Notes under the pieces: generated by a model | Told to the model about the DNA's origin: nothing | The model's database searches: none | The model's input: the letters and a program-made list of their open reading frames with translations, nothing else | Position numbers and translations under genes: made by a program | Source of the DNA: Fidelibacterota bacterium | GTDB taxonomy: Bacteria > Fidelibacterota > Marinisomatia > Marinisomatales > UBA2128 | Assembly: GCA_046861645.1 (NCBI GenBank) | Contig: JBHHUM010000009.1 | Location: 1 to 52,145 of the forward strand | Length of the DNA: 52,145 nt | Reading direction: 5' to 3' | Shown: positions 1-52,145 of the stretch, piece after piece | Numbering within the stretch: the first letter of the stretch is position 1 | Layout of the letters: each line of letters begins with the position of its first letter

Positions 1-8
1 CTTGATAT

Positions 9-82
<74 letters not shown>

Positions 83-305
83 CAGGATGCTACGGAGTTT
101 CTTTCTACTGGTCACCATCTAATGAGTCAGTTATACCTTTCAGCCGATCATTAGAAAGTAATGTTGGTATAAAATCTATTACTGTATGACAATGTTACCT
201 GGAAAACAAGTCAGGATAAAATTAATGGTAAAACAGAGAATAATTATTCCAAACAGTTACTAATCTTTGCTCTAAAAGGGTAAGCAGCAGAAACGCTAAA
301 AAAGA

Positions 306-770
306 TTATTCCAAGTAACTTTGAATAACATGTTGCATCAGACCCTGAAGTCTGGCAAATCTTGCGCTGATCATGGTGGTGATATTCTTCATAATTATGA
401 ATCCCAGATTTCTATCGTCATCACAAAGTTTCCTGATTTTATCAGTCTGTAATCGTAGCAGTTGGGTGTAGCCATTAGCATAGGCTGAAAGGGTATATTT
501 ATACGGTTTTGTGAAGGCAGACCATCCTAGAGACCCCTTTTCCTTGATAGTATCTAGAGTTAAGATCATTGGAGCGTTCAAGTGGTTCACCGAAAATTTC
601 AGTTTCACCTCTCCCGTGCCTACGATGTACATATAATCTGCATTGTCTCCAGCGTTGAATATTTTTTCCCCATCTTGAAACTCTACAGCCTCTCCTATTT
701 TTACTATTTTTTCTAATTCTTGGGAATTTATTTTACTAAAAACGCTTGATTCCCTTATTAAATCAATCAT
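306..770 (-). CDS. Stand-alone cyclic nucleotide-binding (Crp-type sensory) domain protein without an obvious HTH
   Basis: IFNAGDNADYMYIVGTGEV...GSLGWSA...YTLSAYA cNMP-domain signature. Start placed at 770 (MIDLIRES) after AGGAGAAGGA; the ORF track starts at 791. Confidence 0.8.
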   Translation of the reverse strand: MIDLIRESSVFSKINSQELEKIVKIGEAVEFQDGEKIFNAGDNADYMYIVGTGEVKLKFSVNHLNAPMILTLDTIKEKGSLGWSAFTKPYKYTLSAYANGYTQLLRLQTDKIRKLCDDDRNLGFIIMKNITTMISARFARLQGLMQHVIQSYLE

Positions 771-861
771 AATTCCTTCTCCTGTATTCAATGAAATTTT
801 TCATGGAATATTTTCTAACATAGGTCAAATCTGTGAAAAATTTTCTTCTTTGAGCCCCTCT

Positions 862-1284
862 TTATGGAATAGTTTCATCTGGTTGACTGAAGACCTTAAT
901 GTAGTCCACGAGATAGTCAACCTGATATCGTTTTAAGGTGTTCCCCCACGCTGGCATGATCACCGATTTATTTATCCCTCTACCGCCCTGAACGATGACT
1001 TCAGCCAACCGTTCAGAAGAGAATGCTTTCATGTAATCCCGATCACTGAGATCACGCGGTCGAGGAGTAAGATTGTAAGAATTGAACCCGTCACCTCTAC
1101 CTGATACTCCATGACAAACTGCACAATATTTATTGTAAAGATAGGCACCCTGTTGCTGTTCGTAGGTTAATTTACTACTGATCACAAAAGACTCAGAAAG
1201 ATTCTTTTCGGGGATCTTATTATAGCTGCAGCCTGGCCAGCTTACCAGTAGTACAAGAATCAGGAAAGATGACATTGCTCTCAT
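862..1284 (-). CDS. Exported monoheme cytochrome c (class I)
   Basis: Hydrophobic N-terminus with possible lipoprotein Cys, one CAVCH motif, distal Met in IMPAWG. Confidence 0.88.
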   Translation of the reverse strand: MRAMSSFLILVLLVSWPGCSYNKIPEKNLSESFVISSKLTYEQQQGAYLYNKYCAVCHGVSGRGDGFNSYNLTPRPRDLSDRDYMKAFSSERLAEVIVQGGRGINKSVIMPAWGNTLKRYQVDYLVDYIKVFSQPDETIP

Positions 1285-3260
1285 TCTGCTTCTTCCAGAC
1301 TCATGATGTACGCAGTGATCTGTTTCGCTTCCATATCCGTGAGTCCTTGGTTGGGATCAATAGTATCCGGACGGTAATATTGAGGATTTTTCATCCAGGA
1401 ATATATCCAGCCAGGTTTTGATCTTTTGGCGGTTTCGTTTAGAGGAGGTCCTACATATCCGCCTTTTCCGTTGATCTGATGACACGATTGACAACCGTAA
1501 ATTTCGAATAATAACTTTTCCCCCTGTTTAATCATTTTTGGTTCATTGAGAGGGATATCAATACTATCAATATCATCATCGAGAAAGACAGTATTTATAT
1601 AGTTAGCTGTGAATTTCATCTCTGCTTCGCTCATAAAAAGATTGGGCATGCGTTCGGTGAGGGTTGGCCTTAGAGTATAGGGGATTTTGAAATAATTTCG
1701 TAACCAGGAGTGATATACTCGACTCCCTTCCAGACTCAGGTCTGTAGCCAGAAGAAAGCCACTATTTTGAATTTTATGACAAGTAAAACAGGCATATTTA
1801 TTGATAATGCGACCGAACTCTCCCTGGGGTACGTAGTGGTCATGTTCTTTGTCTTTGTGGACGAGATATTTATCAGGTATTTCCTCCTTCCTTAGGGAAA
1901 GAAGAGCACTAGTAACAGCTCGAATTTCTTCATCGGAAAAACCGAAATTGGGCATACGCGAATTAGTTAAAAAATGCTTTGGATTCTTAATTTTGTGATA
2001 AACGTATGAAGGTCTCGTTTCCTCAATTTCAGCTTCCCCAAATTCCATTTCAATCTGAGGTCTGCTACCGACGTAAGACAGATCCGGCCCCATGTTTCTT
2101 TCCACTCCTGCAACGGAAAGTTCATGACAGCCCAGGCAGTTATAATTGTTGAATAGTTTCAGTCCTTTTCGATAATAGTCAGGATCAGGAATATGGGACA
2201 AACTGGTTGTATCTTCTTCTAAATCCCACTCTTTGAATTCACTCAGGATGTAGGCGGCTACAGCAATGGCATCTTTTTTTGAAAAACCGTACTCAGGCAT
2301 GGGAACCCCGGGATGTAAACCTTTGGGATTTCGTATATAGTTGTATATCCAGATAGGGGTGACAGCGGAAGCGATCTGACCTATTTCAGGCGCCAGATGA
2401 CCGCCTTTTCCGTTTATTTGATGACAGCTGATACAGCGAGCTTCACGTACACGTGTTTTTCCCAGGTCAACAAGCTTTTCATCCGGCCACTCCTCTTGGA
2501 GAGCATCTGGTAAAGGCTCTAACTGCATTTCCTCTGGATACTGATTGAAGGTCATAAGGAAGTCGGTGAGGATCTGAATCTCTTCATCAGTCAAATTAAA
2601 GTTCGGCATTTTGGTATCTGGCTGAACTTTTCGGGGATCCTTTAACCAACGAACCAACCATTGTCTGGTAGTCTTTTTCCCAATACCGTCCAAGCTGGGG
2701 ACAAATTCTGGAGTATAACCCGGTAAATTATGACAAGAGACACAATTGTATTGCTGGATCAGCTGCCTTCCTCTTGATAAAATGGGGGCATCCTGTACAT
2801 CTTGATCTTTGTGGCAGACACCACATGCAGCTTCAATAAAGTATAGGGGTAGCATGGGGTCATCCCAGAATTCTACCTCACCGATGGATTCTTCTACACT
2901 GGTGGCGATTCCTTGTCCGTGATGGCAGACTGTGCAACCAAATTCTTCAGGATCATGAAACATTTTAGGGTGCGGGCGAAATGGCTCGGACATATCCACC
3001 AGTTGATAATTACTTACACCTACATGACAGGAAGTACAGCGGTCAACTCGATTTAAATCTTTGATCCAAACTTGCTTGATACCGATATGAACTGGTTTAA
3101 TTCGATAAGGTTGGTCCTTTATTAGAGAGTTGAATTTTTTCTGAAAATACCGCCATTCACTGAAGTAATCCTTTGTGGGAGAAATGGCAGATACAATAAG
3201 AAATATGACCGACGTGAAGGCGAATATGATGCTTAAATCTTTAGGCTTTTTCAGGGACAT
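1281..3260 (-). CDS. Membrane-anchored octaheme cytochrome c associated with the Rieske/cytochrome b complex
   Basis: N-terminal TM helix; 8 CxxCH motifs (CTSCH, CTVCH, CGVCH, CVSCH, CISCH, CLGCH, CFTCH, CQSCH); repeated class-I domains with MP distal Met motifs. Confidence 0.9.
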   Translation of the reverse strand: MSLKKPKDLSIIFAFTSVIFLIVSAISPTKDYFSEWRYFQKKFNSLIKDQPYRIKPVHIGIKQVWIKDLNRVDRCTSCHVGVSNYQLVDMSEPFRPHPKMFHDPEEFGCTVCHHGQGIATSVEESIGEVEFWDDPMLPLYFIEAACGVCHKDQDVQDAPILSRGRQLIQQYNCVSCHNLPGYTPEFVPSLDGIGKKTTRQWLVRWLKDPRKVQPDTKMPNFNLTDEEIQILTDFLMTFNQYPEEMQLEPLPDALQEEWPDEKLVDLGKTRVREARCISCHQINGKGGHLAPEIGQIASAVTPIWIYNYIRNPKGLHPGVPMPEYGFSKKDAIAVAAYILSEFKEWDLEEDTTSLSHIPDPDYYRKGLKLFNNYNCLGCHELSVAGVERNMGPDLSYVGSRPQIEMEFGEAEIEETRPSYVYHKIKNPKHFLTNSRMPNFGFSDEEIRAVTSALLSLRKEEIPDKYLVHKDKEHDHYVPQGEFGRIINKYACFTCHKIQNSGFLLATDLSLEGSRVYHSWLRNYFKIPYTLRPTLTERMPNLFMSEAEMKFTANYINTVFLDDDIDSIDIPLNEPKMIKQGEKLLFEIYGCQSCHQINGKGGYVGPPLNETAKRSKPGWIYSWMKNPQYYRPDTIDPNQGLTDMEAKQITAYIMSLEEAE

Positions 3261-3313
3261 CAGAATTGATTAGAGCATCGAAGTATTCGTGAAGTCATTC
3301 TTATGAATATTCA

Positions 3314-4024
3314 TCAGTAGATTCCCTCTATCCAGGGCCACGACCACCGCCAATAAGGTCCACGGAAGAATACCCCAATAATGGTGAGAACAGTAGCAAT
3401 CACGACAAACCACGTCATAATCCAATGGGTGAGAGACATTTCCCGTAACCATCCTAAGAATCCGCTTTCTCTAGGGAAGAAGTAGGGAATCATCATAAAT
3501 CCGTAGACTAATATTGTAGGAACAGAAATAGCCCAGGCATGAAAAAAGATCATAGCCACTACAATTATTATCATAGTCGATGTTAGCAAAAACAAGGTTT
3601 GTTGCTGTTTCGACTCCCACAAACCTTGACGTTTGATGTTGATATCGAAATAAGGGATCACAATGAGGGCAAGAACCACCAGTGTTGGAATTAAAACACC
3701 TCCTACGACGGGTGGGAAATAATGTAATAATTCCTGAAGCCCGAGAAAGTACCAGGGAGCTTTAGCGGGTACTTCTGTATGTTGAGGATCGGCGATGTGC
3801 TTCAGCGGGGCATCGAAAATGAGGGATACCAGGGAAAGCAGAATGATTAATACCTGTAAGGCAATAATGCCCCTGATTACGAGGTGTGGGAATGACATTA
3901 TCATTTCCTCGTCTTCGCGGTGTACTGCTGCAGAAGTTTCACGTTTAATAAAGGCGACCCTTTTCTGCTCAGCTTTTGAAGAGGAATCGGAATAAGCTAT
4001 AAATTTTTTGTCAGTCTCAGTCAT
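3314..4024 (-). CDS. Cytochrome b C-terminal subunit (subunit IV/QcrC-like)
   Basis: [23 protein letters not shown] (PEWY-variant Qo motif); multiple TM helices; follows the cytochrome b N-terminal gene. Confidence 0.85.
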
Positions 4025-4757
4025 TTTTCTTTTTCTTTGAGAACAAAGGTTGAACGCCCCCGTCTTTTCTCACTCTCCAGAAATGAATTCCTATTAGAAT
4101 GCTGGCAATAAAGGGTAATATTAGACAGTGTAGAACATAGAAACGGAGGAGGGTATTTTCGCCGATTGAATTTCCTCCCAATAGTAAAAATTTTATTTTT
4201 TTGCCAATGAAAGGAGCTGCATCGGCCATATTTGCCCCAACATTCACGGCCCAATAAGCAAGTTGATCCCAGGGCAATAAGTATCCGGTATAACTAAGAA
4301 ATAAGGTGACAATCAGCAGCATTACTCCTAACGCCCAATTGAACTGCTTGGGAGGCCGGTAGGCGCCAGCATAAAAAACTCGTAACATATGTAAAAATAC
4401 TACGGCAACCATCGCATGAGCGGACCAACGATGGAGGTTTCTTAAGAACACACCTGAGGAGACAACGAATTGTAAATCCTTCATATCCCAATAAGCTTTG
4501 GGAACAGAAGGGTGATAGTAGAGCATCAGGTAAATCCCAGTAAGAGTCAGAATTAAAAAAAGGCTGAAAGCGATAAATCCGAGATAAAATGTGGCGGTAA
4601 ACCGAATTGAATCAACTCTCGATTTTACAGGGAGGAGGTGTAGAAAAAAATTGTTAAAGATCGCTTTTGATCTACCGAGATTGTGAGAAAACGAGCCACT
4701 GCGAAAAATTGACTTCCAGGCTTTTGTAGCTCTTAGCTTTTCCAGTAAATCTGCCAT
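4017..4757 (-). CDS. Cytochrome b6-type N-terminal subunit
   Basis: [45 protein letters not shown]...IGIH heme b ligands. Confidence 0.93.
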
Positions 4758-4859
4758 AGTCTATTAATAACTCATAAAAACGGAACCTGATAAACAATCA
4801 TATGATCCTTTGAACAGTTGGACACTTATGTGCTGAGCATGTTTCAAAGATTCATCCCC

Positions 4860-5333
4860 TTACACTTTCAGAACATAATTATCATCAACGATTACTCCTT
4901 TGTCAACAATGAGTTCTCCCCGATCGTTCTGCTCAATTAGCAAATGCTTCAGTGGTTTAGGAGCAGGCCCACTCAATACTTCTCCTTTCAGGTCAAAGAT
5001 GCTTCCATGACATGGGCAAGCGATCTTTTGTTCTGAGGTGCGATAGTTCGTGATACATCCCAAGTGCGTGCAGACGGCCGAGAGTGAATAAAAATATCCG
5101 GCTTTTGCCCGGACGATATAGACTTGCTGTACTGAATTGAGGGTAACACTATCAGCGGAGAAATCCTCAGGTGAACCCGCTTTGAATTTGGTTGGTGGTT
5201 CAAACAGTACATTCGGTGATAAATATTGAAAGGAGAGAATGGATCCACCACCTATCGTTACACCTATAGATCCAAGTCCTATTTTAAAAAGAAACTCTCT
5301 TCTATTCATTTTCTTCTTATTCTTTTCTGACAT
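4860..5333 (-). CDS. Rieske [2Fe-2S] subunit of a quinol:cytochrome c oxidoreductase
   Basis: Tat motif NRREFL plus TM helix; CTHLGC and CPCHGS boxes; GPAPKPL. Confidence 0.94.
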   Translation of the reverse strand: MSEKNKKKMNRREFLFKIGLGSIGVTIGGGSILSFQYLSPNVLFEPPTKFKAGSPEDFSADSVTLNSVQQVYIVRAKAGYFYSLSAVCTHLGCITNYRTSEQKIACPCHGSIFDLKGEVLSGPAPKPLKHLLIEQNDRGELIVDKGVIVDDNYVLKV

Positions 5334-5500
5334 GAATAAAGCTCCTGCGGATTATATTTAGTAAGTATTCCTGTAAGCTTTAATATTATCGACTGTGACT
5401 TTTGGAAATATGTTATTTCCAAACCAGAGTGTAATTTTCATCTAATCATCACTTTTAGTTTTTTAGGATTTGTGTCCATATTATGGCACAGCAATTGTTG

Positions 5501-7429
5501 TTAAGAAACTGAGCGACTTTCCCTCGAAAATTCTGAATTATGCTCCGAATATGTTGCCAACTGAAATTCTTCCATAGTAATACAACCTGTGGGACATCGT
5601 TTGGCACACAAACCACACCTGATACAGGTTTGATCATCTTTAATCATCACAGCTCCGTAGCGTTCCGGGTCATCCGCTCTCTGCCCCAGAATGAAATTGT
5701 CCTGATGGGAGGTGAAAAAGCGCAACATATCATTACTGAATTCTATCTGATCAAAAAACACTAAGGAGATACAATCTTCCGGGCAGATATCGACGCAACC
5801 CCCACATAAGATACATTCACTGCCTGACTCATCAATACCTTCAAAGGTTGTATTAATCCAGCATCTTAGACATCGTTGAGCTTCTTTAACGGCCTGCTCA
5901 TCAGTGTAGCCCAATTCTACTTGTGCAATTCCAACCCGTCTGTCAATTTCTAAAGCTGGTACCTTTTGGCGAGAAACAGTTTCAAAATCTGGGATTTGTT
6001 CATAATTGAAAGAATTATAAACTGATATCTCAATTGTCTGATGTGTTCTTTTCTCACCTGACAGGAAGGCATCAATAGCCGCTGCCGCTTTTTTCCCATC
6101 AGCTATGGCACTGATGGCATTTCTCACACCAAAAGCCACATCTCCCCCTGCAAAGACACCTTTTGCAGTTGTTTCCAAGGTCTCGGGATTAACCTTGATA
6201 GTATTTCGGGGAGTAGTTTCAATACCATCTTCATCGCTGATGAAATTCAAGTCTGAAGTTTGGCCAATGGCCATAATTATGGAATCGGCTTGTATGATTT
6301 TCTCCGTCCCGGGTGCAAAGGTAGGATTGAACCTGCCCTGATCATCAAATACTGAGACACAGTCGATAGTTTCTAATCCGGTTACTCTACCATTTTCCCC
6401 GATAATACGGTTTGGACCCAAGGCTGGATGAATAAAAATCCCCTCTTCCATGGCTTCTTCGATTTCAAGATCAGTAGCTGGCATTTCGATTCTTGATTCC
6501 AGGCAGACCATATGTACTTCCTTAGCGCCAAACCTGACAGCTGAACGGGCGACGTCTAAAGCCTCGATAATACTGGAGGCAACTTCATCTGTTTTCTCCT
6601 GTCGGAGAGCAGTACGAGCGACGTCAATAGCCACATTACCGCCACCGATAACGATGATCTTATGACCTAATTCAACCCGGTAGTTAAGATTAGCATTCAG
6701 TAGAAAATCTACTGCCCGCAGGACACCGTCTAACTCCACACCCTCAATGTTTAAATCGCGGCTTTTGTGAGCCCCCAACGCAATAAAAATTGCAGCATAA
6801 CCGTTATCTTTTAAGTCCTTAATAGTAAAATCTCTACCTAATCTTTTGCCGAGTTTTAGTTCAACACCAAGATTTAAGATAGCGTTGATTTCCATGCGAA
6901 TCAGCTCTCTAGGTAAACGATATTCAGGGACGCCAAGACGCAACATACCTCCAGCGACATCCTGGGCTTCAAACACGGTAACGCGATATCCAGACAGGGC
7001 TAAGTCGTGGGCGGCCGTCAGGCCTGCTGGACCAGATCCTATTATGGCCACCCACTCTTCTTTAGGAGGAACTTCAGGTCGGAAAACATCTCGGATTCGA
7101 GAGATATCGATGAGACTTTCCACACCATATTTTTCGCAAACAAATCTTTTCAATGCCCTGATCGAAACTGGATCGTCGACGTCCCCACGTCTACAGGAAT
7201 CTTCACAAGGTGCGGCGCAAATCCGTCCGCAGATTGAAGCAAAGGGGTTCGGAAAACGGGCAAGACGATAGGCGTCCTCCCACTGACCCTGTGCGATGAG
7301 ATTTACGTATCGGCCTGCCTCAGTGTGTACCGGACAGGCTTCAGCACAGGGGAAATTTTTAGAGAGCCATTCTGCATTAACTAATTTCTGTCTGCTTTTG
7401 TCCAATTTCGACTGATTATTCGTACTCAT
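5501..7429 (-). CDS. Cytoplasmic FAD/NAD(P)-dependent Fe-S oxidoreductase (GltD/NfnB/DsrL-like architecture) with C-terminal 2x[4Fe-4S] ferredoxin
   Basis: CAEACP...CGRICAAPCEDSC; IIGSGPAG (FAD); VIGGGNVA (NAD(P)); FAGGD; RCLRC; CILCGGCVDICP and CIRCGLCAKRCP; no signal peptide. Confidence 0.9.
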   Translation of the reverse strand: MSTNNQSKLDKSRQKLVNAEWLSKNFPCAEACPVHTEAGRYVNLIAQGQWEDAYRLARFPNPFASICGRICAAPCEDSCRRGDVDDPVSIRALKRFVCEKYGVESLIDISRIRDVFRPEVPPKEEWVAIIGSGPAGLTAAHDLALSGYRVTVFEAQDVAGGMLRLGVPEYRLPRELIRMEINAILNLGVELKLGKRLGRDFTIKDLKDNGYAAIFIALGAHKSRDLNIEGVELDGVLRAVDFLLNANLNYRVELGHKIIVIGGGNVAIDVARTALRQEKTDEVASSIIEALDVARSAVRFGAKEVHMVCLESRIEMPATDLEIEEAMEEGIFIHPALGPNRIIGENGRVTGLETIDCVSVFDDQGRFNPTFAPGTEKIIQADSIIMAIGQTSDLNFISDEDGIETTPRNTIKVNPETLETTAKGVFAGGDVAFGVRNAISAIADGKKAAAAIDAFLSGEKRTHQTIEISVYNSFNYEQIPDFETVSRQKVPALEIDRRVGIAQVELGYTDEQAVKEAQRCLRCWINTTFEGIDESGSECILCGGCVDICPEDCISLVFFDQIEFSNDMLRFFTSHQDNFILGQRADDPERYGAVMIKDDQTCIRCGLCAKRCPTGCITMEEFQLATYSEHNSEFSRESRSVS

Positions 7430-8363
7430 CCCATGGATATAGATTGATAAGATAGGCCAGGATGGAATTGATATCTTCTTCCGAGAGCTGTTCTTCCCAG
7501 GAAGGCATGGTTAAGGGGGGATCTGGTAACTCGAGATTCAGTTTTTGTAGCTTGGAACTGCCGTTTAAGATTTTTTTGTGGATGGAGTGGTATTGAGCCA
7601 GGAAGCGACTATAGTTCTCGATGGGTGACTTATCTTCCTGACTATTCAAATCCACATTGGTTGTTAGCAAGTCAATAACAATATCGGCATCTTCTTTCCA
7701 ATAAATTTTCATCTTGTCAGCCAGATTGTTTAGTGGTGGGACATATTCATTAATATAGTTGGGATTATATACTCCTCCAGCTCCGTTTTCTCCGTGACAG
7801 GTGATACAACCTTTACTCTGGTACAAGTATTCTCCTTTGGCGACAAATGAATCGAAGTTCTCAGGTGGGTTGTGTATTGTACAATAAGTATCTATGGAAT
7901 AATCATTGGAGAGTTTATATAAGGTGTCACTTGTTACTATAACCCTACCACGCATATAATAATGACACTCCCCACAGACTGTCAGACAATAGTAAGTGAA
8001 CTCACCGATTTTATCTGGTTGTACCGTAATTTCTACGGTATGACCTGCTTCAATTTGTATAGGACCGATTCCTAACTCAGGGACATAGAAGCTATGTGTA
8101 CCATCTGAACTTGTGAGTCGCAGAAGAATTTCATTGTCTTTTTGTAGTCTGAGGACAGCGGGGTGGAATGATTTCCACCAGTAATTAATCCCGTTTACCT
8201 CTTCGTCAGTCCAGACCCCATTTTTCATTACCCCTGTGAGATGAATTACAGGAAGACTATCATAAGAGCGTGAAGGGTTGTAGCTAAAAATAGTTAATGG
8301 GAGTCCTGCCAGACCGACTAAAGTGATACCGACAGCCAATAATTCTTGGAATCCTCGCTTCAT
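7416..8363 (-). CDS. CuA (cytochrome oxidase subunit II-like) domain fused to monoheme cytochrome c
   Basis: N-terminal TM; GTHSFY...CLTVCGECHYYM CuA motif; CITCH heme motif with TMPSW distal Met. Confidence 0.85.
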   Translation of the reverse strand: MKRGFQELLAVGITLVGLAGLPLTIFSYNPSRSYDSLPVIHLTGVMKNGVWTDEEVNGINYWWKSFHPAVLRLQKDNEILLRLTSSDGTHSFYVPELGIGPIQIEAGHTVEITVQPDKIGEFTYYCLTVCGECHYYMRGRVIVTSDTLYKLSNDYSIDTYCTIHNPPENFDSFVAKGEYLYQSKGCITCHGENGAGGVYNPNYINEYVPPLNNLADKMKIYWKEDADIVIDLLTTNVDLNSQEDKSPIENYSRFLAQYHSIHKKILNGSSKLQKLNLELPDPPLTMPSWEEQLSEEDINSILAYLINLYPWDEYE

Positions 8364-8569
8364 TGAGATATTTCCTGTCCATCGTCGGGGTGTCTAACCT
8401 TGACTTTTGGTACATCAGGAAAACATTCTTTTACTAAATGACAGTCACAAATAATGCATTCACCCACACATTTAGGACAATGGACAATGACAGTACCATC
8501 ATCGAGTTCTTCTATAGGTATGTCTTGAAAACATTCATTACAAAAGATGATTCTAGTATTGTTCTCCAC
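8360..8569 (-). CDS. Small Cys-rich putative metal-binding protein
   Basis: 69 aa with 8 Cys (CNEC, CPKC, CIICDC, C); GGGGAG RBS before the GTG start; stop overlaps the next start by 4 bp. Confidence 0.65.
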   Translation of the reverse strand: MENNTRIIFCNECFQDIPIEELDDGTVIVHCPKCVGECIICDCHLVKECFPDVPKVKVRHPDDGQEISQ

Positions 8570-8599
8570 GTTAATCTCCCCGTTTGTTTATTGTAGTTA

Positions 8600-10090
8600 T
8601 CATCCTGCAAAGAATCGTAGAAAGGCGAAAGTCACCAGAGTGGAAAAAGCTCCCATAGGAAGCAGTCCCTTTAATGCTGCCTGTGGAGAACCAAACAGTT
8701 TTTCTCCGATTTGGTAGCAGTGTTTGAGAGCATAAAACAGACCGGTTAAGAGCAGTAAGATCTGAGCAAAGACGAGGTATTCAGGCCACAGGGGTGTCCA
8801 AGGGAAATCTGCCGTTCCAAATAAGTTCCACCCCCAACCTAACGGGTCGGAGATGACAGAAATGATATAGGACCCATTTACAAAAAGTAGTGGGACACTG
8901 AATGCTATCCAAGCCAGCAAACCCAGTGGAACCAGAAGATAGGAGTAGCCAAGGAAGATTTCCTTTAGGGGAAGATGGACTGCGTTAGCCAGGCGGCGAG
9001 CTAAGAGGACGCACCCATAAAAAATACCGGGAACGACAACCAGAGCAGTTGACCATAGTATCAGAGCATAAGTGGCAAAACCACCCCAGGCATGGGTTTC
9101 GGCTACGTTAGCCCAATCTTTGATAGTACCATTCGGTCCAAGAAGAATCACCGAATATGCCATAGCCAACGCCAACATAATGAAACCTTTCCAAGCCTCG
9201 TCATAACCTCTTATTTGAGTATCGCTGGAGAAGGGTCTTAGATTTAAGGCGATATTGTCATTCGGACACGATTTAACGCACTCCATGCAAAGGCTACAGT
9301 AGTTGTTACGATCGAGCTTTCCCATATAGACGAACCAGGGACAAGCCCAACCATTTTCACTTCCTGTCCGACATCCTTTAGTTTTGCACTTTAAACAGAC
9401 ATCCCTGTCTTTTGAACGTAGTTCAACCGTAGATGTCATGGCATACAGACTCAGAAAGCCACTAACGGGACAGATGTAGTTACAAAAGGTTCTCATCCGG
9501 TAGATTAAGGCCAATAAAGTGGCCAGAATGACGAGACTACCTAAAACACCAACCGTTACTATGGGGCGGGTAACCAGGTGCGCGCTGAAAGTACACAAGC
9601 TGAGGAAGGCAAAATTTTGAAGCCAAATGTTGGTTAGTCGTTTTGGCCAGCGGAGGTTGAGGCCAAACATTTTATTTTTTATTCCTTTTGTTTTGCCTTT
9701 TCGTACCTTGATGAGTGCTCGTCTTTGTAACCAGTCACCGAAAAATGGCATGGGACAGACCGCACACCAGATTCGTGAAGCAAAGGGTACCATAACCGCT
9801 ATTAACATGAACCACCACAATATCCAGATGAATACGATCATGATGTTTTTGTTACCTACTGGGGTACCAAAAATGCCGGCAATAAAAAGAATCTGGAAAA
9901 CGAACAGGTTGGGTAACACAAGAAGGAATTGGTAAGATCGTAAACGAGCAAAGTTTTTCAAGCCGGGGATCCATTTAAAAAGGTCGACCCGAAACCCTTG
10001 GATTGCAATTGGTTCCTTTTTAGGGCGGCTTTTTCTTCTTCTATCTTCGGGAGGTTTTGTCCCCGGAGCTTGTGTCAGCAATTCGTTCAT
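8600..10090 (-). CDS. Polytopic 4Fe-4S membrane protein (NapH/NosH/CcoG-like polyferredoxin)
   Basis: WCAVCPMP, FCNYICPV, CLKCKTKGC, CSLCMECVKSCP; many TM helices. Confidence 0.85.
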   Translation of the reverse strand: MNELLTQAPGTKPPEDRRRKSRPKKEPIAIQGFRVDLFKWIPGLKNFARLRSYQFLLVLPNLFVFQILFIAGIFGTPVGNKNIMIVFIWILWWFMLIAVMVPFASRIWCAVCPMPFFGDWLQRRALIKVRKGKTKGIKNKMFGLNLRWPKRLTNIWLQNFAFLSLCTFSAHLVTRPIVTVGVLGSLVILATLLALIYRMRTFCNYICPVSGFLSLYAMTSTVELRSKDRDVCLKCKTKGCRTGSENGWACPWFVYMGKLDRNNYCSLCMECVKSCPNDNIALNLRPFSSDTQIRGYDEAWKGFIMLALAMAYSVILLGPNGTIKDWANVAETHAWGGFATYALILWSTALVVVPGIFYGCVLLARRLANAVHLPLKEIFLGYSYLLVPLGLLAWIAFSVPLLFVNGSYIISVISDPLGWGWNLFGTADFPWTPLWPEYLVFAQILLLLTGLFYALKHCYQIGEKLFGSPQAALKGLLPMGAFSTLVTFAFLRFFAG

Positions 10091-10114
10091 ATTCTGGTGG
10101 CTCTCAGTATTTGT

Positions 10115-10657
10115 CTATGAATCCTCTGGTTTATTTTTTTGAAGAGGAAATGGAGCTTTCTGTGGCCGTATGAAAACCCAGATCATTCCTAAAAAGAGTC
10201 CCAAAACACTACCAACACCAGCATGAAAAGGGGTGTTTGGTTGAACGATTAGCTCTCCCTGCATGAAAGGGTGCATGGTGCCGCAGGTGTGGGAACAACG
10301 GTATCGGTATTTTCCTCTTCGATTGGTGATCAACGTAATCGCCTCAACCTCAGTCCACTCTTCTTCTTTGGAGGGATGGCGAATATTAAAAGTTTTACTA
10401 TGAGCAAAAATCTCTGCGTCTAGGTCATAACCTTCGAGGTAGAATCCATGAACGACATCCAATGAAGTTAGTCTAATATTAAGTGTATCCCCTTTATTTA
10501 CGTGCAGCACTGCTGGTTCAAAAGCGTATTGGCGAGCCTTTATGAAGATGTCTCGACTTGTCGGTTTTTCCCCAGTGGAAGAGAAAAATATTCCCATCAT
10601 TCCGCCTAAAATGGTAATTAATATGATCCTAAAGGCAGATTTAACTTTAGTCGTCAT
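10115..10657 (-). CDS. Membrane-anchored CuA cupredoxin (cytochrome oxidase subunit II-like, stand-alone)
   Basis: DVVHGFY...CSHTCGTMHPFM CuA motif; N- and C-terminal hydrophobic helices. Confidence 0.83.
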   Translation of the reverse strand: MTTKVKSAFRIILITILGGMMGIFFSSTGEKPTSRDIFIKARQYAFEPAVLHVNKGDTLNIRLTSLDVVHGFYLEGYDLDAEIFAHSKTFNIRHPSKEEEWTEVEAITLITNRRGKYRYRCSHTCGTMHPFMQGELIVQPNTPFHAGVGSVLGLFLGMIWVFIRPQKAPFPLQKNKPEDS

Positions 10658-10868
10658 TTTATGAATTATTTATTTCCACTTTTCACGAAAGGTTCTGATC
10701 GCCCCATTTTGTTTTAATTCCATATCTCATGAAATAGATTGACAAAGAGTCGGGGTAAAATGTTAGTGGTTCCTTTCACGAATTTTTAATCACCAGGTTC
10801 AAAAGACTATTTAACCCTATTTACCTTAGAGATTTTTTATTACTCTCTGTAATGGTTGAAAAATCTGA

Positions 10869-11456
10869 TTAACGTCTTTTCAACGTGAAGTTAACCTCGA
10901 TCTCCCCCTTTTCCGGAATTTCAATTGCTACAGATTGGTTCTTTAATCTTTCGTGCCAGGCAATCAGATTATAGTTCCCCGGAGGAACCCCGATAATTCT
11001 AAAGGCACCATCCTTGTCGGTTCTAAAAAAGTACTTATTCTGAAGCACTAAAACCCAAGCTTCCATTTCAGGATGAACATTACATAACAGTACTGAAGTA
11101 CAACCTTCCTCTTTGAATGTATAGGAACGGGTTTCACCTTTAGGCCAGGTCCCCAGGTTCATTTTTTCGGCACATTTATCTGGTGTGAAAACGTTATGTA
11201 GTACATCATCACTGTTGATAAAGTCCACGGTAGTACCTTTCACGATAGGAAGTACATGAGGTTTAAATTCTAAGTTGACCTGATCCATACCGACTGATGA
11301 CGTTGCGGGTGGCTCTGGTGAATCGATTTCCTCAATATAAACCACAACATCCCGACTGTCACGTACACCTTTACAAGTTACAGTACCAAAGACATCTCCA
11401 GCGAAAATGGATGAAACCCACATCGCAATGATGAATATCGCAGCAGTTCTACTCAC
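10869..11456 (-). CDS. Exported cupredoxin (type-1 copper motif) with carboxypeptidase-regulatory-like domain
   Basis: Signal peptide; LHNVF...CNVHPEM (H...C-x2-H-x2-M); TDKDGAFRIIGVPPGNY. Confidence 0.78.
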   Translation of the reverse strand: MSRTAAIFIIAMWVSSIFAGDVFGTVTCKGVRDSRDVVVYIEEIDSPEPPATSSVGMDQVNLEFKPHVLPIVKGTTVDFINSDDVLHNVFTPDKCAEKMNLGTWPKGETRSYTFKEEGCTSVLLCNVHPEMEAWVLVLQNKYFFRTDKDGAFRIIGVPPGNYNLIAWHERLKNQSVAIEIPEKGEIEVNFTLKRR

Positions 11457-11559
11457 GATTTACTCCTTTCTCATCTTGAAAGATGAAAAGTTGTTTGACT
11501 CAGTTTACGTTCTTCGAATACTCCGCTTTCTCCCCTATTAATTCTATGACAATCCAGCC

Positions 11560-12858
11560 TCAGAAGGCAAAGTTGAATTGAAAAGTGAACAAGCCATCAT
11601 CTTTACGTGTATCGTCCAGTGGAAGAAGATATTCGACGGAGCATTTCACATTTGCTCTAAGCATGACAATTATCCCAGGTATTAAGCTGGTAGTTGGATC
11701 AGTGCTATCATCATCGGTGTCCTTATCGGTAAATTCGTACCTTGCGCGGGCAATTAACCAGGGAAAGATGACATAATTTCCTTCTGCGAAGTAAGCCAGT
11801 GAATTACGTTCAGTTCCGTCATAATCGGATTTCATGTTTAGCGCCAGAGCAGTGATGGTTAAACGATTAATCCACCAGTCGATGTCTCCACCAAGCAAAC
11901 TGAATTGATCCTCCAAATTATCATTCAATGCAGTTCCATTGTAGTAGAATCCACCCAGGCGGAGAGAGTTATCGATGTAAAATGCAGACTGCTCACTAGC
12001 CTGTCCCTCCGTTCCACCGATTTCTCCGAGGCCACCTAATTTGTACGTAACTCTACCATAGATATCTTTGGCGGTATTTACGTCAAAATTATCAACATCA
12101 TTTTGTCCATTAGCAAAGCCCACTGTATAGGTGAAACCTCCAGTTCCTCCAGCGCCGTTACCGGCACCCCAAAGTTCAATACCTCCACCAGAACCGTCCC
12201 GTAAGCGCCAGGTACCAGATTGATTTTTTAAATCTTCCACATTATAATGTGTACTTGTCAGGCGACGGCCTTCTGGGGAAGCACTGAGTCCCACTGAACC
12301 GAACTTGAGGTGCATCAATGGACTGAAATCATATTGTAGAGCAAATGAATAGGCCAGTTCTTCCGCGTGTTCGAGCTCGACTTCACCAAAGAATGAGATA
12401 TCTTCACCGATGGCCCCACCGTAAAACAGTTCAAACTCATGAGGAATCTCAAAATAAAGAGCTTTGTCATCCTCAACAACAGTGGAGGTGGTCGGATCGT
12501 CCCATGATCCCCCATAATAGACTCGTCCGAAGCCGTGGACAGAAAGTGGTGAAGTACCCGGGATGTTAGCCGGCCAGATCGCATCGGGAAAAACTCGTTT
12601 GTAGCCCTCGGAACCCAGACTTACTGGTTCCTCTTTCGTCATTTCAGGATCCTGACCTTCCGGGTAGCGATATCCATTATTGCGAAAAGCTTTCCCAAAA
12701 GCATTCAACTTTGGGTAGGCGTAATGACAGGTAGAACAACTTGTCTTGTACTTTCTAGAGAAGCTGGGAATGCTTAATGCTTGAGTAGGAAGCAACATCA
12801 TATAAACAAATGCCAAACTGACAATAATTGAGAAAAAACTAACGACAGACTTTTTCAT
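11560..12858 (-). CDS. Cyc2-like outer-membrane porin-cytochrome c fusion
   Basis: Signal peptide, then IPSFSRKYKTSCSTCHYAYPKLNAFGKAFRNNGY (Cyc2 N-terminal signature); amphipathic beta-strands; C-terminal FNFAF barrel signal. Confidence 0.8.
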   Translation of the reverse strand: MKKSVVSFFSIIVSLAFVYMMLLPTQALSIPSFSRKYKTSCSTCHYAYPKLNAFGKAFRNNGYRYPEGQDPEMTKEEPVSLGSEGYKRVFPDAIWPANIPGTSPLSVHGFGRVYYGGSWDDPTTSTVVEDDKALYFEIPHEFELFYGGAIGEDISFFGEVELEHAEELAYSFALQYDFSPLMHLKFGSVGLSASPEGRRLTSTHYNVEDLKNQSGTWRLRDGSGGGIELWGAGNGAGGTGGFTYTVGFANGQNDVDNFDVNTAKDIYGRVTYKLGGLGEIGGTEGQASEQSAFYIDNSLRLGGFYYNGTALNDNLEDQFSLLGGDIDWWINRLTITALALNMKSDYDGTERNSLAYFAEGNYVIFPWLIARARYEFTDKDTDDDSTDPTTSLIPGIIVMLRANVKCSVEYLLPLDDTRKDDGLFTFQFNFAF

Positions 12859-12892
12859 TATAGTCCTCCTTTTGATTTATCCCCTAATATTA

Positions 12893-12908
12893 GTCAAAAA
12901 GCGTGCCA
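12893..12908 (-). promoter_or_regulatory. Sigma54 (-24/-12) promoter for the cyc2-like operon
   Basis: Minus strand reads TGGCACG-CTTT-TTGAC versus consensus TGGCACR-N4-TTGCW; ~35 bp upstream of the ATG, which has an AGGAGGA RBS; adjacent to a sigma54 activator gene. Confidence 0.75.
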
Positions 12909-12946
12909 GAAGAAAAAATGCCGCATTTTAGAAACACTTTCGAGAG

Positions 12947-13004
12947 CAATAAGTTGTTAGTGATAAGTATTTTCAGTTTAGACTGCAACATAAATGGTAG
13001 CAGT
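12947..13004. promoter_or_regulatory. Putative IHF site and upstream activator dyad for the sigma54 promoter
   Basis: Minus strand TAACAACTTATTG (12947-12959) resembles WATCAA-N4-TTR; imperfect dyad ACTGCaacataaatggtaGCAGT at 12982-13004. Confidence 0.4.
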
Positions 13005-13120
13005 TTTATGTATTTACGTTGCACTTGAACGCATTAATTCATAAATAATTTATTTCTGAATCAAGATAAAACTAGAAAAAGGGGAGAGAGCAGTTAATTG
13101 ATTTATATTCGGGTGCTTTT

Positions 13121-13289
13121 TAGCCTGTTTAATTCATCAGCCGCCAAGTTCGCGAAGTTTCACGAAGAGAAAACAAAAAAGTCCACAGAAATCCTGTTGG
13201 AAGATAATTTTCAATCATAATGCTCATATCTGCTATATTATCTATAATTTGCGAATCTTTGCGTTCCTCGTGGCGAATAATCCAGGTTA
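13121..13289. repeat. ~170-bp MITE/REP-like element with imperfect terminal inverted repeats
   Basis: Left TAGCCTGTTTAATTC versus reverse complement of right end TAACCTGGATTATTC (11/15); internal inverted ~9-nt periodic motifs cgccaagttcgcgaagtttcacgaag / tttgcgaatctttgcgttcctcgtggcg. Confidence 0.5.
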
Positions 13290-13340
13290 GTACCTCGCCA
13301 TTAATCTTTGTTTTTAAGAGAAGGGGAGAGGAGGAAATGA

Positions 13341-14786
13341 TCAGGTAGTGCGGAATTCTTCTGATCTGATTTTATGCTTTCTCATCAGTCGTTGAAAACT
13401 CTGTCTTTCGATGTGGGCCTTTTTAGCTGCTACAGTAACATTACCATTCGTCAAACTTAGCAGGTGTTTAACGAACTGTTTTTCAAAGGCATCGATTATT
13501 TCGGTTCTGATTTCTCTCAGATTGAGATTATTGTGGACATGATCAGATTCAAAGAACCTTTTGAAAGGAAAAGTAAATTTATGACGAGATAAGGATTGTT
13601 TTTCTTTAAGGTACTCCGGGAAAGATTCAAAAGTCAAAACATCACCTCTTTCTCTGGTGATGCAATATTCCAGTATATTCTGCAATTCACGCACATTGCC
13701 GGGATAGTTGAAATCCATTAAAAAATCCATTACCTCTTTAGAGATGACTTTAACTTGCTTATGGAGGATGCGATTGTATCTTGATAGAAAGAATTCGGCT
13801 AACAAAGGGATGTCCTCTCGACGGTTACGTAATGGTGGAAGAATAATCGGAATGACCTGTAAACGATAGTAGAGGTCTTTACGGAAAGTACCGGCTTTTA
13901 ACATTGTTGACAGGTCTTTATTGGTAGCGGTAATAAATCGTGCATCAACGTTAATTTTTTTGTTTCCACCGATACGCTCGAAAGTCCTTTCTTCCAGAAC
14001 CCGTAGCAGTTTCTGTTGCAGATGGAGAGGCATATCTCCAATTTCATCCATGAAAATAGTTCCCGATTTAGCGACCTCGAATTTTCCTAATTTCTTTGAA
14101 GTGGCACCGGTAAAAGCTCCCTGTTCATATCCGAAGAGTTCACTTTCGAGGAGAGCCTCGGGCAGTACTGTACAGTTGATGGCGATAAATGGATCACGGT
14201 TATTCTCGCCTGCGTTATGGATGGCCTTGGCTACTAATTCCTTTCCAGTGCCACTCTCGCCAGTGATAATGACATTGGTAGTATTGGGTGTTAGTGCAAT
14301 AGCGCCAATTTGCTTGAATACCTCCTGCATGAGTGGGTGATTCCCAATAATTTCATCTTTTTGATCTGGATGATCTAAGGCTGCTTTGAGATCGCTTACT
14401 TCCTGTTGCAGCCTTACCATTTCTATGGCGTGTTTTGCTACCACTCGCACCTTTTCTACATCAAGCGGCTTAGTGATGTATTCATAAGCACCTAATTTCA
14501 TGGCTTCAATGGCAGTCTGCATGGTCCCATAACCAGTGATTACGACGATTGGAGTTTTTATACCGGATTTCTTTACTTCTCTTAAAACGGATAAGCCATC
14601 TCTCTTGGGCATGGCAATATCAATGAAAGCTAAATCTGGACGTTCGTTCCGGAGGGTATGCAGAGCCTTTTCCCCATCGGGGGAGGTGACCACGGAATAA
14701 TTGTAGTCCTCGAAAGTTCGTTTAAAGGCAAAGATGATATTTTCATCATCATCGGCGATAAGTATTTTAGGGCTAGGCATAAGCAC
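13341..14786 (-). CDS. Sigma54-dependent response regulator (NtrC/AtoC family)
   Basis: REC (IADDD, DIAMP, KP), Walker A GESGTGKE, GAFTGA, MDEIGD, YPGNVREL, Fis-type HTH; start may be 14780. Confidence 0.95.
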   Translation of the reverse strand: MLMPSPKILIADDDENIIFAFKRTFEDYNYSVVTSPDGEKALHTLRNERPDLAFIDIAMPKRDGLSVLREVKKSGIKTPIVVITGYGTMQTAIEAMKLGAYEYITKPLDVEKVRVVAKHAIEMVRLQQEVSDLKAALDHPDQKDEIIGNHPLMQEVFKQIGAIALTPNTTNVIITGESGTGKELVAKAIHNAGENNRDPFIAINCTVLPEALLESELFGYEQGAFTGATSKKLGKFEVAKSGTIFMDEIGDMPLHLQQKLLRVLEERTFERIGGNKKINVDARFITATNKDLSTMLKAGTFRKDLYYRLQVIPIILPPLRNRREDIPLLAEFFLSRYNRILHKQVKVISKEVMDFLMDFNYPGNVRELQNILEYCITRERGDVLTFESFPEYLKEKQSLSRHKFTFPFKRFFESDHVHNNLNLREIRTEIIDAFEKQFVKHLLSLTNGNVTVAAKKAHIERQSFQRLMRKHKIRSEEFRTT

Positions 14787-17184
14787 TGTTTCCCGCAGCT
14801 AAGGGAAGAATGATAGAGAGACAAGCTCCTGATTTATCAATGTTCTCGGCGAGAATAATGCCACCATGTTCAGAGACTACCCGTTTTGCCATGGATAACC
14901 CCAGTCCAGTGCCATCTAGTTTTGTGGTAAAAAAAGGATCAAAGATTCTGTTCAGGTTCTTTCGGGGGATACCAGAACCAGAATCTGAAATACGCAGGGA
15001 CACTACGGATAATCCCTTAGGAAGAGTGATCTCCTCACTTTCACTTTCAATGCTCCCAGATTTTTTTGCACCATGTAAATCTTTTGTCAATACACTCTGA
15101 GCGAGAGCAATATGGATGCTTCCATTTTGACCTATGGATTGGGCTCCGTTTAAAAGGATATTCATTACCACTTCTCGAAACAGATTCTTATCAAGCCATA
15201 ACTCAGGAACATGTTCATCTAATTCTTGAGTCACGAGGATATTCTGTTTCTCAAAATGATGCTTGGAGAGCAATATGCTTTCCCGGATGATGTCACAGAT
15301 ATTTTCCTTTCCCTTTTTCAGCTCTGAGGGTTGTGAGAAAGATAATAAATCCTTGGTAATCTTGTCGATTCTCTGAATAGAAGTTAAAACCACTTCCAGG
15401 GATTCCTTATCGGGTTTGGGTAGGTGTCGTGATTGACTCAGCAGTTGCATTAACATATTAGCTGATGTTAAGGAGTTGCGCATTTCGTGAGCTAGAACTG
15501 CTGCCATTTCACCCAATGAGGCTAATTTTTCGGATTGGAGAATCTGCTTCTGTAACTCTATTCTGGTAGTAATATCCGTTAGAATTTCCAGATGCATGAT
15601 ATCGTGATTATTATGATGAACAGGAACATTTATCATCTCGATTATTTTCGATTCTTTCCCGTTTGGTAATTCAAATTCAGTCCTTGTTATTTTTGAATTG
15701 TCACTACTGTCATTAATACAATAATCACAAATACCAGATTTTCCAAATAGCTCATAACACTTCAGACCGATGGATTCACTTCTGCCAAATTCAGTTAAGT
15801 TCTTAATCGCTTCACTGACTGTTAATACACGAAATTCCTTATCTAAAAGGATGAAGGCGCTAGGTACATTATCAAGAATAATCTGGAGTTTATTCTTTTC
15901 CTCGGTAAGTTGATTGGTACGTTCTTTGACTTCCTTCTCCAATTCAAAACTGTGATCGTGGAGACGTTGATCCCTTTCTTGGATAGACTGCGCCATCTGA
16001 TTGAATTTTTCAGCCAGCTCTTGGATTTCGTCTCCGGTTTGTATATTAAGTCGATGAGTGAAATCTCCCCGGGCTATGATATCTGACCCTTTTTGTAGAT
16101 TTTTTATGGGTTGTACGAACTGTTTTGTAGCCAGGCGACTTAAAAACAGAGCCAACATCAGAAATGCAATGACGAAAACAACTGAGTACAAAATAAACTT
16201 TCGAAGTGGTGCGAAGATTACCCTTCTGGGAAGAGAGAGTAAAAACGAATAGTTTTGATTTAAAGCTGCCGAACCCCAGAGAAGAGGCATATGAAAAACG
16301 AGATTATCGGTCTCCTCAATATATCCTGTGTCACCCAAAATTATCTCTAATGCGTTGGTAGTGGTGAAGTCGGAATAGATATTGAATTTACTTTTTTCGG
16401 CAAGAGACTTATTCCAGTTTGCCATTTTAACGGAATGATAGAGATAGTGTCCTTCTTTATCTACAATCGCAGCCGTATAGACGTCTCCCTTATTGACAGA
16501 AGTTTCAATTATGGAAAAGATTTGCGAGGCAAATACGTTGGCAACAAGTATTCCTTCATTGGATGTTTCATCCTTCCCACCAGGCATGACGAAACTGAAT
16601 GCCGAGAGGGTTTTATTAACGTCGTTAGTGCTCAGCTCGACAGGGACGATAATCGTTTCATTTTGAGCTGAAGTGTGCTCAGGATTATGAAGATTTATAA
16701 GAAGACTGTAAAAATTCCAGCTTGTATATTTATTGGAAAGAGATGTTTCAGAATAATTGTCCATGTTGCGAATAACACATAAAGGTTCAGAGAATTCTTC
16801 TAAATATTGTATTTCGTAATAGAACTGTTTATTTTGCATTAAACCCTGAATAAACTCTAAAAATGCCCTTATCTCTTTAGATTGTTTATCGTATGGTTTT
16901 GTAGAAATTGCTCGAAATTGCTTTGAGCTTTTGATATATGTTAAATCTGAATCAATGACATTCAGGAAATCCTGAAGACGGATGCTCACTTCCTCGGCAA
17001 AATGTTCAAGCTCGGCAATGGTTTTGTTTCGAATGGAATGGGTTGTAGTGACGATTGAGAAAATACCGATCATCACTATAGATGCTGCGGAAAGACCTAC
17101 AAACGCTATTCCCAGCTTTTTTTCTATATTCAGCTTCAGGTACTTTGATATCCTCTGAAGAAGTGTGAGAGTATCTGTTTTCAT
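14773..17184 (-). CDS. Membrane sensor histidine kinase (periplasmic Cache-like, HAMP, PAS, HisKA, HATPase)
   Basis: Two TM helices, HAMP (GDEIQELAEKFNQMA), H-box LAHEMRNSL, N-box, DSGSGI, FDPFFTTK, GTGLGLS. Confidence 0.93.
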   Translation of the reverse strand: MKTDTLTLLQRISKYLKLNIEKKLGIAFVGLSAASIVMIGIFSIVTTTHSIRNKTIAELEHFAEEVSIRLQDFLNVIDSDLTYIKSSKQFRAISTKPYDKQSKEIRAFLEFIQGLMQNKQFYYEIQYLEEFSEPLCVIRNMDNYSETSLSNKYTSWNFYSLLINLHNPEHTSAQNETIIVPVELSTNDVNKTLSAFSFVMPGGKDETSNEGILVANVFASQIFSIIETSVNKGDVYTAAIVDKEGHYLYHSVKMANWNKSLAEKSKFNIYSDFTTTNALEIILGDTGYIEETDNLVFHMPLLWGSAALNQNYSFLLSLPRRVIFAPLRKFILYSVVFVIAFLMLALFLSRLATKQFVQPIKNLQKGSDIIARGDFTHRLNIQTGDEIQELAEKFNQMAQSIQERDQRLHDHSFELEKEVKERTNQLTEEKNKLQIILDNVPSAFILLDKEFRVLTVSEAIKNLTEFGRSESIGLKCYELFGKSGICDYCINDSSDNSKITRTEFELPNGKESKIIEMINVPVHHNNHDIMHLEILTDITTRIELQKQILQSEKLASLGEMAAVLAHEMRNSLTSANMLMQLLSQSRHLPKPDKESLEVVLTSIQRIDKITKDLLSFSQPSELKKGKENICDIIRESILLSKHHFEKQNILVTQELDEHVPELWLDKNLFREVVMNILLNGAQSIGQNGSIHIALAQSVLTKDLHGAKKSGSIESESEEITLPKGLSVVSLRISDSGSGIPRKNLNRIFDPFFTTKLDGTGLGLSMAKRVVSEHGGIILAENIDKSGACLSIILPLAAGNSAYA

Positions 17185-17607
17185 GACAATTTTAACACGG
17201 TATAAATCCCTTTAAATGGTATGGTGAATGTAAAATTTCTCCTTATAGATGATGCTAACAAAATGAAAAAGCAGGAATTTATTAGTTGCTGTTTTGATGT
17301 TGGTGTATTTAGCCAACCTAACCTCCTTACAGGTCTATAAGTAAAGCAGATATTTGGTCGTAAGGCATGACTTAATTTTTGAAGAACTAAGGAAGCTTCC
17401 TACCGGTATACTTGTTTGCCGGTTCGTCGACAAATTTATCGATTTACCCCTTTGATTCCCAAAGTAAAATGATCAGTAAGTGAAGCGAAATATTGTGAGT
17501 TTAAGTAAAGACTATATTTGATTTTTATCGATTTGTTAAGCAAATAATTTTAAATACAGGAAAATAGAAATACATGAGGAAAGGACTTGGTGTCGTATGA
17601 GCTATAT

Positions 17608-17680
17608 AGGGTAATACCCTTATAAGAGGGTAATGAAGAGGGTAATACCTAATTGATTGGGTAATGAATTAGGTAATAGA
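17608..17680. repeat. Five GGTAAT units with alternating 19/12-bp spacing (imperfect 31-bp tandem duplication)
   Basis: GGGTAAT at 17609, 17628, 17640, 17659 and AGGTAAT at 17671; first unit is the dyad AGGGTA-A-TACCCT. Confidence 0.6.
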
Positions 17681-18128
17681 AGAAGGTACTTTACTTAGTG
17701 TGATAGAAATCCTCAGATCACCTCTAAACCCATATCCACACTTATAGTTAAGCCAGTCTCAAACGATTGTTTTACTCTATACATTTATTCCATCATTTAT
17801 GGTGGACTGTAGCCAATTCATTAAATGAAGAATTTTAGCCAAATATCTTGAGTGTTATCATTTGAATTATTACCTCTTTTGCAATGATGTCAGCTTCCTG
17901 GTCATAAAGGACAATATAAGTACAGTATTCTATCTGCTCCCGGCGAAAGAGGTCATGTCAACCCCGTATAGTATGGGGTAGGGTTGAGGACACTTAGGGG
18001 GTATAGAATAAATCATTGGGGAAGAAAGTCACCTAAACATATCGGTTAAGAACGGTTAAGATTATTTCGAGCAGTAATCAGCTAAAATATAAGACTATGA
18101 CCGGAATACTTTGGGCCAGCAACTAATC

Positions 18129-19097
18129 TCAAGGTGCAGCTATGGACACTTTTATTGCCAAGTGGTCTGAATAGCCCCCTAACAGTTTATCTCCTGCCCA
18201 GAATCGGAAGGGGTAGTGCTGGTAAGCACCTGACTGCTGACGGTATTTGGGAGCATCAAGGATAGTGATAGAGTTATCAATTACAAATAATCCCTCCTCC
18301 AGAGTCAACCCCTGACTGATGATGATTTGGTCAAGAATTTCGTCCATTCCGCGCCAGACATAAGTACCCATATGGGGTTTGTTGTTAAAGGTGATCATCA
18401 GATTTTGCAGGCGAAATGTGGAATTTTCATTGTCAGGAGAGAGTAAACTCTGAACATTATTATCCAGAGGTCCTTCATTTAAATCACCCATGATTACGAT
18501 TTCTGCATCAGGATTAGTAGAGAGAAGGTCCTCCACATGTTTCCTGAGCAGTGCTGCTGTCTCGGCCCGTTTTGGTATAGCCTGCGCTTTCCCACCATAG
18601 TTAGAAGGCCAGTGGTTTACGAACAGGTGAAGGATTTTTCCACTGAATAATCCCTTAACATACAGGATATCACGAGTAGACTTACCGGATGTTAGTCTAT
18701 TTTTAATTGGTTTGGAATCAAGAACTGACATAAGACGGGGATCATATAAAAGAGCACAGTCAATCCCCCGGTTGTCTGGGGAATCATAATGAATGATACT
18801 ATAGTTTTTACCAGTAAAAGTCTGATTAAGTTCTTCCAAAACCAACCGGTTTTCTACTTCACAGAGCCCCACCACATCTGCATTAAGGTCGCTCAGCACT
18901 TCTGCACAATGGGTCAGTTTTAAATTGTATATTTCTTCGGTTACTCCTTTACTACCCCCTAAAGCAAACTCCTCATCACTTTTACGGGGATCATCTTCCA
19001 GATCGAATAAGTTTTCAACATTCCAGAAGGCAACAGTAAGTGTATCTCCGGCGAACAGAAGTAATGGATAGAGAAAAGTAAGAACCATTTTCTTCAT
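18129..19097 (-). CDS. Secreted endonuclease/exonuclease/phosphatase family protein
   Basis: Signal peptide; AFWNVENLFD, GLCEVEN, NHWPS, MGDLNE, LDQIII, GYSDHL. Confidence 0.9.
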   Translation of the reverse strand: MKKMVLTFLYPLLLFAGDTLTVAFWNVENLFDLEDDPRKSDEEFALGGSKGVTEEIYNLKLTHCAEVLSDLNADVVGLCEVENRLVLEELNQTFTGKNYSIIHYDSPDNRGIDCALLYDPRLMSVLDSKPIKNRLTSGKSTRDILYVKGLFSGKILHLFVNHWPSNYGGKAQAIPKRAETAALLRKHVEDLLSTNPDAEIVIMGDLNEGPLDNNVQSLLSPDNENSTFRLQNLMITFNNKPHMGTYVWRGMDEILDQIIISQGLTLEEGLFVIDNSITILDAPKYRQQSGAYQHYPFRFWAGDKLLGGYSDHLAIKVSIAAP

Positions 19098-19774
19098 GAT
19101 ATTGTCTCCTTATTAAAAGCTTTTCTGGCAGTAGTAATAAACTGGCTAACCCTGTGGGGATCATTTCTCATTTGCTTATCCTTGACCCCGGTATGAACAT
19201 CTACACCGGCAGGCCTGACGATACGGATGGCTGCGGAGATGTTGCCACCATGAAGTCCCCCTGCCAGGATGACTGGTCGCTCCGATAGTCCCACCAGTTT
19301 GCGGCTGATGTCCCAATCGTGAGTACGACCGGTAGCTCCTTTTGCTCCGGTAGAGGAATCGTATGTATCAGTGATGAATGCATCTACATAAGGAGAGTAT
19401 TCTTCTACAGCTTTTTCTAACTGAGTAAGATTGTCATTGCTGATCACAAGACTTTTTATTATAAAGAAGTCAGAAGTCTTGTTCCTCAGGCGGGTGACCT
19501 CCTTAACAGGAGTATCACCATGCAACTGTACCCAGTGAACACCAAGATAATTGCAAAAATTCACAATTTCTTCTGACCGTTCAAGATAGGTGATTAGCAC
19601 TGGTTTCACATGACTATGGAGTCTGTGAATGATTTTCTTGGCACTTTCTTCGGAAAGATACGGGTTGTGGATATAGAGACGTAGAGGGAAACCAATAGCG
19701 TCCACTCCGGCGGTAACCAAAACATCTGCATCTGTAGAATCATGGACACCGGCGATCTGGATATAATTTTTCAT
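19094..19774 (-). CDS. trpF: Phosphoribosylanthranilate isomerase family protein
   Basis: IQIAGV, VQLHG, GATGRTHDW, ILAGGL, PAGVDVHTGV; start reassigned to MKNYIQ (19774). Confidence 0.82.
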   Translation of the reverse strand: MKNYIQIAGVHDSTDADVLVTAGVDAIGFPLRLYIHNPYLSEESAKKIIHRLHSHVKPVLITYLERSEEIVNFCNYLGVHWVQLHGDTPVKEVTRLRNKTSDFFIIKSLVISNDNLTQLEKAVEEYSPYVDAFITDTYDSSTGAKGATGRTHDWDISRKLVGLSERPVILAGGLHGGNISAAIRIVRPAGVDVHTGVKDKQMRNDPHRVSQFITTARKAFNKETIS

Positions 19775-20136
19775 CAAACTTATAGAATGGTGGAATTTAA
19801 ACTGTTCGGGGGGCAACTGGCAGTATTAAACCAATATTCCCATATTAAATTGTTCAGGGTCAGACCTTTGTGTATGGGAGATTAGTCTATTGAACTTCAG
19901 TAGAGTTCTTTCGTCCTTTGTTTACCTGTCAAAATTACTAGACAACCAAGAGTAAGAATTCTTTTCGTGAGGTAGGACTGGAACAAGCGTCGAATATTTG
20001 ATACAAAATCCAAACCTTTGATAAATCTTAACATATCCATGAGTTGTCGGCAGGTTGATTTTATTGATTCCATTTAAATCGAGTAGAATTTACTCTTCAA
20101 TATCGCCATTAGAGATTAAACTCATTTGTAATAGGG

Positions 20137-20793
20137 ATGGGAAAAACAAAGTATAAGCACATTATCTGGGACTGGAACGGCACTCTTTTAGATGATGCCT
20201 GGCTTTGTGTGGATATCATGAATGGTGTTCTCTCTCGTCGGGGAATGCCAGTCATTACCCTTCAGAAATATCAAGAATTGTTCAACTTCCCAGTAATTGA
20301 CTACTATGTGCGGTTGGGGTTTGATTTTGAGAAAGAGCCTTTTGAAATTGTAGGAACTGAATTCATCGATTACTACGAGGAACGTCGTCATGAAGTCCTT
20401 TTACAGAAGGATGTTCAAACCGTACTTATGGCTGTCAGGGATGCTGGTCTTACCCAATCGCTCCTTTCAGCCTATAAACAAAGTACACTCGATGAGTTAG
20501 TAGCTTATCATCAGTTGAGTGACTATTTCCTCAAAATCATGGGTTTAGACAATCATTATGCCCATAGCAAGGTAGAGATCGGCAAGGAGTGGATAAATGA
20601 AATGCAATATGGTAACCATGAGGTTCTTTTTGTAGGAGATACCGTTCATGATCACGAAGTAGCTGCGGCAATAGGTGCTGATTGTGTCCTGGTTCCCGGA
20701 GGACACCAGCAGCGTGAAAAGCTTGAAGCGTGTGGTGTTCCTGTTCTAAGTTCCCTTCGCGAGGTAACAGAATTTGTAGGAAATACCATTTGA
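20137..20793 (+). CDS. HAD-superfamily hydrolase (phosphoglycolate phosphatase-like)
   Basis: WDWNGTLLD motif I; FVGDTVHD motif IV. Confidence 0.9.
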   Translation: MGKTKYKHIIWDWNGTLLDDAWLCVDIMNGVLSRRGMPVITLQKYQELFNFPVIDYYVRLGFDFEKEPFEIVGTEFIDYYEERRHEVLLQKDVQTVLMAVRDAGLTQSLLSAYKQSTLDELVAYHQLSDYFLKIMGLDNHYAHSKVEIGKEWINEMQYGNHEVLFVGDTVHDHEVAAAIGADCVLVPGGHQQREKLEACGVPVLSSLREVTEFVGNTI

Positions 20794-20803
20794 GGATTAC
20801 ACT

Positions 20804-21007
20804 ATGAAACGAGGAATAGTGAAAGAATTCGATAAATATAAGGGTTTCGGTTTTATCAGTAGCGATGACGGTGAAGACTATTTTGTGCATGTAAGTGGTT
20901 TGCGCGTGGACCTTAAAAGTCGTGGCTTACGTCCGGGTCAACGGGTCATGTTCGACATCCAGTACGATGTGAAAGGAGATAAAGCGGTAAACGTGAGACT
21001 GAAATGA
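20804..21007 (+). CDS. Cold-shock domain protein
   Basis: KGFGFI (RNP1), YFVHVS (RNP2), KAVNV. Confidence 0.93.
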   Translation: MKRGIVKEFDKYKGFGFISSDDGEDYFVHVSGLRVDLKSRGLRPGQRVMFDIQYDVKGDKAVNVRLK

Positions 21008-21786
21008 TGTCTACTAAGAGGAAGGAAGATATTGCCAGAAGTTGGTTGAAACGATATACCGGTACGGGACCGGAGGCTTATGGAGATTGGATTCTTCTCA
21101 CGAATTTTCAGAATTATGTGGAGATGTTTGCTCAGCAGTTTAATGCTCAGGTAAGGGGAGCAGGTGGACCGATGACATCAGCAACGAACAGTGACGGTTT
21201 GAGTATCATCAATTTTGGTATCGGTAGCGCCAATGCTGCTACCATTATGGATCTTCTTTCAGCTATTCAACCCAAGGGAGTACTCTTTCTGGGCAAGTGT
21301 GGAGGGGTCAAACAGTCCACTGAGATTGGACACTTCATTTTACCTGTTGCTGCTATTAGAGGAGAGGGGACCAGCGATGACTACTTCCCCGGTGAAGTTC
21401 CAGCCATGCCATCCTTCAAACTCCACAAATATGTTTCCCAGATTCTAGTGGAACGCCAACTTGAATATCGAACAGGTGTCATCTATACTACTAATCGACG
21501 GGTGTGGGAACATGACGAAGTTTTCAAGGAGTATCTCAGAGAAATACGGGTTCTGGGGATTGATATGGAGACAGCGACTATTTTTATTACCGGTTTGGCA
21601 AACAGCATCGCTCGGGGAGCGCTATTGCTGGTTTCAGATCGACCTATGACTCCAGAAGGGATCAAAACTGAGGAATCAGATAGTGCCATCACTTTGAAAT
21701 ATACCAACCTCCATCTGGATATTGGTATCCAGGCTATGTCCCGTATTGACAGTGAGGGTGAAGCTATAAAACATTACCTTTACTAA
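21004..21786 (+). CDS. amn: AMP nucleosidase (short Bacteroidota-type, PNP/UDP family)
   Basis: ILLTNF, FGIGSANAATIMDLL, LGKCGG, RGEGTS, TTNRRVWE, IDMETAT, LLLVSD. Confidence 0.88.
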   Translation: MMSTKRKEDIARSWLKRYTGTGPEAYGDWILLTNFQNYVEMFAQQFNAQVRGAGGPMTSATNSDGLSIINFGIGSANAATIMDLLSAIQPKGVLFLGKCGGVKQSTEIGHFILPVAAIRGEGTSDDYFPGEVPAMPSFKLHKYVSQILVERQLEYRTGVIYTTNRRVWEHDEVFKEYLREIRVLGIDMETATIFITGLANSIARGALLLVSDRPMTPEGIKTEESDSAITLKYTNLHLDIGIQAMSRIDSEGEAIKHYLY

Positions 21787-21787
21787 A

Positions 21788-22645
21788 TTGAAGATCTGTT
21801 TTATTAAAAGAGTAATAATCTTGCTGTCACTTTTGACGGTAGCTGTAGCACAAGAACCCCTCCGCGTGGTTACTTTTAACCTGTTGGGTATGAAACCCGG
21901 TTCCCAGTGGAAAAACAGACTCCAGTGTGCAATTGATCAACTTGTGGAACTTGCGCCAGATATTATTGCTTTGCAAGAAGTGAACGAAAGTGTAGAGACC
22001 GGCGGCAGGGATAATACTGCCGAAGCCATTGCCCTGGCACTATCTAAAATGACTGGCGAAAAATACCGGGTCTCTATGGCTCGAACACACAAGTCGTGGG
22101 GGGATATTGCCTGGGAAGGTATTGCGATCATCAGTAGGTTTCCTGTAAAGCAGCGTGGATGGAAGGCTTTAGCTCTGGGTGAAGTCCCCCGGAAGGTATT
22201 GTGGAATGCCATCGAAACTCCTGCCGGGACCGTCAATATTCTAAACACGCATCTGGCTTACAAGGAAGATCATAATGCCATTCGGGAAGAACAGGTAGTA
22301 CAGATCTTGGAATTTGCCACGGATAAACTCGCTGGTGTACCTGCTTGGGCAACACTTCTAACTGGTGATTTGAATGCCACTCCCGAATCCAGTCCTCTGC
22401 AGATGTTGACGGGAGGTATAGATCCTTTTTTCCAGGATGTGTACTTAGTAGCTGACAATAATGATGAAGAATACACAGTACCAGCTGAGGCCCCCAAGAA
22501 GAGGATAGATTACATCTTATTGGCTGTGGGGTCGAAGGCGATCATTAAAGAATCCTATCCCGTAATGGATAGACTTTGCAGCACAGGTGGCTTGGCCTCT
22601 GATCATCTGGGTGTGCTGGCCGTGATTGAACCTATCAGTAAGTAG
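21788..22645 (+). CDS. Secreted endonuclease/exonuclease/phosphatase family protein
   Basis: Signal peptide; VTFNL, ALQEV, NTHL, TGDLNA, RIDYI, ASDHL. Confidence 0.88.
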   Translation: MKICFIKRVIILLSLLTVAVAQEPLRVVTFNLLGMKPGSQWKNRLQCAIDQLVELAPDIIALQEVNESVETGGRDNTAEAIALALSKMTGEKYRVSMARTHKSWGDIAWEGIAIISRFPVKQRGWKALALGEVPRKVLWNAIETPAGTVNILNTHLAYKEDHNAIREEQVVQILEFATDKLAGVPAWATLLTGDLNATPESSPLQMLTGGIDPFFQDVYLVADNNDEEYTVPAEAPKKRIDYILLAVGSKAIIKESYPVMDRLCSTGGLASDHLGVLAVIEPISK

Positions 22646-22842
22646 TGTTCTCATCTACCAGTTCACTTATTAACTTAGAAGAAAGTGCTGACCGACGAAG
22701 CATCTTATTTTTTAATCAATTTGTGGAAGGATAAAGTAATCTCTCTTTTAGACCATATAACTTTGCTTTTTCATGGAAAAGTGCACGGTAATAAAAGTAT
22801 CTTTTAGTATATAAATGAGGTCATTAAGTTAAAAAACACGTT

Positions 22843-24600
22843 GTGCCAACACTTGTCATTAGAGTTCTGTCTATTTTGCTTACCGGAATGGTAGGTTTGC
22901 CACCAGTTGTTTTAGCAGAGGGAATTATTTTCTCTGATATATCTATTGAAGCTGGAATTATACATTCCATCAGTGGTGAGGGCGTTTGCATCTTTGATTA
23001 TGATGGAGACGGCTGGAGTGACATCCTTGTGGCAGATTTTAACGGTCAGAATCTGTTGTACCATAATCTTGGTGATATGACTTTCGAAGAGGTAAGCGCT
23101 GAAGCTGGGCTCGCTACTGGAGAAAGTACCCGGCTGGTATTAGCTGGGGATTATGACAATGATGGCGATGTTGACCTCTTCATGGGAGTTGTTCAAAACT
23201 CCTCTCTTCTGTTTCGAAACAATGGCGATGGTACCTTTACAGATGTAACCACTGTATCGGGTATTTACAATGATTCTGACATTAGAGGTGGGGCATGGTG
23301 TGACTTTAATAATGATGGCAGTCTCGATCTTTACCTGGCTAATCTGCATGATAACAACCGTCTTTACCAGAATAATAACGATGGAACTTTTACTGATGTG
23401 GCGACAGAATTAAATGCTCTGGGTCCAGCTGCAACAGGGTTGGTTATGGGACTTGCAATTCTCGATTTCGATGGAGATCATGATAGTGATATTTTTATGA
23501 CACAGGATGGTTACAAGCGCAATTTCTTACTCAGGAAGGAGAGTTCTGGTAATTTTTCGGACTATTCTGAAGAAGCAGGTATTGATATTGAAGTTCAAGG
23601 GATGGGGGTTGCCTGTGGAGACGTCAATGGTGACGGATGGTTTGATGTTTATACTACAAATCTTGATGAGAACTCCCTTTTTCTAAACCAGGGTGATGGT
23701 ACATTTCTTGAAATAGAAGAAGCTGCTGGTGCGGCAGACGAAGCTATGAGTATGAGCTGGGGTGTCTTCTTTTTTGATGCTGATAACGATGGCTGGCTTG
23801 ACATTTTTTCCAATAATCAAAGCGGTTTCGGTCAGGTCCCCAGCTCCTTTTTCCATAATCTTGGGGATGGTACTTTTGAGGAATTGAGTAACACTTCTGG
23901 TCTGGAGCTATGGAACGATGGCATTGGTTGTGCTTATGGAGATCTGGACAACGATGGGGATATTGATTTATTTCTTGCTGGCACGCCTACAGAGAATGGA
24001 TCGTTACACCTTTTGCGTAACGATTCAGCACCGGCTAACTGGATTCAATTTACGCTGGAATACTCCACGGGTAATACTGCAGCAATTTCGTCACTGGTAC
24101 ATGTCTATTCAGGAAATATCGTCAGAACTTCCTTCGTATCAGCGGGAGATGGATACTGTTCTCAGAATACCTTACGGCAACATTTTGGATTGGGTTCATC
24201 GACCATGGTAGACTCAGTAATCATTATCTGGTCCGGTGGAGAGACTCAGGTTTTTGGACCGTTTTCAGCCAACCAGCACTATCTACTCAGTCAAGAATTC
24301 GGAGGGATTTCCCCTGACAATAACTTATTTCTACCTCAACAAACAGTTCTATATCCTCTCTTTCCTAATCCGTTCAATTCTCAGACCAATATTACATTTG
24401 CGCTGCAGAAAGTGAGTAATGTCGATCTGACTATTTATGATCTAAAGGGCCAGGTGGTTAAGGAGCTGATCAGGCAATCCATAGGAGAAGGAATTTATAA
24501 AGTTAAATGGAAAGCTTCTGACGTGCCTACGGGGTTATATGTTGTCGTACTTTCAGCTGATAACAGGACCAATGTTCAAAAAGTGATACATTTAAAGTGA
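22843..24600 (+). CDS. FG-GAP/VCBS repeat, ASPIC-UnbV (CRTAC1-like) protein with T9SS-type C-terminal domain
   Basis: Repeated DYDGDGWSD/DYDNDGDVD/DFNNDGSLD; QHFGLG; FPNPFNSQTNITF...GLY C-terminal domain. Confidence 0.87.
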   Translation: MPTLVIRVLSILLTGMVGLPPVVLAEGIIFSDISIEAGIIHSISGEGVCIFDYDGDGWSDILVADFNGQNLLYHNLGDMTFEEVSAEAGLATGESTRLVLAGDYDNDGDVDLFMGVVQNSSLLFRNNGDGTFTDVTTVSGIYNDSDIRGGAWCDFNNDGSLDLYLANLHDNNRLYQNNNDGTFTDVATELNALGPAATGLVMGLAILDFDGDHDSDIFMTQDGYKRNFLLRKESSGNFSDYSEEAGIDIEVQGMGVACGDVNGDGWFDVYTTNLDENSLFLNQGDGTFLEIEEAAGAADEAMSMSWGVFFFDADNDGWLDIFSNNQSGFGQVPSSFFHNLGDGTFEELSNTSGLELWNDGIGCAYGDLDNDGDIDLFLAGTPTENGSLHLLRNDSAPANWIQFTLEYSTGNTAAISSLVHVYSGNIVRTSFVSAGDGYCSQNTLRQHFGLGSSTMVDSVIIIWSGGETQVFGPFSANQHYLLSQEFGGISPDNNLFLPQQTVLYPLFPNPFNSQTNITFALQKVSNVDLTIYDLKGQVVKELIRQSIGEGIYKVKWKASDVPTGLYVVVLSADNRTNVQKVIHLK

Positions 24601-24655
24601 AAGTTAGAAGCACTCTTGGATAACATTCCTTAAAAAAGTAATTTCGAGGGATCCT

Positions 24656-25615
24656 ATGACGAGAAAAAGGTATTACTGGACACTTTTACTTTTAATCGTG
24701 TTACCGGTATGGTTACTCCCTCAAGGAGGTGTTTCCTGAAGGATTCCCATCCTCCCGGTCGGGAGCCTTGCCGAAAGGAACAGTGCTGAGACTGGAAAAC
24801 TGGTTGTAGGGATAGGTTATAAATATGAGTATCTTGCAGATGTAAGGGTGAAGAGTACTTCCTGGGAAAATCCGAATCATGAACGTACCAATAATTCCGC
24901 CTATATGTTTTATCTCAATTATAGTCTTTCCAATAATTTCTCTGTGGAGGCACTTGTACCCTGGCAGATAGTTACTAACGAAAAGATTCTATTCCCCGGG
25001 CAATATTCTCATCAACCTCAGGGTGGTAAATATGTTCGACATGCACAGGGTATGGGGGACGTGGTTATCATGGGACGCTATCAATTCAACATAAAGATGG
25101 CTCAACTTTCTGTTGGATTGGGTGTGAAGCTGGCAACTGGTGATTCTGAAGCGATGGATGATTTTGGAGTTCGTATTTCAGATAATCTTCAAATCGGTTC
25201 AGGTACGGTGGATCCTGTTTTCCTGATTTTTAGTGCCTATCCGGGAAACAAATGGTTATTCCTGGGAAATCTCTTTTCACGTATTCCACTCCGAGAGAAC
25301 ATCTATGGCTATCAATATGGAGCTGAGTCCCATGTCAACCTGGGTGTCAATTATGATCTATCAGATCTTATCTTCCTGAGAGGGAATCTGAACGGGATTT
25401 TTACGTCTCGGGATAAGTACCAGTATGGAGAACCAGAGTTTAGCCGGGGAGGGCGTTGGTTATATTTTATTCCAGGACTTGGAATAAGGTTGACACGTAT
25501 GCTGACAATGGATTTGCAATATCCTTTTCCGGTTTACCAGTATGTAAACGAAAGTCAACTGATCCCCACAGATCTAATGACAGTGAATCTCAGTTATACA
25601 TTAAAGGTAAAATGA
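24656..25615 (+). CDS. Outer-membrane beta-barrel (MetA-pathway-of-phenol-degradation-like transporter family) with in-frame UGA28, putative selenoprotein
   Basis: ATG 24656 encodes signal peptide MTRKRYYWTLLLLIVLPVWLLPQGGVS, then TGA (24737-24739), then continues in frame (RIPILPVGSLAERN...) into the 24848 ORF; barrel motifs GMGDVVI, GLGVKLATG, QIGSGTVD. Confidence 0.75.
24739..24769 (+). promoter_or_regulatory. Bacterial SECIS-like hairpin
   Basis: CTCCC-GGTC-GGGAG stem-loop (24752-24765) with GGUC at +21..+24 counting the U of UGA as +1; basal AAGG/CCTT pairing. Confidence 0.7.
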
Positions 25616-26700
25616 TGAGGTTAAGATTCATACTGATGACGCTTTTTCTATGGTCTTGTTCAGAATCCATTAACACATATTATGCCTTTGAAGATTTTGA
25701 TATTTTGAAGGTAGGTAGCCGTATCACTGATCTTGCTATCACTCCTGATGGTAAACTACTCGCAGCGGCAGATATGTCTAACAACAGGGTAATCCTAATT
25801 AATGTGGAGCATGAGATGGAAGTAGTGGCTCGAATCTGGGTAGGTTCGGAACCGAAATCGCTCGATATTTCATCTTCCGGGGATACTCTTTTTGTGGGAC
25901 TCTATGGTAGTTCTGAGATTGCTATTGTGGACCTTGATGAACTCGCTTTGTTGGGTACTTTCCAAGCTGATGAAGATGGTCCTTATGACATCGTCTGCCT
26001 ACCGGAAGGAAAAATCATAGCTTCATTTCTCTCAGACTATGCCCATAATAACAAGACAAAGTTATTCAATCTTTCATCTTCAGCAGCACTCTCCAGTAAA
26101 AATGCTGCTGGCCCACTTACTGTTTCTTCTGATAAGTCTACCTTATTCGTGGCTGATGATTTTTATGGTCCGGTTAGGTTAAACCGTTTTGATATTTCTG
26201 ATAGCAATCTAACGAACCAGATTTATTCTTCGCCGATTGCTGAAGAGGTATCTTTTCATGATATTCTGTTTGTACCTGGGAAAGGTGTAACTGTTGCTCT
26301 TTCGGGGCAGGATTTCGACGGTAGTGAAGTGGATTATGCCTTTCTTTTTGACAGTGATGATCTCAATTTGAAGGCTCATCTTGATGTGAAATCACCTGCT
26401 GTCGCTTTAGCAGCAGCTTCAGATGGGAGCAGTATATTCGTATCTCCCAGCTCAGCCGATGATGCCGGATTTTTTGTTATTGAGTTTAGTACCGAGACCT
26501 ATCTTCAGGCCAACTATTATATGACTGCAGGACCTCTTGCAGAGGGGGCATTAACGGTGGATCCTACTGATGAATATCTCTATGTTGCTGTGGATGACCC
26601 CTCAGATAACGGCTCCTTTGAACCATACTCTTCCAACTCGTACGATATCCAGCGTATTAAAATTGTACCCTGGGGTACGTATCCAATTAACTCTTTCTGA
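25612..26700 (+). CDS. YncE/YVTN-like beta-propeller lipoprotein
   Basis: True start likely 25612 (ATGA overlap), MMRLRFILMTLFLWSC lipobox; repeats LAITPDGK, VGSEPKSLDISSSGD, ASDGSSIFV. Confidence 0.78.
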   Translation: MMRLRFILMTLFLWSCSESINTYYAFEDFDILKVGSRITDLAITPDGKLLAAADMSNNRVILINVEHEMEVVARIWVGSEPKSLDISSSGDTLFVGLYGSSEIAIVDLDELALLGTFQADEDGPYDIVCLPEGKIIASFLSDYAHNNKTKLFNLSSSAALSSKNAAGPLTVSSDKSTLFVADDFYGPVRLNRFDISDSNLTNQIYSSPIAEEVSFHDILFVPGKGVTVALSGQDFDGSEVDYAFLFDSDDLNLKAHLDVKSPAVALAAASDGSSIFVSPSSADDAGFFVIEFSTETYLQANYYMTAGPLAEGALTVDPTDEYLYVAVDDPSDNGSFEPYSSNSYDIQRIKIVPWGTYPINSF

Positions 26701-26747
26701 GCGCATTTATTTGCTGACCTTCTCTTTGTCATCCTGATTAATCACTG

Positions 26748-28571
26748 GTGACTGGTTCGACGTATATTCTTGGTATTTCGGCTTTCTACCACGATTCTGC
26801 CTCCTGTCTGATACGAAACGGGGAAATTATTGCAGCTGCTCAGGAAGAGCGGTTTAGTCGCATTAAGCATGATGCCAGCTTTCCCACCCAAGCCGCATTA
26901 TATTGTCTGGACGAGGCTGGGATTGATGTGCAGAAGCTCACCTACGTAGCCTTTTATGACAAACCATTACTGAAGTTTGAGCGTCTTTTGGAAACCTATC
27001 TATCCTTTGCCCCAAAGGGATTGCGATCTTTCTGGAGAGCCATGCCACTCTGGCTGAAGAAGAAGCTTTGGATTCCTAACTTGATTGCCAAAGAACTTGG
27101 TTATGATGGACCTATACTTTTTCCTGAGCATCATGAATCTCATGCCGCCTCAGCTTTTTTCCCTTCGCCTTTTGCTGAGGCTGCAATCATGACAATGGAT
27201 GGAGTAGGTGAATGGACTACTACGAGTATTGGTGAGGGGGTAGGGAACAGTATTAAACTACTTAAGGAAATTCACTTTCCCCATTCCTTGGGACTCCTCT
27301 ATTCAGCTTTCACATACTATTGTGGTTTTCGCGTCAATTCCGGTGAATACAAATTGATGGGCTTAGCTCCTTATGGTGAACCTAAATATGTCCCCTTGAT
27401 CTATGAATATTTGATTGATGTGAAAAGTGATGGATCCTTTCAGTTAAATATGGACTATTTCAACTATTGCGTTGGTTTCACCATGACCAATCAAAAGTTT
27501 AATGATCTTTTTGGTGGATCTCCTCGAAAACCGGAAAGTGTACTGACTCAGCGACATATGGATTTGGCAGCATCTATTCAGAAGGTTACTGAGGAAGTGG
27601 TCATAAAGTGTATTTATCATCTCTGGGAAGAGACGGGTAGAAAAAAATTATGTCTTGCCGGTGGAGTAGCTTTGAATTGTGTTAGTAATGGTAAAATTAT
27701 TAGAGAGGGTCCATTTGAAGATATTTGGATCCAACCAGCAGCGGGTGACGCCGGGGGTGCCTTAGGTGCAGCCCTTGCGGTGTGGCACATGTATCTCCAA
27801 CAGCCTCGCGTTGAATCTGATAGTTCAGCAGATATGCAAAAGGGATCATATCTGGGTCCGTCCTATTTGGATGAGGATATTTTTCATTTTCTAAATAAGT
27901 ACGGAATTCCCCACCTCAAGTTAGAAACACCTGAAAGAACAGGTGCAGAACTGATAGCTGAAGGAAAGGTACTGGGTTGGTTTCAGGGTCGGATGGAATT
28001 TGGTCCCCGAGCACTGGGGAACAGAAGTATCTTAGGTGATCCACGGCGAGAGGATATGCAAAGTATTATCAATCTGAAGATTAAATACCGGGAATCCTTC
28101 AGGCCATTTGCCCCATCTGTTCTTGAGGAGCGTATGACAGATTGGTTTGACTCAGATAGACCTTCACCCTATATGTTGCTGGTAGCTGACGTGCACCGTG
28201 ATCATCTTCTGGAGCTTAAGGGTGAAGATATCACCGTAGGGCTTGCTAAGCTTAAAATGAAACGGTCAGATATTCCGGCGGTTACCCATGTGAATAATAC
28301 TGCCCGTATCCAGAGTGTCTCCCGGAATGATAATCCACTATATTATCAACTGATAAGAGAGTTCGAAAGAGTCACCGGCTGTCCTGTTATTGTTAATACC
28401 TCGTTTAATGTCAGAGGTGAACCCATAGTCTGCTCACCGGACGAGGCCTATATCTGTTTTATGCGTACAGAAATGGATTATCTTATTATGGGGTCATTTC
28501 TCCTTATTAAAAATGATCAGCCTGAGTTTATTGAAGGTCTGAGTTGGGAGCAGAGTTTTGCCGCCGATTAA
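26748..28571 (+). CDS. O-carbamoyltransferase (NodU/CmcH/SxtI family)
   Basis: LGISAFYHDSA, EHHESHAASAF, DGVGEW, GEYKLMGLAPYG, AGGVALNC, EFGPRALGNRS, FRPFAP, NTSFN. Confidence 0.95.
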   Translation: MTGSTYILGISAFYHDSASCLIRNGEIIAAAQEERFSRIKHDASFPTQAALYCLDEAGIDVQKLTYVAFYDKPLLKFERLLETYLSFAPKGLRSFWRAMPLWLKKKLWIPNLIAKELGYDGPILFPEHHESHAASAFFPSPFAEAAIMTMDGVGEWTTTSIGEGVGNSIKLLKEIHFPHSLGLLYSAFTYYCGFRVNSGEYKLMGLAPYGEPKYVPLIYEYLIDVKSDGSFQLNMDYFNYCVGFTMTNQKFNDLFGGSPRKPESVLTQRHMDLAASIQKVTEEVVIKCIYHLWEETGRKKLCLAGGVALNCVSNGKIIREGPFEDIWIQPAAGDAGGALGAALAVWHMYLQQPRVESDSSADMQKGSYLGPSYLDEDIFHFLNKYGIPHLKLETPERTGAELIAEGKVLGWFQGRMEFGPRALGNRSILGDPRREDMQSIINLKIKYRESFRPFAPSVLEERMTDWFDSDRPSPYMLLVADVHRDHLLELKGEDITVGLAKLKMKRSDIPAVTHVNNTARIQSVSRNDNPLYYQLIREFERVTGCPVIVNTSFNVRGEPIVCSPDEAYICFMRTEMDYLIMGSFLLIKNDQPEFIEGLSWEQSFAAD

Positions 28572-28971
28572 CTGGGTAAAGCGTCTTAATATTGATGTGT
28601 CTTCACCGAAGATACGCAGCTTTGGATCGATCCTTGCATTCATTCTCCTGGCAGTTGTTGGTTATAAATTCATCCGCTATGATGAATTTATCCTGATACT
28701 TCTTTTATTAGGAATGGGGATTGGTTTCACTGCTTTCACAGTTCCTCATTTGCTCAAAATTGTTTACGTTCCCTGGATGATTGTAGCTTTAACTATTGGA
28801 GCTGTTATCAGTTACTTCTTGTTGTTCCTGGTTTTCTTTCTCATTTTAACACCTGTAGGGTTGATCATGAAAATGTTGGCTAGAAGTCCCTTAAGGATGG
28901 GAGAAAAGGTAGACAGTTATTGGATCATGCAGGACCAAAACAAGCAGACTGATTTCAAAAGGATGTTCTGA
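28558..28971 (+). CDS. SxtJ-family membrane protein
   Basis: RSFG...TMs...PWM...FFLILTPVGLIMK...SYW...RMF; directly downstream of the carbamoyltransferase. Confidence 0.8.
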   Translation: MPPINWVKRLNIDVSSPKIRSFGSILAFILLAVVGYKFIRYDEFILILLLLGMGIGFTAFTVPHLLKIVYVPWMIVALTIGAVISYFLLFLVFFLILTPVGLIMKMLARSPLRMGEKVDSYWIMQDQNKQTDFKRMF

Positions 28972-29130
28972 ATGGGCCGCATTGGATTACTGAAGGAGTT
29001 TTGGCTTTATCTCAAGATTAGAAAGCGCTGGTGGTTAATACCTATCGTGATCTTTCTGATTTTTCTTAGTCTCTTGGTTGTACTCACTGAAGGCTCGGCT
29101 CTGGCTCCATTCATTTATACCATTTTCTAA
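28972..29130 (+). CDS. Small membrane protein, SxtK/DUF5989 family (52 aa, not in ORF track)
   Basis: MGRIGLLKEFWLYLKIRKRWWLIPIVIFLIFLSLLVVLTEGSALAPFIYTIF; RKRWWLxP and APFIYTIF signature. Confidence 0.88.
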   Translation: MGRIGLLKEFWLYLKIRKRWWLIPIVIFLIFLSLLVVLTEGSALAPFIYTIF

Positions 29131-29137
29131 TGTATCA

Positions 29138-31129
29138 TTACTCCTTTTTTTTGTAGGCTTTTTTCAGATCGCTGTAAAATCTTCTAGCATCAGGAAAATT
29201 TGGTTGCTTCTGTAACAGAATCTCTAATTCACTCAATGCCCTGGTAGTATCGCGGGTCAGGAAATAAGCACCGCTTAAATTAAATCGTACCTGATTATCT
29301 TCTGGTTTCAGTTCCAGAGCCTTCTTCAGATGGGGGATACCCTCCTCGACCTGACCATTGTTTACGAGAATCGCACCAGCCCACTTGTGGCTGTATTGGT
29401 CTGCAACCAGTTCTGTTGTACGCAACAGATAGGGTAGAGCCTCTGAAAACTGGTTAGTCTGTACCAGTAGTCTGCCCAGTTGAGCATATGGTGATTCATT
29501 GATTGGAAATGCTTTTGCCAACGCTTTGTATTCAATGACAGCACTATCGACTTTGCCTTCATTACGGTAATATTCAGCCAGGGCAACATGGGCTTTTTCA
29601 TAGTTGGATTCAGAAGTAATGACGGCTTTTGCTTGTTCTTCCAGGAATGATTTGGTTTTGATGTCCTGAGGGTAAAGTGTTCTCCCTTTTAAATTAAATG
29701 GCCAACCGGATTTCAGGACAGCTATTCTATACTCAGCCATTTTAAGATCTAAGGATGTGACACCAGCATGATTTTGAAACCACTCATCGGTCTGTATTAG
29801 TCGGGGTTTGATTTTAGAATCCACCAAACCCGACTCAATTATCACCTCAGCAAAGGTCTTTGCTATTAGGGAATATCCGTCCAGATTTGGATGTAGATGT
29901 TCCAGCATCAACTCTGATCCGATGATTCCTCCTGGTGATGCTTCCGCAAAAGCGGTTTCAATGTCAGCTAGGTAAACGTTATCATTCCTGGCTAAATTCC
30001 TGATGATATTGTTAGCATCTGTCCCGGCCCTGAATCGTAAGCCGTCCAGGTTAAGGGCTGAAGTGTAGTATTTTAATGCTGAAGGGTAATTGCCTAACCG
30101 ATCATGACACACAGCAGAATAGAAATGAGTAAGTGCGTATGTGGAATCAAGTGACATTGCTTTTTCCAGAATAGAAAGAGCTTTTTGATAGTCCTTTTTA
30201 AGGATGAATTTTTTCGCCTGAATTAAGTTTTCCTTTATTGGTATTTCGTTTGATGAATGTTTGGGGATAGATACAAATGGATTTTGAGATCTGAGGTTGG
30301 CTACTAATGTTCCAATAACAACTGGAATACCCTGCTCCGAGGTAACATTAATAAGATCCTGAAGATTAGCTTGGAATACCTTCATTGTCTCTAAATACTG
30401 ATTACTATGGTAAGGTATAGCTTGATCTTTAACCATTCTTTCCATCAGGGTTCCTGCTGGAGTTTCACTTTCTCCGTTGAACATTTTGATTATATTTCGA
30501 AGTGTGTTTCTAAAAAGTTGGAATAAACGCCAATGATTGAGCTTTAAGTAAAGGAGAGTTAATACGCGAGAACCTCCTGTACCAAGGTTGGAGCCAGAGC
30601 CTAACGCTCCGTAGAATTCGTTGTGTCCAGTATAGATTACAATCAGATCAGGTTCATATTTAAGAAGCTCTTTTCCAAAATCGAGAACGGTAAAAGAGGT
30701 TACAGCAGTCATTCCCAAATTAACCATTTCGATTTTGATATCTGGATAGGAGTAAGCCAGTCGATCTTTGAGCATTTCCGGGAAGGTACCAAGGTACATA
30801 TAAGGATAACCTGCAGTAGTTGAACCACCCAAGGCAAAAATTCTCAATGTATTAGGTTGTTTTGTCTTGCGAAGGATACTTTGGGTGCCAAATGAACCGG
30901 CTTCTCCAGTTGAGAAATAACGTTTTCCAACCTGAAGGTTAATGGTCAGATAGCCCTCTACGTACGGATCAGGGCGAAACAACTGTAGATCATCACCATA
31001 ATTTATCAAGCGAAGGGTAGACTCAATCAACCCGATAAGGAGAAAGGGGATCAGGATGAGGAAACCCCTGAAGAGCCACTGGCGAGAGGTCGGGGAAACT
31101 ATGGGAGAATCTGCAGATGAATCACGCAT
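29138..31129 (-). CDS. Membrane-anchored SGNH/GDSL hydrolase-like protein with TPR repeats
   Basis: TM helix; LGGSTTAG (block I), NLG, YTGHNE, EHLHPN; TPR-like helical repeats. Confidence 0.82.
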   Translation of the reverse strand: MRDSSADSPIVSPTSRQWLFRGFLILIPFLLIGLIESTLRLINYGDDLQLFRPDPYVEGYLTINLQVGKRYFSTGEAGSFGTQSILRKTKQPNTLRIFALGGSTTAGYPYMYLGTFPEMLKDRLAYSYPDIKIEMVNLGMTAVTSFTVLDFGKELLKYEPDLIVIYTGHNEFYGALGSGSNLGTGGSRVLTLLYLKLNHWRLFQLFRNTLRNIIKMFNGESETPAGTLMERMVKDQAIPYHSNQYLETMKVFQANLQDLINVTSEQGIPVVIGTLVANLRSQNPFVSIPKHSSNEIPIKENLIQAKKFILKKDYQKALSILEKAMSLDSTYALTHFYSAVCHDRLGNYPSALKYYTSALNLDGLRFRAGTDANNIIRNLARNDNVYLADIETAFAEASPGGIIGSELMLEHLHPNLDGYSLIAKTFAEVIIESGLVDSKIKPRLIQTDEWFQNHAGVTSLDLKMAEYRIAVLKSGWPFNLKGRTLYPQDIKTKSFLEEQAKAVITSESNYEKAHVALAEYYRNEGKVDSAVIEYKALAKAFPINESPYAQLGRLLVQTNQFSEALPYLLRTTELVADQYSHKWAGAILVNNGQVEEGIPHLKKALELKPEDNQVRFNLSGAYFLTRDTTRALSELEILLQKQPNFPDARRFYSDLKKAYKKKE

Positions 31130-31145
31130 AGGTTGGAAACAATTT

Positions 31146-31182
31146 AAAAAAGGAACGGACTTCTTGAAAGAAGCCCGTTCCT
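31146..31182 (-). terminator. Rho-independent terminator downstream of the 831-aa CBM protein gene
   Basis: Minus strand AGGAACGGGCTTCT-TTCA-AGAAGTCCGTTCCT followed by a T-run. Confidence 0.85.
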
Positions 31183-31202
31183 CTTACCCGTGTGTGGTAG
31201 GC

Positions 31203-33698
31203 CTATCGGAGAAGTGTCATCTTTTTTACGACACTATGTTTACTTGTTTTGAGTTCGTAAAAGTAAACACCGCTTGCGGCGGGTACCCCATGATGATCGG
31301 TACCATTCCACTTTAACCCGTAGTTACCCGGGGCCGGAAAATCCCGCTTGTAAACGGTAACCTTCTGACCCATGATGTTATATATTGTGAATGTGACTTT
31401 GTCAGCTTCTGGGAGTGAGAATCTGATTTCAGTTGACGGGTTGAAGGGGTTCGGATAGTTTTGACTCACCTTAAATTCAGAAGGTATATTTACCGGGTCA
31501 TCAGCGGCACCCAAATCGGGTGGAGTTTCTACAGTTAGCGGTGGATCGGTTGTCCACGTATCCTGCGGAAAAGTGAAGGCTGACGGCCAGGAAATCGGGT
31601 CGATACTGGCAGGCTGGATATAACGGCAACGGTAGCGTCCGTAATCAAATCCGCCTCCTTCCTGCAGGTACCCGCCCACATTATCGCCGAATTCATACAC
31701 GTATACCATGGAGTATGGAGTGTATCCGGTAACAGAGAAGGTAACTGAGAAAATGCCATCGCTGTCAGGGTCAGTTAAGATGAGATCAGGGTGATGGCTG
31801 TTATCAGCAATGGAGAATCCTTGGATATGCTCAGCCCATTCATCTTTAAATAACAACCAAACGGTATCTTCCGTAGCATCAAAACCAAGGTTTGCAGCAG
31901 AGGACATATCAAGGTTGAATGATAGATCTATGGATTGACCCTCAGGAATAAGACCATCTGGAGGGATATCATTGTAGTATTCCAATCCGATGACCTGTGC
32001 CTGAGTTGAGTCACCTTCGAAGATATAGGAGCGATTACCGGCTCCCATAGTAGGTGGATTCTCATAGCCCATATCTTCAAAGAAGTAGGGATTTATTGAC
32101 TGAATAAGGTCAAGGGATTCGTTACTCAGTTTAATGTAGTATTTATAAGCATCTTCTGTACCAGCATACATGGTAAGTGGTACATTCAATTCATAAATAG
32201 ATGTCCCCGCAATACGGGTCATGTTAATGTTAGATCCATCAGGATCAGCTGTACTACTCCAGCCATTGAAGCCACCACGAGTTTGCATAGTATCGTCACG
32301 GGTGGGACTGAAAAGATCCATAGTTTCGTAAGCTTCCATATCCACAGTCCAGTAGACAAAAGCAGTAACAGGTTCTTCTTCCTGAGGAGGAATGTTATCA
32401 AAGTAGGCAAAAGCCAGGGTTGTATCCTGATTTATGACTACCGAACGGTTATCAATGCTCTCCCAGTGGACACCCCCATCAGGATCGACATAAACGAACT
32501 TGTATTCCTGAGTTTCTCCGGCAGTAGAATCTGGTATGCTAATGAGACCGGACCAAAAGCCTGCGTTTTCTTCAGGCACAAGTGTGTCCCCGGCAGACCA
32601 ACCGTTAAAACTACCACGAACATCCACGAAGTCGAAGTCGTCAAAAACAGCAGACATGTTAACTCGGAACCAGATGTCAAGATCAGCGGTTGGCTCGAAG
32701 GGAGCAATATCATCCCACCAGTGCAGGGGTAGAGTAGTGTCGGAAGTGATAGTAGCTGTTCTATTACTGATACTTTCCCAGAACTCCAATCCTGCCAAGT
32801 CCGTGTAACGGAACTTGTACTCAATATCGGCACCATCAGTAGTACCGACGATGTCGGTGGTAGCGGACCAGTAGTCACCAGCCGCAGTGGCAGAGTCGTT
32901 CTGGCTCCAGCCGTTCATGCTGCCGCTTACATAGAATCCGGCTATGGTGGAGTCAGTAATATTGTCCAGTGTAGCAGTATTGCAGATGAAAGTCACCGTA
33001 AAAGTATCTATTTCTGCTTCTATCGGTGGCTCGTCATTGAACCATTTCCAGGCCAGAGTAGTATCCTGATTAACAGTTACTGACCGGTTGTCAATACTCT
33101 CCCAGTTGGTGGTGGATTCATCATAGTAAGTGAACTTATACTCATGAGTGGTACCGGCATCAGTACTGGGGATAATAATAACACCGGACCAGAAATCGGA
33201 ACCATCACCTTCCTGGATGAGATCATCACCGGCAGCCCAACCGTTGAAACCTCCCCTAACATCAACCTGTTCACCGGCGTAGCCGACTACCCCAGACATG
33301 TTTACCCGAAAATAGACTTCCAGATCATCGGTGGGTGTGTAGGGAGCATTGTTATCCCAGTAGGCGAGGTCCATTAAAGTATCGGCAGAAGGAACTAAGT
33401 AAGTTCTGTTATCTATACTCTCCCAAGTCAGATTGCCAAGGTCATCCAAATGAGTGAACTTATACTCGACTGTCTCACCGGCAGTGAGTTCAATCGTGGT
33501 AGACCAGTAGTCACCTCCATCATTGGCAAGGGGATTACCATCAGCCCACCCGTTAAAGCTTCCACGGACGTGAACGGTACTCGTCGAATCTGTGGCACCG
33601 TCAGAGTAGGTGGACATATTCAGCCGGAATGTGACATTCGTGGCAAAAGAGTATGTGGCAAAGGAAAGAATAGCTAACAATAAGTAGCGTTTCTTCAT
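31203..33698 (-). CDS. Secreted multi-module starch-binding-type (CBM20-like) protein with T9SS/FlgD-type C-terminal domain
   Basis: Signal peptide; 4 clear and ~2 diverged repeats of F(R)xNMS...VRGxFNGW...W...EYKF...WESIDNR; QNYPNPFNPSTEIRF...WNG...ASGVYFY; no catalytic domain recognised. Confidence 0.75.
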   Translation of the reverse strand: MKKRYLLLAILSFATYSFATNVTFRLNMSTYSDGATDSTSTVHVRGSFNGWADGNPLANDGGDYWSTTIELTAGETVEYKFTHLDDLGNLTWESIDNRTYLVPSADTLMDLAYWDNNAPYTPTDDLEVYFRVNMSGVVGYAGEQVDVRGGFNGWAAGDDLIQEGDGSDFWSGVIIIPSTDAGTTHEYKFTYYDESTTNWESIDNRSVTVNQDTTLAWKWFNDEPPIEAEIDTFTVTFICNTATLDNITDSTIAGFYVSGSMNGWSQNDSATAAGDYWSATTDIVGTTDGADIEYKFRYTDLAGLEFWESISNRTATITSDTTLPLHWWDDIAPFEPTADLDIWFRVNMSAVFDDFDFVDVRGSFNGWSAGDTLVPEENAGFWSGLISIPDSTAGETQEYKFVYVDPDGGVHWESIDNRSVVINQDTTLAFAYFDNIPPQEEEPVTAFVYWTVDMEAYETMDLFSPTRDDTMQTRGGFNGWSSTADPDGSNINMTRIAGTSIYELNVPLTMYAGTEDAYKYYIKLSNESLDLIQSINPYFFEDMGYENPPTMGAGNRSYIFEGDSTQAQVIGLEYYNDIPPDGLIPEGQSIDLSFNLDMSSAANLGFDATEDTVWLLFKDEWAEHIQGFSIADNSHHPDLILTDPDSDGIFSVTFSVTGYTPYSMVYVYEFGDNVGGYLQEGGGFDYGRYRCRYIQPASIDPISWPSAFTFPQDTWTTDPPLTVETPPDLGAADDPVNIPSEFKVSQNYPNPFNPSTEIRFSLPEADKVTFTIYNIMGQKVTVYKRDFPAPGNYGLKWNGTDHHGVPAASGVYFYELKTSKHSVVKKMTLLR

Positions 33699-33733
33699 GA
33701 TTAGTTCTCCTTTTTCGTAAGGCTAGCCTTAAC

Positions 33734-33753
33734 GTAACTCACCAGTGAGTTAC
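33734..33753. promoter_or_regulatory. Palindromic operator GTAACTCA-N4-TGAGTTAC (copy 1)
   Basis: GTAACTCAC-CA-GTGAGTTAC, 36 bp upstream of the 33698 start. Confidence 0.75.
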
Positions 33754-33796
33754 TAAGTTTTGCTGGCAATATAATTATAGCTTTTGGTACTGTCAA

Positions 33797-34831
33797 CTAG
33801 AATATCAAGCGAATGGTAAACTTGTGAATATTGTTCAATCGAGCAAAAGATTCAAAAGCATAATCGGTTTTGAACTGTATATTGCCGGCCAGTCGAGTAT
33901 GAAGCCCTGCGCCCAGTGTAAAAAGTTCTTCAGTCTCATTTTTTCTCGTATCGGCATCAAGATAGACTGATTTTAATCCGCCCCGCAAGGAAGCCAGACC
34001 ATTAATAAGATTGAGCTCAATCCCAGTGTTGATATATTCTACATTATCGTTGGGATGCATGGCGTCCAGTGCTAGAGTAAGATCCATTCCTGATCCGAAT
34101 GAGAAATCTTTTGCTAATCCAACTCTTAAAAGAAGAGGAAGGTCGAATCGATCAGTTGACAAGCGGGCAGTAACACTTTCGTTGTTTCCTTCCTGATTAG
34201 GTGCGATATCGCTGGGGACCAGAAGATCATCACCAGTCATCTGCATTTTTTGACCAAAGTTGCTGATACTGGCCCCAAAGCGAATACCTTTAAAGGGAGT
34301 TATAAACAAGGTTCCAATATCCAGAGCTACCCCAGTGGCTGAGCTCTGGGAGATAAACTCGCCTATGTACTTACCTTTAATCCCAATACTGAAACGGTCC
34401 GTGAGTTGTTGGCTGTAGGCCATTCCAACTGCATAGCTTCCTGCTTGAAACGTTTCTCCCGTGCCGTCCTCGTAACCGTAGTCAGTTACTTCCATCTCGT
34501 CCATCGTCATGGCTGTCAAATCAAGACCGAATGTTCCACTGGAACCTACTGGAACAGCAACACCAGTGTAGGTGAAACGAATATCGGCCAGCCATTCGGA
34601 ATAGTTGACCAGTAGTTCTATTCGGCGCAATTGGGCAAGACCCCCCACATTCCAATGCATAGCTGAGGCGTCATCTGCAGTGGCGACAAAAGCACCACCC
34701 ATTCCAACAGGTCGAGAACCAGCACCGATGGAAAGAAACTTGGAAGCCGTTGTACCGGTCTTAGTTACATCCTGCCCAGGTGCAAGATTCAGGAAAATCA
34801 GAGCGATGATTGATAATTTTATTCTGCTCAT
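33797..34831 (-). CDS. PorV/PorQ (UPF0164)-family outer-membrane protein
   Basis: KTGTTASKFLSIGAGSRPVGMGGAFVA..DDASAMHWN; ALDIG; ISNFG; C-terminal aromatic residue. Confidence 0.87.
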   Translation of the reverse strand: MSRIKLSIIALIFLNLAPGQDVTKTGTTASKFLSIGAGSRPVGMGGAFVATADDASAMHWNVGGLAQLRRIELLVNYSEWLADIRFTYTGVAVPVGSSGTFGLDLTAMTMDEMEVTDYGYEDGTGETFQAGSYAVGMAYSQQLTDRFSIGIKGKYIGEFISQSSATGVALDIGTLFITPFKGIRFGASISNFGQKMQMTGDDLLVPSDIAPNQEGNNESVTARLSTDRFDLPLLLRVGLAKDFSFGSGMDLTLALDAMHPNDNVEYINTGIELNLINGLASLRGGLKSVYLDADTRKNETEELFTLGAGLHTRLAGNIQFKTDYAFESFARLNNIHKFTIRLIF

Positions 34832-34842
34832 ACCAGAGGCTC

Positions 34843-37800
34843 CTACTTGATCACTGCAAATTTGCCAACATGCTCACCAATTCCCGGGGCATCAACATGG
34901 TAAATATAGATACCATAGGAAGCAGATAGATTATCCTTAGTCAGTAAGTCCCATTCCGCCGTGCCGTTAGTTATGATATCGTCATGTTGAATAACTTTTA
35001 CCAGTTCGCCTGTTACGGTAAAGATACGAATTGTACACTTCTGAGGAAGGTTGTTAAAATGGATGGATCGTGGACCTCTACCACTGGAGTAGGGATTTTT
35101 TTGCTCCCAAGCTACCGCTGCCCGATAAGGGTTTGGGACAACCTTAATATCAGCCAGTTCATCCTTGGCTTTTCCCCGATCAATATCCGCAGCCGAGGTG
35201 GTGAATTCAAAGATATCAGAGCTTAGAAACGGTTTGAAAATGATAAGAAATGCGGTGTCTCCAGCTGTTGGTTGATAAACATAACCTTGTTGTTCATCCT
35301 CTTCGCTGGGATATTTAATCTTGAATACCCAGGAAGGACCGAGTCCATCACTAGCACTGGTATCGTCTAGAAATATTACTTCGTCCTGATTGTCTCCTGG
35401 ATCAGCATCTAAAATACCTTCTTCCCCATAAAAATCACCAAAAGCAAAGGGAATTTCCTGCCAGTCAGTGGCTTCATCCCCAGAAATGTCTACTCTTTTC
35501 TTAATGATAAAGTTGGTGATAGTAACTGGATACTCGGTTGAGGGTAAAGGAAATGGTCTGTATTTGACGAAATAGGTAGATTCCCCTATCCCTGGGTCCC
35601 CAATTTCTACTCGGTAATCGGCAGGAATACGTCTACCAATTTTGGGGTCACCATTTTCATCAAACCCGGAGTAGGACAGTAATGAGAAACGCCACAAACT
35701 ATCGGCTGTCCATCCGGACTCATGATCATTCATCATAACAAAATCTTCATTATGGAGAGTGAGCCTATAACCATCGATTATAGGCTGTTCATCGTCTTCC
35801 CGGATCAATTTGCTTTGGAATATGAGTGTGTCGGGAAAGTCGGAATTAGTGATATCCAACAGGGTGAAGTTTTTGGTAGTTAGAGTATCCTCTTCCCCAC
35901 TGCTGGAAGCTAATAATAGCGTATCTTCAAAAGTAATTTGATAGGTATGATCATCCAGAACCGCCAAGGGATCAACAATCTCATATGTAATGGTACTACT
36001 GGTAGATCCTTGAATCAGCTCCACAGTGTCGATGTCTGCATTAATGTATCCAGCAGTAGGTGGATTGGGAGTTACTACAGCAACGTTGGTCCCCTTGCGA
36101 ATTTCACCCGTAAGAGTGTTAATAGTAATTCTTTTGTTTGACTCTGTGGGTGGGATTTCATTCGTTAGATCACCGCCGAAATCGTAGGCAACCACGGCAT
36201 AGTAGTAGGTTTGTCCGTTTATAACATCCTCATCTACAAACGTGTGAACAAGTCCACTTTCCGCATCAAGTAATTCACTCAATCTGTAATGAACACCATT
36301 GATTGGAACCTGATGGTAACCATAGATACCATCCTTTTTATCGTAAATGGCGATGGGGTCGTAGAATATTTTGTTACCCTGGGCGTCAGTAATGCTGTAA
36401 GTATCTTCAAAGGCCGGGTCGGTTGCCCGGTAGATGCGGTAGCCCTCAAAGTCGTATCCCTCGGATCCGATACCAAACATATAGGAATCAAAAGAAGATT
36501 CGGCAACATCATCCCAGACCAGTGTTACTTTCCCGTCTCCAGGGATAGCTTGCAGGGTAGGAGTGATGGGTTGTTTCGCAAATTGATAGTCTTCATCGTA
36601 GGTTTTCTGCGCTACATCTTTATTGCGAATGGCATCCTCTTCGTCCTCACCCAGACAAACAGCCATGGAAATACGTTCTGTTTGACCCGCTGCCAGGGGG
36701 AAAAAAGCGGATGTTACGAAGAGGTCAAAATCCCCCGTGACTCCCCCCGGTGGGGGTTGCCAGAATTCACCCGGAATCATGTAGAATAGCCAGAGAGCAT
36801 TATCTTGATTGGTGGGAATACCTCCGGCTTCGTCGTACTGAACTGCTGTGAGTCCCATCTGGTCCGATTCAGCTACGTCAGTCTTATCGATGTTAGGTTC
36901 ACCGGGAAGATTTCCACCAGATCCTGAGGTGGGGCGGCTATCATTCTGACCCTCGTCTAAAGTAGAACCATCGCCATCAAGTCCAACATCGTCCATGTAG
37001 GGGTTCCAGTCAAAATCATTATCCACATAGTCATCTCTAGATTCGTCTACCATTTCATCGATGCCTTCATCGATGCCTTCATCCACGGCACCATCACCAT
37101 CATTATCCACGCCATCAGCATAAGGGAGACCTAAATCTTCCCAACCTACATCATACAGGACGATTCCTGTTCCAGGTACTCTATAGCGATGCCACTCGTC
37201 CATTTCAGCTGTCAGGACAATAGTGCTGTCTATTACTGGTGAACCGACATCAGCGCCCAGACCGACAGGATATTCCTCACTAATGTTGTTATCAATGTTG
37301 TCAGCGAAGGCTTTTCCCAGATCTTCCTCTTCAACCATAATGAGATGGATCTGTCCATTCTGAAGTGAATCGTTATCTGGATTTGGTGGCCACCGTTTCC
37401 AGAACATGGGCCACGTTATTCCACTTACCCAGGCAATATCACTGGCTGCAGCATTGATCATTTCCTGTGTAATAGTGGGGCTGCCCTGCTCTCCATCAGC
37501 ATCATCATCGATACGATTAGCGTATGTAACCCCTTCTTGACCATTAAAAGGTACGTGAGTCATACTTTCGTCAATAAGACCATTCAGGTTGTCATCTATA
37601 CTATTTCCAGGGTCTTCTGCAGTGAGCATATCTTCATTAATTTTAGGACCGTTACTCTCTCCATCACCATCATTATCGATACGATCTACAGCATTTCCAG
37701 GAGTTTCCAGATAAGCTGTAGCTGCCACCCCTACCGGATCATTACCAAAGGCCGTGTTGCCCACCCCATCTCTATCCTTACTCCAGGCAATATCATACAA

Positions 37801-38586
37801 CAAATCGAAATCAGGTTGGTCATCCTGACTGTCACCATCACCACCTACAAGATCAGCAAGCCACAGGCAGAAAGAGACTTTATCCAGATCTTTGGTGCCA
37901 TCATTCTTGATCTCGTACAGAATAAACACTACGTCTTCAACCAGAACTTGAGACCACTCCATGACACGTACTCCGGCTAAAAGTCCCATACCTTGTCGGG
38001 AATAATCGGTAGTATCTGGGTAATAAGTTGCACCTCTGAGGAAATTGTTATCGTCAGAAATTTTGAAGTAAATTTCCTGATCAGCGTTAAACTGATTTTT
38101 ACCAAAAAATCCATTCCATGATCCGGTCCAACCTGGGTCGCTTTCGTCTTCCATTTTATCCGGCCAGGAGTTTGGCCAGGTCTCTGGTTCGTCACTCTTG
38201 GCAATAAAGGAAGAATTGGGGTTAAGATATTCGGGTACCGGTTCGAACATCATTGAATTACCATCATTGTCTGTACGACCTAAGGGAGTGGTTACCATGG
38301 GGAGTGTATCACCTTCCTCGGTGATGACTTCTGCACCTGTAAAGAGTCCGGTGAGAGCTATATAGTGCTTACCCGTGTTTATGGGCCACTCGTAAGGAAC
38401 CTCACCGGGGACCGCTCCGGTTCTTCCTGTGAGGCCAAAGTTGAAAATGGATGTCCGGACTTTATTGCCATCGATATCGGTATTACGGCGATAATTAGGG
38501 TCGCCCCTTTCCGTGGAAGGAACATGCTGGCTGAATACTAAAGTCAGGGGAAAAGTTATCAGTATTAATATTTTCTGGAATCTCAT
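34843..38586 (-). CDS. Large secreted acidic protein with DxDxDG Ca-binding-like repeats, FN3-like region and T9SS-like C-terminal domain
   Basis: Signal peptide; IDNDGDG/DGVDNDGDGAVDE repeats; GDGKVTLVW...FEGYRIYR...YYYAVVAYD; VVPNPY...IRIFTVTGELV...GIYIYHV. Confidence 0.75.
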   Translation of the reverse strand: MRFQKILILITFPLTLVFSQHVPSTERGDPNYRRNTDIDGNKVRTSIFNFGLTGRTGAVPGEVPYEWPINTGKHYIALTGLFTGAEVITEEGDTLPMVTTPLGRTDNDGNSMMFEPVPEYLNPNSSFIAKSDEPETWPNSWPDKMEDESDPGWTGSWNGFFGKNQFNADQEIYFKISDDNNFLRGATYYPDTTDYSRQGMGLLAGVRVMEWSQVLVEDVVFILYEIKNDGTKDLDKVSFCLWLADLVGGDGDSQDDQPDFDLLYDIAWSKDRDGVGNTAFGNDPVGVAATAYLETPGNAVDRIDNDGDGESNGPKINEDMLTAEDPGNSIDDNLNGLIDESMTHVPFNGQEGVTYANRIDDDADGEQGSPTITQEMINAAASDIAWVSGITWPMFWKRWPPNPDNDSLQNGQIHLIMVEEEDLGKAFADNIDNNISEEYPVGLGADVGSPVIDSTIVLTAEMDEWHRYRVPGTGIVLYDVGWEDLGLPYADGVDNDGDGAVDEGIDEGIDEMVDESRDDYVDNDFDWNPYMDDVGLDGDGSTLDEGQNDSRPTSGSGGNLPGEPNIDKTDVAESDQMGLTAVQYDEAGGIPTNQDNALWLFYMIPGEFWQPPPGGVTGDFDLFVTSAFFPLAAGQTERISMAVCLGEDEEDAIRNKDVAQKTYDEDYQFAKQPITPTLQAIPGDGKVTLVWDDVAESSFDSYMFGIGSEGYDFEGYRIYRATDPAFEDTYSITDAQGNKIFYDPIAIYDKKDGIYGYHQVPINGVHYRLSELLDAESGLVHTFVDEDVINGQTYYYAVVAYDFGGDLTNEIPPTESNKRITINTLTGEIRKGTNVAVVTPNPPTAGYINADIDTVELIQGSTSSTITYEIVDPLAVLDDHTYQITFEDTLLLASSSGEEDTLTTKNFTLLDITNSDFPDTLIFQSKLIREDDEQPIIDGYRLTLHNEDFVMMNDHESGWTADSLWRFSLLSYSGFDENGDPKIGRRIPADYRVEIGDPGIGESTYFVKYRPFPLPSTEYPVTITNFIIKKRVDISGDEATDWQEIPFAFGDFYGEEGILDADPGDNQDEVIFLDDTSASDGLGPSWVFKIKYPSEEDEQQGYVYQPTAGDTAFLIIFKPFLSSDIFEFTTSAADIDRGKAKDELADIKVVPNPYRAAVAWEQKNPYSSGRGPRSIHFNNLPQKCTIRIFTVTGELVKVIQHDDIITNGTAEWDLLTKDNLSASYGIYIYHVDAPGIGEHVGKFAVIK

Positions 38587-38593
38587 AGTTGCC

Positions 38594-41395
38594 TCAGAAA
38601 CTAATTGTTAAACCGGCTTGTATTTGCCGTGGGGGGTGGTACCATTCCGGATGTGTAAAATATTCGGCTATAGTATTGGGGCGATCATCGCCCACGTATG
38701 CCTCCAGCTCATCACCGGTAGGTTCTGTAAGAGTTTTGTTAGCTCGTCCGGTGTCGCCCCAGACAATATTCTCGTTCCGCCGATCTAAAAGATTATATAT
38801 ACTGGTGAAGAATTGAATTGAAATATTTCTAAGAGAGACCGTATATGTGGACTTAAGATCTATAGTATAGGTGGCGGGTTTTCGTCGGCTGTTATTAACG
38901 AGCTGGGTGGAAATAGTAGCTCCTTGGGTTGAGCTTACAACGATCTGAGGGGTATAGGGATAGCCGGAGCCGTAGCGACCTATAAGTGTAACTCCCCAGG
39001 GACCGGATCCCACATAGATGTTGCCATTGACCGTATGTTTCTGATCCCAATCCAGGGGAATGATTGAACGGGGAGGTTCACGGTTAGCCAGGACGGCTCC
39101 AAACTCATCAGAAGGATTGGAATTAGATCCTTCAGCGATTTGGAAAGTGTAATTAAGATTTAAAGCCCAGAGTTGGCTATATCGTTTGTCCAAGTTTATA
39201 GTTACACCCCTGACGTTTGAATAGTCTTTATTGACGAAAGTGTAATACGAAGCCCCACCACCCAGATCTACGGGGATTCCTGTGGAGACCCAATCCCGGA
39301 CATCCCGATAGAATCCAGTAACGTCAATGGTATAGTCTTCCAGGAAGGTTTGTCTTAAACCTAATTCGTACATTACAGTTCGCTGGGGTTTAAGATTAGC
39401 ATTGGGGTATATTCCGAAACTTCCGCTGGTTTCAGCTATCTTATAACCCGGGTTATCATAGAGGCGGTTAAAGGTTGGGATCTGGAAGAAATGACCGAAA
39501 GAGAAGTGAATCACTCCTTGATCAGTAATAGGATAAGCAATACCAAAGCGAGGACTTATCTGTTGTTTAGGAGAAGTTTTTGTCCACCATCCTGATGCAT
39601 CTATCAGGGAAGCGCCCGAATCCGAAAGGAGATGAGCGTAGTGGTCAGCATACTCACTCCAATCGATATTTTCCAGTAGCCTATTATCTCCGTAGAGACT
39701 ATCAGATAGCGTTAAGAGGGAATCAACCGCGGGGTTTCGAGGGTTACCGATATAAGGTTCTACAGGGTTGGTGGGAATTTCGCCGTTGGCATCAAATAAA
39801 TCCCACCTGATTCCTACATTTAATATAACACTCTTATACTCAATTTTATCTTGGATGTAGATTGAGTACTCCATGGGTTGGACATTATATTGACTGCGGT
39901 TGAAAGTGTCTGGATTTGGTATTTCGATAGTGAATACTTCATCATTTTCAGACGAATCTCTTAAGGCATAGGTATCTAACGTTAGTTTGTGTCTCCGGAT
40001 TTCTCCACCAAATTTGACCTGATGCACAGTATTAAGTTGAGAAGTAAAATCAAGTTTTGCTAAACGAGTAACACTTTTCCGTTCAAAGCGACCCAGATCA
40101 ACACCCCAGAGACCAAATGAGTAGATAGGTATAATAGCTTGTAAGTGGCTGTAGTAGTAAGGGTCAACATAAGATTCATCTGTGGGAGATTTAAACCTGT
40201 AACGTTTGTATTCATGTTCAAATTGTGAAAAACTCAGAGAATAGAAGTTCTTTGACGATAGGGTATGGGTTAGGTTTAATTTATAATCCCGACCTTGGCT
40301 AAAGTTAAAAGGTCGTCCATCAGGAGCAAGTTGCAAGTTGTGATCATAATCACGGTAACTTTCATCACTGGTCAACATTCCTAATCTTAGTTTTATTTTG
40401 CTGGAAAGATGAAATGTCAACTTGGAGTTAGTTGTTGTTTTCTCATGCCAGCTCATGGGTACAATCTTAGAGTTTTCGAGGGTGTCACCATACATTGAAT
40501 AGGTCCGTAGACCATTTAGATGACCATTGATTTTGTATTGTCTCCCGGTGAAGTAGAAGGTGAGAAATTTACTCAACAGGGGTACCGGTCCGCCCAAACT
40601 GAATTGGAGATTTTTCTCATTGTTCATATCGAGCTGATCAAGTCCTCTGAAGAGTGGATCGGAAGTTTGATACCCCCCTCCGTAACCATTGAGTGATCCT
40701 GAAAACTTCTGACCACCATCCTTGGTCACCATATTAATGATTCCCGACATCGCCTGACCATACTCAGCGTTGAAAGTTCCACTGATAACCTGTAGTTCCT
40801 GAATAGCATTGTTTTCTACTGCTACGGAAAGACCACCATCATAAACGTCTGTAACTGGAATACCATCTACCCAGTAGGCAACTTCACTACTACGTCCTCC
40901 TCGAATGTGTATACCGCCACCGGCATCTTTGGTGATACCGCTCTGTATTGAGATAACATCCCAGATCTCAGTCACCGGCATAGCTTCCAGTTGTTCAGAG
41001 GATACTCTCGCTTCGGAGGAGGTCAAATCCATCTGGACTGCCGACCTTTCGGCTACGACAGTTATCTCCTCACCACCAAGGGCTTCTGACGTCAGGCTAA
41101 TGTCCAACTTGGTGGTTAAGTCGATATTAATCGTAACATTTTGAATCGTGACGGCAGCATAACCAATCATGCTGGCTCTTACATCATAGCTACCAGGAGG
41201 GATGCCCAAGACTAAGTATAATCCTTTGTCATCTGTAGCTGCACCCATACTGGTACGTTCCAGGATGATGTTACATCCCACCAGGGGGTTTCCAGTCTGT
41301 TGGTCAACTACTTTGCCAACCAATTTGCCAGTTGTTCCTGCCATGGTGTAAGTTGATAGAATAAGTACCATGATAACTGATGTTTTCCACTTCAT
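38594..41395 (-). CDS. TonB-dependent receptor with N-terminal carboxypeptidase-regulatory-like domain
   Basis: GTTGKLVGKV, HIRGGRSSEVAYWVDG, GTFNAEYGQAMSGIIN plug, ISPRFGIAYPIT, PRQIQAGLTISF. Confidence 0.92.
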   Translation of the reverse strand: MKWKTSVIMVLILSTYTMAGTTGKLVGKVVDQQTGNPLVGCNIILERTSMGAATDDKGLYLVLGIPPGSYDVRASMIGYAAVTIQNVTINIDLTTKLDISLTSEALGGEEITVVAERSAVQMDLTSSEARVSSEQLEAMPVTEIWDVISIQSGITKDAGGGIHIRGGRSSEVAYWVDGIPVTDVYDGGLSVAVENNAIQELQVISGTFNAEYGQAMSGIINMVTKDGGQKFSGSLNGYGGGYQTSDPLFRGLDQLDMNNEKNLQFSLGGPVPLLSKFLTFYFTGRQYKINGHLNGLRTYSMYGDTLENSKIVPMSWHEKTTTNSKLTFHLSSKIKLRLGMLTSDESYRDYDHNLQLAPDGRPFNFSQGRDYKLNLTHTLSSKNFYSLSFSQFEHEYKRYRFKSPTDESYVDPYYYSHLQAIIPIYSFGLWGVDLGRFERKSVTRLAKLDFTSQLNTVHQVKFGGEIRRHKLTLDTYALRDSSENDEVFTIEIPNPDTFNRSQYNVQPMEYSIYIQDKIEYKSVILNVGIRWDLFDANGEIPTNPVEPYIGNPRNPAVDSLLTLSDSLYGDNRLLENIDWSEYADHYAHLLSDSGASLIDASGWWTKTSPKQQISPRFGIAYPITDQGVIHFSFGHFFQIPTFNRLYDNPGYKIAETSGSFGIYPNANLKPQRTVMYELGLRQTFLEDYTIDVTGFYRDVRDWVSTGIPVDLGGGASYYTFVNKDYSNVRGVTINLDKRYSQLWALNLNYTFQIAEGSNSNPSDEFGAVLANREPPRSIIPLDWDQKHTVNGNIYVGSGPWGVTLIGRYGSGYPYTPQIVVSSTQGATISTQLVNNSRRKPATYTIDLKSTYTVSLRNISIQFFTSIYNLLDRRNENIVWGDTGRANKTLTEPTGDELEAYVGDDRPNTIAEYFTHPEWYHPPRQIQAGLTISF

Positions 41396-43083
41396 GATGT
41401 TACCTCGTTCAAATTGAGCTCCTTGACTAAGGTACTGTCTATGGAAATATCTGAGTTGTTTTTAAGGTTGTCCCTGAAGGTTACAAAAGCCTCGCGGTTT
41501 ATCTGGGCTTTTAATGCTTTTTCTATTCTTGGGAGGGCTTCCTGGTAAGTAAGTAAGCGGGGAGGTTCGACATCCAACACCTTTAAAAGAATGTACAACC
41601 CGGCTAGATCAATAGGTCCGATCAAGTCGCCAGGTCTAACCTCTTTAAGAGAAGTGTGCAGACTGCCATATTGTTCAGCAGTGCCCCAGCCTACGTAGCC
41701 GCTGTGGACGGCAGTTGCCTTCCTGAGAGAATGCTCTTTAGCCAGATCACCGAAATCTGCACCAGCCGCAATCATCCCAAAAAGTTCATTTGCTTTAGTC
41801 TCATCTTCCACGATGATTTCAGCAGTTTCATAGCGGGCTTCGGTGATAAACTCATCACTGTTTTCAGCAAAGTAGGAAGCGGCTAATTCATCCGACAGGT
41901 GGGCATTTTCATGAATCTGATCCATTATTGCAGAGATAATATAACTTCTTTTCACCTGCTCATACGCTTGTAACAGAAGATCATCTTTATTCAACCCCAT
42001 TCCCCGGGCTTCAGCAAGAGATTGTTCTTGAATGATTAATCCAATTACAGCATCTTTAAGCTTTTGCGGAGTAATTATCATATTTTTCTGGCGATTTGAT
42101 AACGTTTTAAGTTTTGCAATGGTTTGTTCGGTTGTCCAAGTCTGTAGTGGTGAGCCAAAACTAACGCATTTTTCTTCTACAGCAAGAGGAGAGTATTCAA
42201 GTTCAGTTGTAATCAGCTTAGGCCACTGCTTCCATAAGGAGTTCAGCGTGCCTTGTTTGAAATAAATATTCAAGCTAGCAGCTACGGAATCCGTGTAAGC
42301 TTGTAAAGCTGGGAGTCTTTGGTAATTACGGGCATACTGTGTGAATTTCCAACGGTTTCTCTGAAATTCATCTTCTAGAACGAAAGGATCAATTTCCCGT
42401 TCTATGACTTGGATAATGCTGAAGCCAGAATGGGTTTTTACCGGCTGAGAGATCTCTCCGTCGGACAGTTGAAATGCAGCTACCTCAAAAGAGGGGTCCA
42501 TGTCACCCAATTGGAAGAATCCCAAATCACCACCATTTCCGGCTAAAATGGGATCCTTGAATATTTCTCTGGCTAACTCTTTCCATGATTCACCTTTTTG
42601 TAGACGATCAAATAAATCTTGAGCTTTATTGGCATTTTCTGTATAGAGGTGTCGGACATGGATTTTAGATTTAGACCAACGATAAATTTTTCGCAGGAAT
42701 TCCTCTGAAGCTTCGGTACGAGGTAATATTTTTCTCTCGTAAAGAGCGTTGAGTAACAACTGTTCTTTAAGGGCGTGTAAATTGTCCTGATGAAAAGGAT
42801 CTTGTAAAAAGCCGCTGCTATCAGCCCATTTTAACAGGAGGTGTTCATCGATCAGAGATTGCAGGAAAATATGACGTAGCCGAAGATTGTCTTGTAATTC
42901 AGTCTGACGAAGAAACTGCTGATACCGTACAGTATATAGCGGGACAGAGAAGTGGTATCCGTTGATAGTGGCTACAGAAAGATCCTTTTCCTGGCCACTG
43001 TTAGAACAGGCTGCCAACAGAAAGTAAAACGAAAGGATTGTCAGTTTAGTGCATGACAAATATTTTAGCCGATTTAGCATCAA
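41392..43083 (-). CDS. Parvulin-type peptidyl-prolyl isomerase lipoprotein (two rotamase domains)
   Basis: Lipobox LLAAC; IHVRHL, GGDLGFF, FEVAAF, ISQPVKT; second domain FGDLAKEHS...GYVGW. Confidence 0.85.
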   Translation of the reverse strand: MMLNRLKYLSCTKLTILSFYFLLAACSNSGQEKDLSVATINGYHFSVPLYTVRYQQFLRQTELQDNLRLRHIFLQSLIDEHLLLKWADSSGFLQDPFHQDNLHALKEQLLLNALYERKILPRTEASEEFLRKIYRWSKSKIHVRHLYTENANKAQDLFDRLQKGESWKELAREIFKDPILAGNGGDLGFFQLGDMDPSFEVAAFQLSDGEISQPVKTHSGFSIIQVIEREIDPFVLEDEFQRNRWKFTQYARNYQRLPALQAYTDSVAASLNIYFKQGTLNSLWKQWPKLITTELEYSPLAVEEKCVSFGSPLQTWTTEQTIAKLKTLSNRQKNMIITPQKLKDAVIGLIIQEQSLAEARGMGLNKDDLLLQAYEQVKRSYIISAIMDQIHENAHLSDELAASYFAENSDEFITEARYETAEIIVEDETKANELFGMIAAGADFGDLAKEHSLRKATAVHSGYVGWGTAEQYGSLHTSLKEVRPGDLIGPIDLAGLYILLKVLDVEPPRLLTYQEALPRIEKALKAQINREAFVTFRDNLKNNSDISIDSTLVKELNLNEVTS

Positions 43084-44857
43084 TTACCTCTAAATTATCA
43101 ATCTCCCCCCAGATTTGCTGCCATTTATCCCTACTTTCAGGGAAATCTGTGGTGGTAAGATTTTGTTTAATTGAAGATCCATTTAGTATCACTAGAATAG
43201 TTTCACTACTATCCTTTCTTTGAAAGGCGAACAGGTTTCTTTTGTTATCCGTCAGTATCGTCTGATAGCTACCCTTTCGCAGGGCAGGATGTTTCAGACG
43301 AAGTTTTATAAGGGAACGGTAATAATCAAATAATTCTCTATCGGCCTCTACAGGATCATTCTGCCGGGGAAGCCCCAAGGGATGAGCAGTTTCTGTTTCG
43401 TATTTGAATTCACTCCACACCATCGGTTTGCGGCAGTCAGGATCATCTGCGCCCCACATGCCTACTTCGTCACCATAATAGATGTATGGGGCTCCCAGGT
43501 AGGTGAACTGAAAAACGAGGATGACTTTCTGCTTTTGCCGTTCAGAAGCGTTGGGTCGCCGAACCTCAAATTCGGGATTGTATTGCAGATTACCGCCGTG
43601 GTCTATCCACCGGTCGGGATTTACCACCGCCGAAGCCAGGCGTTCGCAGTCGTGGCTACCCATGATGTTCTGCAGTCCGTAAGATACATCCAATCCGTAG
43701 TCCTCACGTATGCCGGTAAGTAACCTGTCGAGGTCCGTGGCTGTTATCTGCCACTCCTCATCGTTGAAGAACTTGTACATGGCGTCGCCGAAGCGGTAGT
43801 TCATGACAGCAGTGAAGCCGTCATCTCCTACCCATGGTGAAGCGTCGTACTGGACATTGTTGAAATAGTCTTTCCACCAGATCTCCGCTGTGGTGTAGGC
43901 ATTAGGATTAATCTCCTGCACCCAGGAACTGAACTCTCTCCAGAAGTCTTGCCCGACCATTTCCGCTACATCAAGCCGCCAGCCGTCAATTCCGTCTGAA
44001 GGGTCGCCATCCCCGTTTGGATCCATCCATCGTTTGACGATCTTATGTAAGTGCTCCCTGATGGGTGGTATAAGGTTATTATCCTCTTCCTTGAGCTCAG
44101 GCAGATCAGGGACATTGAACCACCCTTTGTAGTTGAATTCATCCTCTGGAGTAGCTGGATCATCGAAGGATTTTATATAAAACCAGTCAGCGTAGGGACT
44201 TTTTTTGCCGTGTTCTCTGGCGTGCTGAAATGCCCAGAACGGAATACCTACATGATTGAAAACCCCGTCAATAATGATGTGCATTCCTCGGTTGTGAACT
44301 TCTTCCACAAGTTGGAGAAAAAGCCGATCAGCGGCAGTCCACTGCCAAGTGGAGGGATCGGCTGGATTTTCCGCTTTCCAGATCTGCTCATCGCCTTTAG
44401 GGTCAGGACCAAAGTTGTTATCTATATGATGATACATTGAAGTACCATACTTATGTGAGGAGGGAGATTCAAACACTGGGTTTAAGTATAGGGCATTCAC
44501 ACCTAACTCTTCAAGGTAATCCAGTTTGTCTATAATTCCCTGAATATCACCACCATATCTGCGGAGTTGGGCATTATAATAGAAACCCTGGCCATTTGTT
44601 TCTTCCCAAGGTTGAAGCTGGTACCAATCACTAGTCCAGGGTGTAATTGACCATTGTTCCTGTTTATCATAAGGCCAGGTACCGTCGAGGGATTCTCGGG
44701 TGGGGTCGTTTGTCGGATCACCGTTATAAAAACGTTCGGGGAAGATTTGATACCAGATGGCATCTTTAGCCCAATCAGGAAGTTGAGCCAAGGTAATATT
44801 GATTGCAGCAAAAAGAATCAAAGGTATTAATATTAGTGACGGTTTTTTCAGTTTCAC
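43046..44857 (-). CDS. Exported GH13 alpha-amylase/neopullulanase-type glycosidase
   Basis: WYQIFPERF, GGDIQG, DGVFNH (region I), GWRLDVA (II), AEIW (III), GSHD (IV), YYGDEVGM. Confidence 0.93.
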   Translation of the reverse strand: MKLKKPSLILIPLILFAAINITLAQLPDWAKDAIWYQIFPERFYNGDPTNDPTRESLDGTWPYDKQEQWSITPWTSDWYQLQPWEETNGQGFYYNAQLRRYGGDIQGIIDKLDYLEELGVNALYLNPVFESPSSHKYGTSMYHHIDNNFGPDPKGDEQIWKAENPADPSTWQWTAADRLFLQLVEEVHNRGMHIIIDGVFNHVGIPFWAFQHAREHGKKSPYADWFYIKSFDDPATPEDEFNYKGWFNVPDLPELKEEDNNLIPPIREHLHKIVKRWMDPNGDGDPSDGIDGWRLDVAEMVGQDFWREFSSWVQEINPNAYTTAEIWWKDYFNNVQYDASPWVGDDGFTAVMNYRFGDAMYKFFNDEEWQITATDLDRLLTGIREDYGLDVSYGLQNIMGSHDCERLASAVVNPDRWIDHGGNLQYNPEFEVRRPNASERQKQKVILVFQFTYLGAPYIYYGDEVGMWGADDPDCRKPMVWSEFKYETETAHPLGLPRQNDPVEADRELFDYYRSLIKLRLKHPALRKGSYQTILTDNKRNLFAFQRKDSSETILVILNGSSIKQNLTTTDFPESRDKWQQIWGEIDNLEVIDAKSAKIFVMH

Positions 44858-44881
44858 CTTGTAATTAGTTCGCTTAAATTT

Positions 44882-44903
44882 AGTAACTCATAAATGAGTT
44901 ACT
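44882..44903. promoter_or_regulatory. Palindromic operator GTAACTCA-N4-TGAGTTAC (copy 2) in the divergent GH13/trmB intergenic region
   Basis: AGTAACTCAT-AA-ATGAGTTACT, a perfect 10-bp inverted repeat. Confidence 0.8.
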
Positions 44904-44991
44904 TTCACTTCAAGAATATAAGCGATTTTGAAAGTAACCGCCAAATAAATGATTAATTACTCATTAAACAGGATTTAATAGCAGAGAAATA

Positions 44992-45816
44992 ATGCCTACT
45001 GAAAGAGCAATAATTGACATTTTAGGTGATCTCGGCCTATCCGTAAATGCAGCAAAAGCCTATTTAGCTTTACTGAAGAAAAACCCAGCCACAGGTTACG
45101 AGATCAGTGCTGATTCTGGTATTCCCCGGTCAGCAATTTATTCTGTACTTAATAAATTGAAGGTTACCAATATGGTCAATGAGATAGGTACCGGGCCTCG
45201 CAAATTTGTACCGTTAGCTCCATCATCCTTATTAGAACATCTTGCCCGGGTAAATGAAGAACGGATTGATTCCCTGAAGAGCGCTTTTGATTCTCTTGAT
45301 ATTGACGAGGAGGCTTTTGATTTTTGGCATTTACATGGTTATAAGAATCTTATTCTAAAAATGAGAGAAGGTATTAGAGGAGCTGAAGAGAAGGTTTTTA
45401 CTTCGTTATGGAATAGAGAATACAGCGAGGTAGTGGGTGAGTTAAAAAATGCAGCAGACCGAGGTATCGAAGTAGTCGTATTTTCATTTTCAAAACTGGA
45501 GCAACCCATTGGTAAGGTTATCTCTTATAGCTTAGAAGAAAAAGAATTAAGAAGATTCTGGAATCCCAAGGTTATCATGGTTGTAGATCTCAAAACCGCT
45601 ATCATGGGTAGTGCTTCTACCAAACAGAATAACCGGGCTATCTGGACAAATAATGAAGCTATTACCGAAATTGCCATGAACCATATGATTTTGGATATTA
45701 CCCTTGCGGGTCAGAGACTGGGGATTGAAGTCAATCCTATAGTTCAAAAGATGATGAAATGGTCTGATTTCCATTTGGAGGAGATGATCAAAAAGCATCA
45801 TAACTCTTCCTCATAG
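44992..45816 (+). CDS. TrmB-family sugar-responsive transcriptional regulator
   Basis: LGLS..AAKAYLALL...TGYEISADSGIPRSAIYSVLNKL wHTH; C-terminal effector domain. Confidence 0.88.
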   Translation: MPTERAIIDILGDLGLSVNAAKAYLALLKKNPATGYEISADSGIPRSAIYSVLNKLKVTNMVNEIGTGPRKFVPLAPSSLLEHLARVNEERIDSLKSAFDSLDIDEEAFDFWHLHGYKNLILKMREGIRGAEEKVFTSLWNREYSEVVGELKNAADRGIEVVVFSFSKLEQPIGKVISYSLEEKELRRFWNPKVIMVVDLKTAIMGSASTKQNNRAIWTNNEAITEIAMNHMILDITLAGQRLGIEVNPIVQKMMKWSDFHLEEMIKKHHNSSS

Positions 45817-45837
45817 GTTAAGGATTATTTCCTCAAA

Positions 45838-47919
45838 ATGGGATCAATACAGTTTATTTTTGGTGTCCATAACCACCAACCCGTTGGTAATTTTGATTAT
45901 GTGTTCGAAAATGCCTTAGAAAAGTGTTATCTCCCTTTTATTGAAATTTTAGAGCTTCATCCGGATGTGGCTATGGTCATGCATTTCAGTGGATGTCTGC
46001 TGGAATGGCTGGAAGAGCATCACCCTGATTTTGTACAGCGTATTGCTGCCCTGGTAGATCGAGGTAACATTGAGATGTTATCAGCTGGGTTTTACGAACC
46101 TGTGCTGGCTGTTATTCCTGATCACGACAAATTGGGGCAGATACTCAAGATGAATAGATATATTGCTGAGCGATTCGGATATGTACCCCTGGGGCTATGG
46201 TTGACAGAACGAGTATGGGAGCCCCATTTAGCCAATCATATTAAAGCTACTGGGCTAAGTTACACAGCAGTGGATGATTTTCATTTTCTGGCAGCAGGTA
46301 AAGAGCAGGAGGAGCTTACAGGTTATTTCAATACTGAGGAGCAAGGAAGGACTTTGGGTGTCTTTCCTATCAATCAGAAACTGCGCTACGCCATCCCCTT
46401 CAAAGAACCGGAGGAGACTATTGAATATTTAAGAAAACAAACCACGGAGGATGGTAGAAATGTTGTAGTAATGGTAGATGATGGTGAGAAATACGGTGTC
46501 TGGCCGGGTACCCATGAAAACTGCTATGGTGAGAATAACTGGCTGGAGCGGTTTTTTTCTGCTCTCGAAGCCAATAAGGAGTGGTTGAAAACGACTACTT
46601 TCAGTGACTATTATTCGGGACATTCTCCTCGTGATCGTGTTTATCTTCCCACTACCAGTTATTTTGAAATGAATCAATGGACTTTGCCAGCATCTCTGGG
46701 GCAGTCATTTTCTGATTTGGTTGACTCTTTTGAGGAAAAAGGAAAGCTTGAGGAAGTCAGACCTTTTCTGCGAGGAGGAACTTGGCGGAACTTCCTGTCA
46801 CTTTATGAAGAATCTCGGTGGATGCACACCCGTATGACTAACGTATCGGAACGATTTGTAACTGCGAAAGCTATTAACGGATCCCAATTTTCTAAGGATG
46901 TACAGGATGAACTATGGCGAAGTCAGTGTAATTGTGCCTATTGGCATGGCATCTTTGGAGGTCTTTACCTGCCTCATCTCAGACATGCTGTTTACCAACA
47001 TCTACTTATGGCTGAGCGGTGGATTGATCAGGCTAATGAGCTCAACGGTACCGTGGGTGATCTTGATGGTGATGGGGCGGAAGAGTTTGTACTTCGTTCT
47101 GATGATATTAGAGTTATTGCCAGTGAAGCAGGTGGTACTATCAAGGAATTGGATTTTCTGCCGAAAAATTTCAATCTCACCGATGTTATGAGTCGTTATC
47201 CCGAAAGCTATCATACCCAGGTGAAAGATGCCCCGGTTCGATCTGTTGAAAATGGATCTATCCATAACATATATATGGCCAAGGAACCTGGGTTAACAAA
47301 ACTATTGAACTATGATCCTTTCCCCCGCCATAGCTTGACTGACCATATTCTTCCCTCAGATTCCCCTTTGGCTTCACTGTACTCTTCTAAAGTTGTAAAC
47401 AGCTGTGTGGCACCGGTTAGATTCGAGGGAAGGTTGGGAGAAATCCTGGAACTAGAAGGTGTGGTAGAGTCCAAAGACTACAAGATTGAAATAATAAAGA
47501 CTCTACAGATTGATTGCGGTTCCCTCGACATAGGAATTCGGTTAAGGAATATGAAGAGCAAACCCCTAAGCAAACTTTATACCTGTGAATTCAACTTTGG
47601 ATTACTTGCCGGTCAAGCTGAAGACCGCTATTATGAATTGAATGGAATAAAACCACAAAAGGCTTATCTTAATACAATAGTTAATAAGTCAGATATAATG
47701 AGTCTTGCCCTTACTGATGAATATAATCATTTCAGACTCAAACTTACTTTTCCAGAGAAAGCATCAATCTGGTGTTTCCCGATCGAAACCGTTACCATGT
47801 CTGAATCTGGTTTTGAAAGAATTTATCAGGGTTCAGCAGTGGTACCTAACTGGCAGATTGATTTAGATTCTGACGAGGTCTTCGAGATCCAGATGACACT
47901 GGATATCGAGGAACTCTAA
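45838..47919 (+). CDS. GH57 alpha-amylase/4-alpha-glucanotransferase
   Basis: HNHQPVGN, WLTERVWEP, DDGEKYGVWPGT, QCNCAYWHGIFGGLYLPHLR, SESGFERIYQG. Confidence 0.93.
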   Translation: MGSIQFIFGVHNHQPVGNFDYVFENALEKCYLPFIEILELHPDVAMVMHFSGCLLEWLEEHHPDFVQRIAALVDRGNIEMLSAGFYEPVLAVIPDHDKLGQILKMNRYIAERFGYVPLGLWLTERVWEPHLANHIKATGLSYTAVDDFHFLAAGKEQEELTGYFNTEEQGRTLGVFPINQKLRYAIPFKEPEETIEYLRKQTTEDGRNVVVMVDDGEKYGVWPGTHENCYGENNWLERFFSALEANKEWLKTTTFSDYYSGHSPRDRVYLPTTSYFEMNQWTLPASLGQSFSDLVDSFEEKGKLEEVRPFLRGGTWRNFLSLYEESRWMHTRMTNVSERFVTAKAINGSQFSKDVQDELWRSQCNCAYWHGIFGGLYLPHLRHAVYQHLLMAERWIDQANELNGTVGDLDGDGAEEFVLRSDDIRVIASEAGGTIKELDFLPKNFNLTDVMSRYPESYHTQVKDAPVRSVENGSIHNIYMAKEPGLTKLLNYDPFPRHSLTDHILPSDSPLASLYSSKVVNSCVAPVRFEGRLGEILELEGVVESKDYKIEIIKTLQIDCGSLDIGIRLRNMKSKPLSKLYTCEFNFGLLAGQAEDRYYELNGIKPQKAYLNTIVNKSDIMSLALTDEYNHFRLKLTFPEKASIWCFPIETVTMSESGFERIYQGSAVVPNWQIDLDSDEVFEIQMTLDIEEL

Positions 47920-47924
47920 TCTTC

Positions 47925-49568
47925 GTGACGCCTTCGTCATACAAAATTGCCTATTTCAGCGCTGAGATTGGTTTAACGGCCAGCCTGCCCACTTACAGTG
48001 GAGGATTGGGTGTACTTGCTGGTGATCATATTAAAGCTGCAGCGGATGCTGAACTACCTTTGTGTGCAGTTTCACTATTGTACAAAGAAGGATATTGTCG
48101 TCAAAGAGTCGATGAAGAGGGGGTACAGACTGAAACGTATCCCCGTTTTGATCCTAAACCGTTACTAAAGAAGATTCCCATCGTTCTGGATTTGCCGCTG
48201 CGAGGAAGGAGGGTAAAAATTCATGCTTGGAAGTATATCCACAAAGGAATTACAGGGCATGAAATTCCTGTTTTCCTCCTTGATACCGATGTTAAAGAAA
48301 ATATCCATAAGGATCGGATCATTACCCTACGGCTTTATTCTGGAGACAAAAATCACAGGATTCTTCAGGAGGCAATTCTCGGTTTTGGGGGTGTACGTTT
48401 ACTGGAAGAAATAGGTATTAGTCACATCGAGACGTACCACATGAATGAAGGACATAGCTCATTTCTTGTATTGGAACTACTCCGTAAATTTTCCGGGGAC
48501 GAGTCTGCTGTAAGGAAACGATGCCTGTTCACTACTCACACTCCGGTAGAAGCGGGCCATGATCATTTCTCCTTGGAACGGTGCAAAGTACTCTTAGATG
48601 GATTAATCCCCAATGATCTTCCCCTGCCTGCAATGGTAAAAAATGATCGTCTCCACATGACAGAGCTGGGTCTCTATTTCAGTCGGGCAGCAAATGGTGT
48701 TTCCCAACTCCATCGAGAAGTCACAAGCAGGATGTTTCCTCAATTCAAAATAGGTCATGTGACCAACGGAGTATATCATCCCGGTTGGGTGGGAAAATCT
48801 TTAAGGGAACTGTTAGATAAACGATTACCAGGTTGGCGTGAAGACCCTTCCCAGCTTTTGCGGATTGATGAAATTTCCGATGAAGACCTCGAGTGGGCTC
48901 ACTGGTCCCATAAGCATTTTCTTTTAGGATATACCAATGCCTTGACTCAGAAAGCACTGTCGCTGGATACCCTCACCTTAGGTTTTGCCCGACGAGCGGC
49001 AGAATATAAGCGGGCTAAACTCATTTTCCGCGACCTGGATAGATTGATTAATATTGGACGGGGAAAGATTCAAATGATCTTTGCTGGCAAGGCGCACCCA
49101 AAAGACGATCACGGGAAGGAGATAATATGGGAAATCGTACAAAATGCCCGCAAACTTGCTGGTAAGGTTAAAGTGACATTTCTGGAAAACTACAATATTT
49201 GGTCAGGTCGGATAATAACTTCAGGAGTTGATGTATGGCTAAACACTCCTCTCCGACCTCACGAGGCTTCAGGTACCAGTGGAATGAAGGCGACTTTGAA
49301 TGGGATTCCCAATCTCTCTATTCTGGATGGTTGGTGGGCCGAGGCGTGTAAGGATGGAGTGAACGGCTGGGCAATTGGAGGGGCTGAGGTGACGAGTGAT
49401 GAGCAGGATGCGGCAGAGTTATACTCTATTCTGGAGCAAAAGGTCATTCCCTTGTATTATGAAGGCCGGAAAAAGTGGGTTAAAATGATGCGCGAAGCGA
49501 TTAAAACGGGAGTCCAATTTACGGCCCACCGTATGATTGGTGAATACGCTGACTTGTACTCAACGTGA
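47925..49568 (+). CDS. glgP: Alpha-glucan (glycogen/maltodextrin) phosphorylase, short form
   Basis: YSGGLGVLAGD, HMNEGH, FTTHTPV, VTNGV, FARRAAEYKR, EASGTSGMK (PLP Lys). Confidence 0.93.
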   Translation: MTPSSYKIAYFSAEIGLTASLPTYSGGLGVLAGDHIKAAADAELPLCAVSLLYKEGYCRQRVDEEGVQTETYPRFDPKPLLKKIPIVLDLPLRGRRVKIHAWKYIHKGITGHEIPVFLLDTDVKENIHKDRIITLRLYSGDKNHRILQEAILGFGGVRLLEEIGISHIETYHMNEGHSSFLVLELLRKFSGDESAVRKRCLFTTHTPVEAGHDHFSLERCKVLLDGLIPNDLPLPAMVKNDRLHMTELGLYFSRAANGVSQLHREVTSRMFPQFKIGHVTNGVYHPGWVGKSLRELLDKRLPGWREDPSQLLRIDEISDEDLEWAHWSHKHFLLGYTNALTQKALSLDTLTLGFARRAAEYKRAKLIFRDLDRLINIGRGKIQMIFAGKAHPKDDHGKEIIWEIVQNARKLAGKVKVTFLENYNIWSGRIITSGVDVWLNTPLRPHEASGTSGMKATLNGIPNLSILDGWWAEACKDGVNGWAIGGAEVTSDEQDAAELYSILEQKVIPLYYEGRKKWVKMMREAIKTGVQFTAHRMIGEYADLYST

Positions 49569-49591
49569 TGTGAAACGAGAGGAGGCCATCG

Positions 49592-51385
49592 ATGTCAACC
49601 ATTGATTTTGTGATTGTTGCTGTTTATCTGATCACCATCGTAGGGGTAGGACTGGTACTGCAGAGAAAGGCATCTCAGGGCATAGACTCCTACTTTCTGG
49701 GAAACCGTAATCTTCCCTGGTGGGCGTTGGGTGCATCTGGAATGGCTTCCAATACAGACATTGCCGGTACCATGATCAATACCGCATTCATTTATGCTCT
49801 TGGTACCAAGGGATTCTTCATCGAGATTCGGGGAGGGGTCACCCTTATCATGGCCTTTTTGATGATCTTTATGGGGAAGTGGAATCGACGGGCCAAAGTA
49901 ATGACACTGGCGGAATGGATGCATCTCCGCTTCGGCAAGGGAAAGGAAGGTGACTTGGCGCGCATTATCATGTCCATCGCCATGATAATTATGACCATTG
50001 CCATGGTGACCTACTTTGTTATCGGGGCAGGGAAATTTGTTGGCGAGTTTTTAGGAATTCACCCGCGGCTCGCTTCTATCCTGATGATTGTCCTTGCCAT
50101 GATCTATACAGTAGCCAGTGGTCTCTATGGAGTAGTTTGGACTGATGTGTTTCAGGGCACGCTAATTTTCGGCACAATTATCTACATTTGTATTATGGCT
50201 ATGCGACTGGTAAATCTGCCTACAGAATTTCTTGTATCTGTTCCTTTGAAGGAGGGCGGATTCCAAACTATACAAACTACCCTGGCGGAATGGACTCGTA
50301 TTCTGCCGCCTATTGAGATGAATATGCCCGCCGAATCCACCTATTCCATCTACAACCTCTTTGGAATAGCCATTATGTTCTACCTGTTCAAAGTGACTTT
50401 GGAAGGGAGCGGCGGTACTGGCGGCTATATGATTCAGCGGTACTTTGCCGCCAAGAGTGACCGGGAAGCCGGGCTGCTATCCCTCTTCTGGACGTTCCTG
50501 CTCTCTTTCCGCTGGCCGCTCATTGCTTCCTTCGCCATGCTCGGGATCTACTATGGCATCCACAATCAAGTTATTGCCGACCCGGAATTGGTATTACCTA
50601 CGGTAATAGGTGCCTATATTCCTTCTGGCATCAAGGGTTTACTGGTGGCAGGTCTCATGGCGGCAGCCATGTCCACTTTTGATTCTACAGTGAATGCCGG
50701 TGCGGCTTACTGGGTAAAAGACCTCTATCAGACATATATTAATCCCAAGGCGTCTGAGAAGCAGCTTATGGCTCACAGCCGGGTGGCATCCATTGTTATC
50801 GTACTGCTGGCATTATTAGTGAGTTACACTGTTCGGAATATCAACGACATATGGGGATGGATAACCATGGGGATCGGATCGGGACTGCTCATTCCGCAGC
50901 TGCTCCGCTGGTACTGGTGGCGGTTCAACGGCTATGGTTTTGCCATAGGAGTGGGAGCTGGTATGACGGCAGCTATCCTTACAAGAGCATTCGGTCCTGC
51001 CGATCTTCCGGAGTACGTTTCTTTCGTGATTGGCAGCGGTAGCTCCCTGTTGGGTTGTATCCTGGGGACTTATTTTACTGCCCCAACAGAACATACTATC
51101 TTGGATAATTTCTACCGGATAACGCGACCGTTTGGGTTCTGGGGACATGTACGGAGAAGTCTACCAAAGGATATACTCCAAAGTATCCATCGTGAGAACA
51201 GGCGGGATATCTTTTCCACTTTTCTTGCGGTTCCCTGGCAGGTTATTCTCTTTCTGACCGGGATGATGATCGTGATGGGTAGGTGGCAAAATATGGGGTG
51301 GCTAACGGTTGCCCTTGTGGTTCTTTCCATTGGTCTGTACTTTAGTTGGTTCAGACATCTATCTAAAGAAGTCAAGGTCGATTGA
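49592..51385 (+). CDS. Sodium:solute symporter (SSS) family transporter
   Basis: YFLGNRNLPWW, SGLYGVVWTDVFQ, QRYFAAK, AAAMSTFDS; many TM helices. Confidence 0.92.
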   Translation: MSTIDFVIVAVYLITIVGVGLVLQRKASQGIDSYFLGNRNLPWWALGASGMASNTDIAGTMINTAFIYALGTKGFFIEIRGGVTLIMAFLMIFMGKWNRRAKVMTLAEWMHLRFGKGKEGDLARIIMSIAMIIMTIAMVTYFVIGAGKFVGEFLGIHPRLASILMIVLAMIYTVASGLYGVVWTDVFQGTLIFGTIIYICIMAMRLVNLPTEFLVSVPLKEGGFQTIQTTLAEWTRILPPIEMNMPAESTYSIYNLFGIAIMFYLFKVTLEGSGGTGGYMIQRYFAAKSDREAGLLSLFWTFLLSFRWPLIASFAMLGIYYGIHNQVIADPELVLPTVIGAYIPSGIKGLLVAGLMAAAMSTFDSTVNAGAAYWVKDLYQTYINPKASEKQLMAHSRVASIVIVLLALLVSYTVRNINDIWGWITMGIGSGLLIPQLLRWYWWRFNGYGFAIGVGAGMTAAILTRAFGPADLPEYVSFVIGSGSSLLGCILGTYFTAPTEHTILDNFYRITRPFGFWGHVRRSLPKDILQSIHRENRRDIFSTFLAVPWQVILFLTGMMIVMGRWQNMGWLTVALVVLSIGLYFSWFRHLSKEVKVD

Positions 51386-51422
51386 TACCAACTTACTCTG
51401 TGGAGTTGATACTGCTAATAAA

Positions 51423-52145
51423 ATGACTGGAATATCTGTTCTTATCATTCTGATAACCTCCCTCAGTTGGAGTCAGGTTGTTTACTGGGAACCTGATCAA
51501 CCGTGGCAAGGTGGTGAGATCTCTATCTATTACGATGTGATTGCAGGGACACTTCCAGAGGGTACTACACAGGTCATTATTCACCTCGGCACAAATGGTT
51601 GGCAGAACGTGAATGACTACAACATGGACTACACCGGAGATGCTGGTTGGTGGCGTTTTGATTGGACTATTCCTTTTGATGTGACGGTCTTGGATTTTGC
51701 TTTCACTGATGGACAGGGTAACTGGGATAACAATGGCGGTTATGGTGTGGACTGGCATATTGCGGTTATCGAAGCCGGTCTTTGGACTCCCTTGGTACCG
51801 AATCCTAATGATACCGTTACCGTCCTGGTCAATAATCCTGTGGGGGGGAATCTCTGGTGGGGAGTAAACAGTTGGGAAGAGCCCCTGCAAAGTTATTGGC
51901 CCCCGGGCACTGTGCTGGGAGATCCTGGAGCCTCAGTAGAATCGCCTTTGAATGGACCGGATGAGAATGGCGATAACTGGATCAGAGTGGGACCCTTCAC
52001 TTCTGGCCAACAACCTGTAGAAGTACTTGATTTCGTCTTCCACTGGAATGACGGTACTTGGGACAATAATAATTTTAATGATTATCACATCCTTTATGAT
52101 TTCACCCCTCAGGATGGAGATGCCACTGTTGAGATTCTTTCCCAT
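51423..52145 (+). CDS. Secreted protein with starch-binding-type (CBM25/CBM53-like) modules, truncated by the window end (not in ORF track)
   Basis: Open frame to the window end: MTGISVLIILITSLSWSQVVYWEP...IHLGTNGW...LDFAFTDGQGNWDNNGG...LWWGVNSW...LDFVFHWNDGTWDNNN. Confidence 0.8.
   Translation, partial: MTGISVLIILITSLSWSQVVYWEPDQPWQGGEISIYYDVIAGTLPEGTTQVIIHLGTNGWQNVNDYNMDYTGDAGWWRFDWTIPFDVTVLDFAFTDGQGNWDNNGGYGVDWHIAVIEAGLWTPLVPNPNDTVTVLVNNPVGGNLWWGVNSWEEPLQSYWPPGTVLGDPGASVESPLNGPDENGDNWIRVGPFTSGQQPVEVLDFVFHWNDGTWDNNNFNDYHILYDFTPQDGDATVEILSH

Follow-up and report, generated by a model that had tools for sequence, protein, structure and literature searches.

A Cyc2-like porin-cytochrome encoded with a copper protein and exchangeable quinone-linked modules in a Fidelibacterota bacterium: a possible route for Fe(II) electrons

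A run of co-oriented genes that begins with a Cyc2-like porin-cytochrome and continues with copper proteins, a Rieske/cytochrome b6 complex and an NAD(P)-binding flavoprotein raises the question of whether its products form one electron-transfer system and which way electrons would pass through it. The run lies in the window analysed here, a 52,145-nucleotide stretch of DNA from a Fidelibacterota bacterium. Tentatively, we propose an envelope-spanning electron system of exchangeable modules in which Fe(II) electrons would be taken up into a copper-protein hub; one gene run would then link dissolved metal outside the cell, periplasmic copper proteins, and the quinone and NAD(P) pools. No description of the arrangement was found in the literature searched, in line with the earlier note, which had suggested that it could be an undescribed module.

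Layout and regulation of the gene run

Positions 306-12858 of the minus strand carry 13 co-oriented genes behind a sigma-54 two-component pair:

14773..17184, minus strand: sensor histidine kinase (Pfam Cache, HAMP, PAS, HisKA, HATPase)
13341..14786, minus strand: sigma-54-dependent response regulator (Pfam Response_reg and Sigma54_activat)
12894..12908, minus strand: candidate sigma-54-type -24/-12 element TGGCACGCTTTTTGA, 36 bases upstream of the Cyc2-like start codon
11560..12858, minus strand: Cyc2-like fused monohaem cytochrome-porin, 432 aa (motif, single CSTCH, barrel model)
10869..11456, minus strand: predicted periplasmic type-1 copper protein, plastocyanin/amicyanin-type (Pfam Copper-bind and CarboxypepD_reg)
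10115..10657, minus strand: membrane-anchored CuA cupredoxin (Pfam Cupredoxin_1/COX2; CuA ligands in the translation)
8600..10090, minus strand: NapH-like membrane polyferredoxin, 496 aa (Pfam Fer4_5; hydropathy)
8360..8569, minus strand: conserved 69-aa Cys-rich protein, no leader peptide (ORF list; homologues in relatives)
7416..8363, minus strand: CuA cupredoxin fused to a monohaem cytochrome c (Pfam Cupredoxin_1/COX2 and Cytochrom_C; CITCH at residue 186)
5501..7429, minus strand: NfnB/GltD-like NAD(P)-binding FAD protein, predicted cytoplasmic (Pfam Fer4_20, Pyr_redox_2 and two [4Fe-4S] domains; NCBIfam)
4860..5333, minus strand: Rieske [2Fe-2S] protein with a TAT leader (Pfam Rieske; RREFL twin-arginine leader)
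4017..4757, minus strand: four-helix cytochrome b6 (Pfam Cytochrome_B)
3314..4024, minus strand: subunit IV-like membrane protein (Pfam Cytochrom_B_C)
1281..3260, minus strand: membrane-anchored octahaem cytochrome c (eight CxxCH, one N-terminal hydrophobic segment; Pfam)
862..1284, minus strand: monohaem cytochrome c, probable lipoprotein (one CAVCH motif; Pfam)
306..791, minus strand: cNMP-binding-domain protein (Pfam cNMP_binding only)

All the genes listed in the earlier note were found where it had placed them on the minus strand, and the overlap of start and stop codons was confirmed, affecting four gene pairs (1281-1284, 4017-4024, 7416-7429 and 8360-8363). Its description of 13 co-oriented redox genes holds for the count, which includes the cNMP-binding gene (306-791) and the 69-aa Cys-rich ORF (8360-8569), but not for the redox character of the cNMP-binding gene. 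Pfam detected no DNA-binding domain in that protein, and its homologues lie inside 5 of 78 related loci, at varying positions. Since the run ends 305 bases from the contig end, its downstream limit is out of view. Pfam and NCBIfam domain searches found no terminal oxidase or reductase encoded in the operon.

The two-component pair would turn the operon on. Among the 60 related loci with at least 4.5 kb of upstream sequence, 43 have a homologue of the sigma-54 regulator on the same strand, no more than 3 kb ahead of the Cyc2-like gene; histidine kinase homologues likewise precede that gene in related loci. The -24/-12 element has one mismatch to the pattern; because the window holds 2 matches against 2.1 expected by chance, only the position of the candidate counts. 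Of 77 related loci, 12 carry a similar element upstream, at a distance of 50-134 bases.

The Cyc2-like protein and its copper partner

The first product reads S-I-P-S-F-S-R-K-Y-KTS-CSTCH-YAY-PKL, against the family consensus A-I-P-x-F-A-R-K-Y, with SIPSFSRKY 3 residues ahead of the single CXXCH and PKL 4 residues past the His. The available sections of Keffer et al. 2021 (PMC8406198) term this consensus unique to Cyc2. The protein has no Pfam or NCBIfam match; among its 120 best relatives the strict motif is present in 73, the relaxed motif in 103, the exact spacing in 102 and a single CXXCH in 118. Its AlphaFold2 model has 16 strands (pLDDT 72.9) and resembles the 16-stranded porins OmpC, OmpF and OprP in a fold comparison (E about 1e-11); the haem domain is poorly modelled (pLDDT <50). 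The Cyc2 signature and beta-barrel seen in the earlier note, and the structure prediction it had called for, are thereby borne out, and the product is Cyc2-like by every published sequence and fold criterion tested, the fold being a predicted one.

Like Acidithiobacillus ferrooxidans Cyc2, Leptospirillum Cyt572 and Mariprofundus Cyc2 PV-1, the window protein has a leader peptide, an AXPXFAR[Q/K][T/Y]-type motif, one CXXCH, a PXL after the haem site and a 16-strand porin in about 430 aa. It differs from them by two Ala-to-Ser changes in the motif, by its Fidelibacterota-like, starch-degrading host, and by the surrounding operon, which also encodes a copper protein and quinone-linked complexes. 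Those three proteins oxidise Fe(II) in the tests described in the available part of PMC8406198. In addition, the barrel is strongly acidic, which would suit a cation: its net charge per 100 aa is -8.4, where the family median is -4.2 and three other outer-membrane proteins encoded in the window range from 0 to -2.9.

The same wiring could serve another substrate: Mn(II)/Mn(III) or Cu(I)/Cu(II), for example, a reduced sulfur or iodine species, or an organic shuttle resembling a quinone. In that case, calling the clade of the window protein Cyc2 would mislead. The Cyc2-like family occurs in many lineages not known for iron oxidation, relatives of the copper-rich operon add SCO1-like and YtkA-like genes, and Keffer et al. 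regard the function of distant Cyc2 homologues, above all cluster 3, as uncertain (PMC8406198, in part). However, a cluster-3 Cyc2 oxidised Fe(II) in an assay reported in 2026 (PMC13647500, in part), the Cyc2-specific motif is well preserved here, and no positive sign of any alternative was found; we regard this explanation as unlikely.

In 60 of 63 related loci the Cyc2-like gene has a type-1 copper gene after it. The type-1 copper protein of the window has ligands H...C-x2-H-x2-M, read from the translation, and a CarboxypepD_reg-like C-terminal domain. The commonest partner of this core pair is the set of GltD-like flavoprotein, Rieske/b6 and octahaem genes (39 of 51 loci), usually with the monohaem gene; Rieske/b genes with or without the flavoprotein occur in 41 of 51, and an ACIII-like complex takes the place of the Rieske module in 5 of 51 and in one divergent locus. 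Loci with GltD and Rieske/b genes were found in MAGs labelled Ignavibacteriales, Bacteroidales, Calditrichota, Zixibacteria, Acidobacteria, Gemmatimonadales and others, and the full gene order of the window recurs in two loci (L079 and L083). The search for conserved synteny that the earlier note had suggested was thus positive, and by sequence comparison the operon core is common to many uncultured phyla. Gene content, cofactor motifs and co-conservation are directly seen, as is the barrel fold in the model.

Two quinone-linked modules

The operon is a composite of the Cyc2-like/copper core pair, the common Rieske/b6 partner and a rare CuA-NapH-like insert. The best solved relatives of the Rieske protein are Kuenenia Kuste4569 (9rk4, 1e-19) and Kustd1480 (9rk3, 5e-17); those of the flavoprotein, for which four [4Fe-4S] clusters are predicted, are Bfu/Nfn-type subunits and NfnB. 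The Kuenenia stuttgartiensis complexes Kuste4569-4574 and Kustd1480-1485, as described in the accessible part of PMC12954380, share with the window a Rieske protein, a four-helix b6, a subunit IV, a multihaem cytochrome c replacing cytochrome f and an NAD(P) oxidoreductase subunit. In contrast to Kuenenia, the window has neither an HAO-like octahaem enzyme nor an anammoxosome, and the likely high-potential partner is the copper protein with the porin-cytochrome rather than nitrite reduction. In the model proposed for the anammox complex, quinol bifurcation reduces NAD(P)+ and the Rieske branch is the electron sink (PMC12954380, in part). The direct outer-membrane-to-NAD(P) conduit envisaged in the earlier note is therefore doubtful, and by this analogy a simple Fe(II)-to-NAD(P)H route via the Rieske/b6 complex would be mechanistically doubtful.

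Other systems also join the outer membrane to a Rieske/b complex. In A. ferrooxidans, the rus operon encodes Cyc2, rusticyanin and an aa3 oxidase, and petI encodes an uphill bc1 complex and the NAD-binding SdrA. An outer-membrane Cyc2, a cupredoxin, a Rieske/b complex and an NAD(P)-binding protein are common to both organisms, but the window, from an apparently heterotrophic neutrophile of marine origin, has them all in one operon from which the oxidase is absent, and its flavoprotein resembles NfnB/GltD rather than a short-chain dehydrogenase. The Geobacter Ext selenite/tellurite operon likewise encodes an outer-membrane conduit with a Rieske/b complex. By NCBIfam, the window cytochrome b6 resembles ExtP (263.9 bits, under the cut-off of 290), the subunit IV-like protein ExtQ (47.5 bits) and a cytochrome c of the operon ExtS. 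A further conduit in one gene cluster with a Rieske/b complex is MtrAB-PetAB of Zixibacteria RBG-1 (PMC3903129). Both use decahaem or multihaem porin-cytochrome complexes, whereas the window has a monohaem Cyc2-like protein and copper proteins.

In the insert, both CuA proteins (10115-10657 and 7416-8363) show H...C-x3-C-x3-H-x2-M in translation. The NapH-like polyferredoxin has about nine hydrophobic segments by hydropathy, a Fer4_5 match of 24.1 bits and a NapH/MauN score of 31 bits against a cut-off of 213; no solved relative was found by sequence or by fold. The Cys-rich protein has no Pfam match, and its homologues in four loci (L034, L074, L079, L083; 63-72 % identity) likewise lie between the NapH-like and CuA-cytochrome c genes. 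NapGH and NosGH are quinol dehydrogenase modules, compared here together with NosR. In common with them, the insert encodes a membrane polyferredoxin carrying a CxxCxxCxxxCP cluster site and CxxCP-type motifs. Its similarity to NapH/MauN is weak, and one of its paralogues is encoded beside NosZ. Unlike NapGH and NosGH, the window protein has no NapG-like partner and about 200 extra C-terminal membrane residues, and it is always flanked by CuA cupredoxins, or fused to one in paralogues.

Such a fusion occurs in this genome: a CuA::NapH-like protein on contig C43, with 34 % identity to the CuA protein 10115..10657 in its CuA domain and 40 % to the NapH-like protein, is encoded directly upstream of NosZ. 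The same block lies directly upstream of NosZ in a relative (G163), where it shares a gene run with a Cyc2-like gene and the genes of a Rieske/b complex. The claim that no terminal reductase explains the module therefore holds in part. NosZ and haem-copper oxidase genes are absent from all 78 named-genome loci, but for the CuA-NapH-CuA block the paralogues beside NosZ do point to a known reductase. Among metagenome loci of the block, NosZ is adjacent in 1 of 44, and paralogues of the module also adjoin type II DMSO-reductase genes.

The block is present in 3 of 51 loci, twice with the Rieske module and once alone; it is an optional insert, and the 13 genes are not indivisible. It could be asked, then, whether laterally acquired cassettes came to lie side by side by chance in a mosaic, with the block serving NosZ or oxidases independently of the Cyc2-like gene. 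One genome (G115) has the block without the Rieske module and another (G014) the reverse, with integrase and transposase genes flanking both loci. The G115 kinase, regulator, copper protein and NapH-like protein share 75-85 % identity with their window counterparts, the G115 porin only 33 %. Two genomes of the same genus have no match to the porin, and the operon proteins share 65-85 % identity with proteins from other lineages, whereas a housekeeping protein's best named relative reaches 41 %. Against a mosaic stand the tight packing, the four overlaps and the lack of a terminator-like site in any minus-strand intergenic gap. Moreover, the full order is repeated in L079 and L083, and in metagenomes the block adjoins a type-1 copper gene in 22 of 44 loci, and 8 of the 44 contain a Cyc2-like gene. 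Chance adjacency is, in our view, very unlikely.

Direction of electron flow

We agree with the earlier note that neither direction nor substrate can be read from the sequence alone; both, together with the cellular locations and every electron-transfer step, are what we infer below. In the Fe(II)-uptake reading, a Cyc2-type monohaem porin in the outer membrane would react with a metal ion in solution, Fe(II) being the most likely, and reduce the periplasmic type-1 copper protein as hub. The hub would be drained by two aa3-type oxidases and a NosZ-like enzyme encoded elsewhere in the genome, and two operon-encoded inner-membrane modules would tie it to the quinone pool. One would be the anammox-type Rieske/cytochrome b6/subunit IV complex with the octahaem and monohaem cytochromes c, in which quinol oxidation would reduce NAD(P)+ at the NfnB/GltD-like flavoprotein and the other electron would pass to the high-potential hub. 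The other would comprise the CuA protein, the NapH-like polyferredoxin, the Cys-rich protein and the CuA-cytochrome c.

Genes for starch degradation and type IX secretion are present in the host genome (94 % complete), a search of it for RuBisCO was negative, and the host looks heterotrophic from its gene content; such a host weighs against Fe(II) uptake. The genome also has a NosZ-like gene and two aa3 clusters, one of them immediately following the gene of a paralogous copper protein.

Electrons could also run outwards: from quinol, possibly also NAD(P)H via the flavoprotein, through the Rieske/b and NapH-like modules, cytochromes c and CuA and the type-1 copper protein to the porin, and on to a dissolved high-potential acceptor such as chelated Fe(III) or Mn(III). 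In a heterotroph respiring anaerobically, the porin-cytochrome would thereby serve as terminal reductase. The operon would be self-contained, with donor complex, carriers and exit encoded and an oxidase unnecessary; since it encodes no terminal oxidase or reductase, a hub with outside drains is less economical. The alternative partners of the core pair are all quinol-linked, and studied relatives of the Rieske/b, ACIII-like and NapH-like modules oxidise quinol, which by analogy would count against uptake. So would the order of the housekeeping cluster for the genome's own aerobic chain on contig C67 (Rieske/b, multihaem c, copper protein, aa3 oxidase), where the Cyc2-like protein would correspond to the acceptor end. 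The adjacency of CuA::NapH-like paralogues to NosZ, an electron consumer, points the same way, and the anammox-type complex requires a high-potential sink (PMC12954380, in part).

Several observations nevertheless oppose export. Copper carriers usually lie near +200 to +400 mV, too high for Fe(III) oxides, and the acidic barrel would disfavour anionic metal chelates. A single haem within a 16-strand pore is unable to contact a mineral (PMC8406198, in part), and no Cyc2 acting as a reductase was found in the available sections of the Cyc2 literature searched. We consider export to a soluble oxidant possible yet rather unlikely and lean towards Fe(II) uptake.

Two relatives place a Cyc2-like gene beside an electron consumer. 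In G163 it lies in one run with Rieske/b genes and, behind an Rrf2 gene, NosZ. In G063 the genes after a distant Cyc2-like gene encode a dihaem cytochrome c, a copper protein of the same type and an aa3 oxidase, an arrangement that fits electron entry, not exit. No RNA run was among the runs containing the window sequence; the DNA runs were labelled hydrothermal vent metagenome.

Gene content of the run and its host

The run spans 306-17184 of the window on the minus strand, and the earlier note describes its part at 306-12858 correctly. Its genes are listed here in their order on that strand.

Genes of the run
First gene of 306-17184, minus strand: Cache/HAMP/PAS histidine kinase
Second, after the kinase, minus strand: sigma-54 response regulator
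11560-12858, minus strand: 432-aa Cyc2-like protein, without a Pfam or NCBIfam match
After the Cyc2-like gene, minus strand: type-1 copper protein with a CarboxypepD_reg-like tail
After the type-1 copper gene, minus strand: CuA cupredoxin
After the first CuA gene, minus strand: 496-aa Fer4_5 membrane polyferredoxin (NapH-like)
8360-8569, minus strand: 69-aa Cys-rich ORF, between the NapH-like and CuA-cytochrome c genes
After the Cys-rich ORF, minus strand: CuA cupredoxin-cytochrome c fusion
5501-7429, minus strand: NfnB/GltD-like Fe-S flavoprotein, directly upstream of the Rieske gene
After the flavoprotein, minus strand: TAT-Rieske protein
After the Rieske gene, minus strand: cytochrome b6, then subunit IV
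1281-3260, minus strand: octahaem cytochrome c
After the octahaem gene, minus strand: monohaem cytochrome c
Last gene, from 306, minus strand: cNMP-binding-domain protein

Four gene pairs in the run overlap. Since the last gene ends 305 bases short of the contig end, the downstream limit of the run lies out of view. Scans for sigma-70 promoters and terminators gave no enrichment over shuffled sequence. A sigma-54 promoter candidate upstream of the Cyc2-like gene is a weak call, because pattern matches in the window were as many as expected by chance and a loose form of the pattern was found upstream in only 12 of 77 related loci.

The host is represented by a 2.5-Mb MAG, of which the window is contig C165; RuBisCO was not found in this genome, which is 94 % complete. 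A search for ATP-citrate lyase domains gave no signal in any control genome and carries no information. The best named relatives of a SurA-like housekeeping protein were labelled 'Fidelibacterota' (41 %) and 'Marinimicrobia' (33 %). DNA runs with window sequence bear the label hydrothermal vent metagenome; positions 3300-12900 occur in four DNA runs, all from one study, and no RNA run with this stretch was listed.

The remainder of the contig carries starch-degradation, TonB-receptor and type IX secretion genes. A starch utilisation set at 31203-52145 comprises a CBM20/CBM53 type IX secretion protein, a PorV-like protein, a 1247-aa protein without a family match, a TonB receptor, an alpha-amylase, a TrmB-type regulator, a GH57 amylase/glucanotransferase, a phosphorylase and a sodium:solute symporter. 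The block at 22843-31129 encodes an FG-GAP/type IX secretion protein, a carbamoyltransferase, an SxtJ-like protein and a GDSL-lipase/TPR protein, and recurs in a related genome (L119, G032:C1, 10823-18331), directly behind a lone CuA::NapH-like gene.

The Cyc2-like porin and its neighbours across phyla

Cyc2 is the main metagenome marker for iron oxidisers, and most of its homologues are in organisms never shown to oxidise iron. According to Keffer et al. 2021 (PMC8406198), a Cyc2 protein has at least 365 aa, an N-terminal leader peptide, one CXXCH close to the N-terminus with PXL four residues behind it, and a 16-strand, OprO/OprP-like porin barrel; the motif AXPXFAR[Q/K][T/Y], called unique to Cyc2, is placed '5 upstream' of CXXCH with no stated reference point. 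The 432-aa product of 11560-12858 has a hydrophobic segment at residues 5-23 followed by ALS, as read from sequence and hydropathy, and its only haem motif is the CSTCH at residue 41. The stretch upstream, SIPSFSRKY, differs from the consensus by two Ala-to-Ser changes, both conservative, and is separated from the first Cys by three residues (KTS); PXL follows the haem site in CSTCH-YAY-PKL. An alignment of 31 relatives gave the consensus AIPxFARKY. Among the best 120 relatives, the strict motif was found in 73 and a relaxed form in 103, the exact haem-to-PXL spacing was kept in 102, exactly one CXXCH was present in 118, and 119 were at least 365 aa long.

The AlphaFold2 model (pLDDT 72.9) has a barrel of 16 strands, which Foldseek matched to OmpC, OmpF and PorB at ~1e-11 and to OprP (2o4v) at 2.9e-10, and the haem domain is poorly modelled. 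By published motif and fold criteria, the product is predicted to be Cyc2-like. Its barrel carries a net charge of -8.4 per 100 aa, versus 0 to -2.9 for three further outer-membrane proteins encoded in the window. Searching the PDB with the porin sequence returned nothing below E 0.5, and its relatives in a protein atlas were unnamed clusters only, plus one cluster with Porin_O_P in 12 % of members. That the porin-cytochrome acts on a substrate other than Fe(II) is quite improbable in our estimate.

A literature search found no description of this gene arrangement. The nearest published cases are the MtrAB-PetAB cluster of Zixibacteria RBG-1 (PMC3903129) and the cluster-3 Cyc2 calls made by FeGenie in communities of a deep mine, where genes for iron oxidation are present in Ignavibacteriales and Zixibacteria MAGs (PMC8478452); two of the 78 related loci described below carry labels from that deep-mine site. 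Cyc2 is unmentioned in a bioanode paper (PMC7399161).

The gene neighbourhood was compared in 78 loci, obtained from a scan of one genome per species, covering the close family only and all from MAGs, by tblastn with the window's proteins. Their labels include Ignavibacteriales, Bacteroidales, Calditrichota, Eisenbacteria, Zixibacteria, Latescibacterota, Acidobacteria and Gemmatimonadales, among others. The conserved synteny that the earlier note had asked for was found across many phyla: a copper-protein gene follows the Cyc2-like gene in 60 of the 63 loci with at least 1.5 kb downstream, and GltD with Rieske/b is present in 39/51. Of the 60 loci with 4.5 kb or more upstream, 43 have a sigma-54 regulator there, and COX1 and NosZ are absent from all 78.

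Partner modules in the 51 loci with at least 6 kb downstream of the Cyc2-like gene
GltD + Rieske/b: 37
GltD + Rieske/b + CuA/NapH block: 2
Rieske/b without GltD: 2
ACIII-like set (molybdopterin-like, Fe-S, NrfD, cytochromes c): 5
CuA/NapH block alone: 1
None of these modules on that strand: 4, one of which has an ACIII-like set on the other strand

The host genome has an ACIII-like set of its own on another contig (C167:41118-48504: c7-type cytochrome, molybdopterin-like, Fe-S, NrfD, tetrahaem c, EB_dh), resembling the one found next to the Cyc2-like gene, where the Rieske module would otherwise be, in the related genome G015 and in five of the 51 loci.

Within the host phylum, the Cyc2-like cluster is patchy and modular. 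Some porin match was found in 43 of 201 genomes, mostly to the N-terminal haem motif alone, and two genomes of the same genus gave none. In G115 (L034, contig C54), a cluster between an integrase and a transposase has the order kinase, regulator, Cyc2-like (33 %), YtkA-like, copper protein (75 %), CuA (70 %), NapH-like (85 %) and CuA-cytochrome c (67 %). The porin shares only 33 % identity with that of the window but its neighbours 75-85 %, a pattern that would fit replacement of the porin gene as a cassette. G014 (L037, contig C68) has the Cyc2-like gene, the copper protein and the GltD-Rieske/b set with a transposase and an integrase alongside. We consider it quite improbable that the run is a mosaic of adjacent cassettes and not one functional unit.

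The Rieske/b module and NAD(P)

Among solved structures, the Rieske protein comes closest to 9rk4 and 9rk3, which are Kuste4569 and Kustd1480 of Kuenenia (PMC12954380). The Kuenenia complexes described there contain b6, subunit IV, hexa- or octahaem cytochromes and an NAD(P) oxidoreductase, and the proposal is that they use quinol bifurcation, with a high-potential sink, to reduce NAD(P)+; one physical NAD(P)+-reducing complex is unproven even for Kuenenia (PMC12954380). Pairs of cytochrome b and oxidoreductase genes were seen more widely by Dibrova et al. (PMC5600118).

Pfam and NCBIfam assign to the window a Rieske protein, a four-helix b6 and a separate subunit IV. The NAD(P)-binding Fe-S flavoprotein gene (5501-7429) lies in the same operon; its product has Bfu/Nfn-type subunits and NfnB as its best solved relatives, and 39 of the 41 Rieske/b loci keep the gene. 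The 1281-3260 product, with eight CxxCH and one membrane anchor, would take the place of cytochrome f. The operon thus encodes a Kuenenia-type NAD(P)-linked Rieske/b gene set, and the corresponding complex is predicted from these genes. Compared with the Geobacter ExtP/Q/S equivalogs of NCBIfam, the products of the run score 263.9 for ExtP against a cut-off of 290, 47.5 for ExtQ against 150 and 103.5 for ExtS against 100.

Applied here, the Kuenenia scheme would draw NAD(P)H from quinol and not from a donor on the Rieske side, and a Rieske/b complex run in reverse would use up NAD(P)H, which makes a direct flow from the outer membrane to NAD(P), along the candidate conduit of the earlier note, doubtful. 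Most work on the NAD(P)-linked Rieske/b complex has so far concerned anammox bacteria; the operon would provide a second setting, one that offers a defined candidate for the high-potential partner.

The CuA-NapH-like block and the direction of electron flow

What sets this window apart is the CuA-NapH-like insert and its link to NosZ. Both cupredoxins are predicted to be of CuA type, as their translations contain H...C-x3-C-x3-H-x2-M and match Pfam COX2/Cupredoxin_1. The polyferredoxin resembles NapH and is not a member of that family by score (31.1 bits versus 213 for TIGR02163, 30 versus 234 for NF007013). Unlike NapGH and NosGH, the block has CuA cupredoxins flanking the polyferredoxin where the periplasmic NapG/NosG ferredoxin would stand, and the operon has no gene for such a partner. 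The NapH-like protein has no solved relative by sequence, and a fold search with its structure model (pLDDT 63.7) gave no match at E <=0.001. At least 1269 proteins make up its family, and they bear no other names than 'polyferredoxin' and '4Fe-4S binding protein'. A NapH-like relative was present in only one of 5 core-cluster genomes, where its neighbours matched none of the query proteins. The 69-aa protein (8360-8569, minus strand) has eight Cys (CxxC, CPxC, CxxCxC, C), no leader and no family match; four loci keep its gene in this position, with the NapH-like gene on one side and the CuA-cytochrome c gene on the other.

The host genome contains a fused CuA::NapH-like paralogue, with 40 % and 34 % identity to the window proteins. 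It lies on contig C43 (3337-11636, L117) in the order Rrf2, haem-b EB_dh, CuA::NapH-like fusion, CuA, SCO1, CuA, NosZ-like, and the NosZ-like gene scores 498 bits versus the TIGR04246 cut-off of 625. NosD gave only weak matches within very long ORFs of the host genome, none of them convincing. The related genome G163 has the same NosZ set in the same order behind an Rrf2 gene, upstream of which run Rieske, b6, subunit IV, multihaem c, Cyc2-like and dihaem c genes. Natural CuA::NapH-like fusions of this kind suggest contact between the CuA and NapH-like proteins, whereas the electron-transfer contacts proposed for the run would be transient. The neighbours of the NapH-like gene were also tabulated for metagenome loci.

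Genes that accompany the NapH-like gene in 44 metagenome loci, each at least 6 kb long
CuA gene of the first kind: 42
Second CuA gene: 38
Type-1 copper gene: 22
EB_dh gene (next to the triad): 10
Cyc2-like gene: 8
69-aa Cys-rich ORF: 6
NosZ: 1

On one metagenome contig (L144, 2473-11811), a complete type II DMSO-reductase alpha/beta/delta/haem-b gamma set is followed directly by CuA, NapH-like and CuA. Considering that this triad lies beside both NosZ and the type II DMSO-reductase set, it seems to be a general module for coupling periplasmic redox proteins to the membrane, and it may be the membrane link for anchorless periplasmic enzymes of the type II DMSO-reductase family. The triad is thus a candidate missing link for periplasmic enzymes without a known anchor, including those of N2O reduction in marine Fidelibacterota.

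The A. ferrooxidans rus-type operon joins cyc2, a cupredoxin and aa3, whereas the window's operon has no COX1 and the oxidases of the host are on contig C67. There, the housekeeping chain for aerobic respiration forms one run (12184-32882, L118) of Rieske, b6, subunit IV, a large multihaem c, a copper protein, Rrf2 and an aa3 oxidase, and a second aa3 cluster, with SCO1, follows. The copper protein is a type-1 paralogue with the CarboxypepD_reg tail, from a family whose members seem to be the usual electron carriers to the oxidases of this lineage. A rus-like order is found in G063, where a distant Cyc2-like gene is accompanied by genes for a dihaem c, a copper protein of the same kind and an aa3 oxidase.

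With regard to direction, we tentatively favour, at somewhat less than an even chance, the reading that the operon takes up electrons from Fe(II) through the Cyc2-like porin. The Cyc2 precedent, the acidic barrel, the high potential of the copper carriers and the vent habitat are consistent with uptake, as are the Cyc2-like genes that share a run with aa3 (G063) or adjoin NosZ (G163). Export of electrons outward through the porin is possible but rather unlikely. In favour of export, the operon has donors and carriers and no oxidase, all the alternative partner complexes are of quinol-oxidising kinds, a NapH-like paralogue stands beside NosZ in the same genome and would feed it, the C67 chain is analogous, and the host looks heterotrophic. 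The cross-phylum gene context gives concrete partners for this question and would tell whether cells take electrons from iron or give them away.

The uptake reading can be extended into a joint one, which we regard as doubtful as a whole. The triad would be an undescribed, widespread, copper-wired module that replaces NapGH/NosGH/NosR for NosZ and for type II DMSO-reductase-family enzymes, and together with the bifurcating anammox-type Rieske/b complex it would let a heterotrophic vent bacterium couple the oxidation of dissolved Fe(II) by a Cyc2-type porin to O2/N2O reduction, with NAD(P)H from quinol. If true, Fidelibacterota would have an enzymatic, iron-dependent form of N2O reduction, encoded on a cassette that is laterally mobile.

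The host genome also encodes a second, divergent Cyc2-like protein at C43:24999-26390 (L036:7000-8394), with a 308-aa cytochrome c encoded nearby and the NosZ-like cluster 13 kb away; this Cyc2-like protein has 464 aa, a degenerate upstream motif and one CNQCH followed by VAFPKL.

Follow-up and report, generated by a model that had tools for sequence, protein, structure and literature searches.

RESULTS

Overview

The in-frame UGA of the gene at 24656..25615 (+) of the window, the whole 52,145-nucleotide stretch of Fidelibacterota DNA that was analysed, is almost certainly a selenocysteine (Sec) codon, judging from comparison of the DNA among relatives. The gene thereby represents what is almost certainly a widespread, uncatalogued family of outer-membrane channels with Sec on a segment expected to plug the pore. 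The best explanation, which we consider highly probable, is a predicted selenoprotein whose UGA is decoded as Sec by way of a SECIS hairpin and which folds as a COG4313-type barrel with the Sec on an N-terminal arm. Its support comes from the recoding signal and the way that signal is conserved and covaries, from the decoding machinery and the fold, and from the correspondence between Sec and Cys.

The gene and its reading frame

The frame of the annotated ORF, which starts at 24848, is opened 64 codons upstream on the same (+) strand by an ATG at 24656. A preliminary description of this DNA had proposed this extension, with a TGA at codon 28 and a downstream hairpin, CTCCC-GGTC-GGGAG, whose loop lies at +21..+24; each of its statements about the sequence holds when read from the letters. 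The features considered below are:

22843..24600 (+), upstream FG-GAP/UnbV_ASPIC protein with a T9SS sorting domain (Pfam), a recurrent neighbour
24656..25615 (+), whole predicted selenoprotein gene, 319 codons plus a TGA stop, with signal peptide, Sec arm and barrel
24656..24721 (+), signal peptide, codons 1-22, MTRKRYYWTLLLLIVLPVWLLP; cleavage predicted before Q23, judged by eye
24722..24796 (+), N-terminal arm of the mature protein, preceding strand 1, QGGVS-U-RIPILPVGS..., presumed to be a lumen plug
24737..24739 (+), in-frame UGA, codon 28, residue 6 of the predicted mature protein
24752..24765 (+), putative SECIS hairpin: CUCCC (24752-24756), loop GGUC (24757-24760), GGGAG (24761-24765)
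24797..25612 (+), beta-barrel body of the COG4313/PF13557 type
25612..26700 (+), downstream beta-propeller lipoprotein, a conserved partner gene whose ATG overlaps the barrel stop (ATGA)

Codon 28 stands in the context ...LLPQGGVS-U-RIPILPVGS, and the frame beyond it is open until the TGA stop at 25613-25615. The read-through protein aligns to its relatives across residues 1-319. By eye, the window signal peptide lacks the A-x-A present in most orthologs, where the signal peptide closes with ...A-x-A directly before QGG.

Conservation of the UGA codon

Recurrence of the UGA plus hairpin in relatives was among the checks named in the preliminary description. Both recur in 58 of 59 homologous loci, the TGA at a single position and the hairpin with covariation, and TGA also stands there in all six thioredoxin-fused relatives with upstream DNA (eight loci fetched). 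The 59 loci come from 46 genomes in five phylum-level lineages, titled Marinimicrobia/Neomarinimicrobiota/Fidelibacterota (one phylum), Calditrichaceae, KSB1, Latescibacterota and Gemmatimonadota. Locus L084 aligns only from residue 122, and the DNA upstream of that match is unrelated. The peptide around the codon is equally constrained, with U6, R7, P9, L11, P12 and G14 of the arm invariant in 29 sequences and an arm motif for the family of QGG[V/I]S-U-RRP.LPGG, in an arm of 25 residues. None of the 59 loci or the six thioredoxin-fused relatives has Cys at the UGA position. Such a lack of any close ortholog with Cys in place of Sec is unusual for selenoproteins.

The SECIS hairpin

The hairpin has a 5-bp stem and a 4-nt loop and sits within the codons for the conserved peptide L-P-(G/V)-G-S. 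It begins 12 nt past the UGA, and 17 nt separate the UGA from the loop, which lies at +21..+24 when the U of the UGA is counted as +1. The Escherichia coli fdhF SECIS presents its GGUC loop at +22..+25. The selD SECIS of the window genome likewise has its loop at +21. According to the legend of Figure 2 in a 2026 review (PMC13188914), the bSECIS model allows a loop of 3-9 nt and a stem of 4-16 bp, and the model further asks for G in the first two loop positions, a spacing of 16-37 nt and a minimum free energy (MFE) of −7.5 or lower. All four constraints, as that review gives them, are satisfied by the window hairpin (4-nt loop, 5-bp stem, 17-nt spacing, −7.7 kcal/mol). The energy is that of the 14-nt hairpin alone and compares with −27.1 kcal/mol for the SECIS in the genome's own selD. 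When the 76 nt around the site are folded by plain MFE, the hairpin is not chosen and the structure shows no unusual stability (z = −0.79), and the single window sequence by itself would not be convincing.

The comparison across loci is more telling. RNAalifold returned a consensus of a 5-bp stem and a 4-nt loop, and every one of the 59 loci has G as its second loop nucleotide. Stem pair 33-42, both letters of which are synonymous third-codon positions, is CG in 36 loci, UA in 19, UG in two, AU in one and GC in one, and is broken in none of the 59. The covariation score was matched by 0 of 500 shuffles, and slid controls scored lower. On a tree built leaving out the SECIS residues the state of this pair changes at least 15 times; among 11 independent contrasts the partner follows in ∼10 and goes the opposite way in none (p ∼ 0.002). 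The codons themselves are restricted, with Leu written CUN in 59/59 and the codon following Gly-Gly written AGN in 57/59. Only 33 of the 56 distinct sequences extend the stem with a possible sixth pair. At gathering score the sole Rfam match was tRNA, with no family for the hairpin, and a permissive scan added one chance snoRNA match (E = 4). The hairpin is near the minimal form allowed by the bSECIS model, yet is proven, at the level of sequence, by synonymous-site covariation.

Selenocysteine machinery

The genes for Sec decoding, which the preliminary description had suggested looking for, are all present in the window genome: tRNA-Sec (63.9 bits), selA, selB and selD score above the curated cut-offs, and selD carries an in-frame TGA of its own. 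Among five other carrier genomes, selB and tRNA-Sec were above cut-off in four, and neither was in the fifth, a fragmented MAG. Of 41 genomes surveyed in the order, 38 have selB, while the barrel was matched in six and closely in only two, so that the presence of selB does not discriminate barrel carriers.

Barrel fold, N-terminal arm and neighbouring genes

The match to Pfam PF13557 (Phenol_MetA_deg) is marginal (E = 5.8e-5; 23.7 bits against a gathering cut-off of 22), and most relatives have no precomputed Pfam match. The AF2 model of the barrel has a pLDDT of 82.7 and a pTM of 0.81, and its best solved match by Foldseek is 4RL8 (TM 0.69/0.76, E = 1.5e-10), the Pput2725 channel of Pseudomonas putida F1. 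The strand list fits about 12 strands, as in the Pput2725 barrel. The first strand starts at mature residue 26, leaving an arm of 25 residues that has a pLDDT of 54-62 and is not placed by the model. In Pput2725 the N-terminus fills the lumen from the periplasmic side (PMC4493636). The lumen plug suggested in the preliminary description fits this arrangement, and for the present family we retain it as a presumption.

The propeller lipoprotein is a same-strand neighbour of the barrel in 43 of the 59 loci, with start/stop overlaps between the two genes. It has a lipobox, a conserved CSLY..DF.IL.LG motif and weak Pfam matches to 7-bladed propellers, and is likely to be a partner of the barrel. 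A covalent Sec-Cys link between the two was considered and is unlikely, as the lipoprotein copy at locus L081 has only its lipid-anchor Cys. A homolog of the FG-GAP/UnbV_ASPIC protein lies within 4 kb of the barrel, on either strand, in 26 of the 59 loci.

Cysteine-form relatives and thioredoxin-fold partners

A profile search gave 2196 matches. Among the best 150 of these, 94 carry a Cys motif at the mature N-terminus (a vicinal CC in 70, spaced Cys pairs in 24), in keeping with the earlier expectation that related barrels would carry such motifs. All 16 distant relatives in a joint alignment have Cys in the Sec column, and the motifs found there among the more distant barrels are CC, CxC, CxxC and Cx4C. 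The alignment of Cys with the UGA, another check that had been proposed, is therefore seen in these distant relatives and in no close ortholog.

Barrels of both forms are accompanied by thioredoxin-fold genes. A Redoxin/TlpA-like gene lies directly upstream in 27 of the 59 loci, and nine of ten long relatives have a C-terminal thioredoxin domain, the fused form being that of a sister clade. On replicons of Ca. Manganitrophus and Ralstonia, TlpA-type genes also lie near Cys-form barrels or overlap them. In the window no TlpA-like gene is adjacent to the barrel; the best candidate, encoded at another place in the genome, is 34% identical (E = 8e-10). In the two contexts examined, the neighbours of Cys-form barrels include chromate-resistance, nikR, HupE/UreJ and DUF2946 genes, and no mercury operon was seen. 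Such hints at a cargo are few and mixed.

There is a wider pattern of COG4313-type barrels with Sec, UxxU, CC, CxC, CxxC(xC) or Cx4C at the mature N-terminus, tied genetically to thioredoxin-fold reductases in four separate settings. The pattern hints at an entire class of outer-membrane channels serviced by redox partners, and it may be a more general finding than the Sec family alone. We found no paper describing such a class, nor any on the function of Cys-motif PF13557 barrels paired with TlpA/Redoxin.

Alternative readings of the UGA codon

It is improbable that the UGA is read through as Trp, Cys or Arg by a near-cognate tRNA, with the hairpin merely slowing the ribosome. The hairpin is indeed minimal and far weaker than the selD SECIS, and three short fragments from the databases (P0067, P0156 and P0166) have W in the place of Sec, where it may be TGG or a TGA translated by a table-4 gene model. 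These fragments are the only contrary hint. The preliminary description had noted that Trp, Arg or Gly in homologs, with no conserved hairpin, would point to a simple nonsense mutation, and nothing that it listed as refuting was found. Were Trp or Arg enough, some of the 64 loci should carry TGG or CGA, and none does. Nor would plain read-through account for a hairpin that satisfies the bSECIS constraints with an invariant G at loop position 2 and fixed spacing, for a loop placed as in selD, for Sec machinery in the window genome and in four of five other carriers, or for the uniform use in distant relatives of Cys, the chemical analogue of Sec.

A true conserved terminator would make the upstream part a 27-residue leader peptide, with the barrel translated separately or under regulation, and this we regard as very improbable. 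UGA is the commonest stop in the window, and public gene callers annotate the downstream part only. However, the barrel needs a signal peptide, and this lies upstream of the UGA. The ORF listing of the window contains no in-frame ATG, GTG or TTG between the codon-28 TGA and GTG 24848, and a start at 24848 would delete the first strand. In addition, the peptide right after the UGA is invariant in frame, and the database versions of the family begin at differing makeshift codons. The public call for the window retains only 24848-25615 (P0003), the truncation that had been foreseen for standard annotation. Likewise, 61 of 61 database homologs cover 90% of the query or less and miss the N-terminus, those with names being labelled ‘transporter’ or ‘hypothetical protein’. 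In every public annotation seen, the truncation removes the export signal.

When one MAG shows a lone in-frame stop, the usual cause is a nonsense mutation (pseudogene) or an error of sequencing or assembly, and here the chance of either is negligible. The comparative data refute it, the same codon recurring in nearly all loci and in every fused relative examined, and the downstream frame and motif are intact. Sequencing error, raised at the outset as a possible refutation, also finds nothing in its favour in four run-level assemblies, which showed 0 differences over 24600-24900 at depths of 13.5-26.9; these derive from one sample, possibly the source, and are not independent. Just as negligible is a genome-wide recoding of TGA to an amino acid (code 4 or 25), which has nothing in its favour except the open frame and is refuted by the use of TGA as an ordinary stop, as the preliminary description had stated: of the 29 window ORFs that reach 200 aa or more, 16 end in TGA, this gene among them, with the next stop 0 to 44 codons on, and a dedicated tRNA-Sec and selB are present.

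DISCUSSION

Proposed mechanism

If the UGA at codon 28 is decoded as Sec, decoding would be carried out by the SelB and tRNA-Sec of the cell, directed by the minimal SECIS hairpin 12 nt past the codon. The product would then be exported, lose its signal peptide and fold into a roughly 12-stranded COG4313-type outer-membrane barrel, with Sec as the sixth mature residue on the conserved 25-residue arm. By homology with the solved member, the arm may fold inward and enter the lumen of the barrel on its periplasmic side. That the plug works through its selenol we place close to an even chance, leaning slightly against. In that role the selenol might act as a redox-active nucleophile or as a soft ligand, transiently binding whatever passes; thiophilic species of a metal, metalloid or chalcogen are the most plausible candidates. 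A periplasmic reductase of the TlpA/thioredoxin type might return the selenol to the reduced state. The redox role proposed in the preliminary description agrees with the TlpA/thioredoxin linkage and is likewise held here as a conjecture.

A bolder and more doubtful version treats the plug as a catalytic or ligand-exchange device. At the pore, the arm selenol would capture thiophilic cargo, be it a metal, a metalloid or a sulfur/selenium species, and pass this on to the inside. A dedicated thioredoxin-fold reductase in the periplasm, either a separate protein or a domain fused to the barrel C-terminus, would reset the selenol, and the family would be obligately Sec-dependent across five phylum-level lineages. 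Were this true, it would be the first outer-membrane channel in which the plug itself is such a device, and outer-membrane transport would be driven by chalcogen chemistry, not by passive diffusion.

Significance

The predicted family is well supported and enlarges the selenoproteome of prokaryotes in little-known lineages (Marinimicrobia/Fidelibacterota, Latescibacterota, KSB1, Gemmatimonadota and Calditrichaceae). It is unusual in three ways: an outer-membrane channel bears the Sec at its tip, Cys replaces Sec in no close ortholog and the SECIS is near-minimal, the last of these offering a clean natural substrate for studying the requirements of SelB. The preliminary description was right that few outer-membrane selenoproteins are described, two being catalogued in Table 1 of the 2026 review (PMC13188914). 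The present family is not in that table's list of 119 prokaryotic selenoprotein families, and NCBIfam release 20.0 gave 0 families for four read-through members at E values up to 0.01. Our literature searches found no paper on outer-membrane selenoproteins of Marinimicrobia and none tying selenocysteine or selenoproteins to Phenol_MetA_deg/PF13557.

Comparison with known systems

Like the bacterial SECIS elements of the fdhF paradigm, as modelled in PMC13188914, the window hairpin is a coding-region stem-loop just past the UGA with a 4-nt loop and G second. It differs in being near the minimum, with a 5-bp stem and no conserved lower helix, in being embedded in an invariant peptide motif and in matching no Rfam family.

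With Pput2725 and other COG4313 channels the family shares the fold class and an N-terminal segment before strand 1, whereas sequence identity to 4RL8 is only ∼10%. The arm is 25 residues long with an invariant Sec motif, compared with ∼14 residues in Pput2725, and the word ‘cysteine’ occurs 0 times in the Pput2725 paper (PMC4493636). The genetic partners of this family are a thioredoxin-fold reductase and the propeller lipoprotein in place of aromatic-degradation genes. As to the uptake of hydrophobic molecules, a trait of COG4313 channels, no degradation genes were seen in the barrel neighbourhood. The second-best structural match, the FapF amyloid-secretion barrel (PDB 5O65; TM 0.64-0.68), is alike at the level of the fold only, there being no Fap operon in the window and no Sec/Cys arm described for FapF.

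The two outer-membrane selenoproteins of the review table are also barrels predicted to contain Sec. The GSU2204 family (MtrB/PioB-type, NF041027) is however an unrelated barrel family, and the NF041027 model has no match to the four read-through members. The TonB-dependent receptor with an FCYXU motif (NF049945) is equally unrelated and gives no model match, the window protein having ∼300 residues and no plug domain. Sec at the mature N-terminus, in an S-U-RRP motif, sets the family apart from both.

Also comparable are the Cys-motif PF13557 barrels of Ralstonia megaplasmids and a Ca. Manganitrophus plasmid, which belong to the same superfamily and open the mature chain with a chalcogen motif. 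Their N-terminal motif aligns with the Sec of the family and a thioredoxin-fold gene is adjacent or overlapping; they differ in having Cys (CxxCxC, Cx4C) in place of Sec and share 23-33% identity.

The reading frame across the internal UGA

The preliminary description had traced a barrel frame upstream to an ATG at 24656, through a signal peptide and one in-frame TGA followed by a hairpin, and the window sequence bears out both the frame and the hairpin position. The features concerned are:

24656-25615, plus strand: selenocysteine (Sec) barrel gene, ATG start, TGA stop at 25613-25615
24737-24739, plus strand: internal in-frame TGA, codon 28
24752-24765, plus strand: hairpin CUCCC-GGUC-GGGAG, loop at +21 to +24 counted from the U of the UGA

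In the window, the frame encodes MTRKRYYWTLLLLIVLPVWLLPQGGVS ahead of the internal TGA and continues after it as RIPILPVGSLAERNSAETGKLVVGIGYKYEYL... The ORF list opens this frame at GTG 24848 only, so that no earlier start codon (ATG, GTG or TTG) follows the internal TGA; a start at 24848 would cost the export signal and the first barrel strand. The public gene call (P0003) is a 255-aa stump. TGA is, as had been stated, an ordinary stop elsewhere in the window, and the commonest one, closing 16 of the 29 ORFs that reach 200 aa. Four run-level assemblies from a single sample, which may be the source sample, are all identical to the window over 24600-24900. The sole RNA gene detected in the window is a tRNA-Arg (anticodon TCT; 9-83, plus strand).

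Conservation of the UGA

A relative in G016 (41% identity), a genome of the same order but of a different family, also has TGA at the corresponding codon, within ...AQGGIS-U-RRPVLPGG. All 61 database homologs lack the N-terminus, with query coverage of 90% or less; 17 aligned homologs open at makeshift starts directly past the motif. Those of the 61 that bear a name are labelled 'transporter' or 'hypothetical protein'. A scan over species-representative genomes yielded 59 loci from 46 genomes, 13 of which hold two paralogs each. The carriers are recorded as Marinimicrobia/Neomarinimicrobiota/Fidelibacterota (one NCBI phylum), the FCB group, Calditrichaceae, KSB1, Latescibacterota and Gemmatimonadota. 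At 58 of the 59 loci the UGA recurs at the same position: the upstream frame crosses a single TGA and enters a signal peptide, with the consensus ...A-x-A|Q-[G/P]-G-[V/I]-S-U-R-R-P-x-L-P-G-G, and at none of the 58 is there Cys or another sense codon at the UGA position. The exception, L084, matches from residue 122 only and has unrelated upstream DNA. Mature residues U6, R7, P9, L11, P12 and G14 are invariant in a 29-sequence alignment.

The 13 two-paralog genomes (Latescibacterota, Gemmatimonadota and other MAGs) combine a QGGVS-U and a QPGVS-U type (loci L049, L052-L056, L060-L062, L064, L066, L067, L071, L082 and L083). A SAM-methyltransferase gene lies downstream in 18 of the 59 loci, the QPGVS-U loci L052, L053 and L056 among them.

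The hairpin as a SECIS element

Taken without comparison, the window site is not compelling: the single-sequence MFE fold (76 nt) leaves the hairpin unused (z = -0.79), and Rfam gives no match for the element. The window and 58 homologous loci, all carrying the hairpin, align without gaps, and the RNAalifold consensus of these 59 sequences is a 5-bp stem with a 4-nt loop and nothing more. The middle pair links two synonymous sites, the third positions of a Leu codon and of the second Gly codon. Its states are CG (36), UA (19), UG (2), AU (1) and GC (1), without a mismatch in the 59 sequences. None of 500 column shuffles matched the observed covariation or percentage paired, and every measure drops when the 3' partner is slid by 1-3 columns. 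On a protein tree (65 sequences) that leaves out the SECIS-encoded residues, this pair switches state 15 times or more; of 11 independent contrasts, ∼10 show the partner co-changing and none shows it moving oppositely (sign test, p ∼0.002). Codon families are also constrained, Leu being CUN in 59/59 and the codon past Gly-Gly AGN in 57/59. The loops are GGGC (33), AGGT (16), GGGT (4), GGTC (3, including the window) and three singletons, and all 59 have G at loop position 2. The hairpin is maintained by selection as an RNA structure.

The published bSECIS model specifies a loop of 3-9 nt, a stem of 4-16 bp, G in the first two loop positions, a spacing of 16-37 nt and an MFE of at most -7.5 kcal/mol (PMC13188914). 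The hairpin, with a spacing of 17 nt and an MFE of -7.7 kcal/mol, falls within all four constraints. As an internal control, the selD SECIS of the window's own genome also has its loop at +21, on a far longer helix (-27.1 kcal/mol).

Sec machinery

The window's genome (94% complete) encodes selA, selB and selD, the last with its own in-frame TGA, and a tRNA-Sec scoring 63.9 bits against a 47-bit threshold. selB and tRNA-Sec are above cut-offs in four of five carrier genomes tested (KSB1, Latescibacterota, Gemmatimonadota, Fidelibacterota), and neither reaches its cut-off in a fragmented Calditrichaceae MAG. Since selB occurs in 38 of 41 genomes of the order, its presence does not discriminate. 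A short second copy of the selD N-terminus (L020) lies ∼7 kb from selD:

G000:C34:25008-25934, minus strand: selD of the window's genome
G000:C34:32445-32582, minus strand: L020

L020 shares the TGA and carries a 60-nt SECIS identical to that of selD; as it breaks off after ∼60 residues, it resembles a duplicated fragment or a pseudogene.

Cysteine at the Sec position

A mature-protein profile run against 1.84 billion representatives gave 2196 matches at E ≤ 0.001. Among the best 150, Q-x-C-C stands directly past the signal peptide in 67 and Q-C-C in 3; one (P0190) has CC within its first 70 residues and no preceding signal peptide, 24 have spaced pairs (CxC, CxxC, Cx3-4C), and 8 have a single Cys within residues 16-70. 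A further 36 are N-truncated with the signal peptide absent, 8 (including P0091 and P0075) have a signal-peptide-like start but lack Cys up to residue 70, and in 3 short fragments the Sec position is occupied by W. When Cys-form relatives were aligned jointly with the family in MAFFT, 16 of 16 placed Cys in the Sec column. The mature N-terminus is established as a Sec/Cys hot spot.

The W fragments (P0067, P0156, P0166; 100-172 aa) read straight through as ..VS-W-RRP..; they may carry a true TGG or, as a guess, TGA that a gene model translated under table 4. Within the order, L024 encodes a variant barrel with A-CGGGNC. A distant paralog-type barrel (L027:1465-2436, genome G020) has two in-frame TGAs three codons apart, in SQ-U-PL-U-SNPTLPVGSG, and a single hairpin, CUUCC-GGUC-GGGAG, 12 nt past the second, which is the window's spacing; one SECIS may serve both codons.

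Gene neighbourhood and the thioredoxin link

Neighbours were counted over 59 Pfam-annotated loci (window and 58 others). In 43, the barrel gene is followed by a same-strand lipoprotein gene whose beta-propeller signatures are weak; 26 have a nearby FG-GAP/UnbV_ASPIC protein bearing a T9SS sorting domain; and in 27, the window not among them, a Redoxin/AhpC-TSA gene (TlpA-like, WCxxC) lies directly upstream. In the window:

22843-24600, plus strand: FG-GAP/UnbV_ASPIC protein with T9SS sorting domain
25612-25615, plus strand: ATGA overlap of barrel stop and lipoprotein ATG

Overlaps of 1-4 nt are common elsewhere (-4 or -1 in many orthologous loci), and the ATGA suggests translational coupling of barrel and lipoprotein.

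In a sister clade, whose database proteins are N-truncated, a thioredoxin domain is fused to the barrel C-terminus (PF00085 in 9 of 10 long matches). Eight metagenomic loci were fetched (L087-L094), and each of the six that include upstream DNA has a signal peptide and AQVK-U-A.P.LPVG, and repeats the hairpin with its spacing unchanged. In L094 the closing pair is A-U, and there are two thioredoxin stretches. Genes near the fused forms encode, among others, TauE/SafE, Rrf2 regulators, cytochrome c and an LVIVD propeller protein. Both ends of an outer-membrane barrel of this type face the periplasm, so the C-terminal fusion would set a reductase beside the Sec-bearing N-terminal arm.

Cys-form barrels in remote lineages repeat the pairing of barrel and thioredoxin-fold gene. 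On a Ca. Manganitrophus plasmid, an SCGSANC barrel is followed by a hypothetical gene and a TlpA-type gene, amid nikR, cation-transporter, chromate-resistance and HupE/UreJ genes. Ralstonia megaplasmids gave barrel matches in 128 plasmid records, of which one context was examined:

L096:4392-6450, Ralstonia solanacearum megaplasmid CP052127.1: DUF2946 gene, CATCGC PF13557 barrel, AhpC/TSA-Redoxin gene

Here CATCGC is the mature N-terminus, the barrel stop overlaps the Redoxin gene, and chromate-resistance genes are near. The recurrent link to a thioredoxin-fold reductase is established.

Fold, novelty and a possible mechanism

The AF2 model of the mature protein (mean pLDDT 82.7, pTM 0.81) is all-beta from residue 26, the first 20 residues having pLDDT 54-62. 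The best solved structural match is the COG4313 channel Pput2725 (4RL8; TM 0.69/0.76), followed by FapF; the Pfam PF13557 match is just over cut-off.

Table 1 of a 2026 review lists 119 prokaryotic selenoprotein families and subfamilies, two of them in the outer membrane (the GSU2204/MtrB-PioB type and the FCYXU TonB-dependent receptor); a PF13557-type barrel or S-U-RRP motif is absent from the whole table, and 'PF13557', 'phenol' and 'COG4313' do not occur in the text (PMC13188914). NCBIfam release 20.0 has no match for four family members, and full-text literature searches found nothing on selenoprotein barrels of PF13557 type. Within these sources and searches, the Sec-bearing PF13557-type barrel is new to the review catalogue and NCBIfam; it may be listed in the supplements or database of deep-Sep (PMC12013277) or BSepDB (PMC13326102).

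We regard the signals for SECIS-directed recoding, the Sec machinery, the export signal and the barrel fold as established, and are highly confident that the UGA is a conserved, genuine selenocysteine codon in a new, Sec-bearing branch of COG4313-type outer-membrane channels. For its function, we tentatively favour, at close to even chances, a cargo-binding or redox-cycling arm serviced by a reductase. The selenol would sit on a lumen plug, where it would engage cargo as a nucleophile or soft ligand or provide the plug with a redox latch, and the thioredoxin-fold reductase would reset it. The metal-flavoured contexts are few, two having been examined, and name no cargo; that the selenol is purely a regulatory redox gate seems unlikely. 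The proposed plug has its model in Pput2725, where ∼14 N-terminal residues are described as folding into the lumen at its periplasmic end and all but closing the channel (PMC4493636). By homology, the Sec arm may likewise be a plug; at 25 residues it is longer than the lumen segment of Pput2725.
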